Below, piece by piece: positions 1 to 64,000 of a stretch of DNA of 64,000 nucleotides (positions within the stretch are counted from its first letter, which is position 1; the number at the start of each line of letters is the position of its first letter). The position numbers were made by a program, and so were the translations under genes. The stretch is from positions 2,140 through 66,139 of the forward strand of contig CAZHCJ010000001.1 in NCBI GenBank assembly GCA_964530945.1, in the 5' to 3' direction. Source of the stretch: Candidatus Woesearchaeota archaeon (GTDB lineage Archaea; Nanobdellota; Nanobdellia; Pacearchaeales; GW2011-AR1). The notes under the pieces were generated by a model that was not told the origin of the DNA, did not search any database, and saw only the letters and a program-made list of their open reading frames with translations.

Positions 1-2223
1 ATCCGAGACGCGTTAGTTGAAGCATTTTTTGAAGGGAAAAAGGAGGCAAAAAAGCGTGTTCAAAACGCCATAAACAAGTCTAACGACATGGCTGCTGTTT
101 TTGATGCCGCTAAAACAAAAAAGTTTGAAAAACTTGAAAAAATAAAACTCCAAGTTGGAAAGCCAATAAAAGTTATGCTTGCCCAAAAAGCAAAAAATGT
201 TAAAGAAGCGTTCAAAGCCGTAGGAAAACCTGCAGCTGTAGAATTTAAATACGATGGATTTCGTTGCGTCACAGGACATACTTCTATTTATGAAAAAAAG
301 AAAGGGATAATTTCTATTAAGGATATAAAAGTTAATGATAATGTTTTAACTCATAAAGGAAATTTCAAAAAAGTAATTGCGATAAATAAAAGGATTATCG
401 ATAAAAAAGAAAGGTTGTTTGAGCTTCAATCCTTTTTAGGAAATGGTTTCAGAATTACAGAAAAACATCGCGTTTTTGTTTGCAGAAACGAAAAAATTCA
501 ATGGATGCCTGTGGAAAAAATGAAAAAGTCAGATGAATTGGTTTTCCCTTTACATAAAATAAAAGAAAAGAATATTTTAGAAAGAAGTTTGAAATTAGGA
601 AATAGTGCAGGTTATGAAAAAAACATCCCTGTGAATAAGTTTTTTTTCAGGTTTTTGGGTTATTGGATAGGGGATGGATTCACAAATAATTATCATAATA
701 CGGAAAGATGTGGAATTATTTTTAACAAAAAAACAGAAAGAAAATTATGCGATTACTATAAAAAAAATATAAAAAAATATTTTGGGATTAAAAAAATATC
801 TGAAAATATTCATAATGGTGCAATATACCTTTATTGGAGAGATAAACCATTTAGGATTTGGCTCTCTAAAAATTTTAGAAGAGAATGGAAAGGAAAAATG
901 TTGCCTGACTGGTTCTTTGGAATTTCTAAAGAAAATTTTGAAGAATTTTTAAAAGGTTGGATTGAATCTGATGGGCATAAAGATGGTATCGGGAGAATAA
1001 GTATAACTACAAAAGAAAGAGATTTAGCTACGATAGCACAACTTATTGCATTACAATTCAAAAAAGTTATAGGAATTAAAAAAATAAGGATAAACAATTC
1101 CACATATTATAAAATTATCATTCCTAAAACTAGCAAATATTTTAGATTTAAAAATAAAAATTTGCTTGTTAAAATATTTAAATTTAAAGAAATAAACAGA
1201 CCTGATCCAAGAATTCGTCTTTATAATCTCCAAGTAGAAGGCGATGAAAGTTATTGTACTACACTAGCAACGCTTCACAACTGTTTAATACATAAAAAAG
1301 AAACTGGCGAGATTATTCTTTTTACACGTCGTTTAGAAAATGTAACAAAACAGTTTCCTGAAGTGAAAGCTTACATAGAAAAATATGTTAGTGGCAAATC
1401 GTTCATTCTTGATTCTGAAGCCGTTGGTTTTGACAAAAAAACTAAAGAATACAAACCTTTCCAAGAAATAAGCCAAAGAATTCGGCGCAAGTATGACATT
1501 GACAAACTGAAAGAAAAACTTCCTATTGAAGTAAACGTTTTTGATGCATTGTATTACAATGGAAAATCTCTTTTAGATATGCCATTCAAAAAGCGTTCTG
1601 AGATTGTGAGAAAAGCTGTTAAACCGCATCCTTACAAAATAATAAGCTCAAAACAAATAATAACATCAAGCGAGAGTAAGGCACAGAAATTCTACGAACA
1701 AGCATTGAAAGACAGACAAGAAGGAGTTATGTTTAAAAACCTCGATGCAAAATACCAGCCCGGAAGCAGAGTAGGACACATGTTAAAAATAAAACCTGAA
1801 GAACGTGACTTGGATTTAGTAATCACAGGGGCAGAATATGGCACAGGAAAAAGAAGTGGTTGGCTTTCAAGCTTCATTCTCTCTTGTTATGATGAAAAGA
1901 AAAAGAAATTTCTTGAGATTGGAAAAGTTGGTACGGGAATAAAGGAAAAAGATAAGATGGGTATCTCATTTGGCGAACTCACAAAAAGACTAAAACCCCA
2001 CATCACAAAAGAAAAAGGCAAAAAAGTGTATATTAAACCGCACTTAGTTGTTTCTGTAACTTATCAAGAAATCCAACATTCTCCAAATTACAATTCTAAC
2101 TTTGCATTGCGTTTCCCACGTTTCACTGCTTTACGCCCTGATAGAAAACCCCAAGATATAACAACTTTGCAAGAAGTGATAAAAGATTACGAAAGCCAAA
2201 AAAGAAATTATAAGTATGGATAA
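1..2223 (+). CDS. lig: ATP-dependent DNA ligase. 5' partial: the reading frame is open from window position 1 and there is an ATG at 88. Interrupted by an intein.
   Basis: Motif I KYDGFR at aa 55-59 of the ATG-started ORF. After the intein: CLIHK...FTRRLENVTKQFPEV, FILDSEAV (motif III), EGVMFK (motif IV), LKIK (motif V). Frame 1 has no stop between nt 1 and 88. Confidence 0.9.
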   Translation: MRDALVEAFFEGKKEAKKRVQNAINKSNDMAAVFDAAKTKKFEKLEKIKLQVGKPIKVMLAQKAKNVKEAFKAVGKPAAVEFKYDGFRCVTGHTSIYEKKKGIISIKDIKVNDNVLTHKGNFKKVIAINKRIIDKKERLFELQSFLGNGFRITEKHRVFVCRNEKIQWMPVEKMKKSDELVFPLHKIKEKNILERSLKLGNSAGYEKNIPVNKFFFRFLGYWIGDGFTNNYHNTERCGIIFNKKTERKLCDYYKKNIKKYFGIKKISENIHNGAIYLYWRDKPFRIWLSKNFRREWKGKMLPDWFFGISKENFEEFLKGWIESDGHKDGIGRISITTKERDLATIAQLIALQFKKVIGIKKIRINNSTYYKIIIPKTSKYFRFKNKNLLVKIFKFKEINRPDPRIRLYNLQVEGDESYCTTLATLHNCLIHKKETGEIILFTRRLENVTKQFPEVKAYIEKYVSGKSFILDSEAVGFDKKTKEYKPFQEISQRIRRKYDIDKLKEKLPIEVNVFDALYYNGKSLLDMPFKKRSEIVRKAVKPHPYKIISSKQIITSSESKAQKFYEQALKDRQEGVMFKNLDAKYQPGSRVGHMLKIKPEERDLDLVITGAEYGTGKRSGWLSSFILSCYDEKKKKFLEIGKVGTGIKEKDKMGISFGELTKRLKPHITKEKGKKVYIKPHLVVSVTYQEIQHSPNYNSNFALRFPRFTALRPDRKPQDITTLQEVIKDYESQKRNYKYG
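265..1281 (+). other. Intein (339 aa) with a LAGLIDADG homing-endonuclease core, inserted directly after ligase motif I.
   Basis: Starts with Cys (TGC at 265-267) right after KYDGFR. Ends ...TLATLHN (AAC at 1279-1281) followed by the +1 extein Cys (CLIHK). Two LAGLIDADG-like blocks: FLGYWIGDGF and KGWIESDGHK. Confidence 0.8.
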
Positions 2224-2288
2224 TTCACAAAGATTAAAAATATTTATATTCTTGGCTCAAAACAAATTCCGACGACGCCTTTTAAATT

Positions 2289-2318
2289 CTTTATAAAGGA
2301 ATTCGAAGCCTTTATAAA
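2289..2318 (+). promoter_or_regulatory. Two CTTTATAAA TATA-like boxes flanking a GAATTC palindrome upstream of tbp
   Basis: cTTTATAAAggaattcgaagccTTTATAAAtg at 2289-2320. Matches the archaeal TATA consensus (TTTAWATA-like). ATG at 2377. Confidence 0.4.
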
Positions 2319-2376
2319 TGAGTTTCGCTCTCAAATAATAGTAAAAAAACCTTGGAAACAACAGAAAAACCAAAAA

Positions 2377-2940
2377 ATGGCCAAAAAAGGACGAAGCACT
2401 TACAAAATCCAAAACATTGTAGCAACTACTTCTCTTGAAAAACCCATTCCTTTAACAAAATTGGCAAGAACACAACCAAACACAGAATACAATCCTGAAA
2501 CATTTCCAGGATTGGTTTTAAGAATTAAAGAACCCAAATCTGCCGTTTTAGTCTTCAGTTCAGGGAATCTTGTTTGCACCGGAACAAAATCAGTAGCCCA
2601 AGTACGTCGAGTAATTCAAGAAGTAATAAAACAACTTAAAAAAATAAATGTTAAGATTACAACAAAACCTAAAATAACTGTTCAAAATATTGTGGCAAGT
2701 GGAACAATAAATCTCAAACTTAATCTTAACTACTTCGCATTAGAAATGGAAAACACAGAATACGAACCCGAACAATTTCCTGGCTTGGTTTACAAACTTT
2801 TAGAGCCTAACGCAACATTCCTTTTATTCACAAACGGAAAGCTTGTTTGTACTGGGACAAAAAACCGAAAACAGCTTGAATACAGCATGGAACAACTTCT
2901 AAAAAACGTTAAGGAAGTTTTGAAAGGTTATCGTAAGTGA
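2377..2940 (+). CDS. tbp: TATA-box binding protein
   Basis: Two direct repeats: IQNIVATTSL...FPGLVLRIKEPKSAVLVFSSGNLVCTGTKS and VQNIVASGTI...FPGLVYKLLEPNATFLLFTNGKLVCTGTKN. Confidence 0.95.
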   Translation: MAKKGRSTYKIQNIVATTSLEKPIPLTKLARTQPNTEYNPETFPGLVLRIKEPKSAVLVFSSGNLVCTGTKSVAQVRRVIQEVIKQLKKINVKITTKPKITVQNIVASGTINLKLNLNYFALEMENTEYEPEQFPGLVYKLLEPNATFLLFTNGKLVCTGTKNRKQLEYSMEQLLKNVKEVLKGYRK

Positions 2941-3006
2941 AATCTCAACTCCCACCCCTCAAAAGTAACCTTTATCTTTCTAAAACAACAAATTTTTCAC
3001 AACAAA

Positions 3007-3015
3007 CTATAAAAA
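3007..3015 (+). promoter_or_regulatory. TATA box (CTATAAAAA) about 25 nt upstream of the mcm ATG
   Basis: aaaCTATAAAAAtcaaaccagtgtattttttatATG. The spacing is consistent with a leaderless archaeal transcript. Confidence 0.35.
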
Positions 3016-3036
3016 TCAAACCAGTGTATTTTTTAT

Positions 3037-6000
3037 ATGGTTGAAAAAAATCTAAAAAAGAGGGAATCTAAAAAAGAGGATTTGATGATTGAGGCAAAAG
3101 GTTTCTTTGAATCTTACAAAAAAGAAATCGGACAATCATTAAAAAGAGGTAAGGGGGCAATATTCGTTGATTTTATGAGAATCACTGAGCATAGCAGCAA
3201 GCTTTCTGAAGAACTCCTTGTCAATCCAGAAGAAACCCTAAGATTAGTTGAAGTCGCCATAGAAGAACTTGGGTTGATAGATAGTGCTCGTGTGCGTCTT
3301 TTTAACCTTCCCGAAAGCCAGGAAATAGAAATAGGGAACATACGCTCACGTAATTTAAACGAGATGATAGTCATTGAAGGAATTGTCCGCCAAGCTTCTG
3401 AGGTTAGACCACAGGTTGTCAATGCAAAATTCGAATGTCCTAGTTGTGGAACAACTATTTCTGTAATGCAAATGGAAAAAAAATTTCGTGAACCTTCTAG
3501 ATGTTCCTGTGGCCGTAGAGGAGGGTTTAAACTAATTTCTAAAGAGATGGTAGATACACAACGTTTAGTAGTGGAAGAAGCTCCTGAATCCCTTTCAGGA
3601 GGAGAACAACCAAAACGTATGAATGCGTTTCTTAAGGAAGACCTTGTAGAACCAAGCATGGAAGAAAAAACAACTCCTGGTAGCCGAGTAAAAGTAATCG
3701 GTGTTTTAAAAGAAGTCCCGGTTCCAATGCGGACGGGAGGATTATCAACACGTTTTGAATTGGCATTAGAAGTAAACAACATCATTCCTTTGGAAGAAAC
3801 ATTTGAAGATTTAGACATTAATGAAGAAGATGAAAGACAAATTCTTGAATTGTCTCAAGACCCAAAGCTCTATGAAAAACTCAAAAAGAGCATGATTCCA
3901 AGTGTTTGGGGTTATGATGAAATAAAGAAATCTTTAGTCCTGCAATTATTCGGAGGGGTGAGGAAAACCCATGCAGATGGCCAAATAAGTCGTGGCGACT
4001 TCCACATTCTTTTAATTGGAGATCCAGGTGTTGCAAAATCTGCAACTTTGGGCTTTATGGCACGTATCGCCCCCAAAGGACGTTACGTAGTAGGAAAATC
4101 TACAAGCGGAGCTGGATTGACTGCAACTGTTGTTCGTGATGAATATTTAAGAGGTTGGAGCTTAGAAGCAGGTACCATGGTTTTGGCAAACAAAGGCCTT
4201 GTTTGTATTGATGAATTAGAAAAAATGGACCCTCAAGATAGAAGCGCCATGCACGAAGCAATGGAACAACAATGCATGTTGCCAAATTTCGAACTTCTCC
4301 TTTCAAACGGAAAAAATGTTTCAATAGGAAAACTCGTAGATAATCTCATTGAAAAAAACAAAAAATCAGTCTACAAAGGCAAAGATTGTGAAATTTTGCC
4401 TGTAAAAAATCTTGAACTCTTATCTACAGATTTTCAAAAGCATTTTCCCATAAAAGCAGACAGAATCAGCCGCCACAAGGCTCCAAAAGAATTCGTAAAA
4501 ATAACGCTTTCAAATGGGAGAGAGATAACCGTGACTCCAGAACATCCTTGCTGGATTGTTAAAAATGGAGAAATAACAACAATTCCTGCAGAAAAATTGA
4601 AAGAGGGTGGATTTTTCCCTGTTCCCTCAAAAATTGATATAAATGAAAAAAAGTATAAAAAGAAAAATGATGTGTTGTGTAAAATTCTAGGCTATCATAT
4701 TTCTGATGGTTGCTACGAACTAAACAGGGGTAAAAAGAACGGTATACAATTCTGGAACAATGATAAAAAACTTATTGATGATTATAGGATGGCCGTTGAA
4801 GATTACTTCAATGTGAAAACAAGTTTAACTCAAAGAAAACACCAATACGCTGTAAGAGTTGTTTCAAAAAAGGTTGTTGAAAAAATCAAGAAAATAGATA
4901 AAAATTTGTTGGAAAAAGGGAATATTAAAAAAATTCCTGAAAAGATAATGCAACTCCCAAAAGAAAACATAAAATATCTCTTAAGGACCCTCTTTGATGG
5001 GGATGGAACGGTAGTTCTTCAAAAAAGAGGAAGTTGTAAGGTGACTTTAACTACTGAAAACAAAGATTTAGCAAAACAAGTTTCAGATTTACTTTTAAGA
5101 TTTGGGATTCAATCTTCAATATTCAAAGATAAGAATTTTAAGAAAGTGGACATCAGCGGACAAGAAAACCTAGGCTTATTCCTTAGAGAAATAAGCTTCT
5201 TATCTCAAAAGAAAAAGAATAGGTTGAAAAAATATTGTGAAAAAGAAAAAACATACCGTTCTATCAGAGACATAATTCCAGGGTGTACTGAAAAAATAAA
5301 TGAAATTTTCAAAAAATTAAAAATTTCTGCAAGAAAAGAAATAGGTCACTCTATAGATTTGGGAGTTGAAAAACACAGAATTTTCCTTCAAAAACTTGTT
5401 CTCATAGCAAAAAAGAAAATTTCTAAGATAAAAAACCCAAATAAAAAAATAGTTAGAGATTTAGAAAATATAGAAAGATTAGCTTTTGGATATTCTAGAT
5501 GGGTTAAAATAAAAAAAGTAGAAAAAATAAAAAATGAAGGAATACCTTGGGTTTATGATGTAACTATCGAGCCTTTCCACACCTTCATATCAAATGGCAT
5601 GGTTTTGCATAACACTGTAACCATCAGCAAAGCCAATGTTCATGCAACTTTAAGATCCCAAACATCTGTATTAGCAGCCGCAAACCCCAAATTTGGCCGT
5701 TTCGACCCTTATCAATCTATTTCTAGACAAATTGATTTACCTCCAACATTAATTAACCGTTTTGATGTTATCTTCCCTTTGCGTGATTTGCCTGATAAAA
5801 ACAAAGATGAAAAAATTGCTCAACACGTTTTAAGAGAACACCAAGAAACCGGTCAAGAGATGTTTATTCCTAAAGAGCTATTAAGAAAATATGTTGCTTA
5901 TGCTAAGCAAAGAGTGAAACCCATGTTAAGCGATGAAGCAGTCAAAGAAATAAAAAAATTCTATGTGGACTTAAGAAACATGCCTGTAAGCTCAGAAAGC

Positions 6001-6411
6001 TCAATGAAACCAATTCCCATATCTGCAAGACAACTCCAAGCATTAATTCGTTTATCTGAGGCAGCTGCAAAAATGCGCTTAAGCCAAGAGGTCACTTTAG
6101 AAGATACAGAAAGAGCAATTGAAATAATGAAATACTATCTTATGCAAGTCGGTTATGACTACGAATCAAAAACATTCGACATAGATCGTGGAACGGGTGG
6201 AATGCCCGCATCCGAGAGAAATAAAGTCTTCTTAGTAAGGGATACGATCACCCAATTAGAAGAAAAACTCGGAAAAATGATCCCCATAGAAGAAATAGAA
6301 AATGCTTTAGAAGACAAAATGTCAAAAACAGAAATTGAAGAAGCAATAACTAAATTAGATATAAGCGGAGTGATTTTCAAACCACGCCGTGGATATGTCG
6401 GAAAGACCTAA
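3037..6411 (+). CDS. mcm: MCM replicative helicase, interrupted by an intein
   Basis: C4 zinc finger CPSCG...CSCG. Walker A ILLIGDPGVAKS. Walker B CIDELEKMD. HEAMEQQ | intein | TVTISKANVHATLRSQTSVLAAANP. C-terminal winged-helix region. Confidence 0.95.
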   Translation: MVEKNLKKRESKKEDLMIEAKGFFESYKKEIGQSLKRGKGAIFVDFMRITEHSSKLSEELLVNPEETLRLVEVAIEELGLIDSARVRLFNLPESQEIEIGNIRSRNLNEMIVIEGIVRQASEVRPQVVNAKFECPSCGTTISVMQMEKKFREPSRCSCGRRGGFKLISKEMVDTQRLVVEEAPESLSGGEQPKRMNAFLKEDLVEPSMEEKTTPGSRVKVIGVLKEVPVPMRTGGLSTRFELALEVNNIIPLEETFEDLDINEEDERQILELSQDPKLYEKLKKSMIPSVWGYDEIKKSLVLQLFGGVRKTHADGQISRGDFHILLIGDPGVAKSATLGFMARIAPKGRYVVGKSTSGAGLTATVVRDEYLRGWSLEAGTMVLANKGLVCIDELEKMDPQDRSAMHEAMEQQCMLPNFELLLSNGKNVSIGKLVDNLIEKNKKSVYKGKDCEILPVKNLELLSTDFQKHFPIKADRISRHKAPKEFVKITLSNGREITVTPEHPCWIVKNGEITTIPAEKLKEGGFFPVPSKIDINEKKYKKKNDVLCKILGYHISDGCYELNRGKKNGIQFWNNDKKLIDDYRMAVEDYFNVKTSLTQRKHQYAVRVVSKKVVEKIKKIDKNLLEKGNIKKIPEKIMQLPKENIKYLLRTLFDGDGTVVLQKRGSCKVTLTTENKDLAKQVSDLLLRFGIQSSIFKDKNFKKVDISGQENLGLFLREISFLSQKKKNRLKKYCEKEKTYRSIRDIIPGCTEKINEIFKKLKISARKEIGHSIDLGVEKHRIFLQKLVLIAKKKISKIKNPNKKIVRDLENIERLAFGYSRWVKIKKVEKIKNEGIPWVYDVTIEPFHTFISNGMVLHNTVTISKANVHATLRSQTSVLAAANPKFGRFDPYQSISRQIDLPPTLINRFDVIFPLRDLPDKNKDEKIAQHVLREHQETGQEMFIPKELLRKYVAYAKQRVKPMLSDEAVKEIKKFYVDLRNMPVSSESSMKPIPISARQLQALIRLSEAAAKMRLSQEVTLEDTERAIEIMKYYLMQVGYDYESKTFDIDRGTGGMPASERNKVFLVRDTITQLEEKLGKMIPIEEIENALEDKMSKTEIEEAITKLDISGVIFKPRRGYVGKT
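4273..5613 (+). other. Intein (447 aa, LAGLIDADG type) in MCM
   Basis: Begins CMLPNFE (TGC at 4273) directly after EQQ. Ends MVLHN (AAC at 5611-5613) followed by the +1 extein Thr. LAGLIDADG-like blocks ILGYHISDGC and LRTLFDGDGT. Confidence 0.85.
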
Positions 6412-6451
6412 TCAAATAAACTTATAAACAAAACTTCTCTTTAAAAGACCA

Positions 6452-7096
6452 ATGGCGGATCAAAAATATAAAAGAAACACTGCATACAAATTTCGTATAG
6501 GAGACATTCTCGCAGGCAAACCCATAGTAAACCAAGTCGAAGGGAAAGACCGTTTTCAATTCTTAGAACTAGGGGACAAAAAAATTGCCAGAATCAATCT
6601 AGTTGGGAACATTGTAGATAAATATGAAGGCCAAGGCGACACAAATTTCCTCTCTTTGACTCTCGATGACGGTTCGGGGCAAATCCGTCTCAAGACTTTT
6701 GGAGATGATGTTGAGAAGTTCAAAGAAATCACACAGGGAACAACTGTAATCGCAATAGGTGTTTTAAGATACTGGAATGATGAGCTTTATCTCAGTCCCG
6801 AGATACTCAGAGAAACCGACCCCAAATATCTTCTATTGAGAAAACTCGAAACAGAAAAACTAAGAAACGAAATCTCTCAAAACAAACCCATAGGGAAAAA
6901 CAATAATGGTGCTGTAAAAGACAAAATACTTGATTTGATTAAAGATGCCGAAGAAAAAGGGGGAATTGAAATGGACGAAATGATAATGAATCTCAGAGAT
7001 TTCTCTCCAGATTTAATCAATCAAGAAGTCCAAAAACTTCTTGAAGAAGGCATAGCTTTCGAACCTCGCCCAGGAAAAATAAGGTATTTAGGATGA
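6452..7096 (+). CDS. OB-fold ssDNA-binding protein, RPA32-like, with a C-terminal winged helix. Assigned by motif architecture only.
   Basis: OB-fold-like core (ARINLVGNIVDKYEG...FLSLTLDDGSGQIRLKTFGDD...VIAIGVLRYWNDELYLSPE). C-terminal wH-like GGIEMDEMIMNLRDFSPDLINQEVQKLLEEGIAFEPRPGKIRYL. Sits next to mcm. Confidence 0.5.
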   Translation: MADQKYKRNTAYKFRIGDILAGKPIVNQVEGKDRFQFLELGDKKIARINLVGNIVDKYEGQGDTNFLSLTLDDGSGQIRLKTFGDDVEKFKEITQGTTVIAIGVLRYWNDELYLSPEILRETDPKYLLLRKLETEKLRNEISQNKPIGKNNNGAVKDKILDLIKDAEEKGGIEMDEMIMNLRDFSPDLINQEVQKLLEEGIAFEPRPGKIRYLG

Positions 7097-7157
7097 TTAT
7101 TAGTCTCTAGAAATTTCTCAACAAAACATTTATATATGTATTATAATATATTATAAT

Positions 7158-7907
7158 ATGGAAACCATAACTAAAAAGACTAGGGAAGTTGGAACTTCAT
7201 CAGGAGTTTTATTGCCAAGAAAATGGCTTAACAAAGAAGTAATTGTAACTCTCTTAGAAAAATCCCAAAAAAGAATCGCAAAAGATGTTCTAGAAATTCT
7301 TTTCAAAAAAAATCTGAACGAAGAAATAAAAGGAATTTACCTCGTTGGTTCTTATGCCCGGGACGAACAAGACGCAAATAGTGATATAGATGTTTTAGTA
7401 ATCACTCAAAATACAAGCAAATTGATCAATCATGAAAATTACGAGATTCTTTTAATTCCAGAAAAAAATTTTAAAAAAAATCTTCCGAATAATCTTAATT
7501 ATTTATCTATGTTAAAAGAAGCAGAAAGCTTAGTTAATAAAGGGTTGATAAAAAAATATTCCTCTAAAAAATACTCTCCAAACTTCAAACGAAACTTGGA
7601 AGAGATAAAGAATATTATGGATATAAATAAAGAAAGTGTTGAAATTTATGGCGAGTTGAATAAAAATGTTTCTGACGGGGTGATCTACTCCATTATATTG
7701 AGACTTAGAGAACTTTACCTAATAAAATGTCTAATCAGCAACAAAAAATATTACAAAAAAAAATTTATGCAATCTGTGAATAAAAAAACTTATGACGCGT
7801 ATTTAAGAATAAAGAGAAATGAAAAAGAAAAAAATGTTGTTTCCGTGGATGAAGCAAAAAAACTTTTAAGTTTATATAAAGAATGGTTAAAAGAGATAAA
7901 AGATTGA
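7158..7907 (+). CDS. Fusion protein with an N-terminal AbrB/MazE-like (swapped-hairpin) domain and a minimal nucleotidyltransferase (Pol-beta superfamily) domain
   Basis: N-terminus TREVGTSSGVLLPRKWLNKEVIVTL (AbrB/SpoVT-like). NTase motif GSYARDEQDANSDIDVLVI (GS...D.D). Confidence 0.6.
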   Translation: METITKKTREVGTSSGVLLPRKWLNKEVIVTLLEKSQKRIAKDVLEILFKKNLNEEIKGIYLVGSYARDEQDANSDIDVLVITQNTSKLINHENYEILLIPEKNFKKNLPNNLNYLSMLKEAESLVNKGLIKKYSSKKYSPNFKRNLEEIKNIMDINKESVEIYGELNKNVSDGVIYSIILRLRELYLIKCLISNKKYYKKKFMQSVNKKTYDAYLRIKRNEKEKNVVSVDEAKKLLSLYKEWLKEIKD

Positions 7908-8140
7908 AAAAAGGAATTCAATCTCTTAAAGAACAAATAGGAAAGCATTTCTCAAAAATAGAAAAAGCTATTCAAGAAAAGAAATTTGAACTTGGAAGAT
8001 ACCATACAAAAGAAATAGATAAAAGCCTCATAAGGGCATTGGAACTTAAGCTAAAAATTCTTGAAACCAATGATAATTCTGTTAAAAAATACAGAAAAAG
8101 GTTAAAAGAGATGGAAAAAGAATTAGATTCATTAGAATAA
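7883..8140 (+). CDS. Small coiled-coil hypothetical protein that overlaps the 3' end of the NTase gene
   Basis: 85-aa ORF, K/E-rich and helical. No recognisable motif; no HEPN R-x4-6-H. Confidence 0.3.
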   Translation: MVKRDKRLKKGIQSLKEQIGKHFSKIEKAIQEKKFELGRYHTKEIDKSLIRALELKLKILETNDNSVKKYRKRLKEMEKELDSLE

Positions 8141-8758
8141 TTACTTTTTCTTAACTTTCTTCTTTCCTTTCTTGTCTAAACTAAACATTTCATTAAAATA
8201 ATACGCGAGCCAAATCAATGCAGCCAACCCCAATAAAGAAAGTACAAACTTCAGCCAATCGTCAGCATATTTCCAAAATTCTCCGATTCCCCAAAGAATC
8301 ACTCCGACACCTCCTGCCATAAGCCCGGCACCAACGCTCTCTAATCCAAAAACCAAAGCCCCGATTGCAATAATCACCAATCCAAGAATTAAAGTTATAA
8401 AAAATAAGTTTCTTGAATAATCTTCCCGAGCTTGTTCATAAGCATCAAAACAAGTCTCTCCAGACAAAACTATTTCGCACTGTGCCTGTGTTTCAAAAGT
8501 ATTCACTCCATCAGGCCCACACCCTGACCCGCACTCGTTAAACTCACAGGTTTGGATTTCAGGATTAATTTCCCACATCTCCACACAAACCGCAGGGCAA
8601 ACACTTTCATTACCATCTATTGCCCTTGGATAACGGTCGGAAGAACAAAAATCATTGTACTCCGGATTGTCTCCATAAAAAAGATTTATCCCATTGACTG
8701 CAACAGCTATGGTTAATATAAGTATTGCAATTCCAATAACATAATTCTTTAGACTCAT
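8141..8758 (-). CDS. Cys-rich membrane protein. N-terminal signal anchor, a 13-Cys ectodomain, and C-terminal TM helices with a poly-Lys tail.
   Basis: MSLKNYVIGIAILILTIAVAV (TM). CSSD...CPAVCVEMW...CEFNECGSGCGPDG...CEIVLSGETC. Two C-terminal hydrophobic helices and KKGKKKVKKK. Confidence 0.5.
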   Translation of the reverse strand: MSLKNYVIGIAILILTIAVAVNGINLFYGDNPEYNDFCSSDRYPRAIDGNESVCPAVCVEMWEINPEIQTCEFNECGSGCGPDGVNTFETQAQCEIVLSGETCFDAYEQAREDYSRNLFFITLILGLVIIAIGALVFGLESVGAGLMAGGVGVILWGIGEFWKYADDWLKFVLSLLGLAALIWLAYYFNEMFSLDKKGKKKVKKK

Positions 8759-8848
8759 TCTACTCTAAAACAGTTTAAAGAGATTTATAAAACTTATCAC
8801 ACACTAAAACACAATAATTTTTTTAAATGGGAAAAAATTGGGCAATTA

Positions 8849-9199
8849 ATGGACAAAATAAAACTAAAAGGATTAGAAAATTATGTTGTTCTAGAGTTTG
8901 CAGAAGGCACTTGGGAATCCAGAGTAGTTGATGCGAATCACGCAATGGAAAGATATGGAGATAAACTAGAGATAAATATTAATCCTCATGAAGAAACATG
9001 GTCTTTCAATCCTAACTTAGATTCAAATGAAAAACCAAAAAGATATTCTATAGGAAACAGTAGGCCTGATGCAAGAACTGAAGATGGAGGTATCATTGGT
9101 GTTTATGATAAAAGGAATACTGGCCATTTAGGCTCAATGGTGAGGGTCTGGGGCGAAATAACAAGGGGGTTGGAAAATCCTTTTTCAACAACCAAATAG
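8849..9199 (+). CDS. Hypothetical protein
   Basis: 116-aa ORF with ordinary composition. No motif recognised. Confidence 0.35.
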   Translation: MDKIKLKGLENYVVLEFAEGTWESRVVDANHAMERYGDKLEININPHEETWSFNPNLDSNEKPKRYSIGNSRPDARTEDGGIIGVYDKRNTGHLGSMVRVWGEITRGLENPFSTTK

Positions 9200-9242
9200 A
9201 TATCCTCAAAAGACTTATATACTTCTGTTTTGAAAATATCGC

Positions 9243-9662
9243 ATGGCAAAAGAAGAATATGAAAAGCTTTTAGAAGAGGCATACAAATCAGTTAAGCAAC
9301 CAAAAGGCACCGAAGAGCGTTTTGAAATTCCAAAAGTGAAAGGGCACTTTGAAGGTAAAAAAACTCTTATTACAAACTTCTCTCAAATTGTTTCTTACTT
9401 AAGAAGAAAACCTGAACATTTGCAAAAGTTTCTATTGAAAGGTTTGGCAGTTTCTGGACAAAGAGAATCAGATCGCTTAGTCTTAAACAGAAACGTTCCA
9501 AGCTCAAAAATTAATGAAAAAATAGCCCGATATGCAAAAGAGTTTATTATATGTAAAGAATGTGGGAAGCCAGACACCGAGTTAAAAAAAGATTCTTCTG
9601 CACGTGTCAGTGTAATGCACTGCTTGGCTTGTGGAGCAAAACACCCTGTCCATAGTGTTTGA
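9243..9662 (+). CDS. Translation initiation factor aIF-2 beta subunit
   Basis: DRLVLNRNVPSSKINEKIARYAKEFIICKECGKPDTEL...CLACGA. C4 zinc ribbon in the eIF2-beta/eIF5 fold. Confidence 0.85.
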   Translation: MAKEEYEKLLEEAYKSVKQPKGTEERFEIPKVKGHFEGKKTLITNFSQIVSYLRRKPEHLQKFLLKGLAVSGQRESDRLVLNRNVPSSKINEKIARYAKEFIICKECGKPDTELKKDSSARVSVMHCLACGAKHPVHSV

Positions 9663-9731
9663 AGTAAAACATAACACTTTAAAACATAAAAAACATCTTA
9701 TTTTTAACAAAATACTAAACATGGAGGTAAA

Positions 9732-9923
9732 ATGGTAACAGGATATTGTGTAAAATGTAAAGAAAAGGGCCGTGAAATGAAAGACCCTGCTATACATCAA
9801 ACTGCTCGTGGAGGATTCATGGCAAAAGGTACTTGTGCAACATGTGGCACAAAAATGGCTGCTATGATGTCTAAAGACAACGCAGAAAAAGCTATTCAAG
9901 ACGGAGCAAAAAAAGCCTTTTAA
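9732..9923 (+). CDS. Small zinc-ribbon protein, DUF5679-like
   Basis: CVKCKEK...CATCGTK. 63 aa. Confidence 0.55.
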   Translation: MVTGYCVKCKEKGREMKDPAIHQTARGGFMAKGTCATCGTKMAAMMSKDNAEKAIQDGAKKAF

Positions 9924-9973
9924 GGTAAGTTCCGTTTTCTTTTTTATTCATAAGTTAAATTTTAATAAACAAA

Positions 9974-10300
9974 ATGTTTGTAAATATAATTGAAAGTTAT
10001 AGGAATGTTGTAGCAATATGCGATTCAGAATTACTTGGAAAACGCTTCGAGGAGCTCATTGAGAACCAGCAAGAGAAAACTAAACAATTGCATATAAAAG
10101 AAAGCTTTTACAAAGGGAAAACAGGCAAAAAATATTCCAAGGAAGAAGTTCTAAATATTATGAAAAATTTTGAAAGAGAAGATTCTACTTTCAACATCGT
10201 TGGTCAAAAATCAATAAGTGCTGCCCTCAAAGCAGGCATCATTAACAAAGAACAAATAGCAAAAATTCAAAAAATTCCGTATGCCCTTGTTCTTCTTTAA
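9974..10300 (+). CDS. Hypothetical protein, DUF424-like
   Basis: VAICDSELLGKRFEE resembles the archaeal DUF424 N-terminus. Assigned from memory of that family. Confidence 0.4.
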   Translation: MFVNIIESYRNVVAICDSELLGKRFEELIENQQEKTKQLHIKESFYKGKTGKKYSKEEVLNIMKNFEREDSTFNIVGQKSISAALKAGIINKEQIAKIQKIPYALVLL

Positions 10301-10330
10301 ATTTATAAATAAAGCAAAACTAACTGAAAT

Positions 10331-10660
10331 ATGAACAAAAGCAAAGACAACAAAAATGACTCTGAGAACGAAACAAAAACAAGGATAAAACTCCCAAAAG
10401 GAGAAGAAATCCTTGGAATAATCGAACAACGTCTTGGGGGAAATAGAATGTATGTCAAATGCCAGGATGGAAAAACTCGTAACTGCCGCGTCCCGGGACG
10501 TTTAAGAAGAAGGCTTTGGTTGAGGCCAGGAGATACTGTTATTGTCGAGCCGTGGGATTATGATGATGAAAAAGCAGATGTTTTATATAAATATACAAAA
10601 AATCAAGCAAAAATACTCAAAAAGAAAGGACATTTAAAGATTGACACGTCCGAATTCTAA
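10331..10660 (+). CDS. Translation initiation factor aIF-1A
   Basis: GEEILGIIEQRLGGNRMYVKCQDGKTRNCRVPGRLRRRLWLRPGDTVIVEPWDYDD. S1-like OB fold, typical of eIF-1A. Confidence 0.9.
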   Translation: MNKSKDNKNDSENETKTRIKLPKGEEILGIIEQRLGGNRMYVKCQDGKTRNCRVPGRLRRRLWLRPGDTVIVEPWDYDDEKADVLYKYTKNQAKILKKKGHLKIDTSEF

Positions 10661-11183
10661 AACAATGGAAACTATCTACAGTGATAAACTCCCAAGAATT
10701 ACAAAAAACAGAAAAAAACTTGAACGTCTTTTGAAAGTCAAAATTAGCAATCAGGGCAAGGATGTGACAATTGAAGGCACTCCTGAAAACGAATTCGCAG
10801 CAAGGAAAGTAATGGATGCATTAAATTTCGGCTTTCCATTCTCTGTAGCAATGACGATTAAAAAACAAGATTATATGTTCGAAGTTTTGAACATAAAAAG
10901 TTATACCAAAAGAAAAGACATGCCTTCAATAAAATCCAGATTGATAGGAACCCAGGGACAAACACTAAAAACACTGACCGAACTGACAAAATGTCATTTT
11001 GAAATAAAAGACAACCAAGTGGGCATCATAGGACATCCGGAATACATTAAAAATGCCCAAGAGGCAATAATTCAAATAATCCGGGGTTCTAGGCAAGGAA
11101 ACACATATGCATGGCTAGAAAAAAACCAGATTAAGCCAGTAATAGATTTGGGCCTGAAAAAACCCAAAAAGAAAAAAGAATAA
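10641..11183 (+). CDS. KH-domain RNA-binding protein (archaeal Dim2/Pno1-like)
   Basis: GXXG loop in a KH fold: SRLIGTQGQTLKTLTELTKCHFEI. GHPEYIKNAQEAIIQIIRGS. Conserved position downstream of aIF-1A. Confidence 0.7.
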   Translation: MTRPNSKTMETIYSDKLPRITKNRKKLERLLKVKISNQGKDVTIEGTPENEFAARKVMDALNFGFPFSVAMTIKKQDYMFEVLNIKSYTKRKDMPSIKSRLIGTQGQTLKTLTELTKCHFEIKDNQVGIIGHPEYIKNAQEAIIQIIRGSRQGNTYAWLEKNQIKPVIDLGLKKPKKKKE

Positions 11184-11216
11184 GTTTTAAATAAGAATTT
11201 TTTCTCACATATTTAG

Positions 11217-11289
11217 GTCCCGGTAGCTCAGTTGGTAGAGCGCATGGCTGTTAACCATGGTGTCGTAGGTTCGAGTCCTACCCGGGACG
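11217..11289 (+). tRNA. tRNA-Asn (anticodon GTT)
   Basis: Cloverleaf: acceptor GTCCCGG/CCGGGAC, D arm GCTC..GAGC, anticodon stem CATGG/CCATG with loop CTGTTAA, T arm GTAGG TTCGAGT CCTAC. TATA-like gTTTTAAAT about 25 nt upstream. Confidence 0.85.
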
Positions 11290-11323
11290 TTTATTTTTTA
11301 AACAACATTTCTAAATTATATTT

Positions 11324-12433
11324 ATGAAAAAACAAAAAGTTCTCATGGCAATGTCGGGAGGTGTTGATAGTAGTGTAGCTGCGCTTTTGCTAAAAAAGCA
11401 GGGCTACGAAGTCATTGGTGCTTTCATGAAAAATTACACGAATAACGATTCAAGTTTAAAAGGTGAAAACTGTAATTGGATTCAAGATAGAAAAATGGCG
11501 ATGAAAATTGCAGAAAGATTACAAATTCCACTAATAACATTGGATTTTGAAAAACAATATCGTAAGGAAGTTGTAGATGAAATGTTTAAACTTTACAGGC
11601 AAGGCATTACTCCAAATCCCGATGTGGATTGTAACAACAAAGTCAAATTTCCTTTACTATGGAAAGCTGCAAAGCGCCTTGGCGCAGATTGCATTGCAAC
11701 AGGGCATTATGCCCAAATCAAAAAATCAAAAAAAGGACTTAGACTTCTGAGGGCAAAAGACGAATCAAAAGACCAAAGTTACTTCCTTTACCGCTTAACA
11801 AAAAAAGACCTAAAACACACTCTCTTCCCTATAGGCAAATTTACAAAAAAGAAAGTTAGGAAAATAGCCAAGAAAGAAGGCTTTCCTAATTTTGACAGAA
11901 AAGGCACAGTAGGAATTTGTTTTATAGGGAAAGTTAATTTAAGGAAATTTTTACAAAAACGCATAAAGAAAAAGAAAGGTAAAATTCTAAATCCTAAGGG
12001 AGAAGAGATTGGAACACATGAAGGAATTTATTATTATACAATAGGACAAAAAATAGGGCCTAAGTTCGGAATGAAAATAAAGAAAAATCCGAAAGGCAAC
12101 AAAGAGATGAAACGCTGGTACGTTGCCCAAAAAAACAAAAAGCGCAACACCATCATCGCAGCTCCTGAAGGACACAAAATGCTTTACAGGAAAGAAATAA
12201 TTCTCACACAACCACATTGGATAAATGAAAAAATCAAAGAAGAAACGTATAATGCCCGCATTAGGCAAGTCGGAGAGCTCCTTCCATGCAAAGTTAAAAA
12301 AGGTAAAAAGAAAGATACTTATAAAATCACTCTAAAAAAAGCAATAAAAGGTGTAAGCGAAGGGCAAGCGATAGTTCTTTACAAAAAGCACAACAAAGTT
12401 TGCCTTGGCGGCGGCGTTATAGATTTTGAATAA
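11324..12433 (+). CDS. mnmA: tRNA 2-thiouridylase, MnmA type
   Basis: PP-loop MSGGVDSSVAA. CNNKVKFPLLWKAAKRLGADCIATGHYA. C-terminal beta-barrel region. Confidence 0.85.
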   Translation: MKKQKVLMAMSGGVDSSVAALLLKKQGYEVIGAFMKNYTNNDSSLKGENCNWIQDRKMAMKIAERLQIPLITLDFEKQYRKEVVDEMFKLYRQGITPNPDVDCNNKVKFPLLWKAAKRLGADCIATGHYAQIKKSKKGLRLLRAKDESKDQSYFLYRLTKKDLKHTLFPIGKFTKKKVRKIAKKEGFPNFDRKGTVGICFIGKVNLRKFLQKRIKKKKGKILNPKGEEIGTHEGIYYYTIGQKIGPKFGMKIKKNPKGNKEMKRWYVAQKNKKRNTIIAAPEGHKMLYRKEIILTQPHWINEKIKEETYNARIRQVGELLPCKVKKGKKKDTYKITLKKAIKGVSEGQAIVLYKKHNKVCLGGGVIDFE

Positions 12434-12463
12434 TTTTTTAAACAACCTCTACTTCAATATTTT

Positions 12464-13021
12464 ATGGAATTAAAAGACGCAATAAAATCCCGTAAGAGCG
12501 TTCGTAAGTTTTCTTCTCAAAAACCTGATTGGCGCGATATAATTGAATGCATAGACACAGCACGCTACGCTCCCATGGCAGGGGGCAATTATACACTAAA
12601 ATTCATACTAGTTGATGACAAAGAAAAAATTAGAAAACTTGGAGAAGCCGCACAACAAGAATTTGTTAAAACAGCACAATTTGTTGTTGTTGCATGCTCA
12701 AACCCTAAAAGAACATTAAACGCCTATGGTTCTAGAGGTAAACGTTATGTGAAACAACAATCTGGAGCAGCGATGGAAAACTTTCTTCTCGCCATTCAAG
12801 AAAAGAAGCTAGCCACATGCTGGATTGGACATTTTGCAGAAAGCCAAGTAAGAAAAACTCTAGGTATTCCAGAAGATATTGAAATTGAAGCATTATTTCC
12901 AATAGGATACGAAAGAAAAAGCGGAGTTAAAAAAAGAGAGCCTATAGACTTAGACAATATTCTTTATTTTAACAAATACAAAAACAAAAAAATGAAAGAA
13001 CCCAAAGTTGTTAAAACTTGA
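12464..13021 (+). CDS. Nitroreductase family protein
   Basis: SVRKFSSQKP...ARYAPMAGGNYTLKFILV. 185 aa. Confidence 0.8.
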   Translation: MELKDAIKSRKSVRKFSSQKPDWRDIIECIDTARYAPMAGGNYTLKFILVDDKEKIRKLGEAAQQEFVKTAQFVVVACSNPKRTLNAYGSRGKRYVKQQSGAAMENFLLAIQEKKLATCWIGHFAESQVRKTLGIPEDIEIEALFPIGYERKSGVKKREPIDLDNILYFNKYKNKKMKEPKVVKT

Positions 13022-13030
13022 TTCTAAAAA

Positions 13031-13390
13031 TTATTCGAAAGTTATCTTTACTCCCTTAGTAACTTTCGCGGAAAGATTATATATAACTGCAGAAGCTGCA
13101 CCGCTTATCCACGAGACAACCCCATAAAAAAAGGGGAGAACTATTATCAAAATAAAACCAGACATTCCTAAGAAACTGAATGAGTCTGAGAGCCCACCTG
13201 CAGAAGAAAACGCCATGCCCACTATAGCAAAAAAGATACCAGTAATAAATCCAAGAACAACCCCTATCAATCCAGAAATATTGGCTGAAGAAACAACTCC
13301 TATTTTTTTCAACCTTTTTTCTTGAACTTTGGATAAACTTCTCTCAGGCATTGAACCTCTTCCCATAGAAGGTCTCGGTATTCTATTCAT
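13031..13390 (-). CDS. Small membrane protein (2 TM), hypothetical
   Basis: Two hydrophobic helices. The start ATG sits inside the palindrome TATTCATAAATGAATA. Confidence 0.4.
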   Translation of the reverse strand: MNRIPRPSMGRGSMPERSLSKVQEKRLKKIGVVSSANISGLIGVVLGFITGIFFAIVGMAFSSAGGLSDSFSFLGMSGFILIIVLPFFYGVVSWISGAASAVIYNLSAKVTKGVKITFE

Positions 13391-13419
13391 AAATGAATAA
13401 GAAAAAAGTAATTTAAATA

Positions 13420-13461
13420 ACTTTCTTAAAAAAGAAAAAATTCTCGGCGATTAAGCCGAGA
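13420..13461 (-). terminator. Hairpin plus T-tract downstream of ftsZ (intrinsic-terminator-like)
   Basis: Minus strand: TCTCGGC ttaatc GCCGAGA, then aaTTTTTTCTTTTTT. Lies 25 nt after the ftsZ stop. Confidence 0.4.
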
Positions 13462-13485
13462 TTGAGAATTTGTTTGGAGTTTTAT

Positions 13486-14565
13486 TTATCTCCAGACTTC
13501 TATACCTAAATCAGAAACTTCCTTAGCGATTGGTTCTCTGGAATCGTCTATAGGTTTTCCAAGAACGTAAGGGCTATTCACACCAGTCATAATCGTAATA
13601 ACACGGACTTTTCCTTGGAATTCCTTACTAATCCTAGCCCCAATAATTACCTGGGCTTCAGGACTTAAATTCTCAGAAACTGTTTTACCAATTGTATCAA
13701 ACTCTTCAAGTTTCAAATCAGGCCCACATGTAACGTGTATCAAAGCACCAGTAGCTCCCTTATAATCCACGTCAAGTAGAGGATGTGTAAGTGCTTGTTG
13801 TACTGCTTCAGCTACGCGATTCTGTGTGTCTGCTTCACCGATACCTATCACTGCAACACCTCCATTCTTCATAATTGCAGAAACATCGGCATAGTCTAAG
13901 TTAATCAAACTTGGCAAAGTAATTGTCTCAACAATGCCTTTAATCATTGTACTTACAAGTTCATTTGCAACTGCAAACGCTTGCTCAATGGGTAATTGTC
14001 CAGCAATATCTACTAAACGATTATTGTCTAAAACAATGCATGTATCGGTAACTTCTCTAAGTTCTTGTAACCCAAATTCGGCCTTGTCAATTCTAGCTCT
14101 TTCCGATTCAAAAGGCATAGTAACAACCCCTATAACGACAGCCCCTGTTTCTTTAGCAAGCTGTGCAATTATCGGAGCGGCACCTGTTCCTGTTCCACCA
14201 CCCATTCCGCTTAAAACAAAAACCATGTCGGCCCCGCCAACAGATTTTTTCAATTCGGACATTGTTTCTTTTGCGGCCTCACGTCCCTTGTTGGGATTTC
14301 CTCCTGCTCCTAACCCACGGGTAAGTTCCTTACCAATAAGTAACTTTTCATCAGCTTTGGAAACACTCAAATGCAAGGCATCTGTATTTGCCGCATAGAT
14401 GGTAGCGCCATTGACTCCTTTGTTATAAAGCCAGGTAACTGCATTAACTCCCATTCCGCCAACGCCAACTACTTTTATGTTGGCTTTTCCGGCTTTCAAC
14501 TCATCAAAATTAATTGCATGAGTTTCTGCATTCTGTACTGCCTCTTTTGCAAAATCTAACGCCAT
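13486..14565 (-). CDS. ftsZ: Cell division GTPase FtsZ
   Basis: Tubulin signature GGGTGTGAAP, NTDA, IKVVGVGGMGVNAV. Confidence 0.95.
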   Translation of the reverse strand: MALDFAKEAVQNAETHAINFDELKAGKANIKVVGVGGMGVNAVTWLYNKGVNGATIYAANTDALHLSVSKADEKLLIGKELTRGLGAGGNPNKGREAAKETMSELKKSVGGADMVFVLSGMGGGTGTGAAPIIAQLAKETGAVVIGVVTMPFESERARIDKAEFGLQELREVTDTCIVLDNNRLVDIAGQLPIEQAFAVANELVSTMIKGIVETITLPSLINLDYADVSAIMKNGGVAVIGIGEADTQNRVAEAVQQALTHPLLDVDYKGATGALIHVTCGPDLKLEEFDTIGKTVSENLSPEAQVIIGARISKEFQGKVRVITIMTGVNSPYVLGKPIDDSREPIAKEVSDLGIEVWR

Positions 14566-14832
14566 CTTTTTTTTACCTCCTTACATCTATATAGCGCCAA
14601 AAGCGCGAAAAGTTTATATACTTCACACACTTTCAGCTATTAGTAGAATTCAGATAAGTTATTCAATCCCCCAATTGAATAATATAATAAAATAAATAGT
14701 AGCTTATTCTTTAAAAATTCTTCTGTGATTCAGGATAAGAATTTTTAGACTAAAAAACCTAAAGAAAAATTAAAAAGGATTTTTTATGTTTAAAAATTCT
14801 TCGATGATATAGTTTAAGAGTTAAGAATTAAT

Positions 14833-15189
14833 TTATTTATGGGCCATTATGTACTTGACTTTCAAATCAGTTAAATATTCATAATCCTTTTCTGAGACTC
14901 TTCCGCTTGTCCTAAGAGATGCAGCAATCTCCTTCAAACCATGGCCAAGAAGATAGTGGTCATTGTACCCTACTGGCTCAACCAACATATATTGTGATAG
15001 CTTCACCCATGCAACACTAAGAGGTTTACATTCTAACCCACTTACTCTTCCTGTTAGACCCCTCCCCTTTAATATTTCAGGGGCTTCTCCTTCACTCGGA
15101 TTTTCTGCCCCATGTAAGACCTCTGTCAAAACTCCTCTGTCAATCCGATCTCCTTCAAAACCAGAAAGAATAATTGCTAAAACATCCAT
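14833..15189 (-). CDS. Hypothetical protein
   Basis: 118-aa ORF. No motif recognised. Confidence 0.35.
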   Translation of the reverse strand: MDVLAIILSGFEGDRIDRGVLTEVLHGAENPSEGEAPEILKGRGLTGRVSGLECKPLSVAWVKLSQYMLVEPVGYNDHYLLGHGLKEIAASLRTSGRVSEKDYEYLTDLKVKYIMAHK

Positions 15190-15219
15190 ATTTGTAAGTT
15201 CTTTACTCTAAATCCATAT

Positions 15220-15582
15220 CTAAAAAACAATGCTTTCTGAACTTCTACTCCTCTCATCTGCTTTTCTTCCTAAAGATACCAAATAACAATAGTCTTCCCT
15301 AGATATCTCTTTCCTAATCTCTCTCTTAGCGTCTGTAATGCCAAAATTTATGTGATAGTCTCCACTTGAACCAACAGAATAAAGTAAATTGTTTCTAACA
15401 AATCTCTTCCATAAGTCATCGAAGTCTTCCCCCTTCATTAAATCCTTCTCTCCGTTTTCATTTTCTTTTTTAATGACTCCATAAACAGCTTCCCTCAAAT
15501 TTCTCCTAAAACCAACTCCTACGCCCGAAATAATCAAAACTAAAATATTTTCTTTTTCCAAAACACTTTCTTCTAAAGGCAT
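15220..15582 (-). CDS. Hypothetical protein
   Basis: 120-aa ORF. No motif recognised. Confidence 0.35.
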   Translation of the reverse strand: MPLEESVLEKENILVLIISGVGVGFRRNLREAVYGVIKKENENGEKDLMKGEDFDDLWKRFVRNNLLYSVGSSGDYHINFGITDAKREIRKEISREDYCYLVSLGRKADERSRSSESIVF

Positions 15583-15633
15583 TGCACAAAAAACAAAACA
15601 ATCTTTTTAAGAATTACTTCACTAGAATATACA

Positions 15634-16308
15634 CTATTCTTTTTCTAAAATCTTAACCTTAATACCCTCTTCTTCACACAACTCTTTAAACTCCTTAGCG
15701 TCTTCATCTCCCCCTACAATACTTCCGTAGTGCATTGGTATTGCGAGTGTGGGTTTTATTATGTCAGCAGCCTCTGCAGCCTCTTCTGCACTCATTGTGA
15801 ATCTACCTCCAACAGGCAACAGTGCAACAAACTCTTTTCCAGGTTGTTTGAACCCCGTGAGTTTTTGCATTTCAGAAATAATATCGGTATCTCCGGCATG
15901 ATAAAGAATAAAATCTCCTATTTTAACAACATACCCTACCCAGTTTTCGTCTTTAGGATGGAAATGTTTATCCATATTATAAGCAGGAACCGCAATAATC
16001 TTCAGCCCTGAAAAATCTATTTCGCCCCCACTTTCAATAATTTCAATCTTCACAGGAACATCAAATTTAGTAATTTTGCTTTGACAATCTGGAGTAATTA
16101 CAACACGTGTATTCTCTTTAACAACTTTTTTCAAATCTGCATAACTACAATGGTCGTAGTGGCTATGTGTAATCAAAACAATATCTGCCTTCTCAAGACC
16201 CTCTCTAATGTTGAAAGGATCTACATAGATAACCCTATCATTTTCTATATCTTTAATATAAAATCCTGCATGTCCTAACCATTTTAATTCAACACCATTA
16301 AGTCTCAT
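15634..16308 (-). CDS. MBL-fold metal-dependent hydrolase
   Basis: VLITHSHYDHCS (HxHxDH). HAGDTD. HYG. Confidence 0.8.
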   Translation of the reverse strand: MRLNGVELKWLGHAGFYIKDIENDRVIYVDPFNIREGLEKADIVLITHSHYDHCSYADLKKVVKENTRVVITPDCQSKITKFDVPVKIEIIESGGEIDFSGLKIIAVPAYNMDKHFHPKDENWVGYVVKIGDFILYHAGDTDIISEMQKLTGFKQPGKEFVALLPVGGRFTMSAEEAAEAADIIKPTLAIPMHYGSIVGGDEDAKEFKELCEEEGIKVKILEKE

Positions 16309-16710
16309 TTAAGAAATATCTCCTTTTTCAATTAAAAATTTTATGTTCGGTGCAACCTTGTATTTGCCTTGCCTTATTTCCTCTATTTGAAGCCATTTAA
16401 CTTCCTTTATCGGTGGAATAGGTCTCAAATCTTCTTTGTTCAACAACTTTGCTTTGTAATGAATTAAAACAATTTTCATCTCTTCCTTTGTTTGAGGATT
16501 CTTATATATCATCATAGGGTTCAAAGGCTTAACGATTTCAACATCTGCATTGTTTTCTTCTTTGGATTCGCGAATGCACGCCTCAATCAAACTATTACCT
16601 TGTTCAACAGTGCCTCCAGGAAGCTTGTAAAAATCATCTTTATCATCCTTATTCACAAGCAATCTTCCTTGTTCAACAATTACGGGACCTGACGCAACGA
16701 TGAATTTCAT
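16309..16710 (-). CDS. NUDIX hydrolase
   Basis: Nudix box GGTVEQGNSLIEACIRESKEENNADVEI. Confidence 0.85.
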   Translation of the reverse strand: MKFIVASGPVIVEQGRLLVNKDDKDDFYKLPGGTVEQGNSLIEACIRESKEENNADVEIVKPLNPMMIYKNPQTKEEMKIVLIHYKAKLLNKEDLRPIPPIKEVKWLQIEEIRQGKYKVAPNIKFLIEKGDIS

Positions 16711-16748
16711 ACAAGAAATAAATATGCTGGGTTTTTAAGGATTTTTGT

Positions 16749-17567
16749 TATTCATCAAATTCCAGAATTTCATAACCTCCTACACCAAGATTGTAAATCT
16801 TAGAATCTCCAATCTTTTTTGTTTTTCCTTCTCCTTCATGAATGTGCCCACAAAAAACATATGAGGGTTGATTTTCTTTTATGAAATCTAAAAGTATTTT
16901 TCTTCCCGCATGTTTACCTCTCCATGCTTCTGGGGCAGGCGCACCTACTTTATCTAAAAACCCATATGGTGGCTGATGACAAACCAGTATATCTAAATCA
17001 TTGAATCTCGAAAGAATCCTCTTCGCTTTATCTGTCTGTTTTTTTTGCTTTTTTCATTCTTTCCTTATAATTTGAAGGTTTGAATTCTCTGACCCAATTT
17101 GTATCTGTAAACCATTCCAAAAACCCTATTCTCTTTCCTTGAAGAATTCTCAATCTGTTTTTTATTAAACTTACATTAGCCATCCCGTTTATCTTTTCCC
17201 TTGTTGAAATAAGATTCAACTCATATTCCTCATTATCCTCTCTCACTTGGGAAAGCTTGGGAATTCCTACATTCCCTTGAATCGTGTAAACTGGAGCAAA
17301 TTTCGCTAGATATTCTAAAACTCCTATTGTGGATTCATGAATTTCGTTGTGCTTCATTTCTACAAAATCTGCATCTTCTTCAAGTTCTCCTAGGCCTTTA
17401 GATTTTCTTCTAACATTTTCGAAATATCTCTCTCTAGCCAAATCTGCTTTTCCCAAATCCCCCGTTAACAGGATTAAATCTGCATTTTTCATAGGAATTT
17501 TCTTAAGTAGATCAACTCTTCCATGTGGATCCCCAATCGCCAATATTTTCATAAAACCACTACACAA
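16749..17567 (-). pseudogene. Calcineurin-like metallophosphoesterase broken by two apparent compensating frameshifts. Either a pseudogene or a sequencing error.
   Basis: Frame B 17567->17031 has the GDPHG motif and ends ...ERMKKAKKTDR* inside an A6/A8 tract. A second frame, roughly 17060->16781, encodes KKQTDKAKRILSRFNDLDILVCHQPPYGFLDKVGAPAPEAWRGKHAGRKILLDFIKENQPSYVFCGHIHEGEGKTKKIGDSR... The original frame then resumes with IYNLGVGGYEILEFDE*, stop at 16749-51. Confidence 0.5.
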
Positions 17568-17627
17568 ATTTCATTTAAAAACTTTCCAATCCAAAAAAAT
17601 AAAAATAAAGAATTAGTCGAAGACTAA

Positions 17628-17795
17628 CTACTCGTCGTCTTCATCGTCTTCGTCTTCATCGTCGTCTTCTGTGTCGTCTTCATCGTCTTCGTCATCAGAT
17701 TCTTCCACATCATCTTCATCAGTATCTTCATCTAAATCGTCATCGGAATCTTCTTCGAAGTCATCGTCGTCCTCATAATCATCATAATCAGACAT
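17628..17795 (-). CDS. 55-aa extremely acidic (over 85% D/E) protein
   Basis: MSDYDDYEDDDDFEEDSDDDLDEDTDEDDVEESDDEDDEDDTEDDDEDEDDEDDE. A GGAGGT Shine-Dalgarno-like motif lies 9 nt upstream of the internal ATG. The ORF track's longer N-terminus was discarded. Confidence 0.5.
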   Translation of the reverse strand: MSDYDDYEDDDDFEEDSDDDLDEDTDEDDVEESDDEDDEDDTEDDDEDEDDEDDE

Positions 17796-17970
17796 TTTTA
17801 TTTTACCTCCATTGGTTTTAGATAAATGTTTCAAGATTTGTACTTTATAAAGGTTTTTATGCCCTAAGGGATGACAGAAAACAACTAAAATTATTCTTCG
17901 ATTGCTCGCAAATTTTTTAAAAAACAAATAATTCCTGGAGTAAATAGCTAAGAATTCTTCGCTAACATCG

Positions 17971-18348
17971 TTATAACATAATAGTTTGTTCAAAACTCTT
18001 GAAGTGTTTATCTCCTGTTAAAACTTTTGCATCATTCAAAACAGCTGTATGTAAAATTATTATACCTGTAATTCCCATATTTCTCAACTTCTTCCTAATC
18101 TTATTATAAAAATTTCCAAAAGAAAAAACAAATTTTTCATTCATGCCAATAATTTTTGAGTGGCTTTTTATAAAATTAAAATATCTTTTAAAATCCCATC
18201 CTTCTTTATCTGACTTATAATTCAATTCCAAAAGAACCACCGCAGGAGTTAAAACTTTATTCCCTTCTAGATATTTTTCAACAACTCTCCCTTTGCTTGT
18301 TCCCTGAAAATATTCTATCCATGCATAAGTATCAAAAATTATTTCCAC
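17971..18348 (-). CDS. vapC: PIN-domain ribonuclease (VapC-like toxin)
   Basis: MEIIFDTYAWIEY (Asp6), LLELNYK, LTGDKHF. Forms a pair with the small ORF that overlaps upstream. Confidence 0.75.
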   Translation of the reverse strand: MEIIFDTYAWIEYFQGTSKGRVVEKYLEGNKVLTPAVVLLELNYKSDKEGWDFKRYFNFIKSHSKIIGMNEKFVFSFGNFYNKIRKKLRNMGITGIIILHTAVLNDAKVLTGDKHFKSFEQTIML

Positions 18349-18554
18349 CTTTTATCATTTCCCATTATTTCTTCCCTTTCTTTTCTTGTAAAGGGCTTTG
18401 TTTTACCTTTTAATGCCCCAAACATATTTTCAGGAATTTTTTCTTTTTGCATTATCAGTTTTCTTACAAGAACATCAAAAGATTCCATTTCTTCTTTCTT
18501 TTTCAATTCTTTAATCATTTCAAATGTTTTTTCTTTCAATGCTATTGTTTTCAT
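18339..18554 (-). CDS. vapB: Putative antitoxin (VapB-like). Overlaps vapC by 10 nt.
   Basis: 71-aa charged protein immediately upstream of, and overlapping, the PIN gene. Confidence 0.5.
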   Translation of the reverse strand: MKTIALKEKTFEMIKELKKKEEMESFDVLVRKLIMQKEKIPENMFGALKGKTKPFTRKEREEIMGNDKRWK

Positions 18555-18599
18555 GTTATAATTTATAAATTATAACTTATGAATCTTTCTAAAAGAATT

Positions 18600-19907
18600 T
18601 TAAGGAGTATAACGAGTCATCGTTCTAGGGAAACCAATCGTATCTTTTATACTATCTAATTTACAAATCCATTGAAGAACACGTTCAATTCCAACACCAT
18701 ATCCTGAATGGGGCACACTCCCATACTTCCTCAAATCAAAATAAAACCCGTAATCTTTTGGTTTTTCTCCATCACGTTTTAAATTCTTGGACATTTCTTC
18801 TACATCAAGACTACGTTCGCTCCCTCCTACAATCTCCAGACCACAATCTGGAGCAAGCATATCAAAACAAAGAGCTTCGTCCGGATTCTTTGGGTCTTTT
18901 GGTTTGTAAAAAGCCATAACTTCTCTTGGATAATGGGTAACTACAACAGGCGTGTCAAATTGTTTCATCAGATTTTCTTCCTCAATGGTCCTTAAATCCT
19001 TTCCAAATTTCACACTCATTCCTGAATTCTCTTTAAGTATTTTCAAGGCCTCTCTATATTTTATTGTGGGCCACTTTTTCTTAGCAACTTTAATTATGTC
19101 TTTAGGATTAACTCCAAGAATTTTAAACTCATCTGGACAACGCTCTGCAACAGATTTTATACAGTATTTAATTTCCTTTTTTGCAAATTCTGTAATCTCT
19201 GGAAGCTTCCACCATGCAACTTCTGTTTCAGCCATCCAAAACTCTGACAAATGACGGCTTGTTTTACTCTTTTCGGCTCTGAACGTTGGGCCCATGTTGT
19301 ATACCTTTTCCAAAGAAAAAATTGCTGCTTCCCCATAAAGTTGCCACGTTTGAGCAAGATAAAGTTTCTTACCATAATAATCTACCTCAAAAACCGTGCT
19401 TCCCCCTTCTGATTGAGTGGGTTGAAGAACAGGAGTATCAAATCTGTAAAATCCTTCTTTCCTAAAGAACTCTTCCCTTGCCTGAATATATGCACTTCTT
19501 ATTTTAAAAATAGCATTCATTTTTCTGCTCCTAATCCAAAGATGCCTTCTATCTCCTAAGAGTTCTTCATTTAGATCTTCATTAATGGGAAAATCATCTG
19601 CAACGCCAACAACATTAATCTTTTTTGCTTGAATTTCATAACCGGTAGGGGCTCGCTCATCTTTCCTTATGGTCCCTTCAACTTCTACAGAAGATTCAAT
19701 AAGCAAACCACTCAACTCATTCCATTGTTTTTTTGAAAAATCTTCACGTTTGAAGACACACTGGATTATATTTGAAGAATCACGAAGAACAATGAACCTG
19801 AATTTATTGCTGCCTCTTTCTCTATAAACCCATCCACGCACAGCTACTTTTCCTTTGCCCTTACGCATAGCTTCTTCAATTGATATGAATTTTGTTTTCT
19901 TTGTCAT
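18600..19907 (-). CDS. asnS: Asparaginyl-tRNA synthetase
   Basis: Class II motifs: FRAEKSKTSRHLSEFWMAE, GSERS, GYGVGIERV. N-terminal OB fold. Confidence 0.85.
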   Translation of the reverse strand: MTKKTKFISIEEAMRKGKGKVAVRGWVYRERGSNKFRFIVLRDSSNIIQCVFKREDFSKKQWNELSGLLIESSVEVEGTIRKDERAPTGYEIQAKKINVVGVADDFPINEDLNEELLGDRRHLWIRSRKMNAIFKIRSAYIQAREEFFRKEGFYRFDTPVLQPTQSEGGSTVFEVDYYGKKLYLAQTWQLYGEAAIFSLEKVYNMGPTFRAEKSKTSRHLSEFWMAETEVAWWKLPEITEFAKKEIKYCIKSVAERCPDEFKILGVNPKDIIKVAKKKWPTIKYREALKILKENSGMSVKFGKDLRTIEEENLMKQFDTPVVVTHYPREVMAFYKPKDPKNPDEALCFDMLAPDCGLEIVGGSERSLDVEEMSKNLKRDGEKPKDYGFYFDLRKYGSVPHSGYGVGIERVLQWICKLDSIKDTIGFPRTMTRYTP

Positions 19908-20290
19908 TTTTTCTTCTTAGAATTTATATTTTTTATTGGTTTGGGTTTTGGCATCTTAGAAACCTTTTCTAATTCCTTATTGAATTCAGATCTTAATTTC
20001 GGAGAGCAATTAATTGAAATAAACATTTTTTTATCTCCAAAAAAGAGGTCTATCCTTACATTTTTGCTTAGAACACCCTTATGTCCTAAATGAGTATCTT
20101 TTAATTTATTAAAATTCATTTCCTTTATCTTTCCTTTGGTGTCTTCTTCATAAAAATTTAGATATATTCCAAAAATATCTGAAAAAAATTTAGACAAGAT
20201 CTCAATTACTTCATTACTTTTGTCAAAGACATAGTAATTAAATCTCCCATCATTTCCTATTGCATACAATCTTATCTTTTTCTTTGTCAT
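19904..20290 (-). CDS. Hypothetical protein lying between aspS and asnS
   Basis: 128 aa. Its stop overlaps the asnS start. Confidence 0.4.
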   Translation of the reverse strand: MTKKKIRLYAIGNDGRFNYYVFDKSNEVIEILSKFFSDIFGIYLNFYEEDTKGKIKEMNFNKLKDTHLGHKGVLSKNVRIDLFFGDKKMFISINCSPKLRSEFNKELEKVSKMPKPKPIKNINSKKKK

Positions 20291-20297
20291 TTTTATT

Positions 20298-21587
20298 CTA
20301 AGGTGTTAAACGCTTCCTGTCTCTTGGAAAAAGCGTTGCTTCCCTTATGTTTTTTAATCCTAATATTGCCTGCGTTAATCTTTCCAAACCAATACTCCAA
20401 CCCGAATGTTCGGGAGCACCATATCTAAAAGCATCAATGTACCACTTAAAATCTTTTGGCTTCAAATCCTTGGATTTTAATTGATTTATTAATATCTCGG
20501 GAACATGAACACGTTGCCCACCAGAACTTATTTCTAATCCACCGTAAACAGCATCAAACCCTCCAGAAATTCCTATTTCCGGATTTTTTGGCCAAATGTA
20601 AAAGGGCTTCATTTCAATAGGCCATTCATATGTGAAAACTATTGCATCTGGAAAGATCTCATTTAACTTTCTTTCGGCTTCAGGTTCAAAATCGTCTCCT
20701 TCTTTCATTTTAAAACCTTTTTCATTTAAAATTTTTATCGCTTCTTTGTAAGTCAAATACTCTGCTCTTGGAATCTTTAATTTAACTCCTAAAACTTTTA
20801 ATTCATGTTTACACTCTTTCAAAACTATTTCGGCAATGTGTTTCACAACTTGCTCAAGATATTTCATAACTCTCATATCGTCTGCAAAAGCCACTTCTAT
20901 ATCCATTTGACGTATTTCGTTTATGTGTTTGCTCGTATCATGTTTTTCTGCACGCCAGACTGCACTAGTGGAGAACACTTTTTCTAAAGAAATCGCCCCA
21001 AGTTGTTTATACAATTGCGGGCTTTGTGCAAGATATGCCTTCTCTCCAAAGTAATCTACTTTAAACAAATCTGTTCCTCCCTCTGTACTCGTGGAAATTA
21101 TTGCGGGTGGCTGTATTTCGACAAAACCTTTCTTGTGAAAAAACTCCCTAAAAGAATTTATAATCGTACTCTGTATTTTAAAAATTGCTTTAACCTTCGA
21201 TTTACGTAAATCTAGATATCTATAATCTAAACGTTTATCCAAACCTGCTTTGACAGTTTTCTCATTTACATGTATGGGCAGCTTTTCAGATTTCCCCAGA
21301 ATTTTCATTTTTTCTATTTCTATTTCAACATCTTCTCTAACACTTTCTGCTTTGATTTTGGCATTTTTAACCTTACCTCTAATTTCGACTACACTTTCTA
21401 AAGTTAAATCAGAAGCGACATTCATGACTTCTCCACTCTTAGCTATGCACTGAACCATTCCGGTCCTATCACGAAGAACAACAAATTTCAACTTCGCCAA
21501 GCTTCTAACTTCATGCACCCATCCTTTCAGCAAAACTTTTTTATCTTTTTTGCTTGCTTTGAGTTCACTTATGTAGCTTCTATCCAT
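20298..21587 (-). CDS. aspS: Aspartyl-tRNA synthetase (archaeal type)
   Basis: QSPQLYKQ, WRAEKHDTSKHINE, GGLEISSGGQR, GWSIGLERL. Confidence 0.9.
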   Translation of the reverse strand: MDRSYISELKASKKDKKVLLKGWVHEVRSLAKLKFVVLRDRTGMVQCIAKSGEVMNVASDLTLESVVEIRGKVKNAKIKAESVREDVEIEIEKMKILGKSEKLPIHVNEKTVKAGLDKRLDYRYLDLRKSKVKAIFKIQSTIINSFREFFHKKGFVEIQPPAIISTSTEGGTDLFKVDYFGEKAYLAQSPQLYKQLGAISLEKVFSTSAVWRAEKHDTSKHINEIRQMDIEVAFADDMRVMKYLEQVVKHIAEIVLKECKHELKVLGVKLKIPRAEYLTYKEAIKILNEKGFKMKEGDDFEPEAERKLNEIFPDAIVFTYEWPIEMKPFYIWPKNPEIGISGGFDAVYGGLEISSGGQRVHVPEILINQLKSKDLKPKDFKWYIDAFRYGAPEHSGWSIGLERLTQAILGLKNIREATLFPRDRKRLTP

Positions 21588-21955
21588 GAATTAAAAAAAG
21601 AAATATTGTTTATTAAATTATTGCTTATTCCAATTTTTTCTTATCTAAAAAACTAATAATTAAATCTTCTTTCATATGCCTTATGATCCATCCATTCAAG
21701 TATTATTGAAAATACAACTAAATCATCTCCACGAACACTATACAAAAGCCTCTAAACTCCTGGAAGATTATATTTCCAAACATTTTTTACATTATACTTC
21801 TCAAAATATCTTTTTGGAATTAGCTTTTTTGGGATTTGTGTCCCACAAAATGCGTTCTTTTCTATATCTCTAAAGGCTCTTCTAATGAACCTATATAAAT
21901 TTGTTATTTGCTAGAAAATTATTTTATCTAAAATATCCTACTTTCAAATTTTTGT

Positions 21956-22252
21956 CTACCCCAATTTCTTCCCAATCTTCTTCGCCTTTTTCTTGCCTTC
22001 CTCTTCAGCTTCGAGCATTCTTCTGAAAAAATTTTCTGCACTTACTTCGGTTTTCAAAATCAAATAAATTAAAACTATTGCTAAAATAGTGACTATAATT
22101 GCTGCGATAAATTCATAAAGCAATATGCTTGTAGGAAATAAGACCTCTATTGCATGAGATATGACATCTTTCCAAATTAAGGCTGCAGCCAAAGTGAAAG
22201 CGGTCACAACTGCAGTTTTGATTATCCCGCCTATGTTTGGTTCATCTATCAT
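21956..22252 (-). CDS. Small membrane protein, hypothetical
   Basis: Two TM helices and a K-rich tail. Confidence 0.4.
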   Translation of the reverse strand: MIDEPNIGGIIKTAVVTAFTLAAALIWKDVISHAIEVLFPTSILLYEFIAAIIVTILAIVLIYLILKTEVSAENFFRRMLEAEEEGKKKAKKIGKKLG

Positions 22253-22659
22253 TTTTTGTTCTTTTTCCCAGATTTAATTTTTTTACTTTTTGATTTAGAC
22301 TTCTTCTTTTTCACAGGTCCTGGCTTCTTTGGACCTGGCTTCCTATACGTTTTGGGAGTATACTCTTGAATTCTCTTATCTCCGAGATGTCTCTTGAACA
22401 CATATGAACTAATCAAAGACACATAATAAAATGCAAAAGCTATTCCAAAAAATGAAAAAAACACAGTCAATATTTTTCCTACATTAGTTGTTGGAGTGAT
22501 ATCTCCATAACCAATCGTTGTTGCACTAATAACTACAAAATAAACTGCATCTATCAAAGCCCATCCTTCAATTTGGGTGTAAGCAAAAGCCGAGCCAGCC
22601 AAAACCAAAATGAAAACTAATGCAGACAACACAAAGTGCCTACCATGATCGTTTACCAT
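22249..22659 (-). CDS. 2-TM potassium channel (KcsA-like pore) with a poly-Lys/Pro C-terminal tail
   Basis: Selectivity filter TTIGYGD between two hydrophobic helices. Tail KPGPKKPGPVKKKKSKSKSKK. Confidence 0.75.
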   Translation of the reverse strand: MVNDHGRHFVLSALVFILVLAGSAFAYTQIEGWALIDAVYFVVISATTIGYGDITPTTNVGKILTVFFSFFGIAFAFYYVSLISSYVFKRHLGDKRIQEYTPKTYRKPGPKKPGPVKKKKSKSKSKKIKSGKKNKK

Positions 22660-22739
22660 TAATCTTCCCTCTTTTTACAATAAAAACTAGTTAATATGTT
22701 TTTTAATAGTTTTGTTTTTAGATCAAACACTCTGAAAAA

Positions 22740-24182
22740 TTAGAAGATTAATCTCTTTATACTTTCCATAACTTCTTTTGCGTTAACCTTTCCCTTAAAT
22801 TCTTTCATAATCAAGCCCATATAGGCATTTTCAGAAAGTCCCGGTTTTGATTTGATAAGATTTAATATCTTTTCCTCCAAATCTTTGACCTCTTTAATTT
22901 CTGTTTGAATTGCTTCTTTAAAACTTTTTCCTTGAACAATCTCTTCCATGACATGTTTTATATTGCTTTCAACAATCTCCTCTCTCGCAACTCCTTCAAG
23001 TATTCTTGCAAGAATCTCTCCATTCAATTTCTTTCTAATCTTATTCATAGAAATTCCTTCTTTGCTTGCAATTTCTTTAATATATAAAACCAAAGTTTTT
23101 GCTGTTAAATCGGGGCGATTGGTAATCTGCAACAAATCCTTATACTCTTCAAGCATATCTTCCTTAAGAATTAATTTAATCATCTCTTTGCTTAGCCCCT
23201 CTGACTCTAACTCCTTCTTAATATCTCGCTTGAGTTTTGGCAAAGCTTTTTTTACACTATCAATTTGCTTTCTCGAAATTTTCAATAAAGGTAAATCTGT
23301 TTCAGGATACATTCTATCTGCCCCTGGCATAGGTCTAAGAAATTTTGAGTTTCCATCTCTCAAAACCCTTCTAACTTCAGCCTTAGATTTCTTTTTCTTG
23401 ACCAAGATTTTTTGACGTTTAATTTCTTTATCCATTGCCAAGCCGATATTATTTATATCTTGAAAACCTTTCAATTCAATTCTCTTCCCTCCTTTAATAG
23501 AAAGGTTCACATCTTGTCTTATTGTTCCAATTCCGCGTTTAACATTACAACTTCTCAAAATCTCTCCAATATGCAAAGCAACTTCTTGGGCCTGGGCAGG
23601 AGTTTTTATGTCTGGCTCTGTGGCAATCTCAATCAAAGGTATTCCTAAACGGTCAAGTTTGTAAATTCCTTTTTTCCTATCTGCTATTCTTGCGGAATCT
23701 TCTTCCAAACAAACACTTTGGATTCTAACCTTCCCAAAATTTGTTTCAACGTAACCATTTTCTGCTATAAGAACAGTACGCTGGAAACCACTCGTGTTAC
23801 TTCCATCAATAACTGTCTTACGCATTATTTGACTTACGGAAAGAATCTCGCAATTTAAAAAAACTGCAACTTGAAGCGCAATATTCAGTGCTTCTTCGTT
23901 AATCATATATGGAGGCTCTTCATCCAACTCCACCAAACACGTTGTATCATAACCTTGATAAATAAAAGTCTTATCAAGAGATGCTTCATGCCTAGCGGCA
24001 ACATCGACCTCGCCACTTTCACCTGCGACCGCATGGAGTTTACGCTTAATGCTAAAATCAGGCTCATCACTTCTCAACACCGAAGGACAACGACAAAAAA
24101 GTTTTCCTGTGTTCAACTGCTGGTGTATCTCCAAACCAGATTTTAAACCAAGTTTTTCGTAATTTAAATCCTTTCCTGTCAT
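22740..24182 (-). CDS. gatE: Glu-tRNA(Gln) amidotransferase subunit E (GatE). Short form, 480 aa.
   Basis: KLGLKSGLEIHQQLNTGKLFCRCPS. GatB/YqeY-like C-terminal helical tail. Confidence 0.85.
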   Translation of the reverse strand: MTGKDLNYEKLGLKSGLEIHQQLNTGKLFCRCPSVLRSDEPDFSIKRKLHAVAGESGEVDVAARHEASLDKTFIYQGYDTTCLVELDEEPPYMINEEALNIALQVAVFLNCEILSVSQIMRKTVIDGSNTSGFQRTVLIAENGYVETNFGKVRIQSVCLEEDSARIADRKKGIYKLDRLGIPLIEIATEPDIKTPAQAQEVALHIGEILRSCNVKRGIGTIRQDVNLSIKGGKRIELKGFQDINNIGLAMDKEIKRQKILVKKKKSKAEVRRVLRDGNSKFLRPMPGADRMYPETDLPLLKISRKQIDSVKKALPKLKRDIKKELESEGLSKEMIKLILKEDMLEEYKDLLQITNRPDLTAKTLVLYIKEIASKEGISMNKIRKKLNGEILARILEGVAREEIVESNIKHVMEEIVQGKSFKEAIQTEIKEVKDLEEKILNLIKSKPGLSENAYMGLIMKEFKGKVNAKEVMESIKRLIF

Positions 24183-24217
24183 AAAAACAAAAAGCTTGGA
24201 TATTATATAAAATTAAC

Positions 24218-24472
24218 TTACTCGTACGACAACTTAATTTTAGAATTCTTATAATGATTCTTAAAATCTTCTCGCATGCTTTCAGGCAAATCCACAAGAT
24301 GAAACAAAGATTTTCTTTTCATGTCAATCATCTTATCCAGCCTACCCAACAAACCTATTGCATCTTTCAGTCTAATTTCCTCCCTGTCATGACGCTTATA
24401 TTCCTTCAAACCAGCCCAATAAACATAATATCCTAATGGAGAATACTCAAGCCAATGATGCTTCATAGACAA
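24218..24472 (-). CDS. Hypothetical protein
   Basis: 84 aa, lying between the PRT-domain gene and gatE. Confidence 0.3.
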   Translation of the reverse strand: MSMKHHWLEYSPLGYYVYWAGLKEYKRHDREEIRLKDAIGLLGRLDKMIDMKRKSLFHLVDLPESMREDFKNHYKNSKIKLSYE

Positions 24473-24505
24473 AGAAATGAAAAGAGTTACTTATAAGTTA
24501 TGGAT

Positions 24506-25618
24506 TTAATCAGATTTGTCTCCTTGATAAATTCCCCACTCTCCCACATAGAATTCATGTTTATCAAGTATTGGGACTCTTGATCTTTTTCGATCTCTTT
24601 TAAGCGTTGCAATTCTTATCTCTCCAGGAAGAACTCCTTCAATTTGATTTATAATGCCCCTGAGAGTATTCCCTGTAGTGACCCAATCTTCAACAACAAG
24701 GATATCTTCTCCTTCCAAACTCTGCCCTAAAAATTCTGCATCATTTTCTATCCAAGGAAACCGATGATGTCTTGTCTTTCTTGAATAAAACAAAGGATAT
24801 GTTACAGGCAAATGCCCTTTATCTTCGTATGCAATTGATAGCCTTGCTCCAAACTCATTTCCTCCTTGCGCAATGGGAAAAACTACTGTTGGTTTAAATA
24901 AAATTTCCCCATTACTATCTGTTCTCGTTACCTCCTCTTTCAATTTTCTAGTAAGTTTGCCTTCATGATGTATGCTTTTTTGGGTTGTCGGAACCAATTC
25001 AAAGGACCTCATGTACTTCGGAGAGATTTTTTCTAAAAGTTTGTTTACAATTTTACTTCTTGCCTTCAAATTTTCATTTCCTGCCAATTCTCCAGATAAT
25101 TGATATTGGTCCCATAATCTTATTACTCCTTTTACAACATCTACAGCACTCAATTTTTCAATTCTCGCTTCTTCGGGAGGAATGTATTGGTCTGCTACGG
25201 CACTTACAACTGCATGTAAATAAGCCAAACCCAGATTATGATTATCATTAAATAAAGAATTTGAGAAATCGTTGGACTTTCTAAAATTAGGGATAATTAA
25301 ATTTCCAATCAAAGAATTTGTTAGCATTAATGATTCGTATGCTTCATCCTCTGTTGTTATCTCTCTTTCTCCTTCTCCGATAACCTTTTTCTGCCTATTC
25401 CTTCTTAGTCCATAGTATCTCCTTAAAGTATCCAACATTTCACCTGCAAAATCGGATTCTGGACCCGACTCCTCCGAAAAATCATCTGCATTTAAAAGAA
25501 GATGATGTGCTTTCAAAAGTGTTCTTTCCAAACCTTTAACAGAATCGCTTCTAGAAACACTCTCTAAAGCTTCCACTAATTCATGGTATACTTCTTTTCT
25601 TTTTTGAGGATTACTCAT
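24506..25618 (-). CDS. Phosphoribosyltransferase-domain protein with an uncharacterised N-terminal extension of about 230 aa
   Basis: C-terminal type-I PRT motif DILVVEDWVTTGNTLRG. No match recognised for the N-terminal region. Confidence 0.55.
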   Translation of the reverse strand: MSNPQKRKEVYHELVEALESVSRSDSVKGLERTLLKAHHLLLNADDFSEESGPESDFAGEMLDTLRRYYGLRRNRQKKVIGEGEREITTEDEAYESLMLTNSLIGNLIIPNFRKSNDFSNSLFNDNHNLGLAYLHAVVSAVADQYIPPEEARIEKLSAVDVVKGVIRLWDQYQLSGELAGNENLKARSKIVNKLLEKISPKYMRSFELVPTTQKSIHHEGKLTRKLKEEVTRTDSNGEILFKPTVVFPIAQGGNEFGARLSIAYEDKGHLPVTYPLFYSRKTRHHRFPWIENDAEFLGQSLEGEDILVVEDWVTTGNTLRGIINQIEGVLPGEIRIATLKRDRKRSRVPILDKHEFYVGEWGIYQGDKSD

Positions 25619-25694
25619 GAAAAAAACAATGAATTTTCATTTAAAAACCTTACTAATGTAACCTCTAAAAAGTTACAACTATATTAAGGGCTTA

Positions 25695-26186
25695 TTGGGT
25701 AAGTTTTATAATCGTTTTATCATATTAGAATGCATGGCAAAAAAGAAAATGTCTAAAAAAATCACCGAGGATTTCGCAGAGCCCTTCAAAATAAAATTCA
25801 ACATTCAAGACATACTCCAAATAATTGTTGGAAGTTTCGTACTTGCCGTGCCTGTGGGCTTCACACAAGAAGTCTGGGAGATGGCAGAACGCTTGCCTTT
25901 ACTAAACATGATTTCAATACTTGTTTTAACCTTGTTTTTTATAAGCATATTCACTTATTACAGTTATCACAAAGAACACATAAATGCTCATCCAAAATAC
26001 CATATTTTTGAACTAAGTAAAAGAGTTCTAACAACCTATGGAATCTCATTTATTGTTGTAGCAATACTTATGACTGCAATTAACGTAACGCCTTGGAAAA
26101 CTAATCTTTTAATGGCGATAAACCTTGTTGTATTAGTAACCTTTCCGGCAGCAATCGGAGCAGTCATATCTGATAGGATAAAGTAA
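25695..26186 (+). CDS. Integral membrane protein, hypothetical. The true start may be the internal MAKKKMSKK.
   Basis: Four predicted TM helices. Confidence 0.45.
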   Translation: MGKFYNRFIILECMAKKKMSKKITEDFAEPFKIKFNIQDILQIIVGSFVLAVPVGFTQEVWEMAERLPLLNMISILVLTLFFISIFTYYSYHKEHINAHPKYHIFELSKRVLTTYGISFIVVAILMTAINVTPWKTNLLMAINLVVLVTFPAAIGAVISDRIK

Positions 26187-26253
26187 TTAGATATCTAAAA
26201 AACTAAAGCTTCCTTAAAATTCTTTGACTAGAATTCTTCCTTAAATTAATCTT

Positions 26254-27057
26254 TTATGCCTTTCCTCTCAAAACTGCTTCTGCTCTATCATATCGCTCTT
26301 GCAAATCTGAGAGTTCTCTTTCTTTTGATTCTCTAAGTTTTCCCAAATAATCATCAAATTCGGCGCGAGTGCCTTCGGCACTAACAACAACCACCCGACC
26401 ACCGCCATTAGAACCCTCAAGCCAGCCAACACCCGAATACCAACCGCCACCCCAGCCAAAGACGGCCCTGGAAAGACGAGTGCTCCCGGCATATAGGGTT
26501 CTTTCTCCGTCATTTTCAAAAATAGGCATTCCTCTTTCATTTTGTCTTGTGAATTTTCTTCTATTGTTCTCATCTCTTAATTCAGGAGCTTCAAACATCT
26601 CTGTTTCATCGTCAACTAAAAAATTTAATCCGTAAGCAGAATTTATATCTTGTCTTAATCTTAATCCATTTGCAACGATTGGCTCTCTCAGATCAAGTCC
26701 TCTCTCTTTTGCTTTTCCTTCCAAATATCTTGCCAATCTTTCATTAGCTTCATAAGAAGTGCCTTCACTTCTTAAAACAACAGAAGGCGCATCCACATAC
26801 ATTCTTTTTAAAAAATCTTCATCTCCTAATATGATTTGGTCTAATTCTGGAAGAGAAGCGGTTCTTATCCCAATTTGGTTAAGCAATAAAACCTTAAATA
26901 AGTTAGAACCTCTTATTGGAATGTTTAAAGTATCTTTTGCTCTTTGATTGTCATATCTGCTTGTAGCATCTTCATATATTGCTTGTTGGTCTTCAGACAA
27001 GAAATTTGCTTCTAAATGAGGAACATTTTTAGGCGTGAATCTTAATGTCTTTTCCAT
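26254..27057 (-). CDS. Hypothetical protein of 267 aa, locally GC-rich (family A/B). Paralog of the gene at 42600..43133.
   Basis: C-terminal motif GWYSGVGWLEGSNGGGRVVVVSAEG. A 100-nt stretch, 26380-26479, is about 61% GC against a background of about 30%. Confidence 0.6.
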   Translation of the reverse strand: MEKTLRFTPKNVPHLEANFLSEDQQAIYEDATSRYDNQRAKDTLNIPIRGSNLFKVLLLNQIGIRTASLPELDQIILGDEDFLKRMYVDAPSVVLRSEGTSYEANERLARYLEGKAKERGLDLREPIVANGLRLRQDINSAYGLNFLVDDETEMFEAPELRDENNRRKFTRQNERGMPIFENDGERTLYAGSTRLSRAVFGWGGGWYSGVGWLEGSNGGGRVVVVSAEGTRAEFDDYLGKLRESKERELSDLQERYDRAEAVLRGKA

Positions 27058-27135
27058 ATTTTGAACATAAATCCTAGGTTTATAAATCTTCCCATTATGT
27101 TACTATTATAGGATTACATTAAATTACTCCAATAG

Positions 27136-28470
27136 TTAAACTTCAAGCCTTTCATTCAGCTCATTAGAAATATTTTCCAACATTTTTTCTTTAACTTTTT
27201 CCTTGCTCTTTGTCCATTGCTTGTGTCCTAAAACCCATCCAAGCTTAACCAAAGCCGTCTCGCTTAACATGTTTTCTAAAAATATTACTCCAGTATTCAA
27301 AATCTCACGGCCATTACTATAAACCCACGGATCTAACCTTCCATACACTGTTTGAGCGGTAGCGCAAACAATCATGCCTTTGTCTTGAATTTTTTTAAGT
27401 TTTTTTAGCCACCCTTTGCGAGCTTTAACAGGAACATGTCCAAGGCCAGACATTTCCAAAACCAAACCTTTGTATTTTTTCTTTTGATAAAAATCAAGTA
27501 TATCTGGATTTTGTCCAGGATAAACCTTGACCAAGGCAACTTTTTCTTCGAAAGCCATATCTGTTTTTACCTTGCTTTTACCTTTTTTTCTAACATTGTA
27601 TTCTCTCAATGGAATAATTTTATCAGGAAATATTTTTGCGAAAGCCTTGTCGTTTATTGGCTTGAAAGCATCCCTACGCGAAGTGTGCATTTTTCGTGTT
27701 TTCGTTGCAGGCAAAGCATAACAATAATCATCATTAATTGTTCCGTGCCCCACTAACATCACTTCGGCAATCTCACTTATGGCAGCCAAAGCGCTACACT
27801 GCAAATTCAAATTAGCATCACTTGAAGCACGATCTATACTTCTTTGGCTGTAAGTCAAAACCACTGGCTTGTTCAGGTTCTTGCTTCCCCCCAACAAAAA
27901 GAAACTTAAAGCAGAGGCAGTGTAGTGTAAAAAATCAGTCCCATGAGTAATAATTACCCCTTTAATATTATTATCATTGAGAAGTTTCTTTGCAACCCTC
28001 GCTAACTTTTGCCAGTCTCTATAATCCATATCTTCTGAAGCCTTCAAAAACGGACGCTCAACTTTTACAACATTTACAATCTCAAACACCTCAGGATAAT
28101 ATCTAAACAAATCTTCCGGCTCTGTTAAAGGGTCTACACCTCCTGTTTTTGCATCTAAACGAGAAGCTATTGTCCCTCCCGTAATAATCATTGCGACATT
28201 AGGTTTGCTTTTATGCCGTTTTATTTCCAAATCAGGTCTCTCGCTTTTTCCTTTTTCAATCAATTCTATAAAACGAATTTTTTTCTTGTTCAAACCAATA
28301 TTGTATCCCGAATTGAGTTTTATCAAAACTATGTTTTTTTCATTTTTTGGACTTTGCAAAAGTCTTCCTCTGTAGCTTTTTTTCAAAAGCTTAACTTCAA
28401 CCAAATCTCCTGGCAAAGGTTTAACCTTTTTCTCAATTTTTTTCTTTTTCTTCTTTTTAACCATAAACAA
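27136..28470 (-). CDS. gatD: Glu-tRNA(Gln) amidotransferase subunit D (GatD)
   Basis: N-terminal GatD domain plus an asparaginase-like domain: IITGGTIAS, ITHGTD, GHGT. Poly-Lys N-terminus derived from an A-tract. Confidence 0.85.
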   Translation of the reverse strand: MFMVKKKKKKKIEKKVKPLPGDLVEVKLLKKSYRGRLLQSPKNEKNIVLIKLNSGYNIGLNKKKIRFIELIEKGKSERPDLEIKRHKSKPNVAMIITGGTIASRLDAKTGGVDPLTEPEDLFRYYPEVFEIVNVVKVERPFLKASEDMDYRDWQKLARVAKKLLNDNNIKGVIITHGTDFLHYTASALSFFLLGGSKNLNKPVVLTYSQRSIDRASSDANLNLQCSALAAISEIAEVMLVGHGTINDDYCYALPATKTRKMHTSRRDAFKPINDKAFAKIFPDKIIPLREYNVRKKGKSKVKTDMAFEEKVALVKVYPGQNPDILDFYQKKKYKGLVLEMSGLGHVPVKARKGWLKKLKKIQDKGMIVCATAQTVYGRLDPWVYSNGREILNTGVIFLENMLSETALVKLGWVLGHKQWTKSKEKVKEKMLENISNELNERLEV

Positions 28471-28513
28471 TAAAACTAAAGATTGTATAAAAAATTATCC
28501 TTTCCTTAAATGA

Positions 28514-29644
28514 TTAAGAGGTTACTCCAACCACAACACCCCAAATAAAAATTAAGGCTAGAACACTAATAATGAACCAATTAATGGGCAAAGAATATTC
28601 TGGTTTTCTTTCATTTACGCTTTTTGCTTTCTTAGCCATTAAAAGAGCCATTATTCCAATTGCTCCTCCGGAAATCACGCCTCCGATGGAAAGTATTTTT
28701 GTGAAAGAAAAAAACTCAAAAGCCAAAGATTTTATCAAAACAAAAATCAAGATAGGTATTATGGAAACTAAAAACCAAGAACCTTTTCTTCCTATTCTGT
28801 CATCAATTCTAAAATTTTCATCAAGAGCATTCCCCAATGCAAGATACGATGTAAACATTGTAAGTATTCCTAAAAATACAAACAAAGCTCCTAAAGTCAA
28901 GGTTGCAACTTCCGGTGTCTGTAAACCCTGGCTTCCTGTAATAACAAATGTGAACAAACTATAAAGCAAAACAGAAAAAATAGTTCCTGTTATCAAAATG
29001 CGTTTCATTAATTTCTTTTTCTTGCCAATGATTAAATTTATCTCCGGGATAGCATGAAAGCTAAGTAAAGCAAAAAGAACAACTCCAAAAGGCAAAAATA
29101 AATTTGCTGAATCTAATCTAACAATATTCTCCAGAGTTACCTCACGAACAAAAACCAAAAATATTGAAATAAAAAGTATCACAACTATACTAACTCCCCA
29201 ACGCTCAAATTTTTTCAAACCCTCCAATCCGCTCCACAAAAATCCTGACATAACAAGGCCAGTAAGAATTCCCATTTGAACTCCAAAATCCACATTTCCA
29301 AAAATAAGATAGCTAATGCTGTCCCCCATTCCTAACATGTACGCTATTAGTGAAGAGTATATTCCAAAAATCACTGCAAATTCTGTGAAAACTCTTCCAG
29401 GCTTTCCAAAATAATGTTTTGCGTATCCTGCAATTTGGTGTGGTTTTTTTGTCCGCAAAATTACCTCACCGAGATAAAGATTAACCAACAAAACAAGCAA
29501 CCCAAGTAAAACAATGTACGCCAATGCAACAAAAAGACCTGCCTGTGCAGCTACATGCGGAATTCCTAAAACTCCTGCACCGATTGTCGTTCCAACAAGT
29601 ACAGAAACCCCTATGTAGTATTTTGTTTTTTCTTTTAAACTCAT
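28514..29644 (-). CDS. Amino-acid permease (aromatic amino acid / AAAP-type transporter family)
   Basis: About 11 TM helices. YIGVSVLVGTTIGAGVLGIPH. Start trimmed to MSLKEK (ATG at 29642-44), because the longer track ORF runs into the tRNA. Confidence 0.65.
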   Translation of the reverse strand: MSLKEKTKYYIGVSVLVGTTIGAGVLGIPHVAAQAGLFVALAYIVLLGLLVLLVNLYLGEVILRTKKPHQIAGYAKHYFGKPGRVFTEFAVIFGIYSSLIAYMLGMGDSISYLIFGNVDFGVQMGILTGLVMSGFLWSGLEGLKKFERWGVSIVVILFISIFLVFVREVTLENIVRLDSANLFLPFGVVLFALLSFHAIPEINLIIGKKKKLMKRILITGTIFSVLLYSLFTFVITGSQGLQTPEVATLTLGALFVFLGILTMFTSYLALGNALDENFRIDDRIGRKGSWFLVSIIPILIFVLIKSLAFEFFSFTKILSIGGVISGGAIGIMALLMAKKAKSVNERKPEYSLPINWFIISVLALIFIWGVVVGVTS

Positions 29645-29664
29645 TTTCACCTTTTTTTTAAAAA

Positions 29665-29767
29665 CGGGCCTACTAGGATTCGAACCTAGATCAACCGGGT
29701 TTTTCAAGACAAACTTAATCAGTTAACTCTCCGAAACCGGACATTCTATCCATTGAACTATAGGCCC
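29665..29767 (-). tRNA. tRNA-Arg (anticodon TCG) with a 31-nt intron at position 37/38
   Basis: Acceptor GGGCCTA/TAGGCCC. D arm GTTC..GAAT. Anticodon stem TCCGG with loop TTTCGG|intron|C. T arm CTAGG TTCGAAT CCTAG. There is a U27-U43 mismatch, so the exact intron boundaries are uncertain. Confidence 0.6.
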
Positions 29768-29840
29768 ACAAAGGAACAATGAAATAAAGAATTAAAAAGC
29801 TTTCCAAAACCTTTTTATTTGTGTTTAAACAATATTAAAT

Positions 29841-30701
29841 ATGGCTTTGAAAAAACATCACAAATGGCTCATTGGAAGTTTTTCCTCGCTTGTTATAGTC
29901 TTCATGATAACTTCAAGCATTTTTATGTACACTATTTTCATTAGACAAGAGGTAAATTACAATGTTTTGAATGAAAAATTGGAAGAATTGAAAGCAGAAG
30001 CTTACTTAAGCATAAATGACATCTCCAAAAGCCTTATACAAACTCAAAATAATATTAACGAAGTTAATTCCGAACTAGGAATCATAACTGACGAATTCAG
30101 TGAACTTAAAGCGACTGCAGGAGATGATTTTTCTGGAATTATTGAACAAGCAGTAGAATCAGTAGTAACTGTAAGAACCGATATAAGTCAAGGAAGCGGA
30201 TTTATAATAAATGAAGAAGGTTTCATTGTCACTAATTACCACGTCATTGAAGATGCGAGAGCAGCAACAATAATAACTTCAGATAAAGAAAATCACATCG
30301 TTTCTCTCATAGGATATGATGAAAAGTTTGACGTTGCGCTCTTAAAAATAGATGGAAAATTCGAAGATTTAGAGCTTGACAACTCAAATGAGATTGTAGT
30401 GGGAGAACGTGTCGTGGCCATAGGAAATCCTTTAGGATTGCAGTTCAGCGTAACTCAAGGAATCGTTTCGGCCACTCATCGACCCGGACCCAATGGAGAA
30501 GAAGCATATATACAAATGGACGCAGCCCTAAACCCTGGCAACAGCGGAGGCCCCTTAATTAATAAAGAAGGAAAAGTTATAGGTATTAACAACTTCAAAA
30601 TAGGAGACAGTGAGAGCCTGGGTTTTGCGCTAGAAAGCAATTTCGTTGAAAATACTGTAAATGAAATTGCTCAAGAAGCTTTGAATAGGACTTTGGTGTA
30701 A
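29841..30701 (+). CDS. Trypsin-like serine protease of the S1C/HtrA family, lacking a PDZ domain and membrane-anchored
   Basis: N-terminal TM. Catalytic triad context TNYHV, DVALLKI, GNSGGPLIN. Confidence 0.8.
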   Translation: MALKKHHKWLIGSFSSLVIVFMITSSIFMYTIFIRQEVNYNVLNEKLEELKAEAYLSINDISKSLIQTQNNINEVNSELGIITDEFSELKATAGDDFSGIIEQAVESVVTVRTDISQGSGFIINEEGFIVTNYHVIEDARAATIITSDKENHIVSLIGYDEKFDVALLKIDGKFEDLELDNSNEIVVGERVVAIGNPLGLQFSVTQGIVSATHRPGPNGEEAYIQMDAALNPGNSGGPLINKEGKVIGINNFKIGDSESLGFALESNFVENTVNEIAQEALNRTLV

Positions 30702-30881
30702 ATTATCTTATTTTTCGCATAAGTCCTTTTTTATAATCTTCAGAATATGTTTCTTTCATTTTATACAAAAAGATTTAAAGTATATTAACTTTTTTATAAA
30801 AGCTATTCATTAGATAAATTAAAAACTTGAGATTTCCTCTCTCAGGGAAACATTTACAAATATCTATGATATAATAAAAAA

Positions 30882-32348
30882 ATGGGAAACAAAAACAAAC
30901 AAGAAAAACATGAAGAAGGTCTCACAGTTAACAAATCTGATAATTTTTCCGAGTGGTACACTCAAGTTATTGAAAAAGCCGAAATTGTTGATATCCGTAA
31001 CGAAGTGAAGGGCTTCATCATAGTGCGTCCATGGGGAACCTTGACAATGGAAAAAATGTATGATTTCTATGAAACCGAGTTACAAGGCAAGGGACACCAA
31101 CCTACAATAATGCCATCCGTCATTCCCGAGACTAATTTAAAAAAAGAAAGCTCACATGTAAAAGGTTTTACTCCAGAGGTTTTTTGGCTAGACACAAATA
31201 AGGGAGATGAACGTCTTGCTCTACGCCCTACAAGTGAAACTCTCTATACTCCAATGTTCAAATTATGGGTAAGAAGTTATAGGGACTTACCTATGAAACT
31301 TTACCAACGCGGTTCGGTGTTTAGATATGACACTAAAGCAACTCGTCCTTTAATTCGTGGCCGTGAGTTCCAATGGATAGAAGCCCATGACGCTTTCGCC
31401 AGCAAAAAGGAAGCCGAAGCCCAGGTGAAAGAAGACATTGACACAACTGAAAAAATAATGCATCAAACATTTTGCGTTCCTTTCTTACCTATTAAACGTC
31501 CTACATGGGACAAATTCGCGGGAGCAGAATACACTATTGGCAGCGATGTTCTTATGCCCGATGGCAAACTAATTCAACAGCCTTCGACGCATCTCATGGG
31601 ACAAAAATTTTCAAAGGCCTTCGACGCAACTTTCACAAACAAAAATGAAGAAAAAGAACACCTCTGGACTACGGCATATGGGCCTGCAATCTCTAGAATA
31701 CTTGTTTCAGTCATATCTCTGCACGGAGACGATTCCGGCCTTGTTTTACCTTTTTCCATAACTCCAAAACAACTTGTGATAATTCCAATTTACAACAACA
31801 AAAACAAAAAACAAATTTTAAAATATTGTAAAAAAATTCAAAAGATATTTGAGGCATTTAGGGTAGAACTCGACACAAGAGAACATCTAAGCGTGGGATG
31901 GAAGTTCAACGAATGGGAGCTTAAAGGCGTTCCATTCAGGATTGAAGTTGGAGAAAAGGAACTCGAATCAAACAACGTCACTCTATTTACACGGGATACA
32001 AAAATGAAGAAAAAACTCCCTCTAAGCAAAATAAATCTTGAAAAGCTTGGAGAATCTTATGACAAAAGACTAAGAGAAAAGGCAGAAAAATTCACTCACT
32101 CAAGTATCATCAAATGTAAAAACGAAAAAGAACTCGAAGAAGCACTCTTCAATGGAAAAATCGCAAAAGTCCCTTGGTGTTCTACTGAAAAAGAAAGTAT
32201 TCTTTGTGCAGAAAAAGTTGAAAAAAATTTCAATGCTGAAGTTCGCGGAACTTTAGCAAACAAAAACGAACGCCCAAAAACAAATGCTAAGTGCGTAACC
32301 TGTGGTAAAAAAGCCCATGAAATAGTCTATATCGGTAAAAGTTATTAA
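30882..32348 (+). CDS. proS: Prolyl-tRNA synthetase (archaeal/eukaryotic type)
   Basis: FSEWYTQVIEKAEIVDIRNEVKGFIIVRPWG. Class II motifs. C-terminal zinc-binding CVTCGKK...YIGKSY. Confidence 0.9.
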   Translation: MGNKNKQEKHEEGLTVNKSDNFSEWYTQVIEKAEIVDIRNEVKGFIIVRPWGTLTMEKMYDFYETELQGKGHQPTIMPSVIPETNLKKESSHVKGFTPEVFWLDTNKGDERLALRPTSETLYTPMFKLWVRSYRDLPMKLYQRGSVFRYDTKATRPLIRGREFQWIEAHDAFASKKEAEAQVKEDIDTTEKIMHQTFCVPFLPIKRPTWDKFAGAEYTIGSDVLMPDGKLIQQPSTHLMGQKFSKAFDATFTNKNEEKEHLWTTAYGPAISRILVSVISLHGDDSGLVLPFSITPKQLVIIPIYNNKNKKQILKYCKKIQKIFEAFRVELDTREHLSVGWKFNEWELKGVPFRIEVGEKELESNNVTLFTRDTKMKKKLPLSKINLEKLGESYDKRLREKAEKFTHSSIIKCKNEKELEEALFNGKIAKVPWCSTEKESILCAEKVEKNFNAEVRGTLANKNERPKTNAKCVTCGKKAHEIVYIGKSY

Positions 32349-32767
32349 GCTCTAACTAAACAACTTACACATTCTATTTCAACTCAATCATGCTCTTCGC
32401 ATCAAAACCGCTTCGAGCTCTAACTCAAGCCGGAGAGTTCTTTTAAAAAGCTCTCCAAATTCTTCTTCAAGACTTGCTTGTTCTTCAACTCTTTCCACTG
32501 AAACGGTTTTCAACATTGTTTCCATTTCTTTACAAATTGCATAGCTTAAAACAAAAGTTTCAAGATTCGGACTAAACTCTAAGAAGTGTGTTCTCAATTT
32601 AATCCAGACCCAAAAAACTTATCTGAATTAAACTGAGCAATTAATATATTTAATTGATTTAGTAAAGACTAAGCTAGGTTTCAAACACATATTGCTGCCA
32701 TTCTTAGACTTACTAATCATATTTAAAGTAAGAAAAATCCTTTTTTATATATTTCTTTTTCCGGTAT

Positions 32768-33853
32768 CTATTTCTTAGTAACAATCTTTTCTAAATTTTC
32801 CCTAAATTCTTCTAAATCCGAAACCTGTATCTGGCCTCCTACTGCTTCTTCATGCCCTCCTCCACGAGAACCTCCAATATCCTTTATGGAGCGGAGTAAA
32901 AACGCTTTAGCCTTTTTTCCACGTATAGAAAGATTCGCTTTCAGTCCACGAATATAAATAACACAAATTAATTTTTTTGGAAAAAGATAATAAAGTTCAC
33001 TTGCCAAGTCACTGCTAATACTTAGGTCTCCCCCATATTGAAAAAACAACAGACGTTCACTAGATTCTTCCCCGATATTTACGGCTTTTTTCAAAAGCTT
33101 TTGATACTTTGAATCAAGTTGTTCAAAACGTTTATGAATAGTTTTATTTTTGTTTGTTTCTTCCAAAACATCATGAGGACCTCGTGCCTTCATCAAAAAT
33201 TTCATCATTTTCACAACATTTGTCGTGCGATCTTTCAGTCCATAGCCCAACATTCTTGAAATTCTTCCTATTCCGGATTTGTAATAAATATCAAATGCTC
33301 CAGCATCTTTCTCCTTGAGAGATAACTCCGGATACTTTTTCTTAAATTCTTTATAAAATTCAGGCATATATTTATCGGCAATGCATCCAGCAACTCCTAT
33401 CCAAGAATCTTCTTTGCGTTTTGAGATTTGATAACATAATGCCGTAACTGGCTCAGTGCTGGGATTCTTGTTTGAAGCAGGATTATAATAACTGACAAAT
33501 TTTGGCACCTCCTCAAAATCTTCGTCTTCAGCAACTTCATGATGGTCAATCCAAACAACAGGTATATTAAACTTTTCCGCTTCGTTAAAGAACTCCCTTG
33601 ATACTAAAGGCTTATCTAAAATAAAAATATAATCTGCTTTCAATTCATGAACACGACGAAAATGGCTTTTATCCAGTTGAGGATAAGACTTTATTGGCAC
33701 TCCTTTACCATGTTCAATGTATCTTTGCAACAAAAGAAAACTACACAAACCATCTTGGTCATTATCAAAAAAGAATAAAGGACGTTGTGCACGCTCTAAA
33801 TGCTCTCTAATCTCCAATACTTGTTTTTTAGTTAACATATTAATTTTTTTCAA
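32768..33853 (-). CDS. DHH/DHHA1 phosphoesterase (RecJ/NrnA-like)
   Basis: DHH motifs FDNDQDGLCS and IDHHE. DHHA1 GGGH motif GGSRGGGHEEAVGG. Confidence 0.75.
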   Translation of the reverse strand: MKKINMLTKKQVLEIREHLERAQRPLFFFDNDQDGLCSFLLLQRYIEHGKGVPIKSYPQLDKSHFRRVHELKADYIFILDKPLVSREFFNEAEKFNIPVVWIDHHEVAEDEDFEEVPKFVSYYNPASNKNPSTEPVTALCYQISKRKEDSWIGVAGCIADKYMPEFYKEFKKKYPELSLKEKDAGAFDIYYKSGIGRISRMLGYGLKDRTTNVVKMMKFLMKARGPHDVLEETNKNKTIHKRFEQLDSKYQKLLKKAVNIGEESSERLLFFQYGGDLSISSDLASELYYLFPKKLICVIYIRGLKANLSIRGKKAKAFLLRSIKDIGGSRGGGHEEAVGGQIQVSDLEEFRENLEKIVTKK

Positions 33854-34565
33854 ACTTAAAAAAGCACAAATAAGGTGCCTTGAAGTAGAAACTATTTAAA
33901 CGAGGATATTTCTTTTTCCATTCTCTCTTTGGCCTATTTTCGACAAGTTTTCTTAATTGAAATCCTTTTGGAATTAATAAATCAAAATAATCTTCAAAAA
34001 TTCTTGGATAATCAACAAATTTTTTTTCACTTCCTGCAATTTTAAAATAAAATTCTTTTTTACTAAAGTAATTCTTTAAACCATTATCCTCATTATCTGG
34101 ATCCATTTTTAAATTTGAAATAGGATGAGGCACTGAAAAGATAAAAAGTCCTTTTCTTTTCAAAACTCTTTTAATTTCCTTTATTATAATCTTTAAATCT
34201 TTTATATGGTCTAAAACCAAGGAAGCAGTCACAATATCAAACTCATTTTCCCCAAATTTCAACTTTCCTATATCTGAAACATCAAATTTTGCTTTAGGGC
34301 ACCTTTTTTTAGCAAGTCTTATCATCTCTTTACTAAAGTCAACACCATAACAATCTGCACCTCTTTTCAAATATTCTTTAATATGAATCCCTGGACCACA
34401 ACCTAAATCTAAAAGTTTCATTCCAGGAAGATTTTTGGGGACCATTTCAAACATCAAAGGCTGCTCGACCTCTCTATTCCAAAAACCATGATCATTCTTT
34501 TTCGTTCTAGTTTTTAAAAAATCCCTTGCGCTTTTATTATAGGCTTTAACTAATTCCTTGTCCAT
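33840..34565 (-). CDS. Class I SAM-dependent methyltransferase
   Basis: LDLGCGPGIH motif I. DVSDI. 241 aa. Confidence 0.8.
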   Translation of the reverse strand: MDKELVKAYNKSARDFLKTRTKKNDHGFWNREVEQPLMFEMVPKNLPGMKLLDLGCGPGIHIKEYLKRGADCYGVDFSKEMIRLAKKRCPKAKFDVSDIGKLKFGENEFDIVTASLVLDHIKDLKIIIKEIKRVLKRKGLFIFSVPHPISNLKMDPDNEDNGLKNYFSKKEFYFKIAGSEKKFVDYPRIFEDYFDLLIPKGFQLRKLVENRPKREWKKKYPRLNSFYFKAPYLCFFKFEKN

Positions 34566-34566
34566 T

Positions 34567-35655
34567 TTAATTTATACTCTTCCCAACAAGTATTTTCTCT
34601 TTTAAAGTTTTAAGTTCTTTAGTTATAGAAGCGATTAAATCTTCATTGTTAAATATCTTCTTGAAATCTTTTTCATCGGCCGAAAAAACATCTTCTAAAC
34701 TATCAAAATGGTTAAGGACTATTTTAATATCTTTGTCTAACAAGGAAGTATTGCCAAGAATCCTATACCCTTCAGGAGATATCTCTTTATCGTGAAGTTC
34801 TCCAAACAACATTCTTGAAATATTTGAAGTTTCAAGAAGAAAATCAAAACTCATATTCTCAAGCATCTCATCTGACTTCTCTATTTTTTCTTTAAGATAA
34901 TCTTTCAGAATCATGTTTCTTTCATGATTCAAATCTTTTGTCAATTCTTTGAGACGCATACTCACTATGTTCCCTTCTTTACCTAACTCCACAAGATAAC
35001 GTTTAACACTCTCTGAAATCCTTCTTATAGTTTCCAAACTCTGAAGTATGTTTGACACATCGCTTAAAGACACAAGATTGGTTATTTCTAATATATTCAA
35101 ATGACTCAACAAATCATCAAAAATATCCTTTTGTTTCTCTAATATCTGCAATGTCTCTGCTGCCCTTCTTAATATCTCAGAGGTTCTTTCCAAGAAATAA
35201 GATTCATCTCTGAAATACAATGTAATTTTATTCTTCCTCTCGGAAACGGCAATTGAAATAGTTCCGTGTTGCTTTGCAGTACGCTCTGCAGCCTTATGCC
35301 TAGTTCCGGTTTCTTTTGTTGCAGTTTGAATACTTGGTTTTAAGAGCGTATTAGCATAGAGAATCTTCTTCAAATCATAAGATACAATTATCGCTCCATC
35401 CATTTTAGCCAATTCAACAATTTTTTGTGAACTGAATTTTGAATTAATCCTAAATCCTCCTTCCACACTATTCATTAGGTCATTTACATCAAAAACAATT
35501 AACGCCCCCATTCTAGCCCTAAGAATATCATCAAGCGCAGTGCGAATGGCAGTTCCAGGAGAGAATATTTTCAAGATATCTACAATATCTTTTCCTTTGA
35601 AAGGATCTTCATCAACTTCTTTTTCATCATTCTTTTGCTTCTTCTTTTTTGCCAT
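34567..35655 (-). CDS. disA: DisA-like diadenylate cyclase (N-terminal DAC domain, helical linker, HhH-like C-terminus)
   Basis: DAC motifs DGAIIVSYD and TGTRHKAAERTA. C-terminal KIVLNHFDSLEDVFSADEKDFKKI resembles the DisA HhH region. Confidence 0.75.
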   Translation of the reverse strand: MAKKKKQKNDEKEVDEDPFKGKDIVDILKIFSPGTAIRTALDDILRARMGALIVFDVNDLMNSVEGGFRINSKFSSQKIVELAKMDGAIIVSYDLKKILYANTLLKPSIQTATKETGTRHKAAERTAKQHGTISIAVSERKNKITLYFRDESYFLERTSEILRRAAETLQILEKQKDIFDDLLSHLNILEITNLVSLSDVSNILQSLETIRRISESVKRYLVELGKEGNIVSMRLKELTKDLNHERNMILKDYLKEKIEKSDEMLENMSFDFLLETSNISRMLFGELHDKEISPEGYRILGNTSLLDKDIKIVLNHFDSLEDVFSADEKDFKKIFNNEDLIASITKELKTLKEKILVGKSIN

Positions 35656-35691
35656 AATCCAAAAAGAAGTAAATTCTATTTAAACTTTTAG

Positions 35692-36750
35692 TCAATTTTT
35701 CGCAAAAGTCCTAGCCACAATCAATGGAAAAAGCAAAATGGCGTCTCCATGGACTTTGACGCGTTCCGCACTAGGAAGTATTTTTCCCCAAGAAACTGCT
35801 TCTTCAGGTAAAGCTCCTGAATCACTCCCATCAAACTCTTGCATCGTATTTACATACACAGCATAGTCTGCCCCATTCCTAAACATATTTGCATTGCAGA
35901 CATGGTGCTTTATTGCCCCACTTCCAAGAAGGATGATTCCTGTTTTATTTTTACCAAGAGTGGTGTTATTCATTTTCCAAATGTCCTCCGCCACATCTAC
36001 CTTAAAATCAGGATACTTGCTTTTAAAGAAATAAATCATGTCTCCTAAACTCCCATCTGTTATTGTTGGGCAAAAGACAGGAATTTTATTTTTCCAACAC
36101 CAATAATAAATACTTTCTCTACCTCTTTTCTTTTCTCCAATACATTCTCCAAGCTTCCAAACAAGCTCGCTAGGTGTCATAACCTTGCCTGTTTCTTTTT
36201 GTCTTTTGAAGAATTCTTTCAATATGGGCATAATAAAATCTTCAAAATCACAATATCTTGAATTAGGAATCAAAATATTTCCTGCACGATTAACTCCTCT
36301 TTCACGTAAAACATCTCCTTTGAGTTTAAAATCTCCCAATACAAAATCTCCTAGAACCTTAATAATGTCTTCCTCTATGCCTCCCGCCGTAGTCACAAGA
36401 ACATTCACTTTCTTCTTTTCTACAAGATATCTAAACACTTCTCTTAAACCCGAAGTTACCATATTCGAGGTATAAGCCAAATAAATAAATGCCTTATCTC
36501 TAATCATTCTCTCAATTATCTCCACAGATTGATGAAATTTCTTAGCCTGCATCCCTGTTGACTTAAAACTCTCTAATATTTTGTCATAATCTACTCCTTG
36601 ATTAAAATCATAGCCCTCTATCTTTATTCCTTTAGGCTCTTCAACAGATTCTCTAAGTATGTTTTTCCTTGCAATAGATTCTTTATTTTTATCTTTCATT
36701 TTAAATTTTAAATTTACATTAGAAAAAACTACCTTGGGATTGCTAAACAC
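35692..36750 (-). CDS. dys: Deoxyhypusine synthase
   Basis: GYDFNQGVDYDKIL, YTSNMVTSGLRE, VTTAGGIEEDIIK. Confidence 0.85.
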   Translation of the reverse strand: MFSNPKVVFSNVNLKFKMKDKNKESIARKNILRESVEEPKGIKIEGYDFNQGVDYDKILESFKSTGMQAKKFHQSVEIIERMIRDKAFIYLAYTSNMVTSGLREVFRYLVEKKKVNVLVTTAGGIEEDIIKVLGDFVLGDFKLKGDVLRERGVNRAGNILIPNSRYCDFEDFIMPILKEFFKRQKETGKVMTPSELVWKLGECIGEKKRGRESIYYWCWKNKIPVFCPTITDGSLGDMIYFFKSKYPDFKVDVAEDIWKMNNTTLGKNKTGIILLGSGAIKHHVCNANMFRNGADYAVYVNTMQEFDGSDSGALPEEAVSWGKILPSAERVKVHGDAILLFPLIVARTFAKN

Positions 36751-36857
36751 TTATAATCTTTGGGATGATGTTTCATATTCAATTTAAAAAATCATGGTTT
36801 AAAAAATATGTGTTTCTGAAGCATAATCTTTTTAAACAAAATCCTGCACAATAGATT

Positions 36858-37073
36858 ATGAATAAATGGGCTGAATTAATACTAGGGCTTGTAATCCTTA
36901 TTGTGATGATTCTTATAGGATGGGCATCATCTGCCTATTCATGGACATTGTTAGGAAAAGATTTCAATTTCCTACATTCTGCATGGATTTTCTTAAAAGG
37001 GGGGGTATTTTTGTTTGTAACTCTAATCGCAATACTCTTCATACTCCTAGGAATAAACGATATAAAAGAATAA
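36858..37073 (+). CDS. Small membrane protein, hypothetical
   Basis: 71 aa with two TM helices. Confidence 0.3.
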   Translation: MNKWAELILGLVILIVMILIGWASSAYSWTLLGKDFNFLHSAWIFLKGGVFLFVTLIAILFILLGINDIKE

Positions 37074-37157
37074 AAATAATTTTTTAAAATTTAAAATAAA
37101 TTTTAGTAAGACCACTAAATTCTAAATAAATCTTTCTTGAAAAACTAAATTATGTTT

Positions 37158-37289
37158 TTACTTAATCAAAAGACTTAGTAGAGCTAGAACTCCTCCAATC
37201 AATGGAAGGTAGTAGTCCATTCCCCAAAATTGGCCTATTATTGCTAGAATACCACCGATTCCAACAAGCCACATTTTTCCTGATTTCAT
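37158..37289 (-). CDS. Possible 43-aa membrane micro-protein (not in the ORF track)
   Basis: Hand-translated: MKSGKMWLVGIGGILAIIGQFWGMDYYLPLIGGVLALLSLLIK*. Confidence 0.2.
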   Translation of the reverse strand: MKSGKMWLVGIGGILAIIGQFWGMDYYLPLIGGVLALLSLLIK

Positions 37290-37365
37290 GTTAACCTCTT
37301 ATCAAATTTAATTAAATATTGCAAGTAAGGGGTATATTTAAACTTAACTCTCGACGAAAAAATTC

Positions 37366-37965
37366 TTAACTTACTAAAGAAATTAAAACACCTTCTATTA
37401 TTGCCGCCACAATCAACAAAGGTAAAACAATCAGTAAGAAAGTTCTTAAAGACTCCAAAGAATATTCTTTCAGAGTATCTGTCTTATTCTTCTTAAAAAT
37501 AAAACTCCCTAATTTTATCCCCATCCCCAAAGAAATGAACAATGCGGGCAGCTCAAATACTCCATGAGGGAGAATCCCCCACAAAACAAATATGCCTCCT
37601 GCCGAAACACTTTCTGAGGCAACATATCCTAAAAGATAACCATTCATCATCGCAGCCAGTATGGGAAAAATTCCCAAAACAATGCCATAAAGAATCCCTA
37701 AAAAACTACTTTGTATATTATTCAAAAAAATAAACACTGTTATCTCAAAAAAACCCATGCCTTGAGTCTTCAAAAGAATATTCTCTATAAAATCATTAAT
37801 TATTGAATCAAGATTTGCAAACGGGGGGAGGAAAAATCCTAATATTGAAAAAATCATAAAAATCAAAATTGAAACATAAATATAATTCTTAGAATCTTTC
37901 ACGTATTTCCAAGATTTTTTGTAATTCTCTTTCAACCTCTTTTTCAAGTTTTTCTTTTTGGCCAT
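37366..37965 (-). CDS. SpoIIM/DUF95-family integral membrane protein
   Basis: Six TM helices with a topology and length typical of COG1300. Assigned by resemblance only. Confidence 0.5.
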   Translation of the reverse strand: MAKKKNLKKRLKENYKKSWKYVKDSKNYIYVSILIFMIFSILGFFLPPFANLDSIINDFIENILLKTQGMGFFEITVFIFLNNIQSSFLGILYGIVLGIFPILAAMMNGYLLGYVASESVSAGGIFVLWGILPHGVFELPALFISLGMGIKLGSFIFKKNKTDTLKEYSLESLRTFLLIVLPLLIVAAIIEGVLISLVS

Positions 37966-37970
37966 TTTAA

Positions 37971-38639
37971 TTAACTAAAGTGCTCACTAATATGCCTCAC
38001 CTTCCTCTTATATTTCTTTCTTATGTAAATCCCATAAACTAATCCTGAAATTAGGCCCCCCAAATGGGCAGTGTTTCCTATTGGTACATTGCCTGCAATT
38101 GAAATCAACCATAACACGACTAAAAGCCCAGGGATTGCATATTTCGCTTTTATGGGGATTGGAATAAACATCATATATAAAGGCAAGTTGGGAGTAAGCA
38201 ACATCATCAATCCTGCCAATCCAAAGATGGCTCCTGAAGCCCCTACAGCAAAAGTATTGTAATCTGCTGTAAAAACTAAGGATAGCAAAACAAATAACAA
38301 ACTCGCAATCAAACCAGAAATGATATAAAAATAAAGATACCTTTTAGGCCCTAAAATTCTCTCCATAAGACTGCCAATAAAAATCAACGTAAACATATTT
38401 GCGAACAAATGGAAAAGTCCACCGTGCATAAACATACTAGTTAAAAAAGTCCAAAGATATTTGCCCTGAAAAATATTTGCGGGTTTTATTGCAACTGCAT
38501 CAATTGGAATGATTCCTGTGCTAGTCAAAATAACAAAAACAATGAAAAAAAGGACATTTAATGCAATTAATAATAATGTGATATTCCATCCTGAAAAAAG
38601 GTTCCTTCTTCTACGTGAAATCCTATATTGCCTTGCCAT
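37971..38639 (-). CDS. Rhomboid-family intramembrane serine protease
   Basis: GASGAIFGL (GxSG) and AHLGGLISGL (catalytic His) within a 6-TM scaffold. Confidence 0.8.
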   Translation of the reverse strand: MARQYRISRRRRNLFSGWNITLLLIALNVLFFIVFVILTSTGIIPIDAVAIKPANIFQGKYLWTFLTSMFMHGGLFHLFANMFTLIFIGSLMERILGPKRYLYFYIISGLIASLLFVLLSLVFTADYNTFAVGASGAIFGLAGLMMLLTPNLPLYMMFIPIPIKAKYAIPGLLVVLWLISIAGNVPIGNTAHLGGLISGLVYGIYIRKKYKRKVRHISEHFS

Positions 38640-38647
38640 TTTAAGAA

Positions 38648-39631
38648 TTACTTCTTCCTTTTTTTAGAGTTTTTGGAAGTTTTCTTTTTTGAAGGTTTTT
38701 TTGGTTTTTTCTTTTTTGGTTTTGTTTTCTTCTTTAATTTTTTTGATTTTTTCTTAGTTTTTTTCTTGGTCTTACTTTTAGATTTCTTACTTTTGGTTTT
38801 TGTACCTTTCTTACTTGACTTCTTGGATTTCTTTGCTACCTTCTTTTCGGCTTTTTTCTTAGCGGCTTTTTTTCTTGCAATTGTCCTCCTTCTCTTCAAC
38901 TTACGCTCTCTCTTTCTTCTCTTGAGTGCCCTTTCTCTTTTTCTACTCAACCGTTCTTTCTCATTATCTATTTCTCTTTCTACTTCACTTAATTCTTGCT
39001 CATATTTCTTAAGATTCCTTTTTAAACCTCTTAAAAGTTTTGCATTATCTCTCAACTCAAAAATAGCCCCGCATTCTTGGCAAGCAAAATCATAAAGTAA
39101 CGCGTTTTCTTCTTTCAGTTCAATATTGCATCTGTTACAGATATAAAACTGGTTTTGTTCCCTACTCTTTATTTGATTCTCAATTTGGAAAATTCGGTGT
39201 TCAATCTTTTTCTTTAAAAAATCCAAGGCTTTCAATGCCTCTATTTTCCAAAAATAAGTATACCATCCTTTTTTCTTATCCTTTTTTCTTATACTGGAAA
39301 CCAATCCATAATCTGCAATTTTATAAAGAATGTTTCTTGTTTGGTTTATGGTTATATCTAATTTTTTTGCAATCAGAAATTCATTGGTATAACGTTTTAT
39401 ATCGAGCAACTCAACAATCTCTTCAGATTGTCTTCCTGCAACAATACCTATAACTTCTCTTAAAAGGTCTTGAAGTGTTTTCTTATTCTCCACTTCTTTT
39501 TTAGAAGAAACTTTTTTCTCTAACTTTTCTTTTTGCTTACTTTTTTTCTTGGAAGTTTTTTTGCTCTTCTTACTTTTGGATTTGGAAATCTTGCTCTTTT
39601 TATTCTTGCTTACTTTTTTTTTGGAGGGCAT
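38648..39631 (-). CDS. tfe: Transcription factor E (TFE/TFIIE-alpha homolog) with long poly-Lys N- and C-terminal tails
   Basis: Winged helix: NQTRNILYKIADYGLVSSIRKKDKKKGWYTYFWKI. Zinc ribbon: CNRCNIE...CQECGA. Flanked by K-rich segments of about 50 and about 100 aa. Confidence 0.75.
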   Translation of the reverse strand: MPSKKKVSKNKKSKISKSKSKKSKKTSKKKSKQKEKLEKKVSSKKEVENKKTLQDLLREVIGIVAGRQSEEIVELLDIKRYTNEFLIAKKLDITINQTRNILYKIADYGLVSSIRKKDKKKGWYTYFWKIEALKALDFLKKKIEHRIFQIENQIKSREQNQFYICNRCNIELKEENALLYDFACQECGAIFELRDNAKLLRGLKRNLKKYEQELSEVEREIDNEKERLSRKRERALKRRKRERKLKRRRTIARKKAAKKKAEKKVAKKSKKSSKKGTKTKSKKSKSKTKKKTKKKSKKLKKKTKPKKKKPKKPSKKKTSKNSKKRKK

Positions 39632-39749
39632 ATTGAGTTTAAAGGGAATCTAAATAAATACCTTTCGGTTAAAGTATATAAAAATAAAAGTTTTTAAACC
39701 TATGTTGTATTTTATATATATTAAAAAGAGTATATTCGACTAACATAAA

Positions 39750-40352
39750 ATGGGTTTATTTGGAAAAAAGAAAAAAGAGGGTAAAAATCAGCCTGCCAAA
39801 GGTCAAACAATTCAAAATCAGACCTCTAGCCCTCAATTACCTGAATTACCTAAACTACCTGATTTGCCAAATTCTCAGCCTTCTCAAAAACAAGTCCACC
39901 AACTTCCGAGCATTCCTTCAAGTTCTATAGGAGATAAATTTTCTCAAGACAGTATTAAAGAAGCTGTCTCTGGAAGAAGAGGTGAAGAAGATGATGTTAA
40001 TGGTATTACCCAAATGATACAGAAACCTCAAAGAAAGATGATAAGAGAACTCGATGAGGAAATTGAGGCGGAAGAATTAGGAGTCCCTTCCTTTCCAAAA
40101 AGAACTCAATCATTTAAAGGCAGAAGACACACAGAAGGAGAACCTATATTTGTAAGAATTGATAATTTTGAAGAAGCAATAAAAACCTTTGACGAAGCAA
40201 ATAGTAAATTAGATGAAATGGAAAAGCTTCTCGAAAAAATAAAACAAGTTAAATCAGAGGAAGAACAAGAATTAGTTTCTTGGGAAAAAAATGTTAAAAA
40301 ATTAAAAAGAGAAATTGAAAAAATAGATCAAGATATTTTTTCAAAGATTTAG
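39750..40352 (+). CDS. Hypothetical protein: Pro/Gln-rich N-terminus and coiled-coil C-terminus
   Basis: Shares the motif PIFVRIDNFEEAIKTF with the next ORF (VHVKLEFEEAVRS). Confidence 0.4.
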   Translation: MGLFGKKKKEGKNQPAKGQTIQNQTSSPQLPELPKLPDLPNSQPSQKQVHQLPSIPSSSIGDKFSQDSIKEAVSGRRGEEDDVNGITQMIQKPQRKMIRELDEEIEAEELGVPSFPKRTQSFKGRRHTEGEPIFVRIDNFEEAIKTFDEANSKLDEMEKLLEKIKQVKSEEEQELVSWEKNVKKLKREIEKIDQDIFSKI

Positions 40353-40363
40353 TTCTTTCAAAA

Positions 40364-40756
40364 ATGGCTAAAAAAAGTTCTTCTAAAAATGAGAATTCAA
40401 ACCTTGTCCATGTAAAACTAGAATTTGAAGAAGCGGTTAGGTCCAAAAAAAGTCTCCTAACCATGCAAATGTGGCTTCTTAAATCTGCAAGAAACATTGA
40501 AAAATACAAGTTGCTCAGAATAGAAGAACTTGAATTGAAAGAAAAACTTAGGGAAAAATCAAATCAAACTAAGAAACAAATTAAAAAATTAAAATCTATT
40601 CTTCCCCATCCAAAAATCCCTAAATCAATTAAAAAACCAGGAGAAGGCAGGGAGGAATCTGGAATAAGGCACATTGAAAATAAGGACAATAAGATAGAAA
40701 CCCAACTTTTGGAAATTCAAAGACGTTTAGATGCATTGCAATCTGAAAATATCTAA
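40364..40756 (+). CDS. Hypothetical coiled-coil protein, paralogous to the preceding ORF
   Basis: HVKLEFEEAVRS motif followed by a heptad-rich K/E helix. Confidence 0.4.
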   Translation: MAKKSSSKNENSNLVHVKLEFEEAVRSKKSLLTMQMWLLKSARNIEKYKLLRIEELELKEKLREKSNQTKKQIKKLKSILPHPKIPKSIKKPGEGREESGIRHIENKDNKIETQLLEIQRRLDALQSENI

Positions 40757-40807
40757 CTTCTCGGGGCTCAGTGAAACGTTTTTAAAACTTATTTCATAAT
40801 AAATTTT

Positions 40808-42565
40808 ATGACAAAGAAAATTACTAGAAAAGAGCTCATAAAAAAATACAAGGAATTTTTCAAGAATAAAAAGCACGAAGTTATACCTTCAGGCTCTTTA
40901 ATTCCTATGAACGACCCTAGTGTTTTATTTACAACGGCAGGAATGCATCCTCTCGTCCCATATCTTTTAGGACAAAAACATCCTCTGGGCAAACGCATAG
41001 TAAATGTCCAAAAATGCATCCGGACTACAGACATAGATGAAGTGGGAGATACAATACATCATACATTTTTCGAGATGCTTGGCAATTGGAGTCTTGGAGA
41101 TTATTGGAAAAAAGAATCTATAGAAATGAGCCTTGAATTTCTCACAAAAAAACTTGGGATTGAAAAAGAGAAACTTGCAGTTTCAGTGTTCAAGGGAAAT
41201 GAAGACGCTCCAAAAGACGAGGAATCCGCAAAAGTTTGGGAGAATCTTAAAATAGGGCGAGAAAGAATCGCTTATCTAGGAAAAAGAGATAACTGGTGGG
41301 GGCCCGCAGGAGAAACAGGTCCATGCGGTCCGGACACTGAAATTTTTTATTGGAACTCTCAATCAGAAATCCCTAAAAAATTCGACCCTCAAGATAAACG
41401 TTGGGTTGAGATTTGGAATAATGTTTTTATGCAATATAATAAAACTTCTGATGGAAAGCTTGAACCTTTAAGTCAAAAAAACGTCGATACCGGGATGGGT
41501 GTTGAACGTACTGTGGCTGCGTTAAATGGAATAAATGATAATTACCTCACAGAAAGCTTCAAGCCACTTATTGACGAAATAGAACATCTCTGGAATATTA
41601 AATATGATTCTGAGAAAAACAAAAGATTAATCCGGATAGTTGCAGACCATATAAAAGCAGCAGTATTTATTGCTGCAGAAGGGATAACTCCTAGCAACAC
41701 AGAACAAGGCTATGTTTTAAGAAAACTAATTAGACGGGCATATACTCTCATCTACAGACATGGAAATAAAGGCGACCTTTTATCTCCGCTTGCTGAGAAA
41801 ATTCTTGATATTTATTCAGATTACAATTTAAGGAGAAAATGGAAGGAAATCTACGAAATAATAAAAAACGAAGAAAGAAAATTTGAAAAGACTATCGAAA
41901 AAGGCTTATCTAAATTTGAATCCATGATAAAAAACAAAAAAGCGCTCTCCGGAAAAGACGCTTTCCTCTTATATCAAAGTTATGGTTTTCCAATAGAACT
42001 CACAATGGAAATGGCTAAAGAAAAAAACGTCACGGTTGATAAAAAAGCTTTTGATAAAGAATATAAAAAACATCAGAAACTTTCAAAAACAGCCTCTAAA
42101 GGACGCTTCAGTTCTGGGCTAGCAGACAAAAGTGAAAAAACAATAAAATTGCATACTGCGACACATCTTCTAAACGAAGCCTTGAGACAAGTTCTCGGAA
42201 AAGAAGTAAAACAAAAAGGTTCGAACATAACTCCTGAACGTTTACGTTTTGATTTCAACTTTCCAAGAAAACTTACTAAAGAAGAGATTAGAAAGTTGGA
42301 AACCCTCGTAAATGAAAAAATAAAACAAGGGCTCAAGGTAACAAGTGAAGAAATGCCCCTCAAAAAGGCTTTAAATTCGGGGGCTCAATCAGAATTTGGA
42401 ACAAAATACCCTGAAGTAGTAAGTGTTTATAGTATTGGAAATTTCAGCAAAGAAATTTGTACCGGACCGCACGTAAAAAACACGAAGGAAATCGGAAAAT
42501 TCAAAATCCTGAAAGAAAAATCAAGTGCTGCAGGAGTAAGAAGAATTCGTGCGGTAGTCGAGTGA
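40808..42565 (+). CDS. alaS: Alanyl-tRNA synthetase, bacterial type and short (585 aa): catalytic domain plus editing core, with no C-Ala domain
   Basis: FTTAGM, HHTFFEMLGNWSLGDYWK, GPCGPDTEIFYW. Editing-core motifs HTATHLL and CTGPHV. A TTTTTAAAA TATA box lies about 25 nt upstream. Confidence 0.85.
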   Translation: MTKKITRKELIKKYKEFFKNKKHEVIPSGSLIPMNDPSVLFTTAGMHPLVPYLLGQKHPLGKRIVNVQKCIRTTDIDEVGDTIHHTFFEMLGNWSLGDYWKKESIEMSLEFLTKKLGIEKEKLAVSVFKGNEDAPKDEESAKVWENLKIGRERIAYLGKRDNWWGPAGETGPCGPDTEIFYWNSQSEIPKKFDPQDKRWVEIWNNVFMQYNKTSDGKLEPLSQKNVDTGMGVERTVAALNGINDNYLTESFKPLIDEIEHLWNIKYDSEKNKRLIRIVADHIKAAVFIAAEGITPSNTEQGYVLRKLIRRAYTLIYRHGNKGDLLSPLAEKILDIYSDYNLRRKWKEIYEIIKNEERKFEKTIEKGLSKFESMIKNKKALSGKDAFLLYQSYGFPIELTMEMAKEKNVTVDKKAFDKEYKKHQKLSKTASKGRFSSGLADKSEKTIKLHTATHLLNEALRQVLGKEVKQKGSNITPERLRFDFNFPRKLTKEEIRKLETLVNEKIKQGLKVTSEEMPLKKALNSGAQSEFGTKYPEVVSVYSIGNFSKEICTGPHVKNTKEIGKFKILKEKSSAAGVRRIRAVVE

Positions 42566-42599
42566 GTTTTTTATATTAGAAAAAATAAAGTTTGAAAAG

Positions 42600-43133
42600 T
42601 TAAAGTTTTTTTCTCAAATCCGAAAATGGTTTAAGGACATCAGGATGAAGTGTTCCTTCCAAACCTTTCATGACTTCATCAACAGCTTGCAAATCCGCCA
42701 TTGTATATGTTTTAACGTTTCCAGCTCCAGAACCTTGTGCCACATGTTGCGCCTCTGGCGCCACACCAACGAGACGGCCACCGCCATTGCCGAGATTGCT
42801 CGTGCCATAGACATTCGAACTATTCTCAAGCCTGCCGACATACCACGCCCTCATTTCAGGCATATTACTTTGTGCGTGAATTGGGAAAACTCCCATCGCA
42901 GTATCATAACCAAATCTTTCTTTTCCTTCTGCAAAAATATGATCAACATAATCGTTTAAAAGTGCTTGGTCTCTTGCCAAAATTTTCCAAACAGGATGGG
43001 TTTTTACATCTTCTCTTGACATTTGTTCATTCACTTTTCCAATTTTTCCTTTAAACTCTTCTCCATCCGTTGCATCATATTGCTCCGGAGTTATTGCCAA
43101 CGCGCCACCTATTCTCTGTGTTTCTGGGGTCAT
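42600..43133 (-). CDS. Hypothetical protein of 177 aa, GC-rich (family A/B). Paralog of the gene at 26254..27057.
   Basis: AWYVGRLENSSNVYGTSNLGNGGGRLVGVAPEA. A 100-nt stretch, 42741-42840, is about 56% GC. Shares the 11-nt string ccaccgccatt with its paralog. Confidence 0.6.
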   Translation of the reverse strand: MTPETQRIGGALAITPEQYDATDGEEFKGKIGKVNEQMSREDVKTHPVWKILARDQALLNDYVDHIFAEGKERFGYDTAMGVFPIHAQSNMPEMRAWYVGRLENSSNVYGTSNLGNGGGRLVGVAPEAQHVAQGSGAGNVKTYTMADLQAVDEVMKGLEGTLHPDVLKPFSDLRKKL

Positions 43134-43159
43134 TACATTAAATTATATTCTTAAGCAAA

Positions 43160-44224
43160 TCACTCCAACCTATACTCTTCGGCAAGCATGTACTCTCTTT
43201 CTAAATTATCTTTTTTCCATTGCTTCAAGAAACCCAAAAAATTCCTATCCCTTATATCTTCCAAATCATCTGCATCTCCATACTCCTCTAACCCTTTTGG
43301 AAGAATTATTCCGTCTGAGAGTGTTAAGAGTTCAGGATTCGAATTTAATTTGACACCTCCTACATACGAAATTCCACTATCAGATATTATTGCAGGTCCA
43401 GAAGTTTCAACAAAACAAAAACCAGTGCCATTTAAACTGTGTTTTGAAGGACAACCTACCCCTACCGCTTCATGATTCTCATCACTATAATAAAAGATTG
43501 AGGTTTCATAATCAAGTTCTTTCAATATCAGAGCTAGCAACAAAGACTTCTCTCCACAAATCCCTTCTTCATCAAACAAAACCTCGTAAGGATATCTTGA
43601 ATATGCAATCTTTTGGTTCCTTATGGAAAAAATTTGGTTGGAATGTCCGTAAGGAATGTTTTGGACCATACTTATCGCAATCCTTGCTTGATCTACTTTG
43701 CTTTTTGGTGCAAGATTTTGTATTTTTTTTACCAAAGGCAAAACAGTTTCTCTTTGCAAAGAATCATCCAACCCTTGATATTTAAAATCTAAACGGGAAA
43801 TATTTTCTTGAGAAGAATCAATTCCACGAGGAAGATTTCCAACATAATCATCTATTCCAGAAAAAACTGTAAAAATTGTGCTTTTCATTTTTCCTTCCAA
43901 AACATAGGTTAAGTTAATATCTCTTGGATTTTGATGCTCTAAAGAAACACAAAAATCTCCTTGCTTAAAAAAATCGAAATTTTCTGAACTCGGACAACCG
44001 CAACGAGTTGCGTTTTCAACCAAAACCCCTTCGTCACAAAAGTATGGTTTATCTATCGAACACGAATCATAAGGAGTCCCATCCCCACATTCTAGAACTA
44101 AAGTCTTGGGAACCTCATCCCCACCTGCTAAAGCAAAAATTCCCAAAATTAAAAATACTAAGATTAAAACCGCCCCGAATATGTAATTCCCATGCAATTC
44201 TAATGCCTCTTTTAAATTCAACAT
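43160..44224 (-). CDS. Membrane-anchored transglutaminase-like (papain-fold Cys-His-Asp) protein with a Cys-rich ectodomain
   Basis: N-terminal TM IFGAVLILVFLILGIFALA. Cys-rich segment CGDG..C..C..C.C. Core GICGEKSLLLALILKELDYE ... NHEAVGV ... FCFVETSG. Ends 27 nt upstream of the GC-rich paralog. Confidence 0.55.
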   Translation of the reverse strand: MLNLKEALELHGNYIFGAVLILVFLILGIFALAGGDEVPKTLVLECGDGTPYDSCSIDKPYFCDEGVLVENATRCGCPSSENFDFFKQGDFCVSLEHQNPRDINLTYVLEGKMKSTIFTVFSGIDDYVGNLPRGIDSSQENISRLDFKYQGLDDSLQRETVLPLVKKIQNLAPKSKVDQARIAISMVQNIPYGHSNQIFSIRNQKIAYSRYPYEVLFDEEGICGEKSLLLALILKELDYETSIFYYSDENHEAVGVGCPSKHSLNGTGFCFVETSGPAIISDSGISYVGGVKLNSNPELLTLSDGIILPKGLEEYGDADDLEDIRDRNFLGFLKQWKKDNLEREYMLAEEYRLE

Positions 44225-44261
44225 AAAACTATCTAGATAATCAATTATAAAAAACTAACTT

Positions 44262-46769
44262 TTACTCAAGATAAATCCCTGGCTTGCCTGTTTTGACTTT
44301 CTTTGATTTGTTTTCCGGGTCATACTTATCTTTCTCATTTACTGCATAAATTTTTATTTCTAAACTTGTCTTTTTCTCAATATAATCTTTCTTTCCAAGA
44401 TAGACTTTCTTTTCCTGAGGCAGAACATAAATATGTGCCTTACTGACATTTGTTTCGACAAGTTCTAAGATTTTATTTACATCCTCAATAAGCATCTCAA
44501 CAAATTCTTCCTCTTTCTCCAAGCTCTCGTTGATTTTGCTTTCATCAACTTTAGGCCAACTTTCAACACTTAACATCTTTTTATTTCCAAGTTTCTGCCA
44601 AATCTCTTCGGTTATGTGCGGGCAAAAAACATGTAAAAGTTTTAAGAATTTCTCAAAAGACTTCTTGTCCGCACCCTGTTCTAAATGATTAAACAACTCA
44701 CGAATTTTTATTACAGCTAAATCATATCTCATCTCTTGAACATCTTTGCTCACAAGTTTAATTGTCTTGTTTAATTTGTGATCTGTAAGGGCATCAATTT
44801 TTGTGTCAAACTGATTTTTCTCCGCAAAGCCAATGACATTCCTCACAAATCTTAAACTTCCTTCAATTCCTTCATCGCTCCAGTGCCTGTCTTTATCTGG
44901 AGAACCTATGGAAACTAAAAATAGCCTGGCAGTGTCTATCCCATACTTGTCACTTATAACGTCCGGGTAAACTCCATTGCCCCTTGATTTGGACATCACA
45001 TATCCATCCTCTCCATGAAGCATTCCTTGGTTAAACAAATTCTTGAAAGGTTCATCAATTTCCAAGAAACCTAAATCTCTCAAAGCCTTAACAAAAAATC
45101 TAGCATAAATAAGATGCATTGTTGCATGCTCTGCCCCTCCTATATACTGGTCAACAGGCATCCAATACCCAACTTTTTTAGCTCCAAAAGGTTTTTTCGA
45201 ATTCTTATTATCGCAATACCTCAGGTAGTACCATGAACTGTCAAAAAACGTGTCCATAGTGTCTGTTTCTCTTCTGGCATTAGCGTTACATTTGGGACAC
45301 TTAGCCTCAAGCCATTTTTTGTTTGTCAACAAAGGATTCCCTTTTCCAAACCTAACTTCCTCAGGAAGCTTAACAGGCAAGTCTTTTTCAGGAACAGGAA
45401 CAACTCCACACTTTTCACAATAAACAATTGGAATGGGGGTCCCCCAATATCTCTGTCTTGAAACGAGCCAATCTCTTAGCTTGAATTGCACTTTACTTCT
45501 AGCTTTCTTTTTTCTTTCCAAATGTGCTGTAATCTTCTTTATTGCCTCATTACTTTTAACTCCATTGAATTCTCCAGAATTAACCAAGTATCCTTCTCCA
45601 GTATATGCTCTTGGAATCTCTCCTTTCCGTTCATAAATCTCGTAGTCTTTAGGCTCAACAACAACTTCCACGGGCAAGCCATACTTTTCAGCAAACTCAA
45701 AATCACGTTGGTCATGAGCGGGCACGCCCATCACCATTCCACTACCATAATCTGCGACAACAAAATTCCCTGCATAAATCGGAACTTTCTCTCCACTAAT
45801 GGGATTTGTTGCATAGCTTCCTGTAAAAACACCTTCTTTTTCAAGGCCTTCAAGTTCTTTTTCGCTAATGGATTTTATTTTTTTCAGAAAGGATTCAACT
45901 TTCTTTCTTTGTTCTTTTGTGACCAAATTCATCAGTTCAGGATGTTGGGCAGAAACAACCATAAACTTAACCCCATAAATAGTATCAGGCCTTGTGGTGA
46001 AAATCTTCCAAACCTTACCATTTATATCAAAATCTATTTCTGTCCCCTCACTGCGACCAATCCAATTCTTTTGCATGATTTTAATCCTGCGAGGCCAATT
46101 CAAAGTGTCCACCTTATCCAAAAGCTCTTCCGCATATTCAGTAGTTTTTAGGAACCACTGCTTCAATTGTTTTACCTCCACTTCTGTATCTTCGTGGCGC
46201 CAACACTTACCATTATGAACCTGCTCATTTGCAAGAACCGTGTCGCATTTAGGACACCAATTAACATTTGAAAGTTTTCTGTAAGCCAATCCTTTTTCCA
46301 AGAATTTCAAAAAGAAAAACTGATTCCATTTATAATACTCTACATCAGAAGTTTTCAAAGTTCGCCTCCAATCATAACTCAATCCAAGAGTCTTTAATTG
46401 AGAAGTATAATTCCGTGTTGAGTGTTTAATAGTCTCTTTAGGATGTTTTTTTTCTTTTATTGCGGCATTTTCGGCAGGCAAACCAAAACTATCATAACCC
46501 ATTGCATAAAGAACATTAAATCCATTCATTCTCTTAAATCTGGAAAAAACATCTCCTATTGTGTAATTAAAGGCGTGGCCCATGTGAAGCTTTGAACCAG
46601 AAGGGTATGGGAACATCTCAATCACAGTAAATTTTTTCTTTCCAGATTTCAAACTAACCTCAAACACTTTCTCCTTTTCCCACTTCTTCTGCCACTTCTT
46701 TTCAATTTTTGCAAAATCAAATTTAGTTTTCTTTTTCTCTGTCTTTTTCTTAAGTTTTTTCTTAGCCAT
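44262..46769 (-). CDS. leuS: Leucyl-tRNA synthetase (bacterial-like)
   Basis: HIGH motif HMGHAFNYTIGD. KMSKS motif VMSKSRGN. YAMGYDSFGLPAENAAIKE. Confidence 0.9.
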   Translation of the reverse strand: MAKKKLKKKTEKKKTKFDFAKIEKKWQKKWEKEKVFEVSLKSGKKKFTVIEMFPYPSGSKLHMGHAFNYTIGDVFSRFKRMNGFNVLYAMGYDSFGLPAENAAIKEKKHPKETIKHSTRNYTSQLKTLGLSYDWRRTLKTSDVEYYKWNQFFFLKFLEKGLAYRKLSNVNWCPKCDTVLANEQVHNGKCWRHEDTEVEVKQLKQWFLKTTEYAEELLDKVDTLNWPRRIKIMQKNWIGRSEGTEIDFDINGKVWKIFTTRPDTIYGVKFMVVSAQHPELMNLVTKEQRKKVESFLKKIKSISEKELEGLEKEGVFTGSYATNPISGEKVPIYAGNFVVADYGSGMVMGVPAHDQRDFEFAEKYGLPVEVVVEPKDYEIYERKGEIPRAYTGEGYLVNSGEFNGVKSNEAIKKITAHLERKKKARSKVQFKLRDWLVSRQRYWGTPIPIVYCEKCGVVPVPEKDLPVKLPEEVRFGKGNPLLTNKKWLEAKCPKCNANARRETDTMDTFFDSSWYYLRYCDNKNSKKPFGAKKVGYWMPVDQYIGGAEHATMHLIYARFFVKALRDLGFLEIDEPFKNLFNQGMLHGEDGYVMSKSRGNGVYPDVISDKYGIDTARLFLVSIGSPDKDRHWSDEGIEGSLRFVRNVIGFAEKNQFDTKIDALTDHKLNKTIKLVSKDVQEMRYDLAVIKIRELFNHLEQGADKKSFEKFLKLLHVFCPHITEEIWQKLGNKKMLSVESWPKVDESKINESLEKEEEFVEMLIEDVNKILELVETNVSKAHIYVLPQEKKVYLGKKDYIEKKTSLEIKIYAVNEKDKYDPENKSKKVKTGKPGIYLE

Positions 46770-46800
46770 AAACCTAAAAGTTTCTAGGAACTTTTAAATA

Positions 46801-47340
46801 TTGTCCTATGCTCTTAGATGCATGGGAACAATAGAAGCGCACATCGTAGGAAACATCATCTCCAGTAACTCTGATGAAGCATTCACATTATATAAAAAAA
46901 GCAATTTTGGAGAACCTTCTGGAGAAAAAATACGCTATTCATTCTCCGAGGCACTCTTTCTCCTAGAAAAAAATAAACTCTGTATCATTCAACGTAAAAC
47001 AAAACTCAAATCTAAAGAGTTAATAAAAAAGCTTCATCGTAAAGACAAAAGGATTCAAACAAAATACGCAGTTTACCGTGATTTGAGAGAACGTGGATAT
47101 ATCGTCAAAACAGCGTTAAAATTCGGTGCTGATTTTAGAGTTTATGATAAAGGGAAAGGCCCTGGAAAAACTCACGCTAAATGGATTGTTTTTGCAGATA
47201 ACGAATCAAATAGGATAACTTGGAGCGACTTTTCGGCAAAAAATCGTGTAGCGCACAGCACAAGAAAAAAGCTGTTACTAGCAGTAGTGGATGAAGAAAA
47301 CGCAGTAAGTTACTACGAAGTTTCTTGGATAAAGCCTTAA
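46801..47340 (+). CDS. endA: tRNA-splicing endonuclease (EndA)
   Basis: Catalytic domain YRDLRERGYIVKTALKFGADFRVYDKGKGPGKTHAKWIV. Confidence 0.85.
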   Translation: MSYALRCMGTIEAHIVGNIISSNSDEAFTLYKKSNFGEPSGEKIRYSFSEALFLLEKNKLCIIQRKTKLKSKELIKKLHRKDKRIQTKYAVYRDLRERGYIVKTALKFGADFRVYDKGKGPGKTHAKWIVFADNESNRITWSDFSAKNRVAHSTRKKLLLAVVDEENAVSYYEVSWIKP

Positions 47341-47379
47341 CACAAGAATATTTATAATCTCTTTTATTTTTTCTAAAGC

Positions 47380-48321
47380 ATGAACGAAAAAAAAGATACT
47401 GGTGAGATAAAACAAAAAATTCTCTCAATAATTAACCTGCGAGGACCTAGTCTTCCTGTGCATATTGCTCGCGAAATAAAATCAGATATGCTCTTCACTT
47501 CTGCATTTCTTTCCGAGCTTGTTTCTGAGAAAAAACTTAAACTAAGTAAAATGCGCGTCGGCAGCTCTCCTTTATATTTTATTCCTGGTCAAGAAAATCA
47601 GTTAGAAAAATTCATTGAATATTTAAATCATAAGGAAAAAGAAGCTCTTGAATTATTAAACAATAAAGAAACACTCAAAGATAAGGACCAAGAACCCTCT
47701 ATCAGAGTAGCATTGCGCTCTCTAAGAGATTTTGCAGAGCCTTTCAAAAAAACTCCTGAAGGAGATATTTTTTGGCGACGTATAAGTCCAAAAACTCAAA
47801 TTAAAGAAAAAACTATTAAAGAAGAAAATGAAAAAACAAAACAAGAAAAAAACGAGGAGGAATTAGGGATACTTGAGAATTACACAAATCCCGAGAGCGG
47901 TGAAGAAAAAAAGAGATCTGAAGAAGAAAATGAAAAAGAGTTGCCTAAAGAAACCAAGCCAATAAAAATCAAAGAACGTAAGAAAGTAAAAAGGAAACGC
48001 AGCACGAGTTCTTCAAAAACTAAAAAAGAAAAATTCTTTGACCTCGTTAAGCGTTCACTAGACAAACAAGGCATAAAATTAATAGACATAGTGGGTTTTG
48101 CTCGTGGGAGAATTTCTTTAATTGTTGAGCACCAGGGTAAAAAACACTTTCTTATGGCATATAATAAAAAAAGAATCAATGAGACAGACATTGGTAGGGC
48201 AAGCAAAGGTGCAAAAAAACACGGCCTCCCCTACGTCGTTTTAAGTAAAGGCGGACCATTAAAAAGAATAGAAAGCCTCAAAAAAGATTTGGAGAAGCTT
48301 TCTGAATTTAGGAAAATTTAA
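47380..48321 (+). CDS. Hypothetical protein: N-terminal winged-helix-like domain, charged linker, C-terminal restriction-endonuclease-like (PD-(D/E)xK / Mrr-like) domain
   Basis: wH-like LPVHIAREIKSDMLFTSAFLSELVSEKKLKLSKMRVGSSPLYFI. C-terminal FFDLVKRSLDKQGIKLIDIVG...ISLIVEHQGKKH...GLPYVVLSKG. Confidence 0.4.
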   Translation: MNEKKDTGEIKQKILSIINLRGPSLPVHIAREIKSDMLFTSAFLSELVSEKKLKLSKMRVGSSPLYFIPGQENQLEKFIEYLNHKEKEALELLNNKETLKDKDQEPSIRVALRSLRDFAEPFKKTPEGDIFWRRISPKTQIKEKTIKEENEKTKQEKNEEELGILENYTNPESGEEKKRSEEENEKELPKETKPIKIKERKKVKRKRSTSSSKTKKEKFFDLVKRSLDKQGIKLIDIVGFARGRISLIVEHQGKKHFLMAYNKKRINETDIGRASKGAKKHGLPYVVLSKGGPLKRIESLKKDLEKLSEFRKI

Positions 48322-48345
48322 AAACACAAACTTATCATATCTAAC

Positions 48346-48537
48346 ATGGGAAAGATAAAAACAAAACTAATTAAGAATACTGCCGAGAAGCTCATAGAAG
48401 AAGGTATAGAATTTAATGAAGATTTTGAAAAAAACAAAAAGATACTTGGAGATACTATGCCAAGCAAAAAAATTCGTAATCAAGTGGCAGGATACTTGTC
48501 AAGAAAAATCAGGCAAGAAAAGAACAAGAGCTACTAA
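48346..48537 (+). CDS. rps17e: Ribosomal protein S17e
   Basis: MGKIKTKLIKNTAEKLIEE...SKKIRNQVAGYLSRKIRQ, which matches the archaeal S17e pattern. Confidence 0.8.
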   Translation: MGKIKTKLIKNTAEKLIEEGIEFNEDFEKNKKILGDTMPSKKIRNQVAGYLSRKIRQEKNKSY

Positions 48538-48738
48538 CTACTTCTTTTTCTTTTCAGATAAAAGACCCTCTATCTTCTTCAATCTCTTATTAATGCTCTC
48601 AATCTCTTTCTTCTTCTTACGATTTATCCAAACATTTATGCTGTTGAAAACAATATAAAGAAAAATGATTCCTCCTAATGCCTGTACAAAAACACTTAGT
48701 GAGGCAATTTGGTCTGCTAGAGTCTCTACCGTAACCAT
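48538..48738 (-). CDS. Small membrane protein, hypothetical
   Basis: One TM helix and a basic coiled tail. Confidence 0.3.
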   Translation of the reverse strand: MVTVETLADQIASLSVFVQALGGIIFLYIVFNSINVWINRKKKKEIESINKRLKKIEGLLSEKKKK

Positions 48739-48810
48739 ATCATGGTGAAGTATCTTTCCTTTTTAAATTTAAAGAAAAACACTTTTAAATCAAAATTATC
48801 TTGTATATTC

Positions 48811-48912
48811 GGCTGTGTAGCTCAGTGTTTAGAGCGCCGCTCTCATGAATTTTTCAAATAAAGGAAAAATTGGGTCAGGCGGAGGTCGGGGGTTAAATTC
48901 CCCTCACAGCCA
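48811..48912 (+). tRNA. tRNA-Met/Ile2 (anticodon CAT) with a 29-nt intron at position 37/38
   Basis: Acceptor GGCTGTG/CACAGCC. D arm GCTC..GAGC. Anticodon stem CCGCT with loop CTCATG|intron 48848-48876|A, then GGCGG. T arm GGGGG TTAAATT CCCCT. CTTTTAAAT lies about 25 nt upstream. Confidence 0.7.
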
Positions 48913-48919
48913 TTAAGAA

Positions 48920-49285
48920 TTACCCTAGATAAATTCCTCTTTTTCCATCTCTCTCTTTCCTAGGCAAAATGTGAAAATGAACGTGTCTTATTACCTGTCC
49001 TGCAACCTTCCCGTTATTTAGAGCCATATTGAATCCTTCTGCACCATATCTCTTAATCAAAATCTCAGCTACTTCATTGACAAACATCAAATAATCTTCA
49101 GAATATTCCTCTTCTAAATCTTCTAAAGTGTCAAAATGTTTCTTAGGAATTACAAGTGTATGCCCTTCTCCTACAGGGTTTGCATCCGCAAAAGCAATAA
49201 ATTTTTCGTTTTCGTGAATTTTTTCTGAAGGAACCTCTCCACGAATAATCTTACAAAAAATACAATCTTTTTCCATAGTGTTCAA
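48920..49285 (-). CDS. HIT-family (histidine triad) nucleotide hydrolase
   Basis: HTLVIPKKHF. HVHFHILP (HxHxHxx). Confidence 0.85.
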   Translation of the reverse strand: MNTMEKDCIFCKIIRGEVPSEKIHENEKFIAFADANPVGEGHTLVIPKKHFDTLEDLEEEYSEDYLMFVNEVAEILIKRYGAEGFNMALNNGKVAGQVIRHVHFHILPRKERDGKRGIYLG

Positions 49286-49340
49286 TACACTCCAAACTTT
49301 AAAAACATTAACAAATAAAATAAAATAAAATTTACTCTTC

Positions 49341-49664
49341 TTATCTTTTCTTTTTTCTCTTAGGTGCAGCTTTCTTCTTGGAGGCCTTCTTCTGAGCAGA
49401 CTTTTTCTTAGTCGTTCTTTTCTTGCTCTTCTTTGGCTTGGTTTTTTTCAAAACCTTCTTTGCGCCCTTCCTTACCTTCTTCTTAGCCTTTCTCTTAACT
49501 TTCTTTGCTTCTTTCTTAGCAACTCTCTTAGCAGACCTTACTGTCTTCCTTACATTTTTCCTAACAGTTTTTTTCGTTGCTTTCTTCTTAGGTGCCTTCT
49601 TTTTAGCGACCTTCTTTCGAACCGGCTTTTTCTTAGCAGCACGCTTTGTTTTTTTACGTGGCAT
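49341..49664 (-). CDS. Extremely lysine-rich basic protein of 107 aa (histone H1 / Hc1-like)
   Basis: Over 50% K/R/A: MPRKKTKRAAKKKPVRKKVAKKKAPKKKATKK... No globular domain. Confidence 0.55.
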   Translation of the reverse strand: MPRKKTKRAAKKKPVRKKVAKKKAPKKKATKKTVRKNVRKTVRSAKRVAKKEAKKVKRKAKKKVRKGAKKVLKKTKPKKSKKRTTKKKSAQKKASKKKAAPKRKKKR

Positions 49665-49743
49665 TTTTAACCCTCTTTTTAATTCCTTTCAGAAAGGATA
49701 AATTGTTTATAAATTTTTGGTAAAATCTTTTAATTAAGAAAAA

Positions 49744-51402
49744 TTATTTTACTTCCTTTCCTGCTTTCAGAAAACTGATTTCTCCGTCGATTAACTTAGC
49801 TAATATGTCCTTCAAATCAGAAATCTTTACGCGAATTTGTTTTGTGGTGTCCCTGTCGCGAATCGTGATATCTTTATTTTTTAATGAATCACCGTCGATA
49901 GTTATGCAGTAGGGGGTTCCAATCTCATCATTACGTGCGTAACGCCTACCTATGCTTCCTGAAATATCTTGGACAACATTAAATTCTTTTTTTAACAAAT
50001 CAAAAACCTCTCGGGAAAGTTTTTCGAACTCCTGTTTTTTGACTATTGGAAAAATTGCTGCTTTTATTGGAGAAAGTTTAGGATTTAACTTTAAAACCAC
50101 ATTATCTCTTTCTTCATCATACGTGTATGCCTTAGTCAAAGCAGCCAGAAATACTCTCTCCATTCCAAAAGTGGGCTCAATAACTCTTGGAATTACCTTC
50201 TCAGAGGTTTTATCATCGAAAATTTCCATCTTTTTTCCACTTTCTTTTTCGTGTTGTTTCAAATCAAATTGTCCCCTATTCGCGTTTCCCGCAACCTCCT
50301 TGCTACCAAAAGGATATTCGTAATCGATATCGAACGTAGCTGAACTATAATGGCTCAATTCGTCTTTTGTGTGTTCTCTAATTTTTATCTCATCCAAACC
50401 CATTTTTTTAAACCATATGATTTGCTCTGCCAACCAATACGCATGCCACTCACCTAATTTTTTCTTCTTAATCAAATTCTCCATTGAAACCTCTTTAATA
50501 ACATCTTTCCCTTTATTTTGCGTTTCTTCATCTAAAAATTTAAATTTTAAATCTAAATGTTGCTTATTCAATAAAGAACAATTCTCTTCATTAGGATTAA
50601 TAAAAAACTCAAGCTCCCCTATATGAAACTCTCTCGAACGGAATAAGAAATCTCTTGGAGCTATCTCGTTTCTAAAACATCTTCCTATTTGGGCTATCCC
50701 AAAAGGCAACTGCATACGAGAGGTTTGCTGAATCAATTTAAAATCCATAAACATTCCTTGAGCTGTTTCCCCTCTTAAATAGGCATCTTCCGCATCTGTG
50801 GCTCCTACTTTAGTTGAAAACATAAGATTGAACTTTCCTTGAGACTCATACTCTCCTCCACATTTATCACATTTAACTTTCCCAAATTCGTTCTCATCAA
50901 GCTTAGAATTCGCCCCACATTTCTTACATTTAACAAAGAGATCATTAAAATTTTCTATATGCCCAGAAGCCTTCCATGTATAGGGATGACTTATGACGCT
51001 TGCTTCCATTCCAACAATATTCTCTCTTTGCTTAACAAAAAAATCCCACCACTCTTTCTTTATGTTATTAAACATCTCTATCCCGAGTGGGCCAAAATCC
51101 CAGAACCCTGCAATGCCTCCATAAATATCACTACTTCTAAAAACAAACCCTTTTCTCTTACAAAAACTTGCAAGTTCTTCCACAGAGATTTTTTTTCTTT
51201 CTAAACTGATTTTTCTCTCTTTATCTTCAACTTTTTTATTTTTCATTTTCTTAATTATCTCCTTCGCTTTTCTCTCAGCATCATCCTTATCTTTCCCAAG
51301 ATAAGCAATTGTCTTGGTCTTAACCTTTCCATTCACACGCTTATTCTCATTAAGATAATAATATTCGTTGCCTTTGATATTTTTCTTAACAACAAAAGCC
51401 AT
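49744..51402 (-). CDS. glyS: Glycyl-tRNA synthetase (archaeal/eukaryotic alpha2 type)
   Basis: FVFRSSDIYGGIAGFWDFGPLG. Class II motifs. Cys cluster CKKCG...CDKCG. Confidence 0.9.
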   Translation of the reverse strand: MAFVVKKNIKGNEYYYLNENKRVNGKVKTKTIAYLGKDKDDAERKAKEIIKKMKNKKVEDKERKISLERKKISVEELASFCKRKGFVFRSSDIYGGIAGFWDFGPLGIEMFNNIKKEWWDFFVKQRENIVGMEASVISHPYTWKASGHIENFNDLFVKCKKCGANSKLDENEFGKVKCDKCGGEYESQGKFNLMFSTKVGATDAEDAYLRGETAQGMFMDFKLIQQTSRMQLPFGIAQIGRCFRNEIAPRDFLFRSREFHIGELEFFINPNEENCSLLNKQHLDLKFKFLDEETQNKGKDVIKEVSMENLIKKKKLGEWHAYWLAEQIIWFKKMGLDEIKIREHTKDELSHYSSATFDIDYEYPFGSKEVAGNANRGQFDLKQHEKESGKKMEIFDDKTSEKVIPRVIEPTFGMERVFLAALTKAYTYDEERDNVVLKLNPKLSPIKAAIFPIVKKQEFEKLSREVFDLLKKEFNVVQDISGSIGRRYARNDEIGTPYCITIDGDSLKNKDITIRDRDTTKQIRVKISDLKDILAKLIDGEISFLKAGKEVK

Positions 51403-51442
51403 ATTAATTAGGCACTACAAAAGTATTTAAAGTTTTTCACAA

Positions 51443-53128
51443 TTAAGCTTTGGGAAATATTCCACTATTCTTTCCACCAGTACTTCCGCTCTTAGACATT
51501 TTCTTCCTTGCTCTCCTAACCACGAATAAGACTATAATCAAAGCTAAAACTGCAATTATAAGAACTATTGCTCCACTCGTTCCACTAATCACGTCGCCAA
51601 AAGCAACAAAACCAAGCAACGGAGCTCCTCCAAGAACCACTGGTTGATCCACACTGCTTGAATATTTTTGAGAGTTTATTTCTACATGAATTGTTAAATT
51701 TCCTTCCACACTTTCATTCACTGGAACAATTGTTTCAAAATCTCTTGTTTCATTTACATCCAAAGTCACATTATCTTCAACTTCTGAAACTTTCACACTT
51801 GCATTGTCAAACAATACGAATCTCAAACCTATACTCTGATTATCCATTGATAAATCTCTAAGTCTATAATTTACACTTACTTCATCATCACGTATTTTTC
51901 TAACATCCGTCAAACTAAATTCAAAAGTTATTGGAATAACATCTAAAGTAAAATCTGTATTTTTAGAAGTTTCAGAGCAATCAACCAAAACATTAAATGT
52001 GTTTGTGCTTTCGACTGCATCTTCAGGAACACTCAATGTCATAGAGAATGTTTTTGAATCTTCCTGATTAAGATTTGCGCTTTCATCTGGGTAAGAAACC
52101 CAATTCGCATTCTCTCCTGAAACACTTAATCTGCAAGCACTCAAAGGAACATTTCCTGAATTGGATGCTGTAACGCTCAATGTTGTTTCCTGGCCCGGAT
52201 TTAATTCTTGATTAGAAATTTGTGAAAGTGTCAACTCTTTTATTGCAACTATTGCTGCAGCAGTTGTAGGTGAAGATGTTGTTGAGGTCGTTGTTTCTGA
52301 TGTCTCCTCACTTTCAGATTCTTCTTCAGCCGCTTCTTCCTCTTCTTCCTCTTCAACAGGCAAAACTACGCTAAATTCGGAAGAGTTTGAAATTAAATCT
52401 GTATGATTAACATATAGTAATACCTCGTAGTCCCCTTCTTCAGAAACTTCTAAAGTGGTATTTTCGCAATCCGCAACAGTGATATTTGTCTCTAAATTAA
52501 TATTATACCAACAAGTTGAATTCTCAACATTGGTAAAAAAGTTTAAAGGAATCTCCGTTAAAGAATCTTTTTCTCCGCTAGGCTCATAAATCAGAACGAA
52601 ACTAGCTTCCCCACTCTCGTTCCCTTCTTCTTGAGTCTCATTTGTCTCGTTGCTCTCTTCCACACTTGGAATTAAATATCCTATTGACACAGAGCTCAAA
52701 TAAGCAGTTTCATTCCCTCCCTGAGAAAACATTGCTTTATATTGGAAATATCTTGAACTTAAATTCAAATCACTTAAATCTTCTGAAGAAAAACTTGCAT
52801 TGTCGCACGATTCTAAATCACAAGCCTGGACCTCGAATGTTAAACCCTCTCCGACATATGTCACATTGTCCCACATAGTATTCTCATTGCCTGAATCAAA
52901 AACTCCTGAAGTATAAGTGCCTTGGGTTTGGTTCTCATCTAAAACAACTCTACTTAAATTAGCATCGAAAACAGTTTTATTATAAGTTCCCAAATCAAAA
53001 TCATCTTGACCCCCTTGGTCAAAAACAGCAAACCCTGTTCCAGAAAAATTAGGCTGATAAAATGCGAATAAGAAAACGACCCCTAACAAAAGTATCGCGA
53101 TAAGATACATCTCTACCTCTTTTTTCAT
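51443..53128 (-). CDS. Cell-surface glycoprotein candidate (S-layer-like): signal peptide, sequon-rich ectodomain, acidic/Thr-Ser linker, C-terminal TM anchor
   Basis: N-terminal signal. More than 20 N-x-S/T sequons. EEEEEEAAEEESESEETSETTTSTTSSPTTAAA. C-terminal hydrophobic helix followed by RRARKK. Confidence 0.55.
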   Translation of the reverse strand: MKKEVEMYLIAILLLGVVFLFAFYQPNFSGTGFAVFDQGGQDDFDLGTYNKTVFDANLSRVVLDENQTQGTYTSGVFDSGNENTMWDNVTYVGEGLTFEVQACDLESCDNASFSSEDLSDLNLSSRYFQYKAMFSQGGNETAYLSSVSIGYLIPSVEESNETNETQEEGNESGEASFVLIYEPSGEKDSLTEIPLNFFTNVENSTCWYNINLETNITVADCENTTLEVSEEGDYEVLLYVNHTDLISNSSEFSVVLPVEEEEEEEAAEEESESEETSETTTSTTSSPTTAAAIVAIKELTLSQISNQELNPGQETTLSVTASNSGNVPLSACRLSVSGENANWVSYPDESANLNQEDSKTFSMTLSVPEDAVESTNTFNVLVDCSETSKNTDFTLDVIPITFEFSLTDVRKIRDDEVSVNYRLRDLSMDNQSIGLRFVLFDNASVKVSEVEDNVTLDVNETRDFETIVPVNESVEGNLTIHVEINSQKYSSSVDQPVVLGGAPLLGFVAFGDVISGTSGAIVLIIAVLALIIVLFVVRRARKKMSKSGSTGGKNSGIFPKA

Positions 53129-53181
53129 ATCTTAACAATGATTTTTTCCTTTAAAAAGTTTTTCAAGATTCAAAACAACTT

Positions 53182-53652
53182 TTATTGGCCCAAAATCTTA
53201 ACTAAAATTCGCTTTTTCCTTTGACCATCAAACTCCCCATAGAAGATAGCTTCCCAAGTTCCAAGTTCTAAATCTCCTTCGGAAACAGAAACAATTGTCT
53301 CACGACCCATAATTGTTCTCCAAAGATGGGCGTATGCATTGTCTTCGCCAGTTAAATTATGCTTATACTTTTCCAAATCATCAAGATTCATCGGAGCTAA
53401 ACGCTCCAACCACTCTCTAAAATCATACAACAAACCACGTTCATTATCATTAATGAAAACGCTAGCAGTGATATGCATTGGATTAATTAAAACTATACCT
53501 TCCCTAATCTCAGATTCTTTAACAACTTCCCGAACTTTCTCAGTTAGGTTCACAAAATCAATTCTTTTCTCAGTATTGATAACTAAATGCTTTTTGTAGA
53601 TTTTCATAAGACAAACAAAAAGGAAAACTATATAAAACATTTCCTTTAACAC
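53182..53652 (-). CDS. YjbQ/UPF0047-family protein. The start is probably the internal MKIYKK.
   Basis: [11 protein letters not shown]...[20 protein letters not shown]...[16 protein letters not shown]...[28 protein letters not shown]. Confidence 0.7.
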
Positions 53653-53657
53653 ACGTT

Positions 53658-53903
53658 ATGGTTTGGAAAACATATCTAGTAATGTACTTCAATGCAGGCA
53701 AGGCTAAAGCTTCTGAAGTTGTTGATAAAGTCGAATCTGTTGGCTTCAAAACAAACTTCGGCCCAGTTGATTTTGATTACGCTTGGGAAGAAAAACCGAG
53801 TAAAAAAGAAGTTCTTGAACTTGCAGACAAACTTACAGAAGCTTTAGAAAACACAGGAGTATTATTTAATATAGACACTCACGAAGTTCCAGAAAAAAAA
53901 TAG
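53658..53903 (+). CDS. Hypothetical small protein
   Basis: 81-aa ORF. No motif recognised. Confidence 0.3.
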   Translation: MVWKTYLVMYFNAGKAKASEVVDKVESVGFKTNFGPVDFDYAWEEKPSKKEVLELADKLTEALENTGVLFNIDTHEVPEKK

Positions 53904-53904
53904 T

Positions 53905-55134
53905 TTATTTTTTTATAAGTTTATTGTGAGAATTTAAAATTACTTTAAGATAATCTTTCTTAGGAATTATTATACTTGCAACAATACTCTCATTTATCCA
54001 AGACGCATTACTTAAAGGACTGCAGATTTCCAAAACAACATCTTCAAAAAGACGTATTTTAGTTCTATCAAGATTCCCTATAATCAAAATCAAAGAACAC
54101 TCTTTACAAACTATCGTATGATTTCTTAATTCTTCTTTAATAAACTTCACCTTATCTAAACCCGTGTTCAGAACAAAAGCAACACTATTTCTCGTGTCAA
54201 GACTAATCTCTTTATTGACACCATACTTATCCAAAAGGTCGATTATTTCTTTTTCTGCTCCGGGCTGGTCCCTTATTTCTCTCACCTCAAAGAATAAACA
54301 ATTCTCAATGCCTGCAATAAGTTCAATATTCTCGCTTGAAAAATCATGGGTTACCTTAGTCTTTATCTTTGGCTCGTCAATATATTGAATACACAAAGGA
54401 ATTTTCTTTTCTTTTACATATCTTATTGACTCCAATTGAATATTTCCTGCTTCCATCGCCATGTCATAACTTAAATCAGAGATTGTCCTTGCATCTTTTA
54501 CGATTGAAGGGTCGGCTGTTTGAACACCCCTCGTGTTTTTTATTAGATGGACTGCATCTGCATCAAGGCAGTATGCTAAAAAGGTAGCTGTTTGGTCTGA
54601 ACCAGATCTATTCAAAACCCCTACCTTCCCTTCTGAAACTCCCTCGAACCCTGTAACAATAGGCAATGAATCTTTTGAAAAGATTTTTTCAATCTTATCC
54701 CTAACAAAATTACTACAACTCTTGTCTATATAATCTTCCTTTACCAAAATTCCTAAACTATATCCTGTTATGGATTCAATTTTAATCCCTCTTGAAATAA
54801 AAAATTCTTTTATGACCTCCACCATTAATCTCTCCCCTAAAGAAACAATTACATTGTGCTCATTGCTCCCCAAATCTCTTAATTTTTCTTTTAAATTTTC
54901 TTCGATTTTATTCAAATCCAATCCAAGTCCTTCAGATATTCTTAAATGTATTTTCAATAAATTGTTATATAAATCCTCTTCTTCTAAATTTATAAGTAAA
55001 TCAGTGACCCCTCTCGCTGCAGAAACAACTAAAACCTTCCTCTCTTCGTGATCTTTTTCCCAAATAGAGAAGAAAGATTTTATTTTCTCAAGATTACAGG
55101 TTATATCTCCACCTATCTTATAAATTTTTGACAT
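53905..55134 (-). CDS. Amino-acid-kinase-family protein, aspartokinase-like, with C-terminal ACT-like region
   Basis: KIGGD, VLVVSAARGVTDLL, RSGSDQTATFLAYCLDADAVHLIKNTRGVQTADP. Confidence 0.65.
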   Translation of the reverse strand: MSKIYKIGGDITCNLEKIKSFFSIWEKDHEERKVLVVSAARGVTDLLINLEEEDLYNNLLKIHLRISEGLGLDLNKIEENLKEKLRDLGSNEHNVIVSLGERLMVEVIKEFFISRGIKIESITGYSLGILVKEDYIDKSCSNFVRDKIEKIFSKDSLPIVTGFEGVSEGKVGVLNRSGSDQTATFLAYCLDADAVHLIKNTRGVQTADPSIVKDARTISDLSYDMAMEAGNIQLESIRYVKEKKIPLCIQYIDEPKIKTKVTHDFSSENIELIAGIENCLFFEVREIRDQPGAEKEIIDLLDKYGVNKEISLDTRNSVAFVLNTGLDKVKFIKEELRNHTIVCKECSLILIIGNLDRTKIRLFEDVVLEICSPLSNASWINESIVASIIIPKKDYLKVILNSHNKLIKK

Positions 55135-55180
55135 TCTTCATTGAACAATAATTGATTTAAAAATCCTTTTTCTAAACAAT

Positions 55181-55408
55181 TCATCCTAAAATTAACCATA
55201 TCACAAACAAGGTTGCAAATATGGCCAACCATATCCAAAACATTCCTTTGCTTGAGAAGAAACCAAATGGGATTGGGCCTATGAATCCTCCAATTGCCAA
55301 ATTTGTCTTGGTATTACTAGATTGGATTGTTAGAATAGATCCTATTACAACAATAAGTATTCCTATAAAAATAAGCAATGTTCCAGTTAAAATTATTTTC
55401 TCGGACAT
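55181..55408 (-). CDS. Small membrane protein, hypothetical
   Basis: 75 aa with three hydrophobic segments. Confidence 0.3.
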   Translation of the reverse strand: MSEKIILTGTLLIFIGILIVVIGSILTIQSSNTKTNLAIGGFIGPIPFGFFSSKGMFWIWLAIFATLFVIWLILG

Positions 55409-55418
55409 TTTGAAGAGT

Positions 55419-55988
55419 TTAAATAAAATTTAATATCTCTGGAATATCTTTAACTCCTCCATCGGGATTGAAATGAGCCCTCTTTTCTAAGACAAGTATT
55501 TTTGCATTCAATTTATTTTTGAATATTTCTTTGTCAGATAAAGGCACGTAAGGGTCATTATCAGAAAACATGCAAACAAAACTCTCACAATGAGATTTTA
55601 CCTTGTCAAAATCTAAAGGGGTTTCCAACCAAGGTCTTGCAATTTCCATTGCTTCTTCTCCCTCTTCTAAGATTGCTTCTTTATTAAGATTCATCCACGG
55701 GGCAATAAGTATGCATTTCTTAACTTTAACATTCTCTCCACATTTTTCCAAAAACCTTAATATTGTTTGGCAACCCACGCTATGCCCAATTAAAACACTT
55801 TCCTCAGTCAAATCTTTTGAAAATTCATTTATTTCTTCCACCCAAGAATTTATCTCTGGTTCCTCGGGATTAGGCATTTCTGGAACAAAAACTCTGTATT
55901 CTCTTTCTTCCAATTTTGATTTTATCCACAGATGTATCGGCTCTTGAGGTGAACCTTCCCATCCGTGAACGATTATTGCTGTCTTCAT
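55419..55988 (-). CDS. Alpha/beta-hydrolase (YdeN/RBBP9-like serine hydrolase)
   Basis: IIVHGWEGSP. Nucleophile elbow GHSVGC. Start trimmed to MKTAII (ATG at 55986-88), because the track ORF extends through tRNA-Cys. Confidence 0.7.
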   Translation of the reverse strand: MKTAIIVHGWEGSPQEPIHLWIKSKLEEREYRVFVPEMPNPEEPEINSWVEEINEFSKDLTEESVLIGHSVGCQTILRFLEKCGENVKVKKCILIAPWMNLNKEAILEEGEEAMEIARPWLETPLDFDKVKSHCESFVCMFSDNDPYVPLSDKEIFKNKLNAKILVLEKRAHFNPDGGVKDIPEILNFI

Positions 55989-56002
55989 TTTCAAAAGTTT
56001 AA

Positions 56003-56075
56003 AGCAGAGGGTGGGATTCGAACCCACGAATATTCGGGCTGCAACCGAACGCGTTAACCACTTCGCCACCCCTGC
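56003..56075 (-). tRNA. tRNA-Cys (anticodon GCA)
   Basis: Acceptor GCAGGGG/CCTCTGC with U73 discriminator. Anticodon stem TTCGG/CCGAA with loop TTGCAGC. T arm GTGGG TTCGAAT CCCAC. Confidence 0.8.
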
Positions 56076-56127
56076 ACAAATCTATAATTGACAGATATTT
56101 TTTAAATCTATTCATGTTCAAAAACAC

Positions 56128-56535
56128 ATGAACACTACAAACTTAATCGTCTTGCCTTTAACTGGGATGGTTATAGGATATCTTACTAATTGGATTGCAA
56201 TAAAGCTTCTTTTTTGGCCCCGCAAAAAAACATTTGGGTTTCAAGGCGTTGTGCCAAAACGTAAAGAAAAAATCGCAGAAACTATCGCAGAAAATTCATT
56301 GAAGTTCCTTCCAAAAAAGATTGACACGTTGGTAAAAGTCCCCTACATAGGCAAAAAAATTACAAACAGTATCAAAAAAGAGATTGCAAAAAAAGTCCAC
56401 CAAATGGACGATTCCGAATTGCAAAAGATAATTGAGAACACTTCAAAGAAGGAGCTCCGATTTATCACTTTCTCTGGTGCGGTCTTAGGTTTTATAATAG
56501 GCATTATACAATTTCTAATTTTAGAATTGATTTAA
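56128..56535 (+). CDS. Small membrane protein, possibly DUF445-like
   Basis: GYLTNWIAIKLLFWP...GVVPKRKEKIAE. N- and C-terminal TM helices. Confidence 0.4.
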   Translation: MNTTNLIVLPLTGMVIGYLTNWIAIKLLFWPRKKTFGFQGVVPKRKEKIAETIAENSLKFLPKKIDTLVKVPYIGKKITNSIKKEIAKKVHQMDDSELQKIIENTSKKELRFITFSGAVLGFIIGIIQFLILELI

Positions 56536-56537
56536 AA

Positions 56538-56659
56538 CGGACCCGGCAGGATTTGAACCTGCGACTTCTTGCTTACTTCGGAAAGTCACGCCTTTCTGAA
56601 GGTCGGAAAAACATTTTCCGTAGAAGGCAAGCGCTCTATCCAGGCTGAGCTACGGGTCC
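56538..56659 (-). tRNA. tRNA-Arg (anticodon TCT) with a 47-nt intron at position 37/38
   Basis: Acceptor GGACCCG/CGGGTCC. D arm GCTC..GAGC. Anticodon stem CTTGC/GCAAG with loop CTTCTA|intron|A. T arm GCAGG TTCAAAT CCTGC. TTTTAAATA lies about 25 nt upstream. Confidence 0.6.
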
Positions 56660-56710
56660 TTACAAAATAAAAGAAATATTTGTATTTAAAATTGTTTGTT
56701 TTTTCAGAAA

Positions 56711-57388
56711 TCACTTTATCTTCTTTTTAAGAAATTTATCATAAAGCAAGAAAAAGAAAGGCACTCCCATATTAAACTCAATCAATGAGTTCTCTAACAA
56801 TACAATAAAATCTCCTGGACGTATTCCATTCAGCAATAAAGAAAACTCCATCATGAAATGGACTAAAAATCCTACCAAAAACAAGTACAATATCTTTTTC
56901 CAATCATATTTCAAAAATAAAAGTAAAGAAAATCCTACAACAACTATGCCTACTCTTAAAAGTCTAAAATCAGACATGTGCCTAACCAGAGTTATTGTGG
57001 AATCATTTAATGGAATGAATTGAGAAAGAAATCCTACCAAAACCCATCCTAAAAAAACCAATGCAGTCCAACCCCATTTTTTTGATTTTTTCTCAAACAT
57101 CAAAAACACATATGCATACTCTACCCCATAAGATAATGAAAACCAGAGAAAAAACAAAACAACGCTTCCAGTAAAACTAAAGGGTAAACTAATCTCTCTG
57201 ATTCCAGTATGTAACCAAATTCCCCAATCAACTAAAAAGTTTATAAAAATACCTCCTAAAAAGAAAACCAAAAGAGGGATTTTCTTTTTGTACCTAAACA
57301 GCAAAAACAAGAAAACCGCAAGAAAAATAATATCGAAAAAGATGTAGTCAACCCCAAAATTTCTTATTACATCATAAACCATTTTCAC
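56711..57388 (-). CDS. Polytopic membrane protein, hypothetical
   Basis: Six to seven TM helices. No motif recognised. Confidence 0.4.
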   Translation of the reverse strand: MKMVYDVIRNFGVDYIFFDIIFLAVFLFLLFRYKKKIPLLVFFLGGIFINFLVDWGIWLHTGIREISLPFSFTGSVVLFFLWFSLSYGVEYAYVFLMFEKKSKKWGWTALVFLGWVLVGFLSQFIPLNDSTITLVRHMSDFRLLRVGIVVVGFSLLLFLKYDWKKILYLFLVGFLVHFMMEFSLLLNGIRPGDFIVLLENSLIEFNMGVPFFFLLYDKFLKKKIK

Positions 57389-58293
57389 ACTTCAATCTTC
57401 TCCAAGTCTTTAGGCAGCTCAACGCTTTTGAAGATTTTCTTAGCTTCTTGAAAAACGCTTTTTGAATCTTTCCTATACCTATCACTCAAGTGCACAAGAT
57501 AAAGTTTCTTTACTTTAGCTTTCTTTGCTATCTTTGCTGCTTGCTCAGATGTTAGGTGCTTGTAAGCTTTAGCCAAATCATTAAAATTTGAATCAAACGT
57601 AGACTCACAAATCAACACATCGGCATTTTTTACAAATTTTGCAATTCGCTTATTTTCCAAAGTATCTAAAACAAAAGAAATCTTTTTTCCAGACTCAACA
57701 AAGGTCAAATCTTTTGCCTTGTATTTCTTTCCTTCATATTTAATGTCCTTTCCTTCTTTCAATTCTTGCAAATGTTTCCCAGGTTTGATTTTATATTTAT
57801 TAAGTTTCTTTTTATCAATTTTGAGATTATCTTTAAGAACAAAATTATAAGCATTGCAAGGCTGAACGTGAACCATTTTCTCGGCCTCCAAATAAAAATC
57901 TTCGCTATCAAAAAACTTTCCAGGATTTGAAATCTCCTCGACTTTAATTTTAAATTCTTCAATTTCTCCAAATGCCTTAAACATCTCTTTCATATGTTTC
58001 TTAAATCCATAAGGTCCATAAATCTCCAATGTTTTTCCATATCCCGAAGTCGAAAGCGTTCTTAAAAGCCCGGGAAGTCCAAACGTATGGTCTCCGTGCC
58101 AGTGTGTAATCAAGATTTTAGTGATTTTGCAAGGATTTAGCTTTGCCTTGCGTAGCTGTGTCTGCGTCCCTTCTCCACAATCAATCAAAATGTTTTCTCC
58201 TTTATAACGCAAAAGAAAACCAGGATGGTTTCTTTTAGGTGTAGGCACCATGCTGCCTGTTCCAAGAAACGTCAAATGTATTTTTTCTGGCAT
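57385..58293 (-). CDS. rnz: Ribonuclease Z (tRNA 3' processing; MBL fold)
   Basis: LTFLGTGSMVPTPKRNHPGFLL. ILITHWHGDHTFGLPGLL. Confidence 0.85.
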   Translation of the reverse strand: MPEKIHLTFLGTGSMVPTPKRNHPGFLLRYKGENILIDCGEGTQTQLRKAKLNPCKITKILITHWHGDHTFGLPGLLRTLSTSGYGKTLEIYGPYGFKKHMKEMFKAFGEIEEFKIKVEEISNPGKFFDSEDFYLEAEKMVHVQPCNAYNFVLKDNLKIDKKKLNKYKIKPGKHLQELKEGKDIKYEGKKYKAKDLTFVESGKKISFVLDTLENKRIAKFVKNADVLICESTFDSNFNDLAKAYKHLTSEQAAKIAKKAKVKKLYLVHLSDRYRKDSKSVFQEAKKIFKSVELPKDLEKIEV

Positions 58294-58360
58294 TTTAATA
58301 AGTCTTAAAACAACTAAGAAAATATTGTTTAAAAGATTACCCTAACCCCTAAAAATAAAC

Positions 58361-58612
58361 TCACTCTTTCTTCAAAGCTGTTGAAGCCGGAGAAATAAAG
58401 ATTATTGTATCTCCTCTCAAAAATGTCAATCCAAGATTTCTTTTAATCTCGCCATTGTCCATCTCTTTGATGTTATCTAAGACAAGATTTATGTGAATGT
58501 CGAAAGCTAAAAGCGTTCCAACAAACTGCTTGTCTCCTTTCAAATGCACAAGAACTTCCTTCCCTTTAGACTGATTCAAAAGATCAAGAGGTCTTTCAAT
58601 TCCTTTCGCCAT
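58361..58612 (-). CDS. Sm-like archaeal protein (SmAP/LSm)
   Basis: Sm1/Sm2 fold: KEVLVHLKGDKQFVGTLLAFDIHINLVLDNIKE...LGLTFLRGDTIIFI. Confidence 0.85.
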   Translation of the reverse strand: MAKGIERPLDLLNQSKGKEVLVHLKGDKQFVGTLLAFDIHINLVLDNIKEMDNGEIKRNLGLTFLRGDTIIFISPASTALKKE

Positions 58613-58775
58613 AAGATTTTTGTGTTAATTTATTATTTAAATCTTTGGTATCGGAGAATCTTTGATTCTCTTTAGCCATAAGATACTGTTTGTAAATCTC
58701 TTTATAAAGATTTCTATATATTTATTTAGAAAACTCTAACGAAACATATTTAAACAAAGAACAAGATTTTTTGAT

Positions 58776-59144
58776 ATGAAACAAGGACGAAAGACTTCTG
58801 GAGGGAAGTATAAGAAACATAGAAAAAGAAAGTCTTATGAGAGAATCGGTCAAAGAACGAATGTTAAGCTTGGAGAAAAAGAAAAAAAGAAAGGCAAAAG
58901 AGTCATGGGTGGAAACAAAAAAACCCATTTGCTTAATGTTAAATTTGTAAACCTGGTGTCTAGTAAAGGAAAGAACCAACGGGCTGAAATTAAAAACGTT
59001 TTTCAAACACCTTCAAATCGTTTCTTAGCTAGACAAAACATCATAACAAAAGGCACAATTGTAGAAACAGACAAAGGCAAAGTAAAAATAACAAACCGTC
59101 CGAGCCAAGAAGGCATGGTTAATGGAATTCTTGTAAAAGAGTGA
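58776..59144 (+). CDS. rps8e: Ribosomal protein S8e
   Basis: QGRKTSGGKYKKHRKRK...RVMGGNKK...NRFLARQNIITKGTIVETDKGKVKITNRPSQEGMVNGILV. Confidence 0.8.
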   Translation: MKQGRKTSGGKYKKHRKRKSYERIGQRTNVKLGEKEKKKGKRVMGGNKKTHLLNVKFVNLVSSKGKNQRAEIKNVFQTPSNRFLARQNIITKGTIVETDKGKVKITNRPSQEGMVNGILVKE

Positions 59145-59252
59145 TTTTAAACTTTTACCACTTTAACATAATACGCAAATAGAAAGGTTTTTAAACTAAA
59201 ATCGTTTATAAATGTTACGATAGATTTAAAAACTAATTCAAAACTATTTCAA

Positions 59253-60218
59253 ATGGCTTCAATAAAAAAATGTCCTGAATGCGGCGGCGTCAACCTAACA
59301 TACGATCCTCATCTCGGAGAAGTTGTATGTAACGATTGTGGCTTAGTTGTTGAAGAAAAAATGGTTGATTCTGGAATAGATCTTCACGGCAAATTTGACA
59401 AAAGCGAAAAAAAAGGGCGTGGCGGAGCCCCAACAAGCATTCAAAAATTCGACAAAGGTTTAACGACAAACGTTGGAGAAATCTCTGATATTTATAGATT
59501 AGATTCAAAACAAACACGTAAGTTTCTTCGTTTGAAAAAATGGCAGGAACGTGTTTCCACAAGCATAGAACGTAATCTAAGGCTTGCAATGGCAGAGCTG
59601 CGCGTCATTTCTTCTTACTTGAGCCTGCCAAACGTTGTAAGGGATGAAGCCGCAAGAATATACAATTATGTGTTGCAACGCGGTCTTGTAAGAGGTAGGA
59701 GCATGGAATCTGTAATCGCAGCATGTTTATATGCTGCATGTCGTTCATACAGCGTTCCGAGAACTCTAGATGAAATGGCTACTGCTTCCGATGTTGAACG
59801 TAAAGAAATTGGCAGAACATACAGATTCATAATTAGAAAACTAGGAATAAAAGTTAAGCAAAGCTCTCCAAAAGATTACATATCGCGTTTCTCATCCGTT
59901 TTAAAACTCAGTCCCAAATCCCAAAACATTGCTCTTGAAGTTTTAGATGATGCGGAAAAAGCAGAACTTACATCTGGAAGAGGTCCTGCAGGAATAGCTG
60001 CCGCGGCACTCTACGTTGCCGCGTTAATGAATGATGAAAAGAAAACCCAAAGAGAAGTTGCAGACATCGCAGGGATTACGGAGGTAACAATACGTAATAG
60101 ATATAAAGAACTAATAGAAAAGCTTGGATTGGAAGAAAAGATAAGTCAAAAAGAAAACGAAGAGAAAAAAAACAAAGATAAAAATTCAAAGAAAGAAAAA
60201 ATTAAGAAGAAGAAATAA
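59253..60218 (+). CDS. tfb: Transcription initiation factor IIB (TFB)
   Basis: Zn ribbon CPECGG...CNDCG. B-reader/linker, then two cyclin-fold repeats. TATA cgTTTATAAAtg lies about 45 nt upstream. Confidence 0.95.
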   Translation: MASIKKCPECGGVNLTYDPHLGEVVCNDCGLVVEEKMVDSGIDLHGKFDKSEKKGRGGAPTSIQKFDKGLTTNVGEISDIYRLDSKQTRKFLRLKKWQERVSTSIERNLRLAMAELRVISSYLSLPNVVRDEAARIYNYVLQRGLVRGRSMESVIAACLYAACRSYSVPRTLDEMATASDVERKEIGRTYRFIIRKLGIKVKQSSPKDYISRFSSVLKLSPKSQNIALEVLDDAEKAELTSGRGPAGIAAAALYVAALMNDEKKTQREVADIAGITEVTIRNRYKELIEKLGLEEKISQKENEEKKNKDKNSKKEKIKKKK

Positions 60219-60276
60219 TTCTAAAACTTTTTATACCTCAAAAAAGTATTAATCTTAACCACTTTGACTGCATTAT

Positions 60277-60285
60277 CTTTTAAAT
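60277..60285 (+). promoter_or_regulatory. TATA box CTTTTAAAT about 26 nt upstream of tRNA-Leu
   Basis: The same (C/G)TTTTAAAT box at the same spacing occurs upstream of tRNA-Asn (11184-11192) and tRNA-Met (48780-48788). Confidence 0.45.
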
Positions 60286-60310
60286 TCTAAAGGTCGCAGA
60301 AGATTTTTAT

Positions 60311-60394
60311 GCGGGGGTGCCGGAGTGGTCAAACGGACAAGATTAAGGCTCTTGTGGCTTAGTGCCTACGCAGGTTCGAATCCTGTCTCCCGCA
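60311..60394 (+). tRNA. tRNA-Leu (long variable arm, A73). The anticodon loop TTAAGGC reads as AAG under the canonical fold.
   Basis: Acceptor GCGGGGG/CTCCCGC. Anticodon stem CAAGA/TCTTG. 15-nt variable arm. T arm GCAGG TTCGAAT CCTGT. CTTTTAAAT lies about 26 nt upstream. Confidence 0.7.
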
Positions 60395-60402
60395 TTAAAA
60401 CT

Positions 60403-63400
60403 CTAATTCTCCAATGGTTGCCCTTCAGAATCACAGCTAACAGGGCAATTGCCATATGCAGGCGCACTTATCTCATATCCTGAAGGAAAATTTGGATTAT
60501 CTTCATACAAAAAATCTTTATCCAATCCTCGAGGTTCTGAATCATCTTTCTGAGGATTTGTGCACCCGTGCCCAATAAGATTTCCTGTTTCAATATTGTA
60601 TTTGTCAATCAAATAATGGACTAGCTTCGAAAGTGATTCTTTCTGACTTTCTGTATATTCATCCTCTCCCTCTCCAAGATTTACTATCTCTATACCTATA
60701 GATAAAGAATTTAAACAATTTGCGTGCTGAGCACTAAGTTCTTCAGGAACTACTCTTACAATTCTTCCGTCTTTTCCAACAATGTAATGAATACTATTCC
60801 TGTTTTTAATTAATGCCAAAAGGGTAGCCTCCACACTTCCCGATGCAGAATGGTGCAAAACAATATACTCTGGAGTTGCATCATTGCTTCTCTCTAAATG
60901 ATTAAATGCGGAAAGAGACATCTCTTCGGATAAAGAATCCAAAAAAGGATGAGAATCTGAATAAAAACTACCTTCTCCCTCTGAATCTTCTTCAGTTTCT
61001 GGTTCTTCAGTTTCTGGTTCATCTTCATCGTCATCATCTTGAGAAACTAAATTTTGATAAGCACTCAAAGCAATCTCTCCTAAAGCATTCCCCCTCAACC
61101 AGTAAAGATGTCCTTTTTGATTGTTGTAAAATACTTTATTGATGTTGTCAGTAATGTTGTTTACCAAATCCATTCCTCTCAGGCCTTTTAAGCCATCTAG
61201 AAAGCCTTCAAAATTCGTTATGTAATCACCACTCTCTTTAAGAGAGTTTAATGCTTTTTCTTCATGCACGCTTAAAATTTCGTCTTCAACTTCACTGGAC
61301 CTAACAATGTTTTCCACGCTTTGAGCATCAAGCCAACATTTTAAGTTTTCTTGTCCGCAATTTCCTACCTCTTTCCATCTTGCATCTTCCGTTCCAAAGC
61401 TAGGATCAGAACCTTTTCCTGGACTTTCTGTAGAACAAACACGAATTATTCCCTTATTGTATATCTCAGGATTTATTGCATCTTCAACAGCAGACTGAGG
61501 ATTCAAACTCATTAAAACATCTAATTTTGGAGTTCCTGAAACACAATCTTCTGCAGAATCTATATTCTCTTCTAGTGCTTGATCTTTTATATACTGGTCA
61601 CGAATAATGTCTGTTGCAAGACTTGTTGAAACCGTTTGGAACCCACACTCTTCTTGTCCATTGACAATAATACATAATTCATTATACCCTGAAGGAGCTG
61701 TAAAGTCTTTTGTTTGAGTGATTTTCTCTCCAACATCTAAACTTCCTGCCGCAACAACCCTCCTATAGTTAGTGTCTCCAAAGTAACTCGGATTGCCTTT
61801 CAAATAAACCTCATAAATTGCAGGAGAGTCTCTTCCTGAGAATATGAAATAAAATACTTTATAGTGCGAAATAGGTGGATTTGTTGTGCTAGTATATTCT
61901 ATCTCCTGAAAGGTTCCATGGAATTGAGCAGGTGAATCTGGTTGAGTTAACGCGTCTAAAAGTGAACCCATATCTGGATACGCGCCAGAAATCCAACTCT
62001 TGCAAACCTCGGTTCCTGCATTTTGAATACTCCTTGCCTTGAAAGCCTCAAAAGAATTTGCAGCATAATAATCTGTTATGTAATCCACAGATTCACTGGC
62101 ACGGTCAAAAGAATCTTCAACAGTAAGATACTCTCCACCCCCGCTTCCTCCCTGTCCAAAGACACGCTCAACCCCTTCTTTTACAAAAAGTTCTCCTAAA
62201 GGCTTCGCTTCTCTCCATAATAAATCACACATATAAACACTATTTATCTCATCACAAATCCCTACTGTTTGACCTGTATCTAAACTTGTTTGAAGACATT
62301 GCGTATAAGAGTCTATTACCTCTGTAAGTCCATCGACACCGGCATGAATTCCTGTTAAACAAATAGGGACTTTCACTTCTGGAAAGTTCGGTAAACAAAG
62401 CAAAGTACTCCCTATTATTCCCGACTGCACAACATCATCTACAGGGTATTCTCCGCCAAAATCGCATCTAGAATTTGGGCAAACGAATGGGTCACAAATG
62501 TTAAACAATAAATTACAATCCGAAGGAGACATGAAGTCTTGACATTGTATGTCTGGAGTGCCAACATAAGTCTTTCCAATAGTAAAAATTTCTGTTCCCC
62601 CACATGTCGTTCTGATACTTATTTTATCTCCTACATCTCTTCTTTGACCTTCCTCTGATGCTTGCCTTATTGCACTAACAGAGCAATCAACTAAGTTTGA
62701 AGCTTCATTCTCACTCAAACCAGGAAATTGATTGTATGGTTGTCCGGTTCCAAGATTAATCATCTGACAAATATCATCCGATGTACCTGAGCTAAATTCC
62801 TCTTCTCCATTCTCACCGACATTGCAAACAAAGAAACTAGAAATTCTTCCAGAATCTTCATATGAGCCCATACTTCTCCCAATAGGCAATGTAGGTTTTA
62901 TTGCGGCATACCAGCCATCATCAGTATCAAAAGGAACAATTGCAGGTAAATTCTCATACTTTCCAGAATCATAAAAACGTATTTCTGGATTTTTATATTT
63001 GTTCTTATACGATTCTCCATCGATTTTTTCTAAATCAATATTCAGGGGATTTGTTTGTTCATTACTATACTCTTCTAAGTTTCCTATACTTGTTATCAAA
63101 TATGTTTGAATTATATTGTAATCATCATCTAAAACAAACAAAATTTTTTCTTGATTACTTCCATGCTTGTATAAGAAAGGATATACAAAACTAGAATCAT
63201 CTATTTTTGAATGTGAGTTAGAGTTGAAATTGTTTTTAACATTGTTAAATCTCTTAACATCACTCACCACATAGTCTTTCTGGTTTGGAACACTCACAAT
63301 TGCTTCCTCAAAACCATACTTCTCTGCAAAATCATCTTTCTCTTTTTCCGACTTGGAATTAATCCAAACTTCAATCAATTCAGATTTTATCTCTTGCATA

Positions 63401-64000
63401 GCTATCGCTTTAAGATTTTCATCTCCAGAAACCAATAATCTAGAATTAACATTCAAATCCCTAGCTTCACTCAAAAGGGTATTTGAACTACCTATCAAAG
63501 CGATAATATCTCTAACAGGAACGGGATTTCCTTCAATTTCAATTGTTTCCCCCATCTCCGATTCAATTCTCGAAACAAGATTATCTTTAAAACTAGAATC
63601 AACATAAGTTTCGTAAACTTTCTTTGTGTCTATAACTTCTCCAAATAATCCGCCTTCAGAGAATCTTCCTTCAATAGAATCTATTTCTTGATTTTCTTTT
63701 CCTATCTCTCCTGCAACAGCACTAACATCTGCCTCAATAGCATCATTATTTTCTAAAAGGCATTGGTCTACACTCCCATAAGCCCCATTTTTGTATTCCT
63801 GTTCACACTTCTTGAACCAGCCTTCTTCTCCACGCATCACATTTTGTCTTGCGATTCCTGCGCCCCCAATATTCGAAAAGAAATTTTTAACTATCAACCC
63901 TCCTGCAGTTACCAAACAAGAAGTTTTTCCAACTTTAACCACTTTTCCCAATACGTCTTCAATCTTTTCAAGTTTAACAAGTGTTTCGTTCCAAGATTCA
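60403..64000 (-). CDS. Giant Cys-rich secreted/surface protein of at least 1,180 aa with a C-terminal Amidase_2 domain. The 5' end runs off the window: the frame is open to nt 64000, and the track's M at 63951 is a TTG codon.
   Basis: C-terminus TPEYIVLHHSASGSVEATLLALIKNRNSIHYIVGKDGRIVRVV...AQHANCLNSLSIGIEIVN...LIGHGCT. Central region has more than 30 Cys. Acidic linker DDDDEDEPETEEPETEEDSEGEG. Confidence 0.65.
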   Translation of the reverse strand, partial: ESWNETLVKLEKIEDVLGKVVKVGKTSCLVTAGGLIVKNFFSNIGGAGIARQNVMRGEEGWFKKCEQEYKNGAYGSVDQCLLENNDAIEADVSAVAGEIGKENQEIDSIEGRFSEGGLFGEVIDTKKVYETYVDSSFKDNLVSRIESEMGETIEIEGNPVPVRDIIALIGSSNTLLSEARDLNVNSRLLVSGDENLKAIAMQEIKSELIEVWINSKSEKEKDDFAEKYGFEEAIVSVPNQKDYVVSDVKRFNNVKNNFNSNSHSKIDDSSFVYPFLYKHGSNQEKILFVLDDDYNIIQTYLITSIGNLEEYSNEQTNPLNIDLEKIDGESYKNKYKNPEIRFYDSGKYENLPAIVPFDTDDGWYAAIKPTLPIGRSMGSYEDSGRISSFFVCNVGENGEEEFSSGTSDDICQMINLGTGQPYNQFPGLSENEASNLVDCSVSAIRQASEEGQRRDVGDKISIRTTCGGTEIFTIGKTYVGTPDIQCQDFMSPSDCNLLFNICDPFVCPNSRCDFGGEYPVDDVVQSGIIGSTLLCLPNFPEVKVPICLTGIHAGVDGLTEVIDSYTQCLQTSLDTGQTVGICDEINSVYMCDLLWREAKPLGELFVKEGVERVFGQGGSGGGEYLTVEDSFDRASESVDYITDYYAANSFEAFKARSIQNAGTEVCKSWISGAYPDMGSLLDALTQPDSPAQFHGTFQEIEYTSTTNPPISHYKVFYFIFSGRDSPAIYEVYLKGNPSYFGDTNYRRVVAAGSLDVGEKITQTKDFTAPSGYNELCIIVNGQEECGFQTVSTSLATDIIRDQYIKDQALEENIDSAEDCVSGTPKLDVLMSLNPQSAVEDAINPEIYNKGIIRVCSTESPGKGSDPSFGTEDARWKEVGNCGQENLKCWLDAQSVENIVRSSEVEDEILSVHEEKALNSLKESGDYITNFEGFLDGLKGLRGMDLVNNITDNINKVFYNNQKGHLYWLRGNALGEIALSAYQNLVSQDDDDEDEPETEEPETEEDSEGEGSFYSDSHPFLDSLSEEMSLSAFNHLERSNDATPEYIVLHHSASGSVEATLLALIKNRNSIHYIVGKDGRIVRVVPEELSAQHANCLNSLSIGIEIVNLGEGEDEYTESQKESLSKLVHYLIDKYNIETGNLIGHGCTNPQKDDSEPRGLDKDFLYEDNPNFPSGYEISAPAYGNCPVSCDSEGQPLEN

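Follow-up and report, generated by a model that had tools for sequence, protein, structure and literature searches.

A truncated variable-protein gene beside a conserved transglutaminase-like protein gene is most likely the remnant of a DGR cassette in a DPANN genome

The locus described here raises the question of whether two closely spaced genes on one strand, gene A and gene B', are a functional unit, as the initial annotation proposed (an operon of a surface enzyme with its substrate or partner protein), or whether they have become neighbours by accident. Both lie in a DNA stretch of 64 kb, referred to below as the window, from a DPANN genome (Pacearchaeota/Woesearchaeota-like). The arrangement of the locus is as follows.

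44262..46769, minus strand: ORF of leucyl-tRNA synthetase (LeuRS), the conserved upstream neighbour of gene A
43160..44224, minus strand: gene A, ORF of 354 aa for a membrane-anchored transglutaminase-like protein of a conserved DPANN family
43134..43159, minus strand: spacer of 26 nt between the stop of A and the start of B', sequence TTTGCTTAAGAATATAATTTAATGTA
42600..43133, minus strand: gene B', ORF of 177 aa, a 5'-truncated AvpA-like DGR variable-protein gene
40808..42565, plus strand: ORF of alanyl-tRNA synthetase (AlaRS), convergent, so that B' sits between A and AlaRS

Both minus-strand ORFs are present at the positions first reported, and they are indeed close, with a measured distance of 26 nt where 27 nt had been claimed. 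The gap from LeuRS to gene A is 37 nt and includes TTTTTTATAATT, while the stop codon of B' is 34 nt from the end of AlaRS. The spacer between A and B' has no evident terminator, holds an in-frame stop three codons upstream of the B' ATG, and is too short for 87 codons that B' lacks (see below) or for a promoter spaced as in the related metagenome locus L145.

The family of gene A is large, with 3252 representative clusters at E ≤ 1e-3 and 591 at E ≤ 1e-30; among the 712 homologs the named sources are few, and mostly Pacearchaeota or Nanoarchaeota. The features of gene A that the following argument uses are listed here.

44126..44182, minus strand: transmembrane anchor, residues 15-33 (Kyte-Doolittle hydropathy 3.07; predicted N-in/C-out)
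43949..44089, minus strand: six-cysteine extracellular module (C46, C55, C63, C75, C77 and C92, all six invariant)
43316..43633, minus strand: transglutaminase-like catalytic core, residues ~198-303, placed by invariant residues, model and profile mapping
43556-43558, minus strand: codon of C223, invariant in 54 homologs
43472-43474, minus strand: codon of H251, invariant in 54 homologs
43406-43408, minus strand: codon of E273, invariant in 54 homologs
43379-43381, minus strand: codon of D282, invariant in 54 homologs

The proposed N-terminal anchor is borne out: the AlphaFold (AF2) model has a helix at 4-33, an N-terminal hydrophobic helix is found in all 120 listed homologs, and the 15 residues flanking it contain a median of four K+R before and one after (120 listed homologs), i.e., a positive-inside bias. 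The predicted topology has the N-terminus inside and the C-terminus outside, and the catalytic domain is accordingly predicted to be located outside the cell. The cysteine-rich ectodomain segment was also correctly recognized, as the six invariant cysteines between residues 46 and 92; eight cysteines in all are invariant besides C223. No Pfam model matches this six-cysteine module, which occurs in 2-4 copies in longer paralogs and in 13-38 repeats in giant proteins, one of which has a subtilase domain and one a hydrophobic segment near the C-terminus. Beside the module, which is of disulfide type, and the catalytic core, gene A contains an alpha/beta spacer domain, likewise placed outside the cell.

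The three motifs on which the enzymatic reading was built, GICGEKS, NHEAVGV and FCFVETSG, were located at residues 221-227, 250-256 and 269-276. The Cys-His-Asp core read from them holds as regards Cys223 and His251, which are also invariant in a 12-sequence check that takes in the loci L145 and L023; FCFVETSG has no Asp, the invariant acid there being Glu273, with a separate invariant Asp282. In the AF2 model of gene A (pLDDT 91.9), C223 stands at the N-terminus of helix 223-236 and H251 opens strand 251-257, as in a papain-like core, while E273 comes after strand 269-272, with D282 nine residues further on. The triad is predicted to be Cys223-His251-Glu273, with Glu replacing the usual Asp.

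The best PDB matches of gene A in Foldseek are LapG, CPR-C4, PNGase, 3isr, Rad4, menin, TGase2 and PeiP, and factor XIII, a cross-linking transglutaminase, has the fold in common with gene A as well. All of these best matches are transglutaminase-like cysteine proteases or their relatives, and members of this superfamily dominate the list of matches. The top matches have probabilities of 0.97-1.0 and E-values of about 1e-3, with TM-scores on the query of just 0.2-0.26. At the level of sequence profiles, nothing meaningful was found in Pfam, NCBIfam or PHROGs for the window proteins A or B', protein A has no Pfam match even at E ≤ 10, and the family profile of A has no match at E ≤ 10 among all PDB sequences. 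The suggested Transglut_core search thus gave nothing for the window protein itself; for its relatives it gave sub-threshold matches in 40 of 54 homologs (16-20 bits, where 23 would be needed), and the longer paralog P0259 passes the gathering cut-off of 23 for PF01841 with 23.2 bits. Profile positions ~10-84 of Transglut_core map onto the core region in the homologs, and DUF553 (PF04473) matches 28 of the 54, also below threshold. The modelled structure, its structural matches, these profile matches and the invariant Cys and His together show that gene A has a transglutaminase-like (papain-like) fold, as had been supposed.

In its presumed activity, gene A is most likely a cell-surface cysteine protease or isopeptidase, and it may act on surface proteins, for example by a LapG-like trimming of a giant adhesin. 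We consider it unlikely, yet worth keeping in mind, that gene A is instead a true cross-linking transglutaminase, or a non-catalytic scaffold or adhesin. Its fold is common to the cross-linkers TGase2 and factor XIII and to the non-enzymatic Rad4 and menin, and its cysteine-rich module, which giant surface proteins also have, hints at a role in binding; however, the top structural matches (LapG, CPR-C4, PNGase and PeiP) are hydrolases, and the invariance of Cys, His and the acidic residue across 54 aligned homologs argues against a scaffold.

The second gene is of an entirely different nature. The B family shows itself to be a family of DGR variable proteins: in 31 pairs of template repeat (TR) and variable region (VR) from 23 related loci, 398 of 417 mismatches (95%) fall at TR adenines, and the reverse transcriptase (RT) adjoining B in related loci has LGNLTSQ and YVDD motifs and a Pfam RVT_1 match. 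An RT is present at 20 of the 36 B loci with enough downstream sequence, the other 16 having none adjacent. In intact cassettes, the RT copies the template repeat into the VR with adenine-specific errors; such copying strips adenines from the VR, which thereby becomes GC-rich. The model of the full-length B family protein has a sole significant PDB match, AvpA (5ioo; E 7.9e-4, probability 1.0), while the family profile has no match to PDB sequences at E ≤ 10, AvpA included. Three motifs of AvpA type can be recognized by eye in the family consensus, GDAVVYH (64-70), HPVWK (134-138) and RLVGI (208-212).

Gene B' is a truncated copy. Its relatives have 260-270 aa (full length ~264 aa), and the window copy opens at family Met88, i.e., without the first 87 codons, and matches the family HMM with an E-value of 1.5e-85; the N-terminal coding part of the family was not found anywhere in the 64-kb window. 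It comprises the 3' two-thirds of an AvpA-like C-type-lectin DGR variable-protein gene, in which the second motif (H46-K50) and the third (R120-V124) are retained and the first is lost. Two further elements can be placed in it.

42762..42850, minus strand: variable region (VR), codons 95-124, from an in-register alignment with related VRs and TRs
42749..42761, minus strand: GCGCC-AGA-GGCGC hairpin, GCGCCAGAGGCGC, adjoining the VR on its 3' side and coding for part of the conserved APEA

The label "GC-rich" given to this gene is justified, since no other 300-nt bin in the window has a GC content as high as one that lies inside it (42601-42900, 46.7% versus ~34% overall). The window VR has 15 A and 57% GC, compared with 8-18 A and 52-64% GC in active VRs and 25-27 A and 47-52% GC in TRs; the GC-rich patch is an adenine-depleted VR. 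A check of further GC-rich patches covered three protein-coding stretches, which are the housekeeping genes FtsZ, MCM and ProRS. The designation of the gene as a paralog or family member found no counterpart in the window, where tblastn, blastn with short words and the family HMM over six-frame ORFs gave no second B copy. In the loci shown, each VR is followed at this position by the hairpin and none of the TRs is; the window copy keeps this 3' element of IMH type. The 3' end of its VR reads GGTGTG, versus GGTATA in family VRs. Of the 39 columns conserved to 90% or more, the retained part of B' deviates at one, which equals the median of the other members. Since the ORF is intact and there is no relaxed constraint, either the truncation happened recently or selection still acts on the short form. 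As a general pattern, a short B as a natural isoform was considered and rejected, because the other short members (P0219 and P0240) are frameshifted full-length genes.

It could be proposed that the truncated gene is a live remote target of a DGR whose RT and TR are elsewhere in the genome, with a functional short protein. DGRs with remote targets are known, and RT-less copies are common in this family (16 of 36 loci); the 177-codon ORF is intact with a single conserved column changed, the VR is depleted of adenine as in active VRs, and the hairpin 3' of it is kept. On the other side, by analogy with AvpA, it seems impossible that truncated B' forms a complete lectin fold, because residues 1-87, which would supply beta1, alpha1, alpha2, insert 2 and the beta3 motif, are missing. 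The native promoter region is gone and the 3' end of the VR deviates from the family. Furthermore, the window contains neither an RT (tblastn, best E 0.014) nor a TR, as there is no repeat of 42600-43133 within 64 kb. Taken together, we regard a live remote target as improbable.

The relation between the two genes is best seen from the genomes of relatives. Gene A lies in the conserved order EndA-LeuRS-A-AlaRS, a block within which it is probably vertically inherited, and LeuRS is its neighbour in most of 85 A loci. At 38 of 60 loci, AlaRS lies at most 400 nt from gene A; the gap is 10 nt in L058, the closest relative, which has gene A without B. Because A directly abuts AlaRS in most relatives, B' is an insertion between them. 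The junction accepts other material too, as unrelated inserts are found there in other genomes, and B-family cassettes occur in many unrelated contexts (R-M systems, a thermosome gene, another aaRS). The claim that the two genes form a conserved pair did not survive the synteny comparison across relatives: B stands beside gene A at none of the 60 A loci whose downstream sequence is long enough, and gene A stands upstream of B at one of 38 B genome loci.

The likely origin of the insert can be read from a few related loci. In L145, an intact A-B-TR-RT series has its cassette exactly at the A/AlaRS junction, a partly decayed cassette at this junction, with B, a fragment of an RT and AlaRS, is seen in L033, and a DGR cassette is directly downstream of gene A in L023 as well as in L145. 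Adjacency of A and B is thereby found in three fairly divergent genomes (the window, L023 and L145; A identity 45-47%), which is more than a single accident, although it is explained by one old insertion that they share, with losses thereafter. When the window B and L023 B were compared as candidate sister copies, L023 took rank 24 of 154. Two further candidates were set aside: the idea that L023 and L033 overlap in a single gene (their B copies are just 76% identical in DNA), and L147 as another LeuRS-linked cassette (its synthetase is just 25% identical to LeuRS).

To hypothesize, a whole cassette (B, TR and RT) would have been inserted at the A/AlaRS junction and would then have decayed, leaving in the window a copy without codons 1-87, TR and RT, where the order of events is the one we infer. 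The window thus most likely holds a decayed remnant of a DGR cassette, and A and B' are probably neighbours through accidental insertion, without forming a functional unit.

For a co-transcribed functional pair, in which a surface transglutaminase or protease is expressed with its substrate or partner, speak the common strand, the 26 nt between the genes without an evident terminator, the lack of a promoter at the usual spacing before B' (which could then be read only through from A), the cassette downstream of A in L023 and L145, and the conserved family residues kept in the fragment. However, the pairing is not conserved (0 of 60 and 1 of 38 loci), A is also retained where B does not occur, the genome of the closest relative included, B-family cassettes are found in many unrelated contexts, and unrelated inserts occupy the same junction elsewhere. 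B' is moreover a truncated DGR target with no signal peptide and no membrane or hydrophobic segment, from a family with a median of one cysteine, whereas the domain of A is predicted to be extracellular. The enzyme-and-partner operon of the initial annotation is consequently very improbable. We give scarcely any credence to the further view that the cassettes after A in three divergent genomes are no chance, with a variable lectin-like protein working with the surface enzyme (e.g., being attached or released by it) and the short B', with its lack of relaxed constraint, kept as a functional form for that.

With the accidental insertion as the preferred reading, the operon is replaced by an insertion history in which one genome has the cassette whole, a second has it half decayed and little of it is left here, and this junction shows how orphan GC-rich gene fragments originate in streamlined DPANN genomes. 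The gene A family is of interest on its own account, being large and unannotated in every source, with members that appear to be extracellular transglutaminase-like enzymes. In organisms that presumably live in attachment to hosts, a surface protease that is conserved could be a reasonable candidate for adhesin control.

Among known systems, the B-family loci resemble DGRs of the Bordetella phage BPP-1 type and those of DPANN archaea (the latter reportedly treated by Paul et al. in 2015 and 2017) in having a TR-VR pair, an RT and a GC hairpin 3' of the VR; the window differs from such a cassette in holding a fragment of the target gene only, i.e., a remnant or orphan. The closest relative in structure is AvpA, a Nanoarchaeota DGR variable protein (PDB 5IOO) of ~260 aa with a layout like that of the B family: in both, the VR is not at the very end but at about residues 181-212, followed by a helical tail of ~50 residues. 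Compared by eye, the three B-family motifs resemble GxxVVVYAH, HPxxxPFxG and RFxGV of AvpA. The two share 17% identity in the structural alignment. The AvpA coding sequence contains a hairpin/cruciform, and the position of the B-family hairpin matches it (Handa et al. 2016, PMC5006420). In AvpA, the CLec fold extends from beta1, near residue 8, to beta5, which follows the VR (PMC5006420), and the window copy, which starts at family residue 88, does not span the complete fold. In contrast to AvpA, residues 1-87 (first motif included) are missing from the window copy, and the window has neither TR nor RT.

For gene A, the closest structural match to the core is LapG, of the bacterial transglutaminase-like cysteine proteinases (PDB 4FGQ, 4U65). 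The folds are alike without a sequence-level match, and in both proteins the catalytic domain lies beyond the cytoplasmic membrane (as predicted in the case of gene A). The module that gene A has in common with giant repeat-rich surface proteins recalls LapA, the giant adhesin substrate of LapG, and may point to a comparable link. Unlike LapG, gene A is membrane-anchored and has the six-cysteine module, an extra alpha/beta domain and Glu as the third triad residue. Weak recurrent matches to Pfam Transglut_core (PF01841) and the archaeal DUF553 (PF04473) cover the region of the family from the Cys helix to the His strand. The CPR-C4 protease (PDB 7OB7) forms soluble homodimers, has ~215 aa and a zinc site, and uses a Cys-His-Leu(carbonyl) triad (PMC9108980), whereas gene A has a membrane anchor and, as third triad residue, an acidic side chain that is invariant. 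The two nevertheless have the transglutaminase-like cysteine protease fold in common, together with a spacing of 22 residues from His to the third triad position (H93-L115 in CPR-C4, H251-E273 in gene A), and the source organisms, Candidate Phyla Radiation bacteria in the case of CPR-C4, are in both cases ultra-small and presumably symbiotic.

The window is AT-rich (GC approx. 34%) and carries a set of archaeal housekeeping genes, namely those of EndA (tRNA-splicing endonuclease), LeuRS, AlaRS, MCM, FtsZ and deoxyhypusine synthase; the MCM helicase gene (3037-6411, + strand, 1124 aa) contains an intein that bears a LAGLIDADG homing-endonuclease domain. The initial annotation regarded two neighbouring ORFs as an operon-like pair, a surface enzyme together with its substrate or partner, and this observation is partly confirmed. 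Both ORFs were found at the coordinates proposed:

43160-44224, - strand: gene A, ORF of 354 aa
42600-43133, - strand: gene B, ORF of 177 aa

They are separated by 26 nt (27 nt had been reported), with LeuRS 37 nt from the start of A and the convergent AlaRS gene 34 nt from the end of B. The locus is of interest for an unannotated putative surface-enzyme family with a cysteine module (A), and for a clear decay series of a diversity-generating retroelement (DGR) cassette. Directly upstream of AlaRS lie two charged lysine/glutamate-rich ORFs (39750-40352 and 40364-40756, + strand) with no Pfam match; AlaRS is likewise adjoined by ORFs of similar size without a Pfam family in loci L058, L059 and L061 of other genomes.

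Gene A is a member of a divergent transglutaminase-like family, i.e., of a known kind. Direct scans of the window protein against Pfam and NCBIfam gave no match even at E <= 10, and the family profile found no match among PDB sequences. A word-indexed search returned 712 homologs (the best 120 of the 712 all with E < 1e-89), and an exhaustive profile search 3252 representative clusters at E <= 1e-3, of which 591 reach E <= 1e-30; few homologs of A and B carry a source name, mostly Pacearchaeota or Nanoarchaeota and in a couple of cases a bacterial one. In the alignment of 54 homologs, the six cysteines at 46-92 are invariant, as are G221, C223, K226, N250, H251, C258, C270, E273 and D282. This alignment gave a confident AlphaFold model (pLDDT 91.9, pTM 0.86); helix 223-236 begins at C223, strand 251-257 begins at H251, and E273 stands just past the next strand, and this is the topology of papain-like/transglutaminase-like enzymes. 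Foldseek matches in the PDB are LapG, CPR-C4 protease, PNGase, the putative cysteine proteases 3isr and 3kd4, Rad4, menin, TGase2, factor XIII and PeiP, with probability up to 1.0, E only about 1e-3 and the alignment confined to the core. Transglut_core, which misses the window protein itself, matches 40/54 homologs below threshold (DUF553 28/54), the matches covering the region from the Cys-helix to the His-strand, and P0259, a longer A paralog, scores narrowly above the Transglut_core gathering score. The model, the structural matches and the homologs' Pfam matches thus support the transglutaminase-like fold suggested earlier; from the Cys-His-Asp core suggested with it, Cys and His are retained as invariant, while the acid in the third motif is Glu.

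A single strongly hydrophobic N-terminal segment is present in 120/120 listed A homologs, where K and R together have a median of 4 in the 15 residues preceding the segment and of 1 after it, and the median number of cysteines is nine (eight and one presumed catalytic). Charge bias, hydrophobic segment and cysteine count together fit a predicted topology in which the N-terminus is inside and the C-terminus is outside, the extracellular domains being disulfide-bonded. The N-terminal anchor and cysteine-rich segment annotated initially are both seen across homologs. The stretch with the six cysteines, some 45 residues long (residues 46-92, window 43949-44089), is a mobile module with the consensus CxDGTxYxxCSxxKPYYCxxGxLxxxxxxCGCPxxxxxxGDxC, which no Pfam model matches. 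In the exhaustive search it was present 38 times in a 7312-aa protein, and it is repeated 16 times in an 1809-aa protein having a hydrophobic segment near the C-terminus, 13 times in a 2502-aa protein having a subtilase domain, and in 2-4 copies in longer A paralogs (proteins noted for the module: P0241, P0301, P0378 and P0259).

A is proposed to be a membrane-tethered extracellular cysteine hydrolase that would work through C223, H251 and E273. Its best structural neighbours are hydrolases; LapG, one of these, detaches a giant repeat adhesin from the surface of the cell, and the cysteine module of A also occurs in giant repeat proteins that belong to the same organisms. Taken together, these make surface-protein or adhesin processing the most attractive guess for A, with cross-linking activity or a different substrate also possible. 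Some 28 nt upstream of its ATG, A has a TATA-like TTTTTTATAATT, and it therefore need not be co-transcribed with LeuRS.

The pairing of A with B was not conserved. The A side was covered by 85 loci (three from protein look-ups and 80 metagenome loci; fetched loci are labelled as Woesearchaeota, Pacearchaeota or Nanoarchaeota MAGs), with the gene order EndA(-), LeuRS(+), A(+), AlaRS(-). Downstream sequence of 700 nt or more was available at 60 loci: B followed A in none of them, and AlaRS was at most 400 nt from A in 38 of the same 60; in L058, the closest relative (A identity 65%), the A-AlaRS gap is 10 nt. Extra DNA at this junction codes for PIN/VapC-type toxin-antitoxin pairs, a short-chain dehydrogenase and other small genes, and the convergent A/AlaRS junction looks like a permissive insertion site. 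The small inserts differ from genome to genome, and among them are a 219-aa short-chain-dehydrogenase-like gene and unassigned ORFs (loci L087, L112, L133, L127, L104, L105, L135, L070, L118, L069 and L074). On the B side, A is present at 1/38 genome loci with enough upstream sequence (L023), other contexts including a thermosome gene, a synthetase other than LeuRS or AlaRS, and an island of restriction-modification and defence genes. In L005 (1-10792) a B cassette is located in a defence-type island that also holds Cas1, a type III-like methyltransferase with a ResIII helicase, a UvrD-like helicase and a Schlafen/AlbA_2 protein. Proteins of the B family lack a hydrophobic segment, and their median cysteine count is one; from their sequences, they do not resemble proteins exported to work with an extracellular enzyme. 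The initial annotation had named a pairing that is not conserved in other genomes as grounds for refuting its reading, and this is what the loci show; the enzyme-partner operon is not upheld.

Gene B belongs to a DGR target family, a known kind, and the window copy is a truncated orphan. Nearly all homologs have 260-270 aa, and window B aligns from family Met88 through to the end with approx. 70% identity; the missing 87 codons are absent from the entire window, and an in-frame stop lies three codons upstream of the ATG. P0219 and P0240, considered as naturally short members, are really full-length genes broken by frameshifts, and the clean truncation is therefore peculiar to the window. The B-family genes at L143:1347-2158 and L144:1731-2475, called short (162 and 181 aa), are full-length and frameshifted, either pseudogenes or assembly errors. 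In L005, 89 nt of the gene recur 996 nt downstream, with 15/15 differences at adenines of the downstream copy. Across the 52 genome loci from the family profile and the first context look-ups, 31 pairs of template repeat (TR) and variable region (VR) were found in 23 loci, with 398/417 mismatches (95%) at template adenines. A reverse transcriptase (RT) of about 470 aa adjoins B in 20/36 genome loci with enough downstream sequence; it matches Pfam RVT_1 and has the motifs YVDD and LGNLTSQ, the latter being an instance of [I/L]GxxxSQ, by which DGR reverse transcriptases are recognised. The palindrome GCGCC-RGA-GGCGC stands directly 3' of every VR shown, and TRs lack it.

Several further features of the cassettes were observed. 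The hairpin codes for an invariant APEA, so that the constraint on this protein motif may lie in the DNA. TRs have conserved flanks, RGCTATGCTYTS upstream and ACTCAC...ACAGGAC downstream (L005, L007, L011, L016, L017, L029, L030, L038); at the 3' boundary GGAATA in the TR is GGTATA in 7/8 VRs shown, the L007 VR keeping GGAATA, and the window has GGTGTG. Orphan or remote DGR-target copies are common, as 16/36 B loci having at least 1.8 kb downstream are without a nearby RT (L010, L012, L015, L021, L022, L026, L031, L032, L034, L039, L049, L051-L053, L055, L056). Many cassettes have two tandem B genes (L013, L014, L020, L037, L040, L041, L045-L048, L050), and in the seven tandem loci with a detected TR, it matches both VRs.

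The GC maximum among 300-nt bins of the window is the 3' half of B (46.7%), with a peak of 53-58% at gene nucleotides 301-420. TRs contain 25-27 adenines (47-52% GC) and their VRs 8-18 (52-64% GC), while the window VR (42762-42850) contains 15 (57% GC); the anomaly is the trace left by adenine-specific mutagenesis, together with the GC hairpin. It does not point to a family of related genes in the window, where B had been called a GC-rich paralog. The three other GC-rich coding patches checked are the housekeeping genes FtsZ, MCM and ProRS.

The second-closest B copy to that of the window (P0124) is in L145, with the order EndA-LeuRS-A-B(full length)-TR-RT, the contig ending inside RT; the EndA-LeuRS-A part is arranged as in the window, the cassette is at 4853-7314, and its TR has 8/8 mismatches at adenines. 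L023 has EndA-LeuRS-A-B(full length) and then ends, and L033 (3-3192), another contig of the same MAG, starts within a second B copy, followed by 26 nt, only the N-terminal 183 residues of RT, and AlaRS, the TR and the rest of RT being deleted. These loci may be arranged as stages: an intact cassette at the A/AlaRS junction (L145), deletion of the TR and most of RT (L033), only the 3' two-thirds of B remaining (window), and an empty junction (most genomes). The simplest reading is a single old insertion with repeated losses; repeated insertion at the permissive junction is possible because L023 B comes only 24th among 154 when ordered by similarity to window B. It is rather unlikely that window B is a live remote target, served by an RT and a TR from another part of the genome. 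A long-dead pseudogene is argued against by the intact ORF, the retained hairpin and a deviation at 1/39 highly conserved columns, equal to the family median. Window B has also lost the usual promoter spacing: L145 B has a TTTATAAATA box about 29 nt before its ATG, and in the window the stop codon of A is only 26 nt from B.

The B-family model is of moderate confidence (pLDDT 68.8), with the weak parts surrounding the VR, and has one significant PDB match, AvpA (5IOO; E 7.9e-4, probability 1.0), a Nanoarchaeota DGR variable protein with a C-type-lectin fold (PMC5006420). AvpA has 256 aa, with the fold over residues 8-209, the VR at 181-203, and then a 46-residue helical tail whose DNA contains a hairpin (PMC5006420). 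A profile search of PDB sequences gave no match of the B family to AvpA, and B is therefore a distant AvpA-like family. By analogy with AvpA, in which beta1 pairs with beta5 after the VR, the missing 87 residues would carry beta1, both core helices, the VR-propping insert 2 and the beta3 motif, so that a complete lectin fold seems impossible for window B. The B family has the same layout as AvpA, and its consensus GDAVVYH, HPVWK and RLVGI resemble, when compared by eye, the three AvpA motifs GxxVVVYAH, HPxxxPFxG and RFxGV (PMC5006420).

Follow-up and report, generated by a model that had tools for sequence, protein, structure and literature searches.

On the evidence of its sequence and its conserved surroundings, the lysine-rich open reading frame between the genes for glycyl-tRNA synthetase (GlyRS) and a HIT-family hydrolase, in the 64,000-nt stretch of archaeal DNA that we analysed (the window), is a genuine protein-coding gene and not an artefact of A-rich DNA. 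By position, regulatory architecture, and sequence grammar, its 107-aa product is assigned to a family of K-rich proteins of 25–107 aa, of which it is the longest member found. The family as delimited from these sequences is found in Pacearchaeota/Woesearchaeota-type DPANN archaea. Our reading of its function, which we put forward tentatively, is that the gene is transcribed on its own and that its product would be an abundant nucleoid-associated polycation that compacts DNA and neutralizes its charge. The features on which the analysis is built are collected in Table 1.

Table 1. Features in and around the lysine-rich gene (window positions)
Feature	Position	Strand	Remarks
GlyRS	49744..51402	minus	HGTP_anticodon, tRNA-synt_2b; upstream neighbour
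T-tract TTTTTCTT	49736..49743	minus	immediately past GlyRS stop codon
A-rich BRE-like stretch CCAAAAA	49714-49720	minus	directly precedes TATA box
TATA box TTTATAAA	49706..49713	minus	49 nt 5' of ATG; putative promoter, by consensus
AATTAAA element	49678..49684	minus	~20 nt 5' of ATG; conserved across loci
Shine–Dalgarno-like GAGGGT	49670..49675	minus	5 nt 5' of ATG
107-aa lysine-rich polycation CDS	49341..49664	minus	ATG 49664-49662, TAA 49343-49341; translation begins MPRKKTKRAAKKKPVRKKVAKKKAPKKK
Oligo-T tract TTTTATTTTATTTTATTTGT	49311..49330	minus	11 nt past K-rich stop codon
TATA box of HIT TTTTTAAA	49298-49305	minus	at leaderless distance
HIT-family hydrolase	48920..49276	minus	HIT 2.4e-26; downstream neighbour

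The earlier note on this DNA described a stand-alone poly-lysine ORF of 107 aa, on a strand that it left unnamed, and the description is borne out by the coordinates, by the composition, and by a K+R fraction of 0.58, the highest among window ORFs of ≥60 aa (the runner-up has 0.37). The protein consists of 46.7% K, 11.2% R, 13.1% A, 8.4% V, 6.5% T, and 4.7% P; it contains a single acidic residue and one Leu, and F, W, Y, C, H, I, and D are absent. Its computed mass is 12.4 kDa, with a pI of ~12 and a net charge of +61. Residues 1–30 are built from proline-punctuated (A/V/P)2-KKK pentads and the C-terminal end reads ...KRKKKR, while the DNA itself displays a degenerate periodicity of 15 nt and 12 nt.

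With a repetitive ORF of this kind, one should first establish that the frame is translated at all. A stop-free frame of 105 codons is obtained in ~0.1% of mono-/dinucleotide shuffles of the ORF sequence (P~0.001), and the remaining two sense frames contain 4 and 11 stops. The sense strand has a purine fraction of 0.75, and all 15 of the identified window genes are also purine-rich. AAG accounts for 33 of the 50 lysine codons (66%) versus 25% in the window's 27 long genes (p=1.75e-9), and it is enriched in each of 31 related ORFs (46% vs 22%, Fisher 4e-41). When the 33 AAG and 17 AAA codons are placed at random, A-runs are broken up just as well as in the actual order (p=0.37), so the signal lies in the AAG excess itself and not in the positions. 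Iterated AAA codons lead to ribosome sliding and lower protein output (Koutmou 2015, PMC4363877), and an AAG excess is therefore the direction expected under selection on poly-lysine translation. An RNA gene at this location was rejected: in an Rfam scan of the window only tRNAs passed the thresholds, none of them inside the ORF, and no Rfam family matches the region.

The ORF is also surrounded by what appear to be its own expression signals. The AATTAAA element is probably the transcription-start or initiator region, and a start placed there would give a leader of ~20 nt. Oligo-T acts in archaeal transcription termination; because of this role, the tract behind the ORF is probably an archaeal intrinsic terminator lying between the K-rich gene and HIT. 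The T-tract behind GlyRS probably ends the GlyRS transcript, so that the K-rich gene would form a transcription unit by itself. In most other genes of the window, the TATA box is at −27 to −29 and a Shine–Dalgarno sequence (SD) is lacking, which indicates leaderless mRNAs. A leader with an SD is rare in the window, the K-rich gene and FtsZ being among the very few to have one, and the composite pattern TATA-N-AATTAAA-N-GAGG occurs twice there versus 0.02 expected.

This arrangement recurs in the relatives that we stacked. Of the 30 other family members, 29 have a TTTAWAWA box between −47 and −52. The stacked loci also share a TATA box near −50, AATTAAA near −20, and an SD near −12, L044 being the one exception in both cases. 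The orthologue SD is GAGGTGA, about −10 to −13 from the ATG, and a T-rich tract follows the stop codon of every orthologous ORF stacked. The earlier note had named a translated low-complexity artefact, with no conservation, as the outcome that would undo its claim; we find a conserved locus, a predicted promoter, leader, and terminator, and an AAG bias throughout the family.

Homology searches are blind to this protein because of its low complexity and the HMMER bias correction, and orthology is therefore argued from synteny. Zero matches were returned by Pfam (E≤0.1) and NCBIfam, by word-indexed phmmer at E≤1e-3 and at E≤10, and by phmmer run exhaustively over 1.84 billion representatives. 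An exact-sequence look-up gave no record, and the PDB sequences yielded just designed helical repeats with E≥0.23.

Using GlyRS as the anchor, we located 125 related loci, most of them ~54–76% identical and three distant ones at 31–36%; genome and metagenome collections held no GlyRS relative above 85% identity, the best being at ~76%. Synteny was counted over 86 distinct related loci; a K-rich ORF was accepted if it had an SD and lay ≤500 nt downstream of GlyRS. By this measure, 24 of the 86 loci (28%) have a K-rich ORF of 25–89 aa just past GlyRS and in the same orientation, and the remaining 62 have GlyRS with no adjoining K-rich ORF. HIT comes next after the ORF in 14 of the 24 and is missing there in 10. 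One locus (L056) keeps a tandem duplicate of the ORF.

The type-A relatives fall into at least 122 clusters from Pacearchaeota/Nanoarchaeota MAGs, all of them recorded as 'hypothetical' and with no Pfam domain. Their N-terminal helix, MAKAKTPKQL..., which is conserved in most relatives of the family, follows the pattern M-A-K-x-K-T-P-K-Q-[LI]-x-x-K-I-x-S-L-K-K, in which T6, K8, and Q9 are invariant in alignment A1. In other lineages, the type-A gene is found after a site-2 protease gene or adjoining HIT without GlyRS. A 117-aa neighbour of the type-A genes in L126 and L129 was considered as a HIT protein and rejected, as it is not HIT.

With type A the window protein shares the GlyRS–gene–HIT slot, the leader with TATA (−50), AATTAAA, and SD, the oligo-T tract, the grammar of the basic tail, and the AAG bias. 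The spacer residues rank A>V>T>P>S in both, and the C-terminal K/R run is ...RKKKR in the window protein and mostly ...KKKRR or KKK(K)R(R) in the family. The type-A proteins are 36–90 aa long and carry the N-terminal helix, whereas the window protein has 107 aa and an N-terminus (MPRKKTKRAAKKKP) without it; the conserved helix is also missing from five to seven syntenic members (L001, L016, L044, L065, L066, and others). Similarity of the window protein to the family beyond composition is not significant: in shuffle-controlled alignments the best values were z=3.9 (L001) and z=3.5 (L009), with p~0.003 each, which is non-significant after ~30 comparisons. The smallest family members have 25–33 aa, and the family evolves as short (A/V/T/P/S)1-2(K/R)2-3 units are gained and lost.

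The AF2 model of the window protein has a helix at residues 31–74 (pLDDT 94–97) and a short helix at 85–97, with a pTM of 0.35; it contains no globular domain, winged helix, or histone fold, and the alpha1 helix is missing. Neither PF00808 nor PF00125 matches in Pfam, and there is no L/I/F core from which a histone fold could be assembled (one Leu, no Ile, and no Phe). A type-A member is predicted to have a confident N-terminal helix followed by a low-confidence basic tail.

The earlier note likened the protein to linker-histone tails and to chlamydial Hc1. The likeness stands for composition and grammar, that is, runs of two to three K/R separated by one to two A/V/T/P/S spacers, but it does not extend to homology: there was no match in Pfam, NCBIfam, PDB, or exhaustive phmmer, and the models show no winged helix. 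Judged by these searches and models, the window protein is homologous to none of H1, Hc1, and Hc2.

Lysine-rich H1-like proteins occur in eukaryotes and several bacteria, and no description of an archaeal one was found in the literature searched. The C-terminal domain of H1/H5 has ~100 residues, of which ~40–50% are lysine and the rest A, P, S/T, and V, with few acidic or aromatic residues; its short basic runs are separated by one or two small spacers, and the tail is disordered when free and helical on DNA. Trypanosomatids possess an H1 without a globular domain. The window protein is like both in its ~100-residue length, composition, and grammar (47% K, 13% A, 5% P, +61, and 107 aa), a correspondence that is not evidence of homology; it too would be expected to lack order when free and to turn helical on DNA. 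It differs in being archaeal and in having no winged-helix domain, PF00538 match, or sequence homology.

Hc1 and Hc2 are stand-alone K/A/R-rich proteins with degenerate penta- or tetrapeptide repeats, the number of which varies by lineage, and Hc1 consists of an N-terminal helical part and a basic tail. The window protein and its family are likewise stand-alone prokaryotic K/A/R-rich repeats with a length that varies between lineages, and the type-A relatives share the N-terminal helix plus basic tail of Hc1. The Hc1 (PF07432) and Hc2 (PF07382) profiles do not match the window protein, and the relative L044 scores E=0.067 against the HC2 profile (13.7 bits, with a cut-off of 40 bits). Hc1 and Hc2 differ in belonging to another domain of life, and the window offers no developmental-cycle context.

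Hocher et al. 2022 (PMC7613761) list a small lysine-rich protein of Methanomassiliicoccales, WP_019177984.1, as a candidate nucleoid-associated protein (NAP). Both it and the window protein are small, basic, lysine-rich archaeal proteins of unknown fold encoded by a single-gene unit, and for both a nucleoid role is proposed on similar indirect criteria (PMC7613761). Compared by description, they differ in that the window protein has no tertiary fold.

Several other window proteins carry lysine-rich segments. TFE (38648-39631) is extended at both ends by K/S-rich sequence, and the C-terminus of the K+ channel (22249-22659) is K-rich; at the N-terminus, GatD (27136-28470) carries a poly-K run (MVKKKKKKKIEKK) and LeuRS (44262-46769) is K-rich as well. 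The earlier note had listed poly-Lys tails on TFE, the K+ channel, and GatD; all three are there, except that the GatD run is N-terminal. It had also seen no canonical archaeal histone in the window, with which we agree, since in a scan of the six-frame translation for histone, Alba, Cren7, Sul7, HU, and MC1 all values were E>0.1 (with query sequences that may be inexact). From these observations and the K-rich ORF itself it proposed a charge-based organisation of chromatin, and here we part company. Histones and Alba are both listed for Pacearchaeota and Woesearchaeota (Henneman et al. 2018, PMC6136690), so the absence of a histone from a single 64-kb window tells us nothing. K-rich extensions are present on a membrane channel, GatD, and LeuRS too, and they therefore look like a proteome-wide habit of an AT-rich organism with 10.8% lysine rather than a chromatin feature, and the idea is weak.

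A nucleoid role for the K-rich protein itself is a separate matter. We infer its abundance, its nucleic-acid binding, and its preference for DNA over RNA. A polycation of this kind would bind polyanions electrostatically, with no sequence specificity, and genomic DNA would be the most likely target; each molecule could neutralize ~60 phosphates, or ~30 bp of duplex, and the basic stretches would probably fold into helices upon binding. The role would be analogous, not homologous, to that of the H1 C-terminal tail, Hc2/Hc1, or protamines, and the protein would work beside the histones and Alba reported for the lineage.

Two of the four features by which Hocher et al. 2022 recognized candidate NAPs are present: a length of <290 aa (here 107 aa) and a single-gene operon, the latter deduced from sequence signals (its own TATA, leader, and terminator, flanking T-tracts, and neighbours that differ across lineages). 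As for a DNA-binding domain, another of the four, Pfam and NCBIfam find none, and binding is expected from charge alone. Abundance is hinted at, indirectly, by a strong SD where most genes are leaderless and by the AAG bias. The range of 25–107 aa, reached by repeat gain and loss, resembles that of DNA-condensing proteins and is unlike that of ribosomal proteins. On the contrary side, the reported histones and Alba leave no obvious vacancy for a further NAP, the translation-gene neighbourhoods would suit a protein of RNA or the ribosome equally well or better, the LeuRS and GatD extensions show poly-K modules on RNA-binding proteins in the same genome, and the GlyRS-adjacent gene is present in just 28% of loci.

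DPANN chromatin and nucleoid organisation is almost unstudied. Should the protein be an abundant DNA binder, the family would be a new class among archaeal NAPs and would represent a further convergence on the 'polylysine tail' as a means of DNA charge neutralization, in histone-bearing cells. One may go further and picture the K-rich family as an abundant stand-alone 'linker-histone tail' that binds and neutralizes DNA between or alongside histone assemblies, with the type-A helix pairing and bridging DNA. We think this elaboration rather unlikely; if it were true, archaea would have arrived at the H1-tail principle independently.

It is somewhat unlikely, in our judgement, that the target is RNA or the ribosome instead, with the polycation binding rRNA, tRNA, or mRNA as a lineage-specific ribosome accessory, a general RNA chaperone, or a counter-ion. 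Translation genes abound nearby: GlyRS, LeuRS, a tRNA endonuclease, and S17e lie around the window ORF, along with HIT, and aIF5A and L1/L10/P1 lie near the type-A genes in L126/L129. The poly-K extensions of LeuRS and GatD point the same way, the members of 25–33 aa compare in size and charge with the very small basic ribosomal proteins, and the type-A profile touches ribosomal protein L29 at E=0.6 and 3.1. These L29 values are below significance, however, and no r-protein family in Pfam or NCBIfam matches. Nor is length conserved (25–107 aa), and a 4-fold variation with free repeat turnover within one order is atypical of proteins that sit at fixed rRNA sites. The gene also stands alone, outside r-protein operons. 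Even with an RNA target, the family, which is conserved, unannotated so far, and easily overlooked by gene callers and homology tools, would be of use, and it provides a clean natural example of AAG-over-AAA selection in poly-lysine genes of an AT-rich genome.

A loose low-complexity gene, under weak or lineage-specific selection or with a product that serves as a polyamine-like counter-ion with no defined target, strikes us as distinctly unlikely. It would explain the rapid turnover of primary sequence, the loss of the N-terminal helix in several lineages, the spread from 25 to 107 aa, the presence beside GlyRS in just 24 of 86 loci, and the failure of standard methods to find homologues of the window protein; K-rich low-complexity segments, moreover, arise readily in AT-rich, lysine-rich proteomes. 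It sits poorly with a leader and strong SD that are kept down to ~54% GlyRS identity in a mostly leaderless genome, with a universal AAG bias, with a conserved basic C-terminal end and spacer grammar, and with the tandem duplicate retained in L056, all of which argue for sustained selection on the product.

Another polyanion, or a role outside the cell, is very unlikely; candidates would be polyphosphate granules, acidic membrane lipids, or a cationic peptide directed at the host. AlgP, a bacterial protein of H1-like K/A/P repeats, reportedly spaces polyphosphate granules (PMC9239181). Pseudomonas AlgP and other bacterial H1-like K/P/A proteins are like the window protein in their low-complexity lysine-rich repeats and, presumably, polyanion binding, but they have no sequence match to it, and AlgP is reported to act on polyP granules. 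DPANN archaea attach to hosts, and the window codes for a 1182-aa murein amidase-domain protein. Against this, the K-rich protein has neither a signal peptide nor any hydrophobic stretch (F, W, Y, I, and C are all absent), its neighbourhood contains no polyphosphate kinase or granule genes, and it has no link to secretion genes.

The linkage to GlyRS might suggest a trans-acting, tRNA-binding cofactor of GlyRS or a partner of HIT, in the manner of the lysine-rich helices appended to eukaryotic aminoacyl-tRNA synthetases. In 24 loci the gene comes straight after GlyRS in the same orientation, often with HIT next, and LeuRS and GatD in the same genome have K-rich N-termini. We consider this highly improbable and reject it as the main reading because the linkage is non-universal and a Rosetta-stone search for K-rich fusions came back negative (0/102 GlyRS C-termini, with an overhang of ≤16 aa, and 0/54 HIT). 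GlyRS does without an adjoining K-rich ORF in 62 of 86 loci, the type-A gene follows a site-2 protease or accompanies HIT without GlyRS in other lineages, and the window gene has a separate predicted promoter, with a predicted terminator after GlyRS.

That there is no gene here, the frame being open by chance in an A-rich spacer, the shadow of an antisense F/L-rich ORF (49423-49701, plus strand), or a Lys-sensing leader peptide for HIT, is scarcely credible: purine-rich low-complexity DNA can be open in mirror frames, the antisense frame is also stop-free, and standard searches give no homologues, but the open-frame probability (P~0.001), the AAG bias, and the conserved locus and signals all oppose it. 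The leader peptide was rejected because the ORF is far too long, has a terminator and HIT's own TATA behind it, and lacks HIT in 10 of 24 loci. The antisense ORF was rejected as well, being 25% purine versus 57–69% in identified genes and having no conserved promoter or SD.

The earlier note had described a 107-aa K/R/A/P-repeat ORF, and both sequence and composition bear this out, with the gene on the minus strand. The product begins MPRKKTKRAAKKKPVRKKVAKKKAPKKK and consists of 46.7% Lys, 11.2% Arg, 13.1% Ala, 8.4% Val, 6.5% Thr, and 4.7% Pro, with a single Glu and no aromatic residues, Cys, His, Ile, or Asp. No other window ORF of at least 60 aa is nearly as basic as this one (computed 12.4 kDa, pI ~12, net charge +61). 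Runs of two or three basic residues are separated by one or two small spacers (A>V>T>P>S), and degenerate 15-nt and 12-nt periodicities are visible in the DNA.

Several independent lines establish that the K-rich ORF is a genuine gene. A stop-free frame as long as this one turns up in ~0.1% of composition-preserving shuffles, and stops interrupt the remaining two sense frames 4 and 11 times. Purines make up 75% of the sense strand (57–69% in 15/15 identified window genes); for the mirror F/L-rich plus-strand ORF the figure would be 25%. AAG accounts for 33 of the 50 Lys codons versus 25% in 27 long window genes (binomial p=1.75e-9), and because ribosomes slide on runs of AAA codons and make less protein from them (Koutmou et al. 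2015, PMC4363877), this excess is the outcome expected of selection on poly-Lys translation. The open frame, the AAG bias, the ORF's own signals, and its conserved loci speak against the artefact of A-rich DNA that the earlier note had allowed for; that there is no gene here at all is scarcely credible.

The putative promoter, transcription start, and terminator of the gene are read from consensus (see table); another T-tract lies 3' of the GlyRS stop codon, upstream of the K-rich ORF. About 20 of 47 inspected window genes carry a TTTAWA box 27–29 nt 5' of the ATG and no Shine–Dalgarno (SD) motif. With the TATA box at that distance and the SD absent, most other window genes would be leaderless, and this organism seems to make leaderless mRNAs by default. 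The only leadered window genes with an SD are the K-rich ORF, FtsZ, the K+ channel, a 43-aa peptide, and perhaps one more. This hydrophobic peptide (MKSGKMWLVGIGGILAIIGQFWGMDYYLPLIGGVLALLSLLIK), for which no Pfam match was found, is the sole other window gene with the TATA-N-AATTAAA-N-GAGG leader architecture.

Features of the K-rich locus and of other window genes, in window positions
Feature	Position	Strand	Basis or remark
K-rich ORF, 107 codons, ATG to TAA	49341-49664	-	window sequence
TATA box TTTATAAA, 49 nt 5' of ATG	49713-49706	-	consensus
AATTAAA element	49684-49678	-	sequence
SD-like GAGGGT	49675-49670	-	sequence
Oligo-T tract 3' of K-rich ORF stop	49330-49311	-	sequence
GlyRS	49744-51402	-	TTTAWA box, no SD
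LeuRS	44262-46769	-	TTTAWA box, no SD
S17e	48346-48537	+	TTTAWA box, no SD
TFB	59253-60218	+	TTTAWA box, no SD
FtsZ	13486-14565	-	leadered, SD
K+ channel, 136 aa	22249-22659	-	leadered, SD
43-aa peptide	37158-37289	-	promoter/leader 37295-37342
TFE	38648-39631	-	TFIIE_alpha domain, residues 56-156
GatD	27136-28470	-	
ATP-dependent DNA ligase	88-2223	+	intein
MCM	3037-6411	+	intein
Diadenylate cyclase	34567-35655	-	DAC + DisA-linker
DHH/DHHA1 phosphoesterase	32768-33853	-	
Amidase-domain protein, 1182 aa	60403-63951	-	
Class-II synthetases	18600-19907, 20298-21587	-	OB anticodon-binding domain + tRNA-synt_2
tRNA genes, 102-122 nt	48811-48912	+	
	56538-56659, 29665-29767	-	
tRNA-splicing endonuclease	46801-47340	+	
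313-aa ORF	47380-48321	+	conserved, no Pfam match
354-aa ORF	43160-44224	-	conserved, no Pfam match

Standard homology searches with the window protein found no relatives; being blind to it, they were replaced by a search anchored on GlyRS, which retrieved 125 loci from GTDB species representatives and JGI metagenomes. GlyRS identity was ~54–76% in most (three distant matches, 31–36%), and all close matches are labeled Pacearchaeota, Woesearchaeota, or Nanoarchaeota, which places the window's source among the DPANN archaea. Defining a relative as an ORF with at least 42% K+R and an SD, on the same strand and no more than 500 nt downstream of GlyRS, we found a K/R-rich ORF of 25–89 aa in 24 of the 86 distinct loci whose sequence extended far enough beyond GlyRS. 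HIT comes next in 14 of the 24, like in the window. In a few further loci a membrane-protein gene is inserted and the K-rich ORF lies ~1.2 kb off, and one locus (L056) carries a tandem pair of K-rich paralogues downstream of GlyRS (7587–7787 and 7889–8128, +). When the 70 nt 5' of each related ORF were stacked, all loci except L044 had an A-rich or CCGAAG BRE-like stretch with TTTAWAWA at ~−50, TTCTTAAT at ~−35, AATTAAA at ~−20, and GAGGTGA at ~−12; T-rich tracts follow every stop. AAG exceeds the local long-gene background in 31/31 related ORFs (46% versus 22%; Fisher 4e-41; Wilcoxon 1e-6). In an otherwise largely leaderless genome, the conserved leader, its strong SD, and the AAG bias would together point to efficient translation.

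Three forms occupy the slot downstream of GlyRS. The majority, type A, share an N-terminal MAKAKTPKQL-x-IKI-x-SLKKQ-x-x-LE followed by a basic tail; AlphaFold, given a 35-sequence alignment, models one confident helix (residues 6–32, pLDDT 91–98) and a low-confidence tail. A type-A profile search returned at least 122 clusters of 36–90 aa, each annotated "hypothetical protein" and none with a Pfam domain; the named clusters come from Pacearchaeota/Nanoarchaeota MAGs. In type B (L002, L005, L063) the N-terminus is another module (TTAKQKTAARKNLVKARKKW, TTAKQKTAARKNLVKARKKWKGMT); slot and promoter architecture are those of the other forms. Type C, which lacks an N-terminal module and consists of basic repeats end to end, comprises the window protein, the longest member seen, and L001, L016, L019, L022, L026, L028, L031, L043, L044, L065, and L066. 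All three types share a terminal K/R run (mostly ...KKK(K)R(R)) and the spacer-residue ranking. Beyond shared composition, the case for similarity between the window protein and other members is no more than suggestive (best L001, z=3.9, and L009, z=3.5, neither significant after multiple testing); its place in the family is therefore argued from position, regulatory architecture, grammar, and codon bias.

The label "stand-alone H1-like poly-lysine protein" holds for composition and fails for family, since every test for membership of H1, Hc1, Hc2, or the histone fold, by profile searches and AlphaFold model, was negative. In the single-sequence model the first 30 residues are non-helical and proline-punctuated, followed by helices at 31–74 (44 residues, pLDDT 94–97) and 85–97 (short); pTM is 0.35, and tertiary fold, histone fold, and winged helix are all absent. 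Our search of the 64-kb window agreed with the earlier note in finding no histone, which is uninformative because, according to Henneman et al. (2018, PMC6136690), histone and Alba genes occur in Pacearchaeota and Woesearchaeota. The poly-Lys appendages reported on TFE, the K+ channel, and GatD are real. TFE has K/S-rich low-complexity extensions at both ends (~50 aa N-terminal, at least 60 aa C-terminal), the channel a C-terminal one (PKKPGPVKKKKSKSKSKKIKSGKKNKK), and GatD (MVKKKKKKKIEKK) and LeuRS (MAKKKLKKKTEKKKTK) N-terminal ones. The broader proposal of a charge-based chromatin is weak, because such extensions also decorate membrane and tRNA-handling proteins, in a proteome of 10.8% lysine. 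Many proteins here bear short poly-K appendages, and in those of GatD, LeuRS, and the channel AAG is mildly enriched (36–40% each versus 25% in long window genes).

The function that we infer for the family follows from charge alone: a +61 polycation without a hydrophobic core could hardly do other than bind polyanions. Basic proteins that condense DNA, such as H1 tails, Hc2, and protamines, typically gain and lose repeats freely and vary widely in length. The family gains and loses repeat units freely over a 4-fold length range, which fits such proteins and is atypical for ribosomal proteins with fixed binding sites, and we therefore tentatively favor a non-specific, charge-neutralizing, DNA-compacting nucleoid-associated protein (NAP). 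The main rival, an RNA- or ribosome-associated polycation, draws on neighborhoods rich in translation genes and on the poly-K extensions that LeuRS and GatD carry in this genome, but the same turnover and length range make it the less probable of the two, though possible. A generic polycation under loose constraint is unlikely, and a role with polyP, membranes, or a host more unlikely still.

A dedicated GlyRS or HIT cofactor is highly improbable. Two lineages have the type-A gene 3' of a site-2 protease, in the vicinity of aIF5A and L1/L10/P1 genes; a third has it immediately 5' of HIT, with LeuRS and tRNA endonuclease close by and GlyRS absent. The type-A gene is thus not tied to GlyRS, and K-rich fusions were found in 0/102 GlyRS and 0/54 HIT examined, so the K-rich gene behaves like a stand-alone unit in changing neighborhoods, which argues against such a partnership. 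A 117-aa neighbor in both site-2-protease lineages was considered as HIT and rejected. Stand-alone single-gene behavior is one of the candidate-NAP criteria of Hocher et al. (2022, PMC7613761), whose small lysine-rich candidate NAP in Methanomassiliicoccales is the nearest precedent; we found no description in the literature searched of this family or of any stand-alone H1-tail-like archaeal protein. The family is best classed with prokaryotic lysine-rich, low-complexity, polyanion-binding proteins. Convergent K-rich proteins as such are unsurprising for an AT-rich genome; gene and family are nonetheless real and unannotated, with clear regulatory and codon signatures.

GlyRS itself has a ~70-aa N-terminal extension (…KGNEYYYLNENKRVNGKVKTKTIAYLGK…, first ~70 codons), missing in a number of orthologues, whose matches start at residues 44–84. 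The 313-aa ORF has a K/E-rich central linker, and a homologue adjoins S17e in the related locus L017. The inteins in DNA ligase and MCM contain LAGLIDADG homing-endonuclease domains. The DisA-type cyclase and the nearby phosphoesterase may form a c-di-AMP synthesis/degradation pair in this DPANN archaeon. The 1182-aa protein carries an N-acetylmuramoyl-L-alanine amidase domain toward its C-terminal end; a predicted archaeal murein hydrolase, it might target bacterial cell walls. Two adjacent paralogous class-II synthetases of Asp/Asn/Lys type lie near the GatD and GatE/B genes. The long tRNA genes probably contain introns, and a tRNA-splicing endonuclease gene is present in the window.

Follow-up and report, generated by a model that had tools for sequence, protein, structure and literature searches.

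Why would an archaeon that makes no murein encode a giant protein ending in a peptidoglycan amidase? The question is raised by an open frame at the end of a 64,000-nucleotide stretch of DNA from a Candidatus Woesearchaeota archaeon (hereafter the window), whose gene content is archaeal (TFB, S8e, MCM, TFE, GatD/E and three intron-containing tRNAs) and agrees with the small-genome archaeon first proposed as its source; the organism is a DPANN-type archaeon. The frame runs on the minus strand from 63999 to the stop codon at 60403-60405 through 1,198 codons without a stop and continues past the window edge, in keeping with the ORF of more than 1,180 residues described at the outset; a TTG at 63951 was discarded as a start codon, as it reflects only an ORF-listing convention in a frame that is open further upstream. 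The window part (hereafter the fragment) is 100% identical to P0001, a database protein of 1,931 residues from an NCBI contig of 131,817 bp, and the first 733 codons of that gene, signal peptide included, lie beyond the edge. The amidase does stand at the C-terminus, as the original prediction had it, of a protein that starts 733 residues outside the window. The N-terminus of P0001, MRRKILFLVGILVLISSVFLVSA, combines a positive n-region, a hydrophobic core and V-S-A, and a signal-like N-terminus is also present in 207 of 217 full-length relatives; the extended ORF, for which a cytoplasmic product with no export signal had been considered, is thus predicted to bear a Sec-type signal peptide. Neither a second TM segment, a C-terminal TM or another recognisable anchor nor a recognised peptidoglycan-binding domain was found in full-length P0001. 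The features of the fragment are collected in Table 1.

Table 1. Features of the giant-protein gene within the window; residue numbers are those of the fragment unless P0001 is named.
Feature	Position	Strand	Basis
3' 62% of the gene for a giant, predicted secreted protein (codons 734-1931 and stop)	60403..64000	-	Open frame and match to P0001
Long-helix region, aa 1-230, with invariant C28, C65 and C80	63310..63999	-	AF2 and invariant columns of alignment A1
Cys cluster, 14 Cys in 200 aa (12 invariant)	62227..62826	-	Alignment A1, 50 members
Predicted beta-sandwich (Ig/ApaG-like), aa 692-791	61627..61926	-	AF2 strands 692-791
Polyacidic linker DDDDEDEPETEEPETEEDSEGEG, 23 residues	60970..61038	-	Sequence; between conserved core and variable C-terminal cassette
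Amidase_2 (N-acetylmuramoyl-L-alanine amidase, T7-lysozyme/AmpD/PGRP fold)	60565..60879	-	Pfam PF01510, residues 1041-1145
His1049 codon (P0001 H1782), predicted first Zn ligand, in VLHHSAS	60853..60855	-	Aligned to the His of 'fivlHyt' in AmpDh2
Glu1104 codon (P0001 E1837), predicted catalytic Glu, in SIGIE	60688..60690	-	HMMER alignments
GHGCTNPQKDD loop: predicted second Zn ligand His1144, Lys1151, candidate third ligand Asp1152/Asp1153	60541..60570	-	Alignment

The C-terminal module is, by its profile matches, a genuine Amidase_2/AmpD-type domain. PF01510 recognises it at E=8e-23 over profile positions 3-120 of 131, scoring 81.6 bits where 26 is the cutoff, PHROG amidase/endolysin families match it down to 2e-14, and a two-sequence profile of the amidase retrieves AmpDh2 (2.6e-14), AmiD (4e-10) and T7 lysozyme (5e-5); VLHHSAS, SIHYIVGKDG, SIGIE and LIGHGC, from which the module was originally read, are all present. 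In HMMER alignments the SIGIEIVN block is the same in AmpDh2 and AmpDh3 and reads SIGIELEN in AmiD, while H1049 and H1144 (LIGHG) align to the corresponding histidines of AmpDh2, AmiD and AmpDh3, positions that we take, from AmpD/AmiD structures, to be zinc ligands. K1151 is aligned to AmpDh2, AmpDh3 and the R/K of AmiD, and is kept in P0121. The third ligand is Asp in AmpD and AmiD and Cys in T7 lysozyme and PGRPs. Of the zinc ligands on which the original prediction had staked the assignment, the two histidines are aligned to AmpD-type ligands, but the third position, where AmiD and AmpDh3 have their Asp (His+10) and P0121 also has Asp, reads Ser1154 by ungapped alignment. Asp1152, Asp1153 and an invariant Glu1155 lie close to this serine, in an amidase part that AF2 modelled too poorly (pLDDT below 50) to be of use. 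P0121, an archaeal pilin-like Amidase_2 protein encoded in an operon with a gene for an M23-peptidase protein, is the only close homologue of the amidase (54% identity) and the single relative returned by a word-based search with the tail alone; a metagenome scan with the tail gave nothing beyond two matches to ordinary Amidase_2 proteins, about 40% identical, one of which (L087) lies on a high-GC bacterial contig.

Everything upstream of this domain belongs to a large family. Among the matches listed, 120 homologues of the fragment (E from 0 to 1e-133) cover about 82% of it, that is, all but the amidase; members matched at E=0 are roughly 1,900-2,100 residues long and 40-51% identical to the fragment across about 82% of its length, and some members are annotated as 'transglycosylase SLT domain-containing protein'. 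A query with the core matched about 1,055 cluster representatives (E below 1e-30 for 913), the match falling in every case near residues 1070-1750 of a protein 1.7-3.8 kaa long, and as judged from these searches the core of about 1,700 residues defines a sharply bounded family. It occurs in at least 565 species-representative genomes, nearly all labelled Woese-, Pace- or Nanoarchaeota and including SCGC AAA011-D5; such labels also prevail in the best 80 of these at least 565 genomes, where the contigs behind the two 'bacterial' labels (L010, L023) encode archaeal TFB, S8e and LSm. On this showing the family is specific to the Pacearchaeota and Woesearchaeota, DPANN lineages that GTDB places in Nanoarchaeota.

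Conserved cysteines mark the core. More than 30 had been claimed upstream of the amidase, an overcount: 24 precede the linker, with 14 in 200 residues at the densest, and there are 28 in the whole window part and 36 (1.9%) in full P0001. The stretch quoted as an example, CDPFVCPNSRCDFGG, is present at 62452-62496. Across the family 22 of the 24 are invariant, and 28 invariant cysteines are kept in the family core. Those of the cluster are C392, C411, C486, C495, C502, C507, C512, C535, C547, C568, C582 and C591 in alignment A1 (n=50). Inside the cluster lies the block that the family conserves most strongly, QCQDFMSPxDCxLLFNVCDPVICPSSRCDLGG...DVIQSGIIGS...LCLPN...PVCLTGIxAGIDG. AF2 predicts Ig/cadherin-like beta modules in the protein and, in the long-helix region (pLDDT mostly 70-90), helices at residues 2-43, 85-112 and 194-228. 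The sole Foldseek matches of the model were weak (E about 0.02-0.1), to ApaG and glycosidase beta-sandwich domains with some 110-125 residues aligned, and, the output carrying no query coordinates, they probably belong to residues 692-791. No recognisable relative of the core was found among solved structures, and PHROGs searches with the core and with the partner protein described below gave no match.

What varies among family members is the C-terminus. Pfam searches of the C-termini of 68 complete relatives identified SLT in 16, SLT_4 in 2, VanY in 2, Glucosaminidase in 1, NlpC/P60 in 1, Lysozyme_like in 1, DUF1615 in 2 and PT-HINT in 1; P0077 ends in Phage_lysozyme2, and the tails of some relatives are non-enzymatic, with ankyrin or CAP domains. 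For most of ten tails of database relatives Pfam returned nothing, and a phmmer search of the SLT-like tail of P0122 against PDB found no match. A family-specific SLT HMM, seeded from a Pfam-positive member, matched 81 of 200 members and 63 of 133 further members; it alone ties to SLT the Pfam-negative tails of P0002 and P0008, which carry TES...G[IV]MQIN motifs. P0001 matches neither Pfam SLT nor this HMM and has Amidase_2 in that position, the only such end domain among about 330 sampled members, whereas its 13 nearest relatives by core similarity all have SLT-like end domains. The C-terminus is an exchangeable cassette on a conserved core. The original prediction had called the fusion to a huge Cys-rich module unusual, but the module proves to be a core conserved throughout a large family that has been described before and whose members usually have a lytic domain at the end, and the only unusual element is the choice of Amidase_2. 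That P0001 is a member of this family with an Amidase_2 cassette we regard as virtually certain. As more than one-third of the relatives have tails without a recognised lytic domain, the core job of the scaffold may be something other than murein lysis itself.

Core and cassette are joined by the polyacidic linker, found upstream of the amidase as claimed; it falls in an AF2 stretch with pLDDT below 50, and similar acidic or low-complexity linkers occupy the same junction in relatives. GC and GC3 are equal on the two sides of the junction (0.365/0.256 versus 0.372/0.251), and recent horizontal transfer of the amidase cassette is therefore unsupported.

The gene also has a constant setting. In relatives it is preceded by a conserved partner gene for a product of about 610 residues with a pilin-like signal, known from their loci because in the source genome the upstream side lies outside the window. 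In L002 and L003 the two genes share 4 nt, whereas in L001 and L004 a short ORF stands between them; at 67 of 80 loci the partner ends less than 400 nt from the giant ORF. Downstream, the 80 loci contain TFB (52), S8e (48), LSm (45) and an MBL gene (40), and the window is the same; tRNA-Leu and then TFB lie 3' of the giant gene here, and small ORFs without assigned function or TFB, with no repeated cassettes, do so in relatives. The giant gene holds a fixed chromosomal position beside TFB-S8e-LSm in relatives. Since the genes around it are housekeeping genes in a conserved arrangement, a viral or mobile-element origin was rejected.

Several other accounts of the protein have to be weighed. It could be a released enzyme that digests the wall debris of dead bacteria and so provides an auxotrophic archaeon with amino acids and amino sugars, with no host or contact involved. 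Ordinary secreted murein hydrolases have 200-500 residues, and a scaffold of about 1,700 residues with invariant cysteines and an overlapping or closely preceding pilin-like gene would be a heavy cost for a diffusible hydrolase; moreover, the scaffold is kept even in members without a recognisable lytic domain. The signal peptide without a recognisable anchor (no C-terminal TM, no second TM) and an amino-acid permease encoded in the window are nevertheless compatible with such scavenging, and peptidoglycan of dead cells has already been proposed as an amino-acid source for Pacearchaeota (PMC11537232), but on balance we consider this account unlikely. The same polymorphism, a conserved trunk with a variable C-terminal module that in one relative includes the pre-toxin domain PT-HINT, would also suit a weapon of the polymorphic-toxin type that kills competing bacteria as the PGHs of Halobacteria do, and bacteria-killing archaeal PGHs have been demonstrated (PMC12352652). 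Such a weapon would be expected in a variable island, yet the gene sits beside TFB, S8e and LSm in most of the 80 loci, no immunity-like gene or cassette array lies 3' of it (the window has tRNA-Leu and TFB there), and the ankyrin and CAP tails of some relatives are non-enzymatic, which together make a toxin improbable in our view.

The protein might instead be structural, an S-layer-like component or part of an archaeal cell-cell junction, with an end domain that binds glycan or acts on the archaeon's own polymer or on that of a pseudomurein-bearing methanogen. It is indeed a very large, near-universal exported protein of its lineage with Ig/cadherin-like modules, and Ser1154 at the third-ligand position could make the amidase binding-only, like non-catalytic PGRPs. 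Both histidines are retained, however, as are the Glu and the Lys, and a core with 28 invariant cysteines contrasts with S-layer proteins, which are usually Cys-poor and fast-evolving; VanY, carried by relatives, acts on D-Ala-D-Ala, which pseudomurein does not contain. We therefore judge a structural role very unlikely. An assembly chimera at the junction of core and amidase, or a decaying gene, would fit the occurrence of the fusion in one contig only, in a protein cluster with a single member: no second assembly with the fusion was found, and none of the GTDB species genomes contained an exact DNA match to the window end. But a single open frame runs through core, linker and domain, the domain is complete and has its catalytic motifs, base composition does not change at the junction, and the junction falls exactly where all relatives pass from core to variable tail; an artefact is hardly credible.

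The explanation that we favour is an exported family member with an amidase-for-SLT swap that acts at the cell surface on the murein of a bacterial partner or prey, a reading that, taken whole with its proposed role, we hold to be probable though well short of assured. The protein would comprise four parts, namely a Sec-type signal peptide, the scaffold of beta-sandwich modules and a helical core held by invariant cysteines, a flexible acidic linker and the exchangeable C-terminal enzymatic cassette, in which an ancestral SLT-type lytic transglycosylase would have been replaced in this lineage by an AmpD-like Amidase_2. The predicted cut is at the MurNAc-L-Ala amide bond, stripping off stem peptides and leaving the glycan uncut. 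After export, P0001 would be retained at the surface, probably alongside the protein encoded by the co-transcribed partner gene known from relatives, and would locally open the peptidoglycan of the partner or prey cell for contact and nutrient uptake. As to the attack on a bacterial-type wall first suggested, the target is strengthened, since different murein-bond-specific enzymes have been recruited to the same position on one scaffold; the role in attack we infer.

A vertically inherited giant surface protein whose end domain is repeatedly exchanged among enzymes cutting different murein bonds makes, on comparative grounds, a stronger case for murein as the target than does one SLT domain. 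To our knowledge, no member of the Pacearchaeota or Woesearchaeota has been cultivated with an identified host, the papers cited here treat the identity of their hosts as open, and whether they live on bacteria is one of the questions about DPANN archaea. The amidase domain is small and expressible (about 190 residues), and the substrate that it prefers could give a clue to the partner's wall chemotype. The partner gene, together with a core that has no structural assignment, is a concrete target for cryo-ET and complex prediction. More tentatively, and with the odds against it, the core and the co-transcribed 610-residue partner with its pilin signal might form an undescribed archaeal surface apparatus with a new fold that docks onto bacteria and breaches their envelopes with swappable 'warheads' (SLT, amidase, carboxypeptidase, glucosaminidase, NlpC/P60). 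If true, this would give archaea a functional equivalent of phage tail lysins or of evolved VgrG spikes and would explain the life of Pacearchaeota and Woesearchaeota on bacterial hosts.

Large extracellular lytic-transglycosylase proteins of Pace-/Woesearchaeota have already been described as 'fam00969' (Castelle 2021, PMC8204110), with earlier mentions of this protein kind in Rinke 2013 and Castelle 2015 and a 'large lytic murein transglycosylase' in Vigneron 2022 (PMC9723730); SLT-bearing members have been read as binding or degrading bacterial walls (PMC8204110, PMC9723730, PMC10936187). The P0001 family is probably fam00969, a match made by description, not by sequence. P0001 resembles it in lineages, size class, signal peptide, core of about 1,700 residues and proposed role on bacterial walls, but lacks the name-giving SLT/GH23 domain and has Amidase_2 in its place. 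The exchangeable cassette, the pilin-like partner with fixed synteny and a core without a solved-structure relative go beyond the descriptions in these papers. Woldo and Danwoldo, modular archaeal PGHs that kill bacteria (PMC12352652, which also finds PGH homologues particularly prominent and diverse among Nanoarchaeota), are, like P0001, exported archaeal proteins aimed at bacterial murein, a target that is presumptive for P0001. They are small and have recognised catalytic and wall-binding domains, both required by that survey, whereas P0001, with its 1,700-residue scaffold and no recognised binding domain, falls outside the survey's definition.

AmpD/AmiD/AmpDh2-3/T7-lysozyme-type amidases share the profile and the HxH...HY...GIE...GH...K motifs with the P0001 domain, whose closest solved relatives are periplasmic AmpDh2, AmpDh3 and AmiD and endolysin amidases, although its third-ligand loop is one residue shorter than in AmpD types (KDD, not K-x-D at His+8..+10). 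AmpD-type amidases are bacterial and phage proteins of 150-280 residues, single-domain or joined to a peptidoglycan-binding domain, whereas the P0001 domain is the last 10% of an archaeal protein of 1,931 residues. Polymorphic toxin systems of the Rhs/CdiA type, reportedly set out by Zhang et al. in 2012, have in common with the P0001 family a conserved N-terminal part and a variable C-terminal module, and one relative has PT-HINT. Unlike them, the family lacks an immunity gene and orphan cassettes and keeps a stable place among housekeeping genes, and most of its end domains are wall hydrolases, harmless to a murein-less producer. Large structural proteins that carry murein hydrolases include phage tail lysins and tape-measure proteins, T7 gp16, 'evolved' VgrG3 of the T6SS and VirB1-type lysins of the T4SS. 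Homology of the P0001 trunk to phage or secretion-system structural proteins was not found; the logic is the same, a big conserved trunk with a small interchangeable wall-cutting domain (SLT, lysozyme, amidase or peptidase), and in these carriers, too, the lytic domain opens a local hole in the target wall.

The open reading frame that reaches the window edge lies on the minus strand with 1,198 open codons, and it is identical (100%) to the C-terminal part of P0001, a 1,931-aa protein from a 131,817-bp NCBI contig (fragment numbering + 733 gives P0001 numbering). The original prediction of a giant Cys-rich protein ending in an Amidase_2 domain is real: Pfam profile PF01510 scores 81.6 bits (curated cutoff 26) over fragment residues 1041-1145, every amidase motif that it quoted occurs in the translated fragment, and both the acidic linker (23 residues) and the quoted Cys-rich stretch, CDPFVCPNSRCDFGG, are present. 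Its figure of more than 30 cysteines upstream of the linker was an overcount, as 24 precede the linker and 28 occur in the window part; P0001 as a whole has 36 (1.9%), and the true cluster comprises 14 cysteines within 200 residues. The extended protein does not appear to be the cytoplasmic product that the prediction had named as its alternative, because the P0001 N terminus, MRRKILFLVGILVLISSVFLVSA followed by TYTRS, carries a signal-like sequence (positive n-region, hydrophobic core, V-S-A). P0001 contains no TM-like segment besides this N-terminal one, and the same kind of signal is found in 207 of 217 full-length family members.

The other 119 homologues listed for the fragment (E values from 0 to 1e-133, most 1,700-2,100 aa long) match ~82% of it, namely all but the amidase. 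When 1.84 billion representatives were searched exhaustively by phmmer with the core (fragment residues 340-990) as query, 1,055 proteins matched, including 913 below 1e-30. The position of the core is constant, ~residues 1070-1750 of proteins of 1.7-3.8 kaa, and the family is therefore sharply bounded. At least 565 loci in GTDB species genomes encode it, the best 80 of which are labelled Woese-, Pace- or Nanoarchaeota, SCGC AAA011-D5 among them. Two loci bear other labels, 'Bacillota bacterium' (L010) and 'Patescibacteria group bacterium' (L023); there the giant gene is accompanied by archaeal TFB (90% identical), S8e and LSm genes, and these contigs are evidently mis-binned, reflecting binning errors in public MAGs.

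Alignment of 50 members indicates that 22 of the 24 core cysteines of the window part are invariant, with six further invariant cysteines in the N-terminal third of the protein, a pattern that would fit a disulfide-stabilised extracellular fold. The most conserved block of the family reads QCQDFMSPxDCxLLFNVCDPVICPSSRCDLGG...DVIQSGIIGS...LCLPN...PVCLTGIxAGIDG. AF2 runs that used family alignments produced two usable models. The window fragment (mean pLDDT 66.7, core mostly 70-90) is predicted to proceed from long helices through a beta-rich region, a Cys-rich helical region and a beta-sandwich (692-791) to a helical end, while the N-terminal 774 residues (mean pLDDT 77.9) consist mostly of beta-sandwich modules with a helical insert. 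No relative of the core was found among solved structures.

Beyond the core, the C terminus is exchangeable. Similarity to P0001 ends at ~residue 1715 in all relatives, and the tails that follow span 10 to >1,400 aa. Pfam places SLT at the extreme C terminus of two relatives (P0031 and P0037) and Phage_lysozyme2 in a third (P0077); among 68 complete tails from species genomes it recognises SLT in 16, SLT_4, VanY and DUF1615 in two each, and Glucosaminidase, NlpC/P60, Lysozyme_like, PT-HINT, CAP and ankyrin in one each. A family-specific SLT HMM, seeded from one Pfam-positive SLT tail, picked up an SLT-like end in 81 of the 200 members scanned and in 63 of another 133 representatives, and an amidase HMM matched P0001 alone across the same two sets. 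Given that all 13 nearest relatives by core similarity have an SLT-like end, SLT appears to be the ancestral state here and Amidase_2 its replacement; the closest relative, P0122, shares 60% core identity with P0001. Many SLT-bearing tails (P0002, P0025, P0053, P0122) also contain one or two copies of a ~60-100-aa module, F(E/Y)xxDG...W(Y/R/V)WS...W, which has no Pfam match, is absent from the window protein and might bind the wall.

The amidase domain gives a weak NCBIfam match to AmpD and matches ten PHROG families, down to 2e-14, nine of them annotated as amidase or endolysin; its nearest solved chains are endolysin-type amidases, AmpDh2, AmpDh3, AmiD, AmpD and T7 lysozyme. Because H1049, E1104 (the SIGIE glutamate), H1144 and K1151 stand opposite their counterparts in AmpDh2, AmiD and AmpDh3 in HMMER alignments, the domain looks catalytically competent, with most catalytic residues kept and only candidate residues for the third zinc ligand. 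In AmiD and AmpDh3 the Asp ligand sits at the second His +10, a position whose ungapped counterpart is Ser1154 here and Asp in P0121. Ser1154 is adjoined by Asp1152, Asp1153 and the invariant Glu1155, and a loop one residue shorter would presumably make K-D-D match the K-x-D of AmpD. AF2 was uninformative for this part (pLDDT <50) because the alignment contained no amidase homologues.

P0121, an archaeal protein of 319 aa with 54% identity, is the only close homologue of the amidase domain. Since this homologue is archaeal and the GC/GC3 of the cassette (0.372/0.251) equals that of the core (0.365/0.256), the domain was probably taken from the DPANN gene pool rather than by recent bacterial transfer. 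P0121 has a pilin-type N terminus (MLKGQEEFESIF...) and belongs to an operon (L005 143-6161) of a 166-aa ORF, P0121, a 348-aa ORF and a 1,163-aa Peptidase_M23 protein, on a contig that also carries Alba, enolase and apgM genes. Judged from its predicted products, this operon is a putative second murein-degrading gene set in DPANN, tied to a pilin-type signal.

In four long relative contigs (L001-L004), a conserved gene of 605-619 aa precedes the giant gene; in L002 and L003 the two genes share 4 nt, and in L001 and L004 a 37-51-aa short ORF separates them. The N terminus of this partner, MKNK(R)GQVTIFIIIAIILV, resembles an archaeal class III (type IV pilin-like) signal; the protein has no Pfam or PHROG match and contains several invariant cysteines, and in relatives its gene is often preceded or followed by an ORF of 37-63 aa. 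In 67 of 80 species loci, an ORF matching the partner profile ends <400 nt from the giant ORF; 12 of the remaining 13 are without upstream sequence, and in L058 the partner ORF lies ~1.5 kb upstream. This evidence comes from relatives, as the corresponding position in the present genome lies beyond the window. Downstream of the giant gene, the 80 loci encode TFB (52), S8e (48), LSm (45) and an MBL-fold protein (40). The conserved partner and downstream neighbours therefore make the giant gene a vertically inherited chromosomal fixture, and its assignment to a virus or island was rejected because the neighbourhood is conserved across relatives and consists of housekeeping genes. A convergent tRNA gene lies 7 nt from the giant gene's stop codon, and the gap before TFB in L001-L004 holds small unknown ORFs or nothing.

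Positions of the giant gene, its neighbours and other features in the window
Feature	Position	Strand	Remark
Giant gene stop codon	60403-60405	-	
Amidase_2 (PF01510)	60565-60879	-	Pfam E=8e-23
Acidic linker	60970-61038		
Cys-rich stretch	62452-62496		
tRNA-Leu(aag)	60310-60395	+	
TFB	59253-60218		downstream of giant gene, as in relatives
S8e	58776-59144		downstream of giant gene, as in relatives
LSm	58361-58612		downstream of giant gene, as in relatives
MBL-fold (tRNase Z-like)	57385-58293		downstream of giant gene, as in relatives
Long tRNA match	56538-56659	-	
Long tRNA match	48811-48912	+	
Long tRNA match	29665-29767	-	
561-aa ORF	51443-53128	-	Ig_VWA7 + NPCBM-associated domains
DisA, bacterial-type	34567-35655	-	DAC + DisA-linker domains
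SAM methyltransferase; DHH/DHHA1 phosphoesterase	33840-34565; 32768-33853	-	adjoin DisA
GatD	27136-28470		near tRNA synthetases
GatE	22740-24182		near tRNA synthetases
Class II Asp/Asn/Lys-type tRNA synthetases	18600-19907; 20298-21587	-	two adjacent paralogues
MCM	3037-6411	+	intein with LAGLIDADG homing-endonuclease domain
ATP-dependent DNA ligase	88-2223	+	intein with LAGLIDADG homing-endonuclease domain

The window is archaeal, encoding TFB, ribosomal protein S8e, LSm, MCM, TFE-alpha, deoxyhypusine synthase and GatD/GatE. From their domains, DisA and the phosphoesterase may form a c-di-AMP synthesis/degradation pair in a DPANN archaeon, and the 561-aa ORF is probably another surface protein. 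Rfam reports three long tRNA matches (102-122 nt), presumably intron-containing, that are unreported by ARAGORN.

We propose that the giant protein would be exported by Sec and its scaffold retained at the surface, perhaps through the partner protein, with the acidic linker as a flexible tether between scaffold and terminal Amidase_2. The tethered amidase would strip the stem peptides of a contacted bacterium's peptidoglycan, which would un-crosslink the wall locally; SLT-bearing relatives would cut the glycan instead. Across members, one scaffold carries glycan-cutting, amide-cutting and peptide-cutting enzymes. This recruitment of several murein-bond-specific enzymes, including VanY, suggests that the target is bacterial murein and not an archaeal polymer; D-Ala-D-Ala, the VanY substrate, is not known to occur in pseudomurein. 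In more than one third of members no lytic domain is recognised in the tail, and the primary role of the scaffold itself is probably a different one, for instance adhesion or contact, in which the enzymes assist.

Less probably, the same wall-cutting activities could serve the scavenging of wall debris, or the exchangeable ends could be those of a polymorphic-toxin-like weapon. It is unlikely that the giant protein is a structural envelope protein whose terminal domain only binds, given the retained catalytic residues of the amidase. An assembly artefact is a further, very unlikely alternative for the Amidase_2 fusion to the giant core, which is known from a single contig. We favour the surface-tethered amidase, and the main idea of the original prediction, attack on or remodelling of a bacterial-type wall, is reasonable and consistent with hypotheses already in the literature.

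As a kind, the giant lytic protein is not new: large extracellular lytic-transglycosylase proteins have been described in Pacearchaeota and Woesearchaeota. Castelle et al. (PMC8204110) proposed attachment to bacterial walls, citing earlier sightings (Rinke 2013; Castelle 2015), and the observation was repeated by Vigneron 2022 (PMC9723730) and mBio 2024 (PMC10936187). The present protein is filed in the Castelle family because proteins with the same core are annotated as SLT-domain transglycosylases; the name-giving SLT domain itself is absent from it. It would fall outside a survey of peptidoglycan hydrolases in archaea published in 2025 (PMC12352652), where a catalytic and a wall-binding domain, both recognised, were required. 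Among the 12 best-ranked of 230 papers matched by a full-text literature search, none joined the amidase with Pacearchaeota/Woesearchaeota, and neither the SLT-to-amidase swap and wider cassette polymorphism nor the pilin-signal partner and the core without structural relative were found in the accounts of giant proteins consulted here. As no homology was found between the trunk and phage tail lysin/VgrG-type carriers, the likeness to them is one of logic only, and in that sense phage tail lysins and evolved VgrG spikes appear to be the nearest functional analogues of the giant protein.
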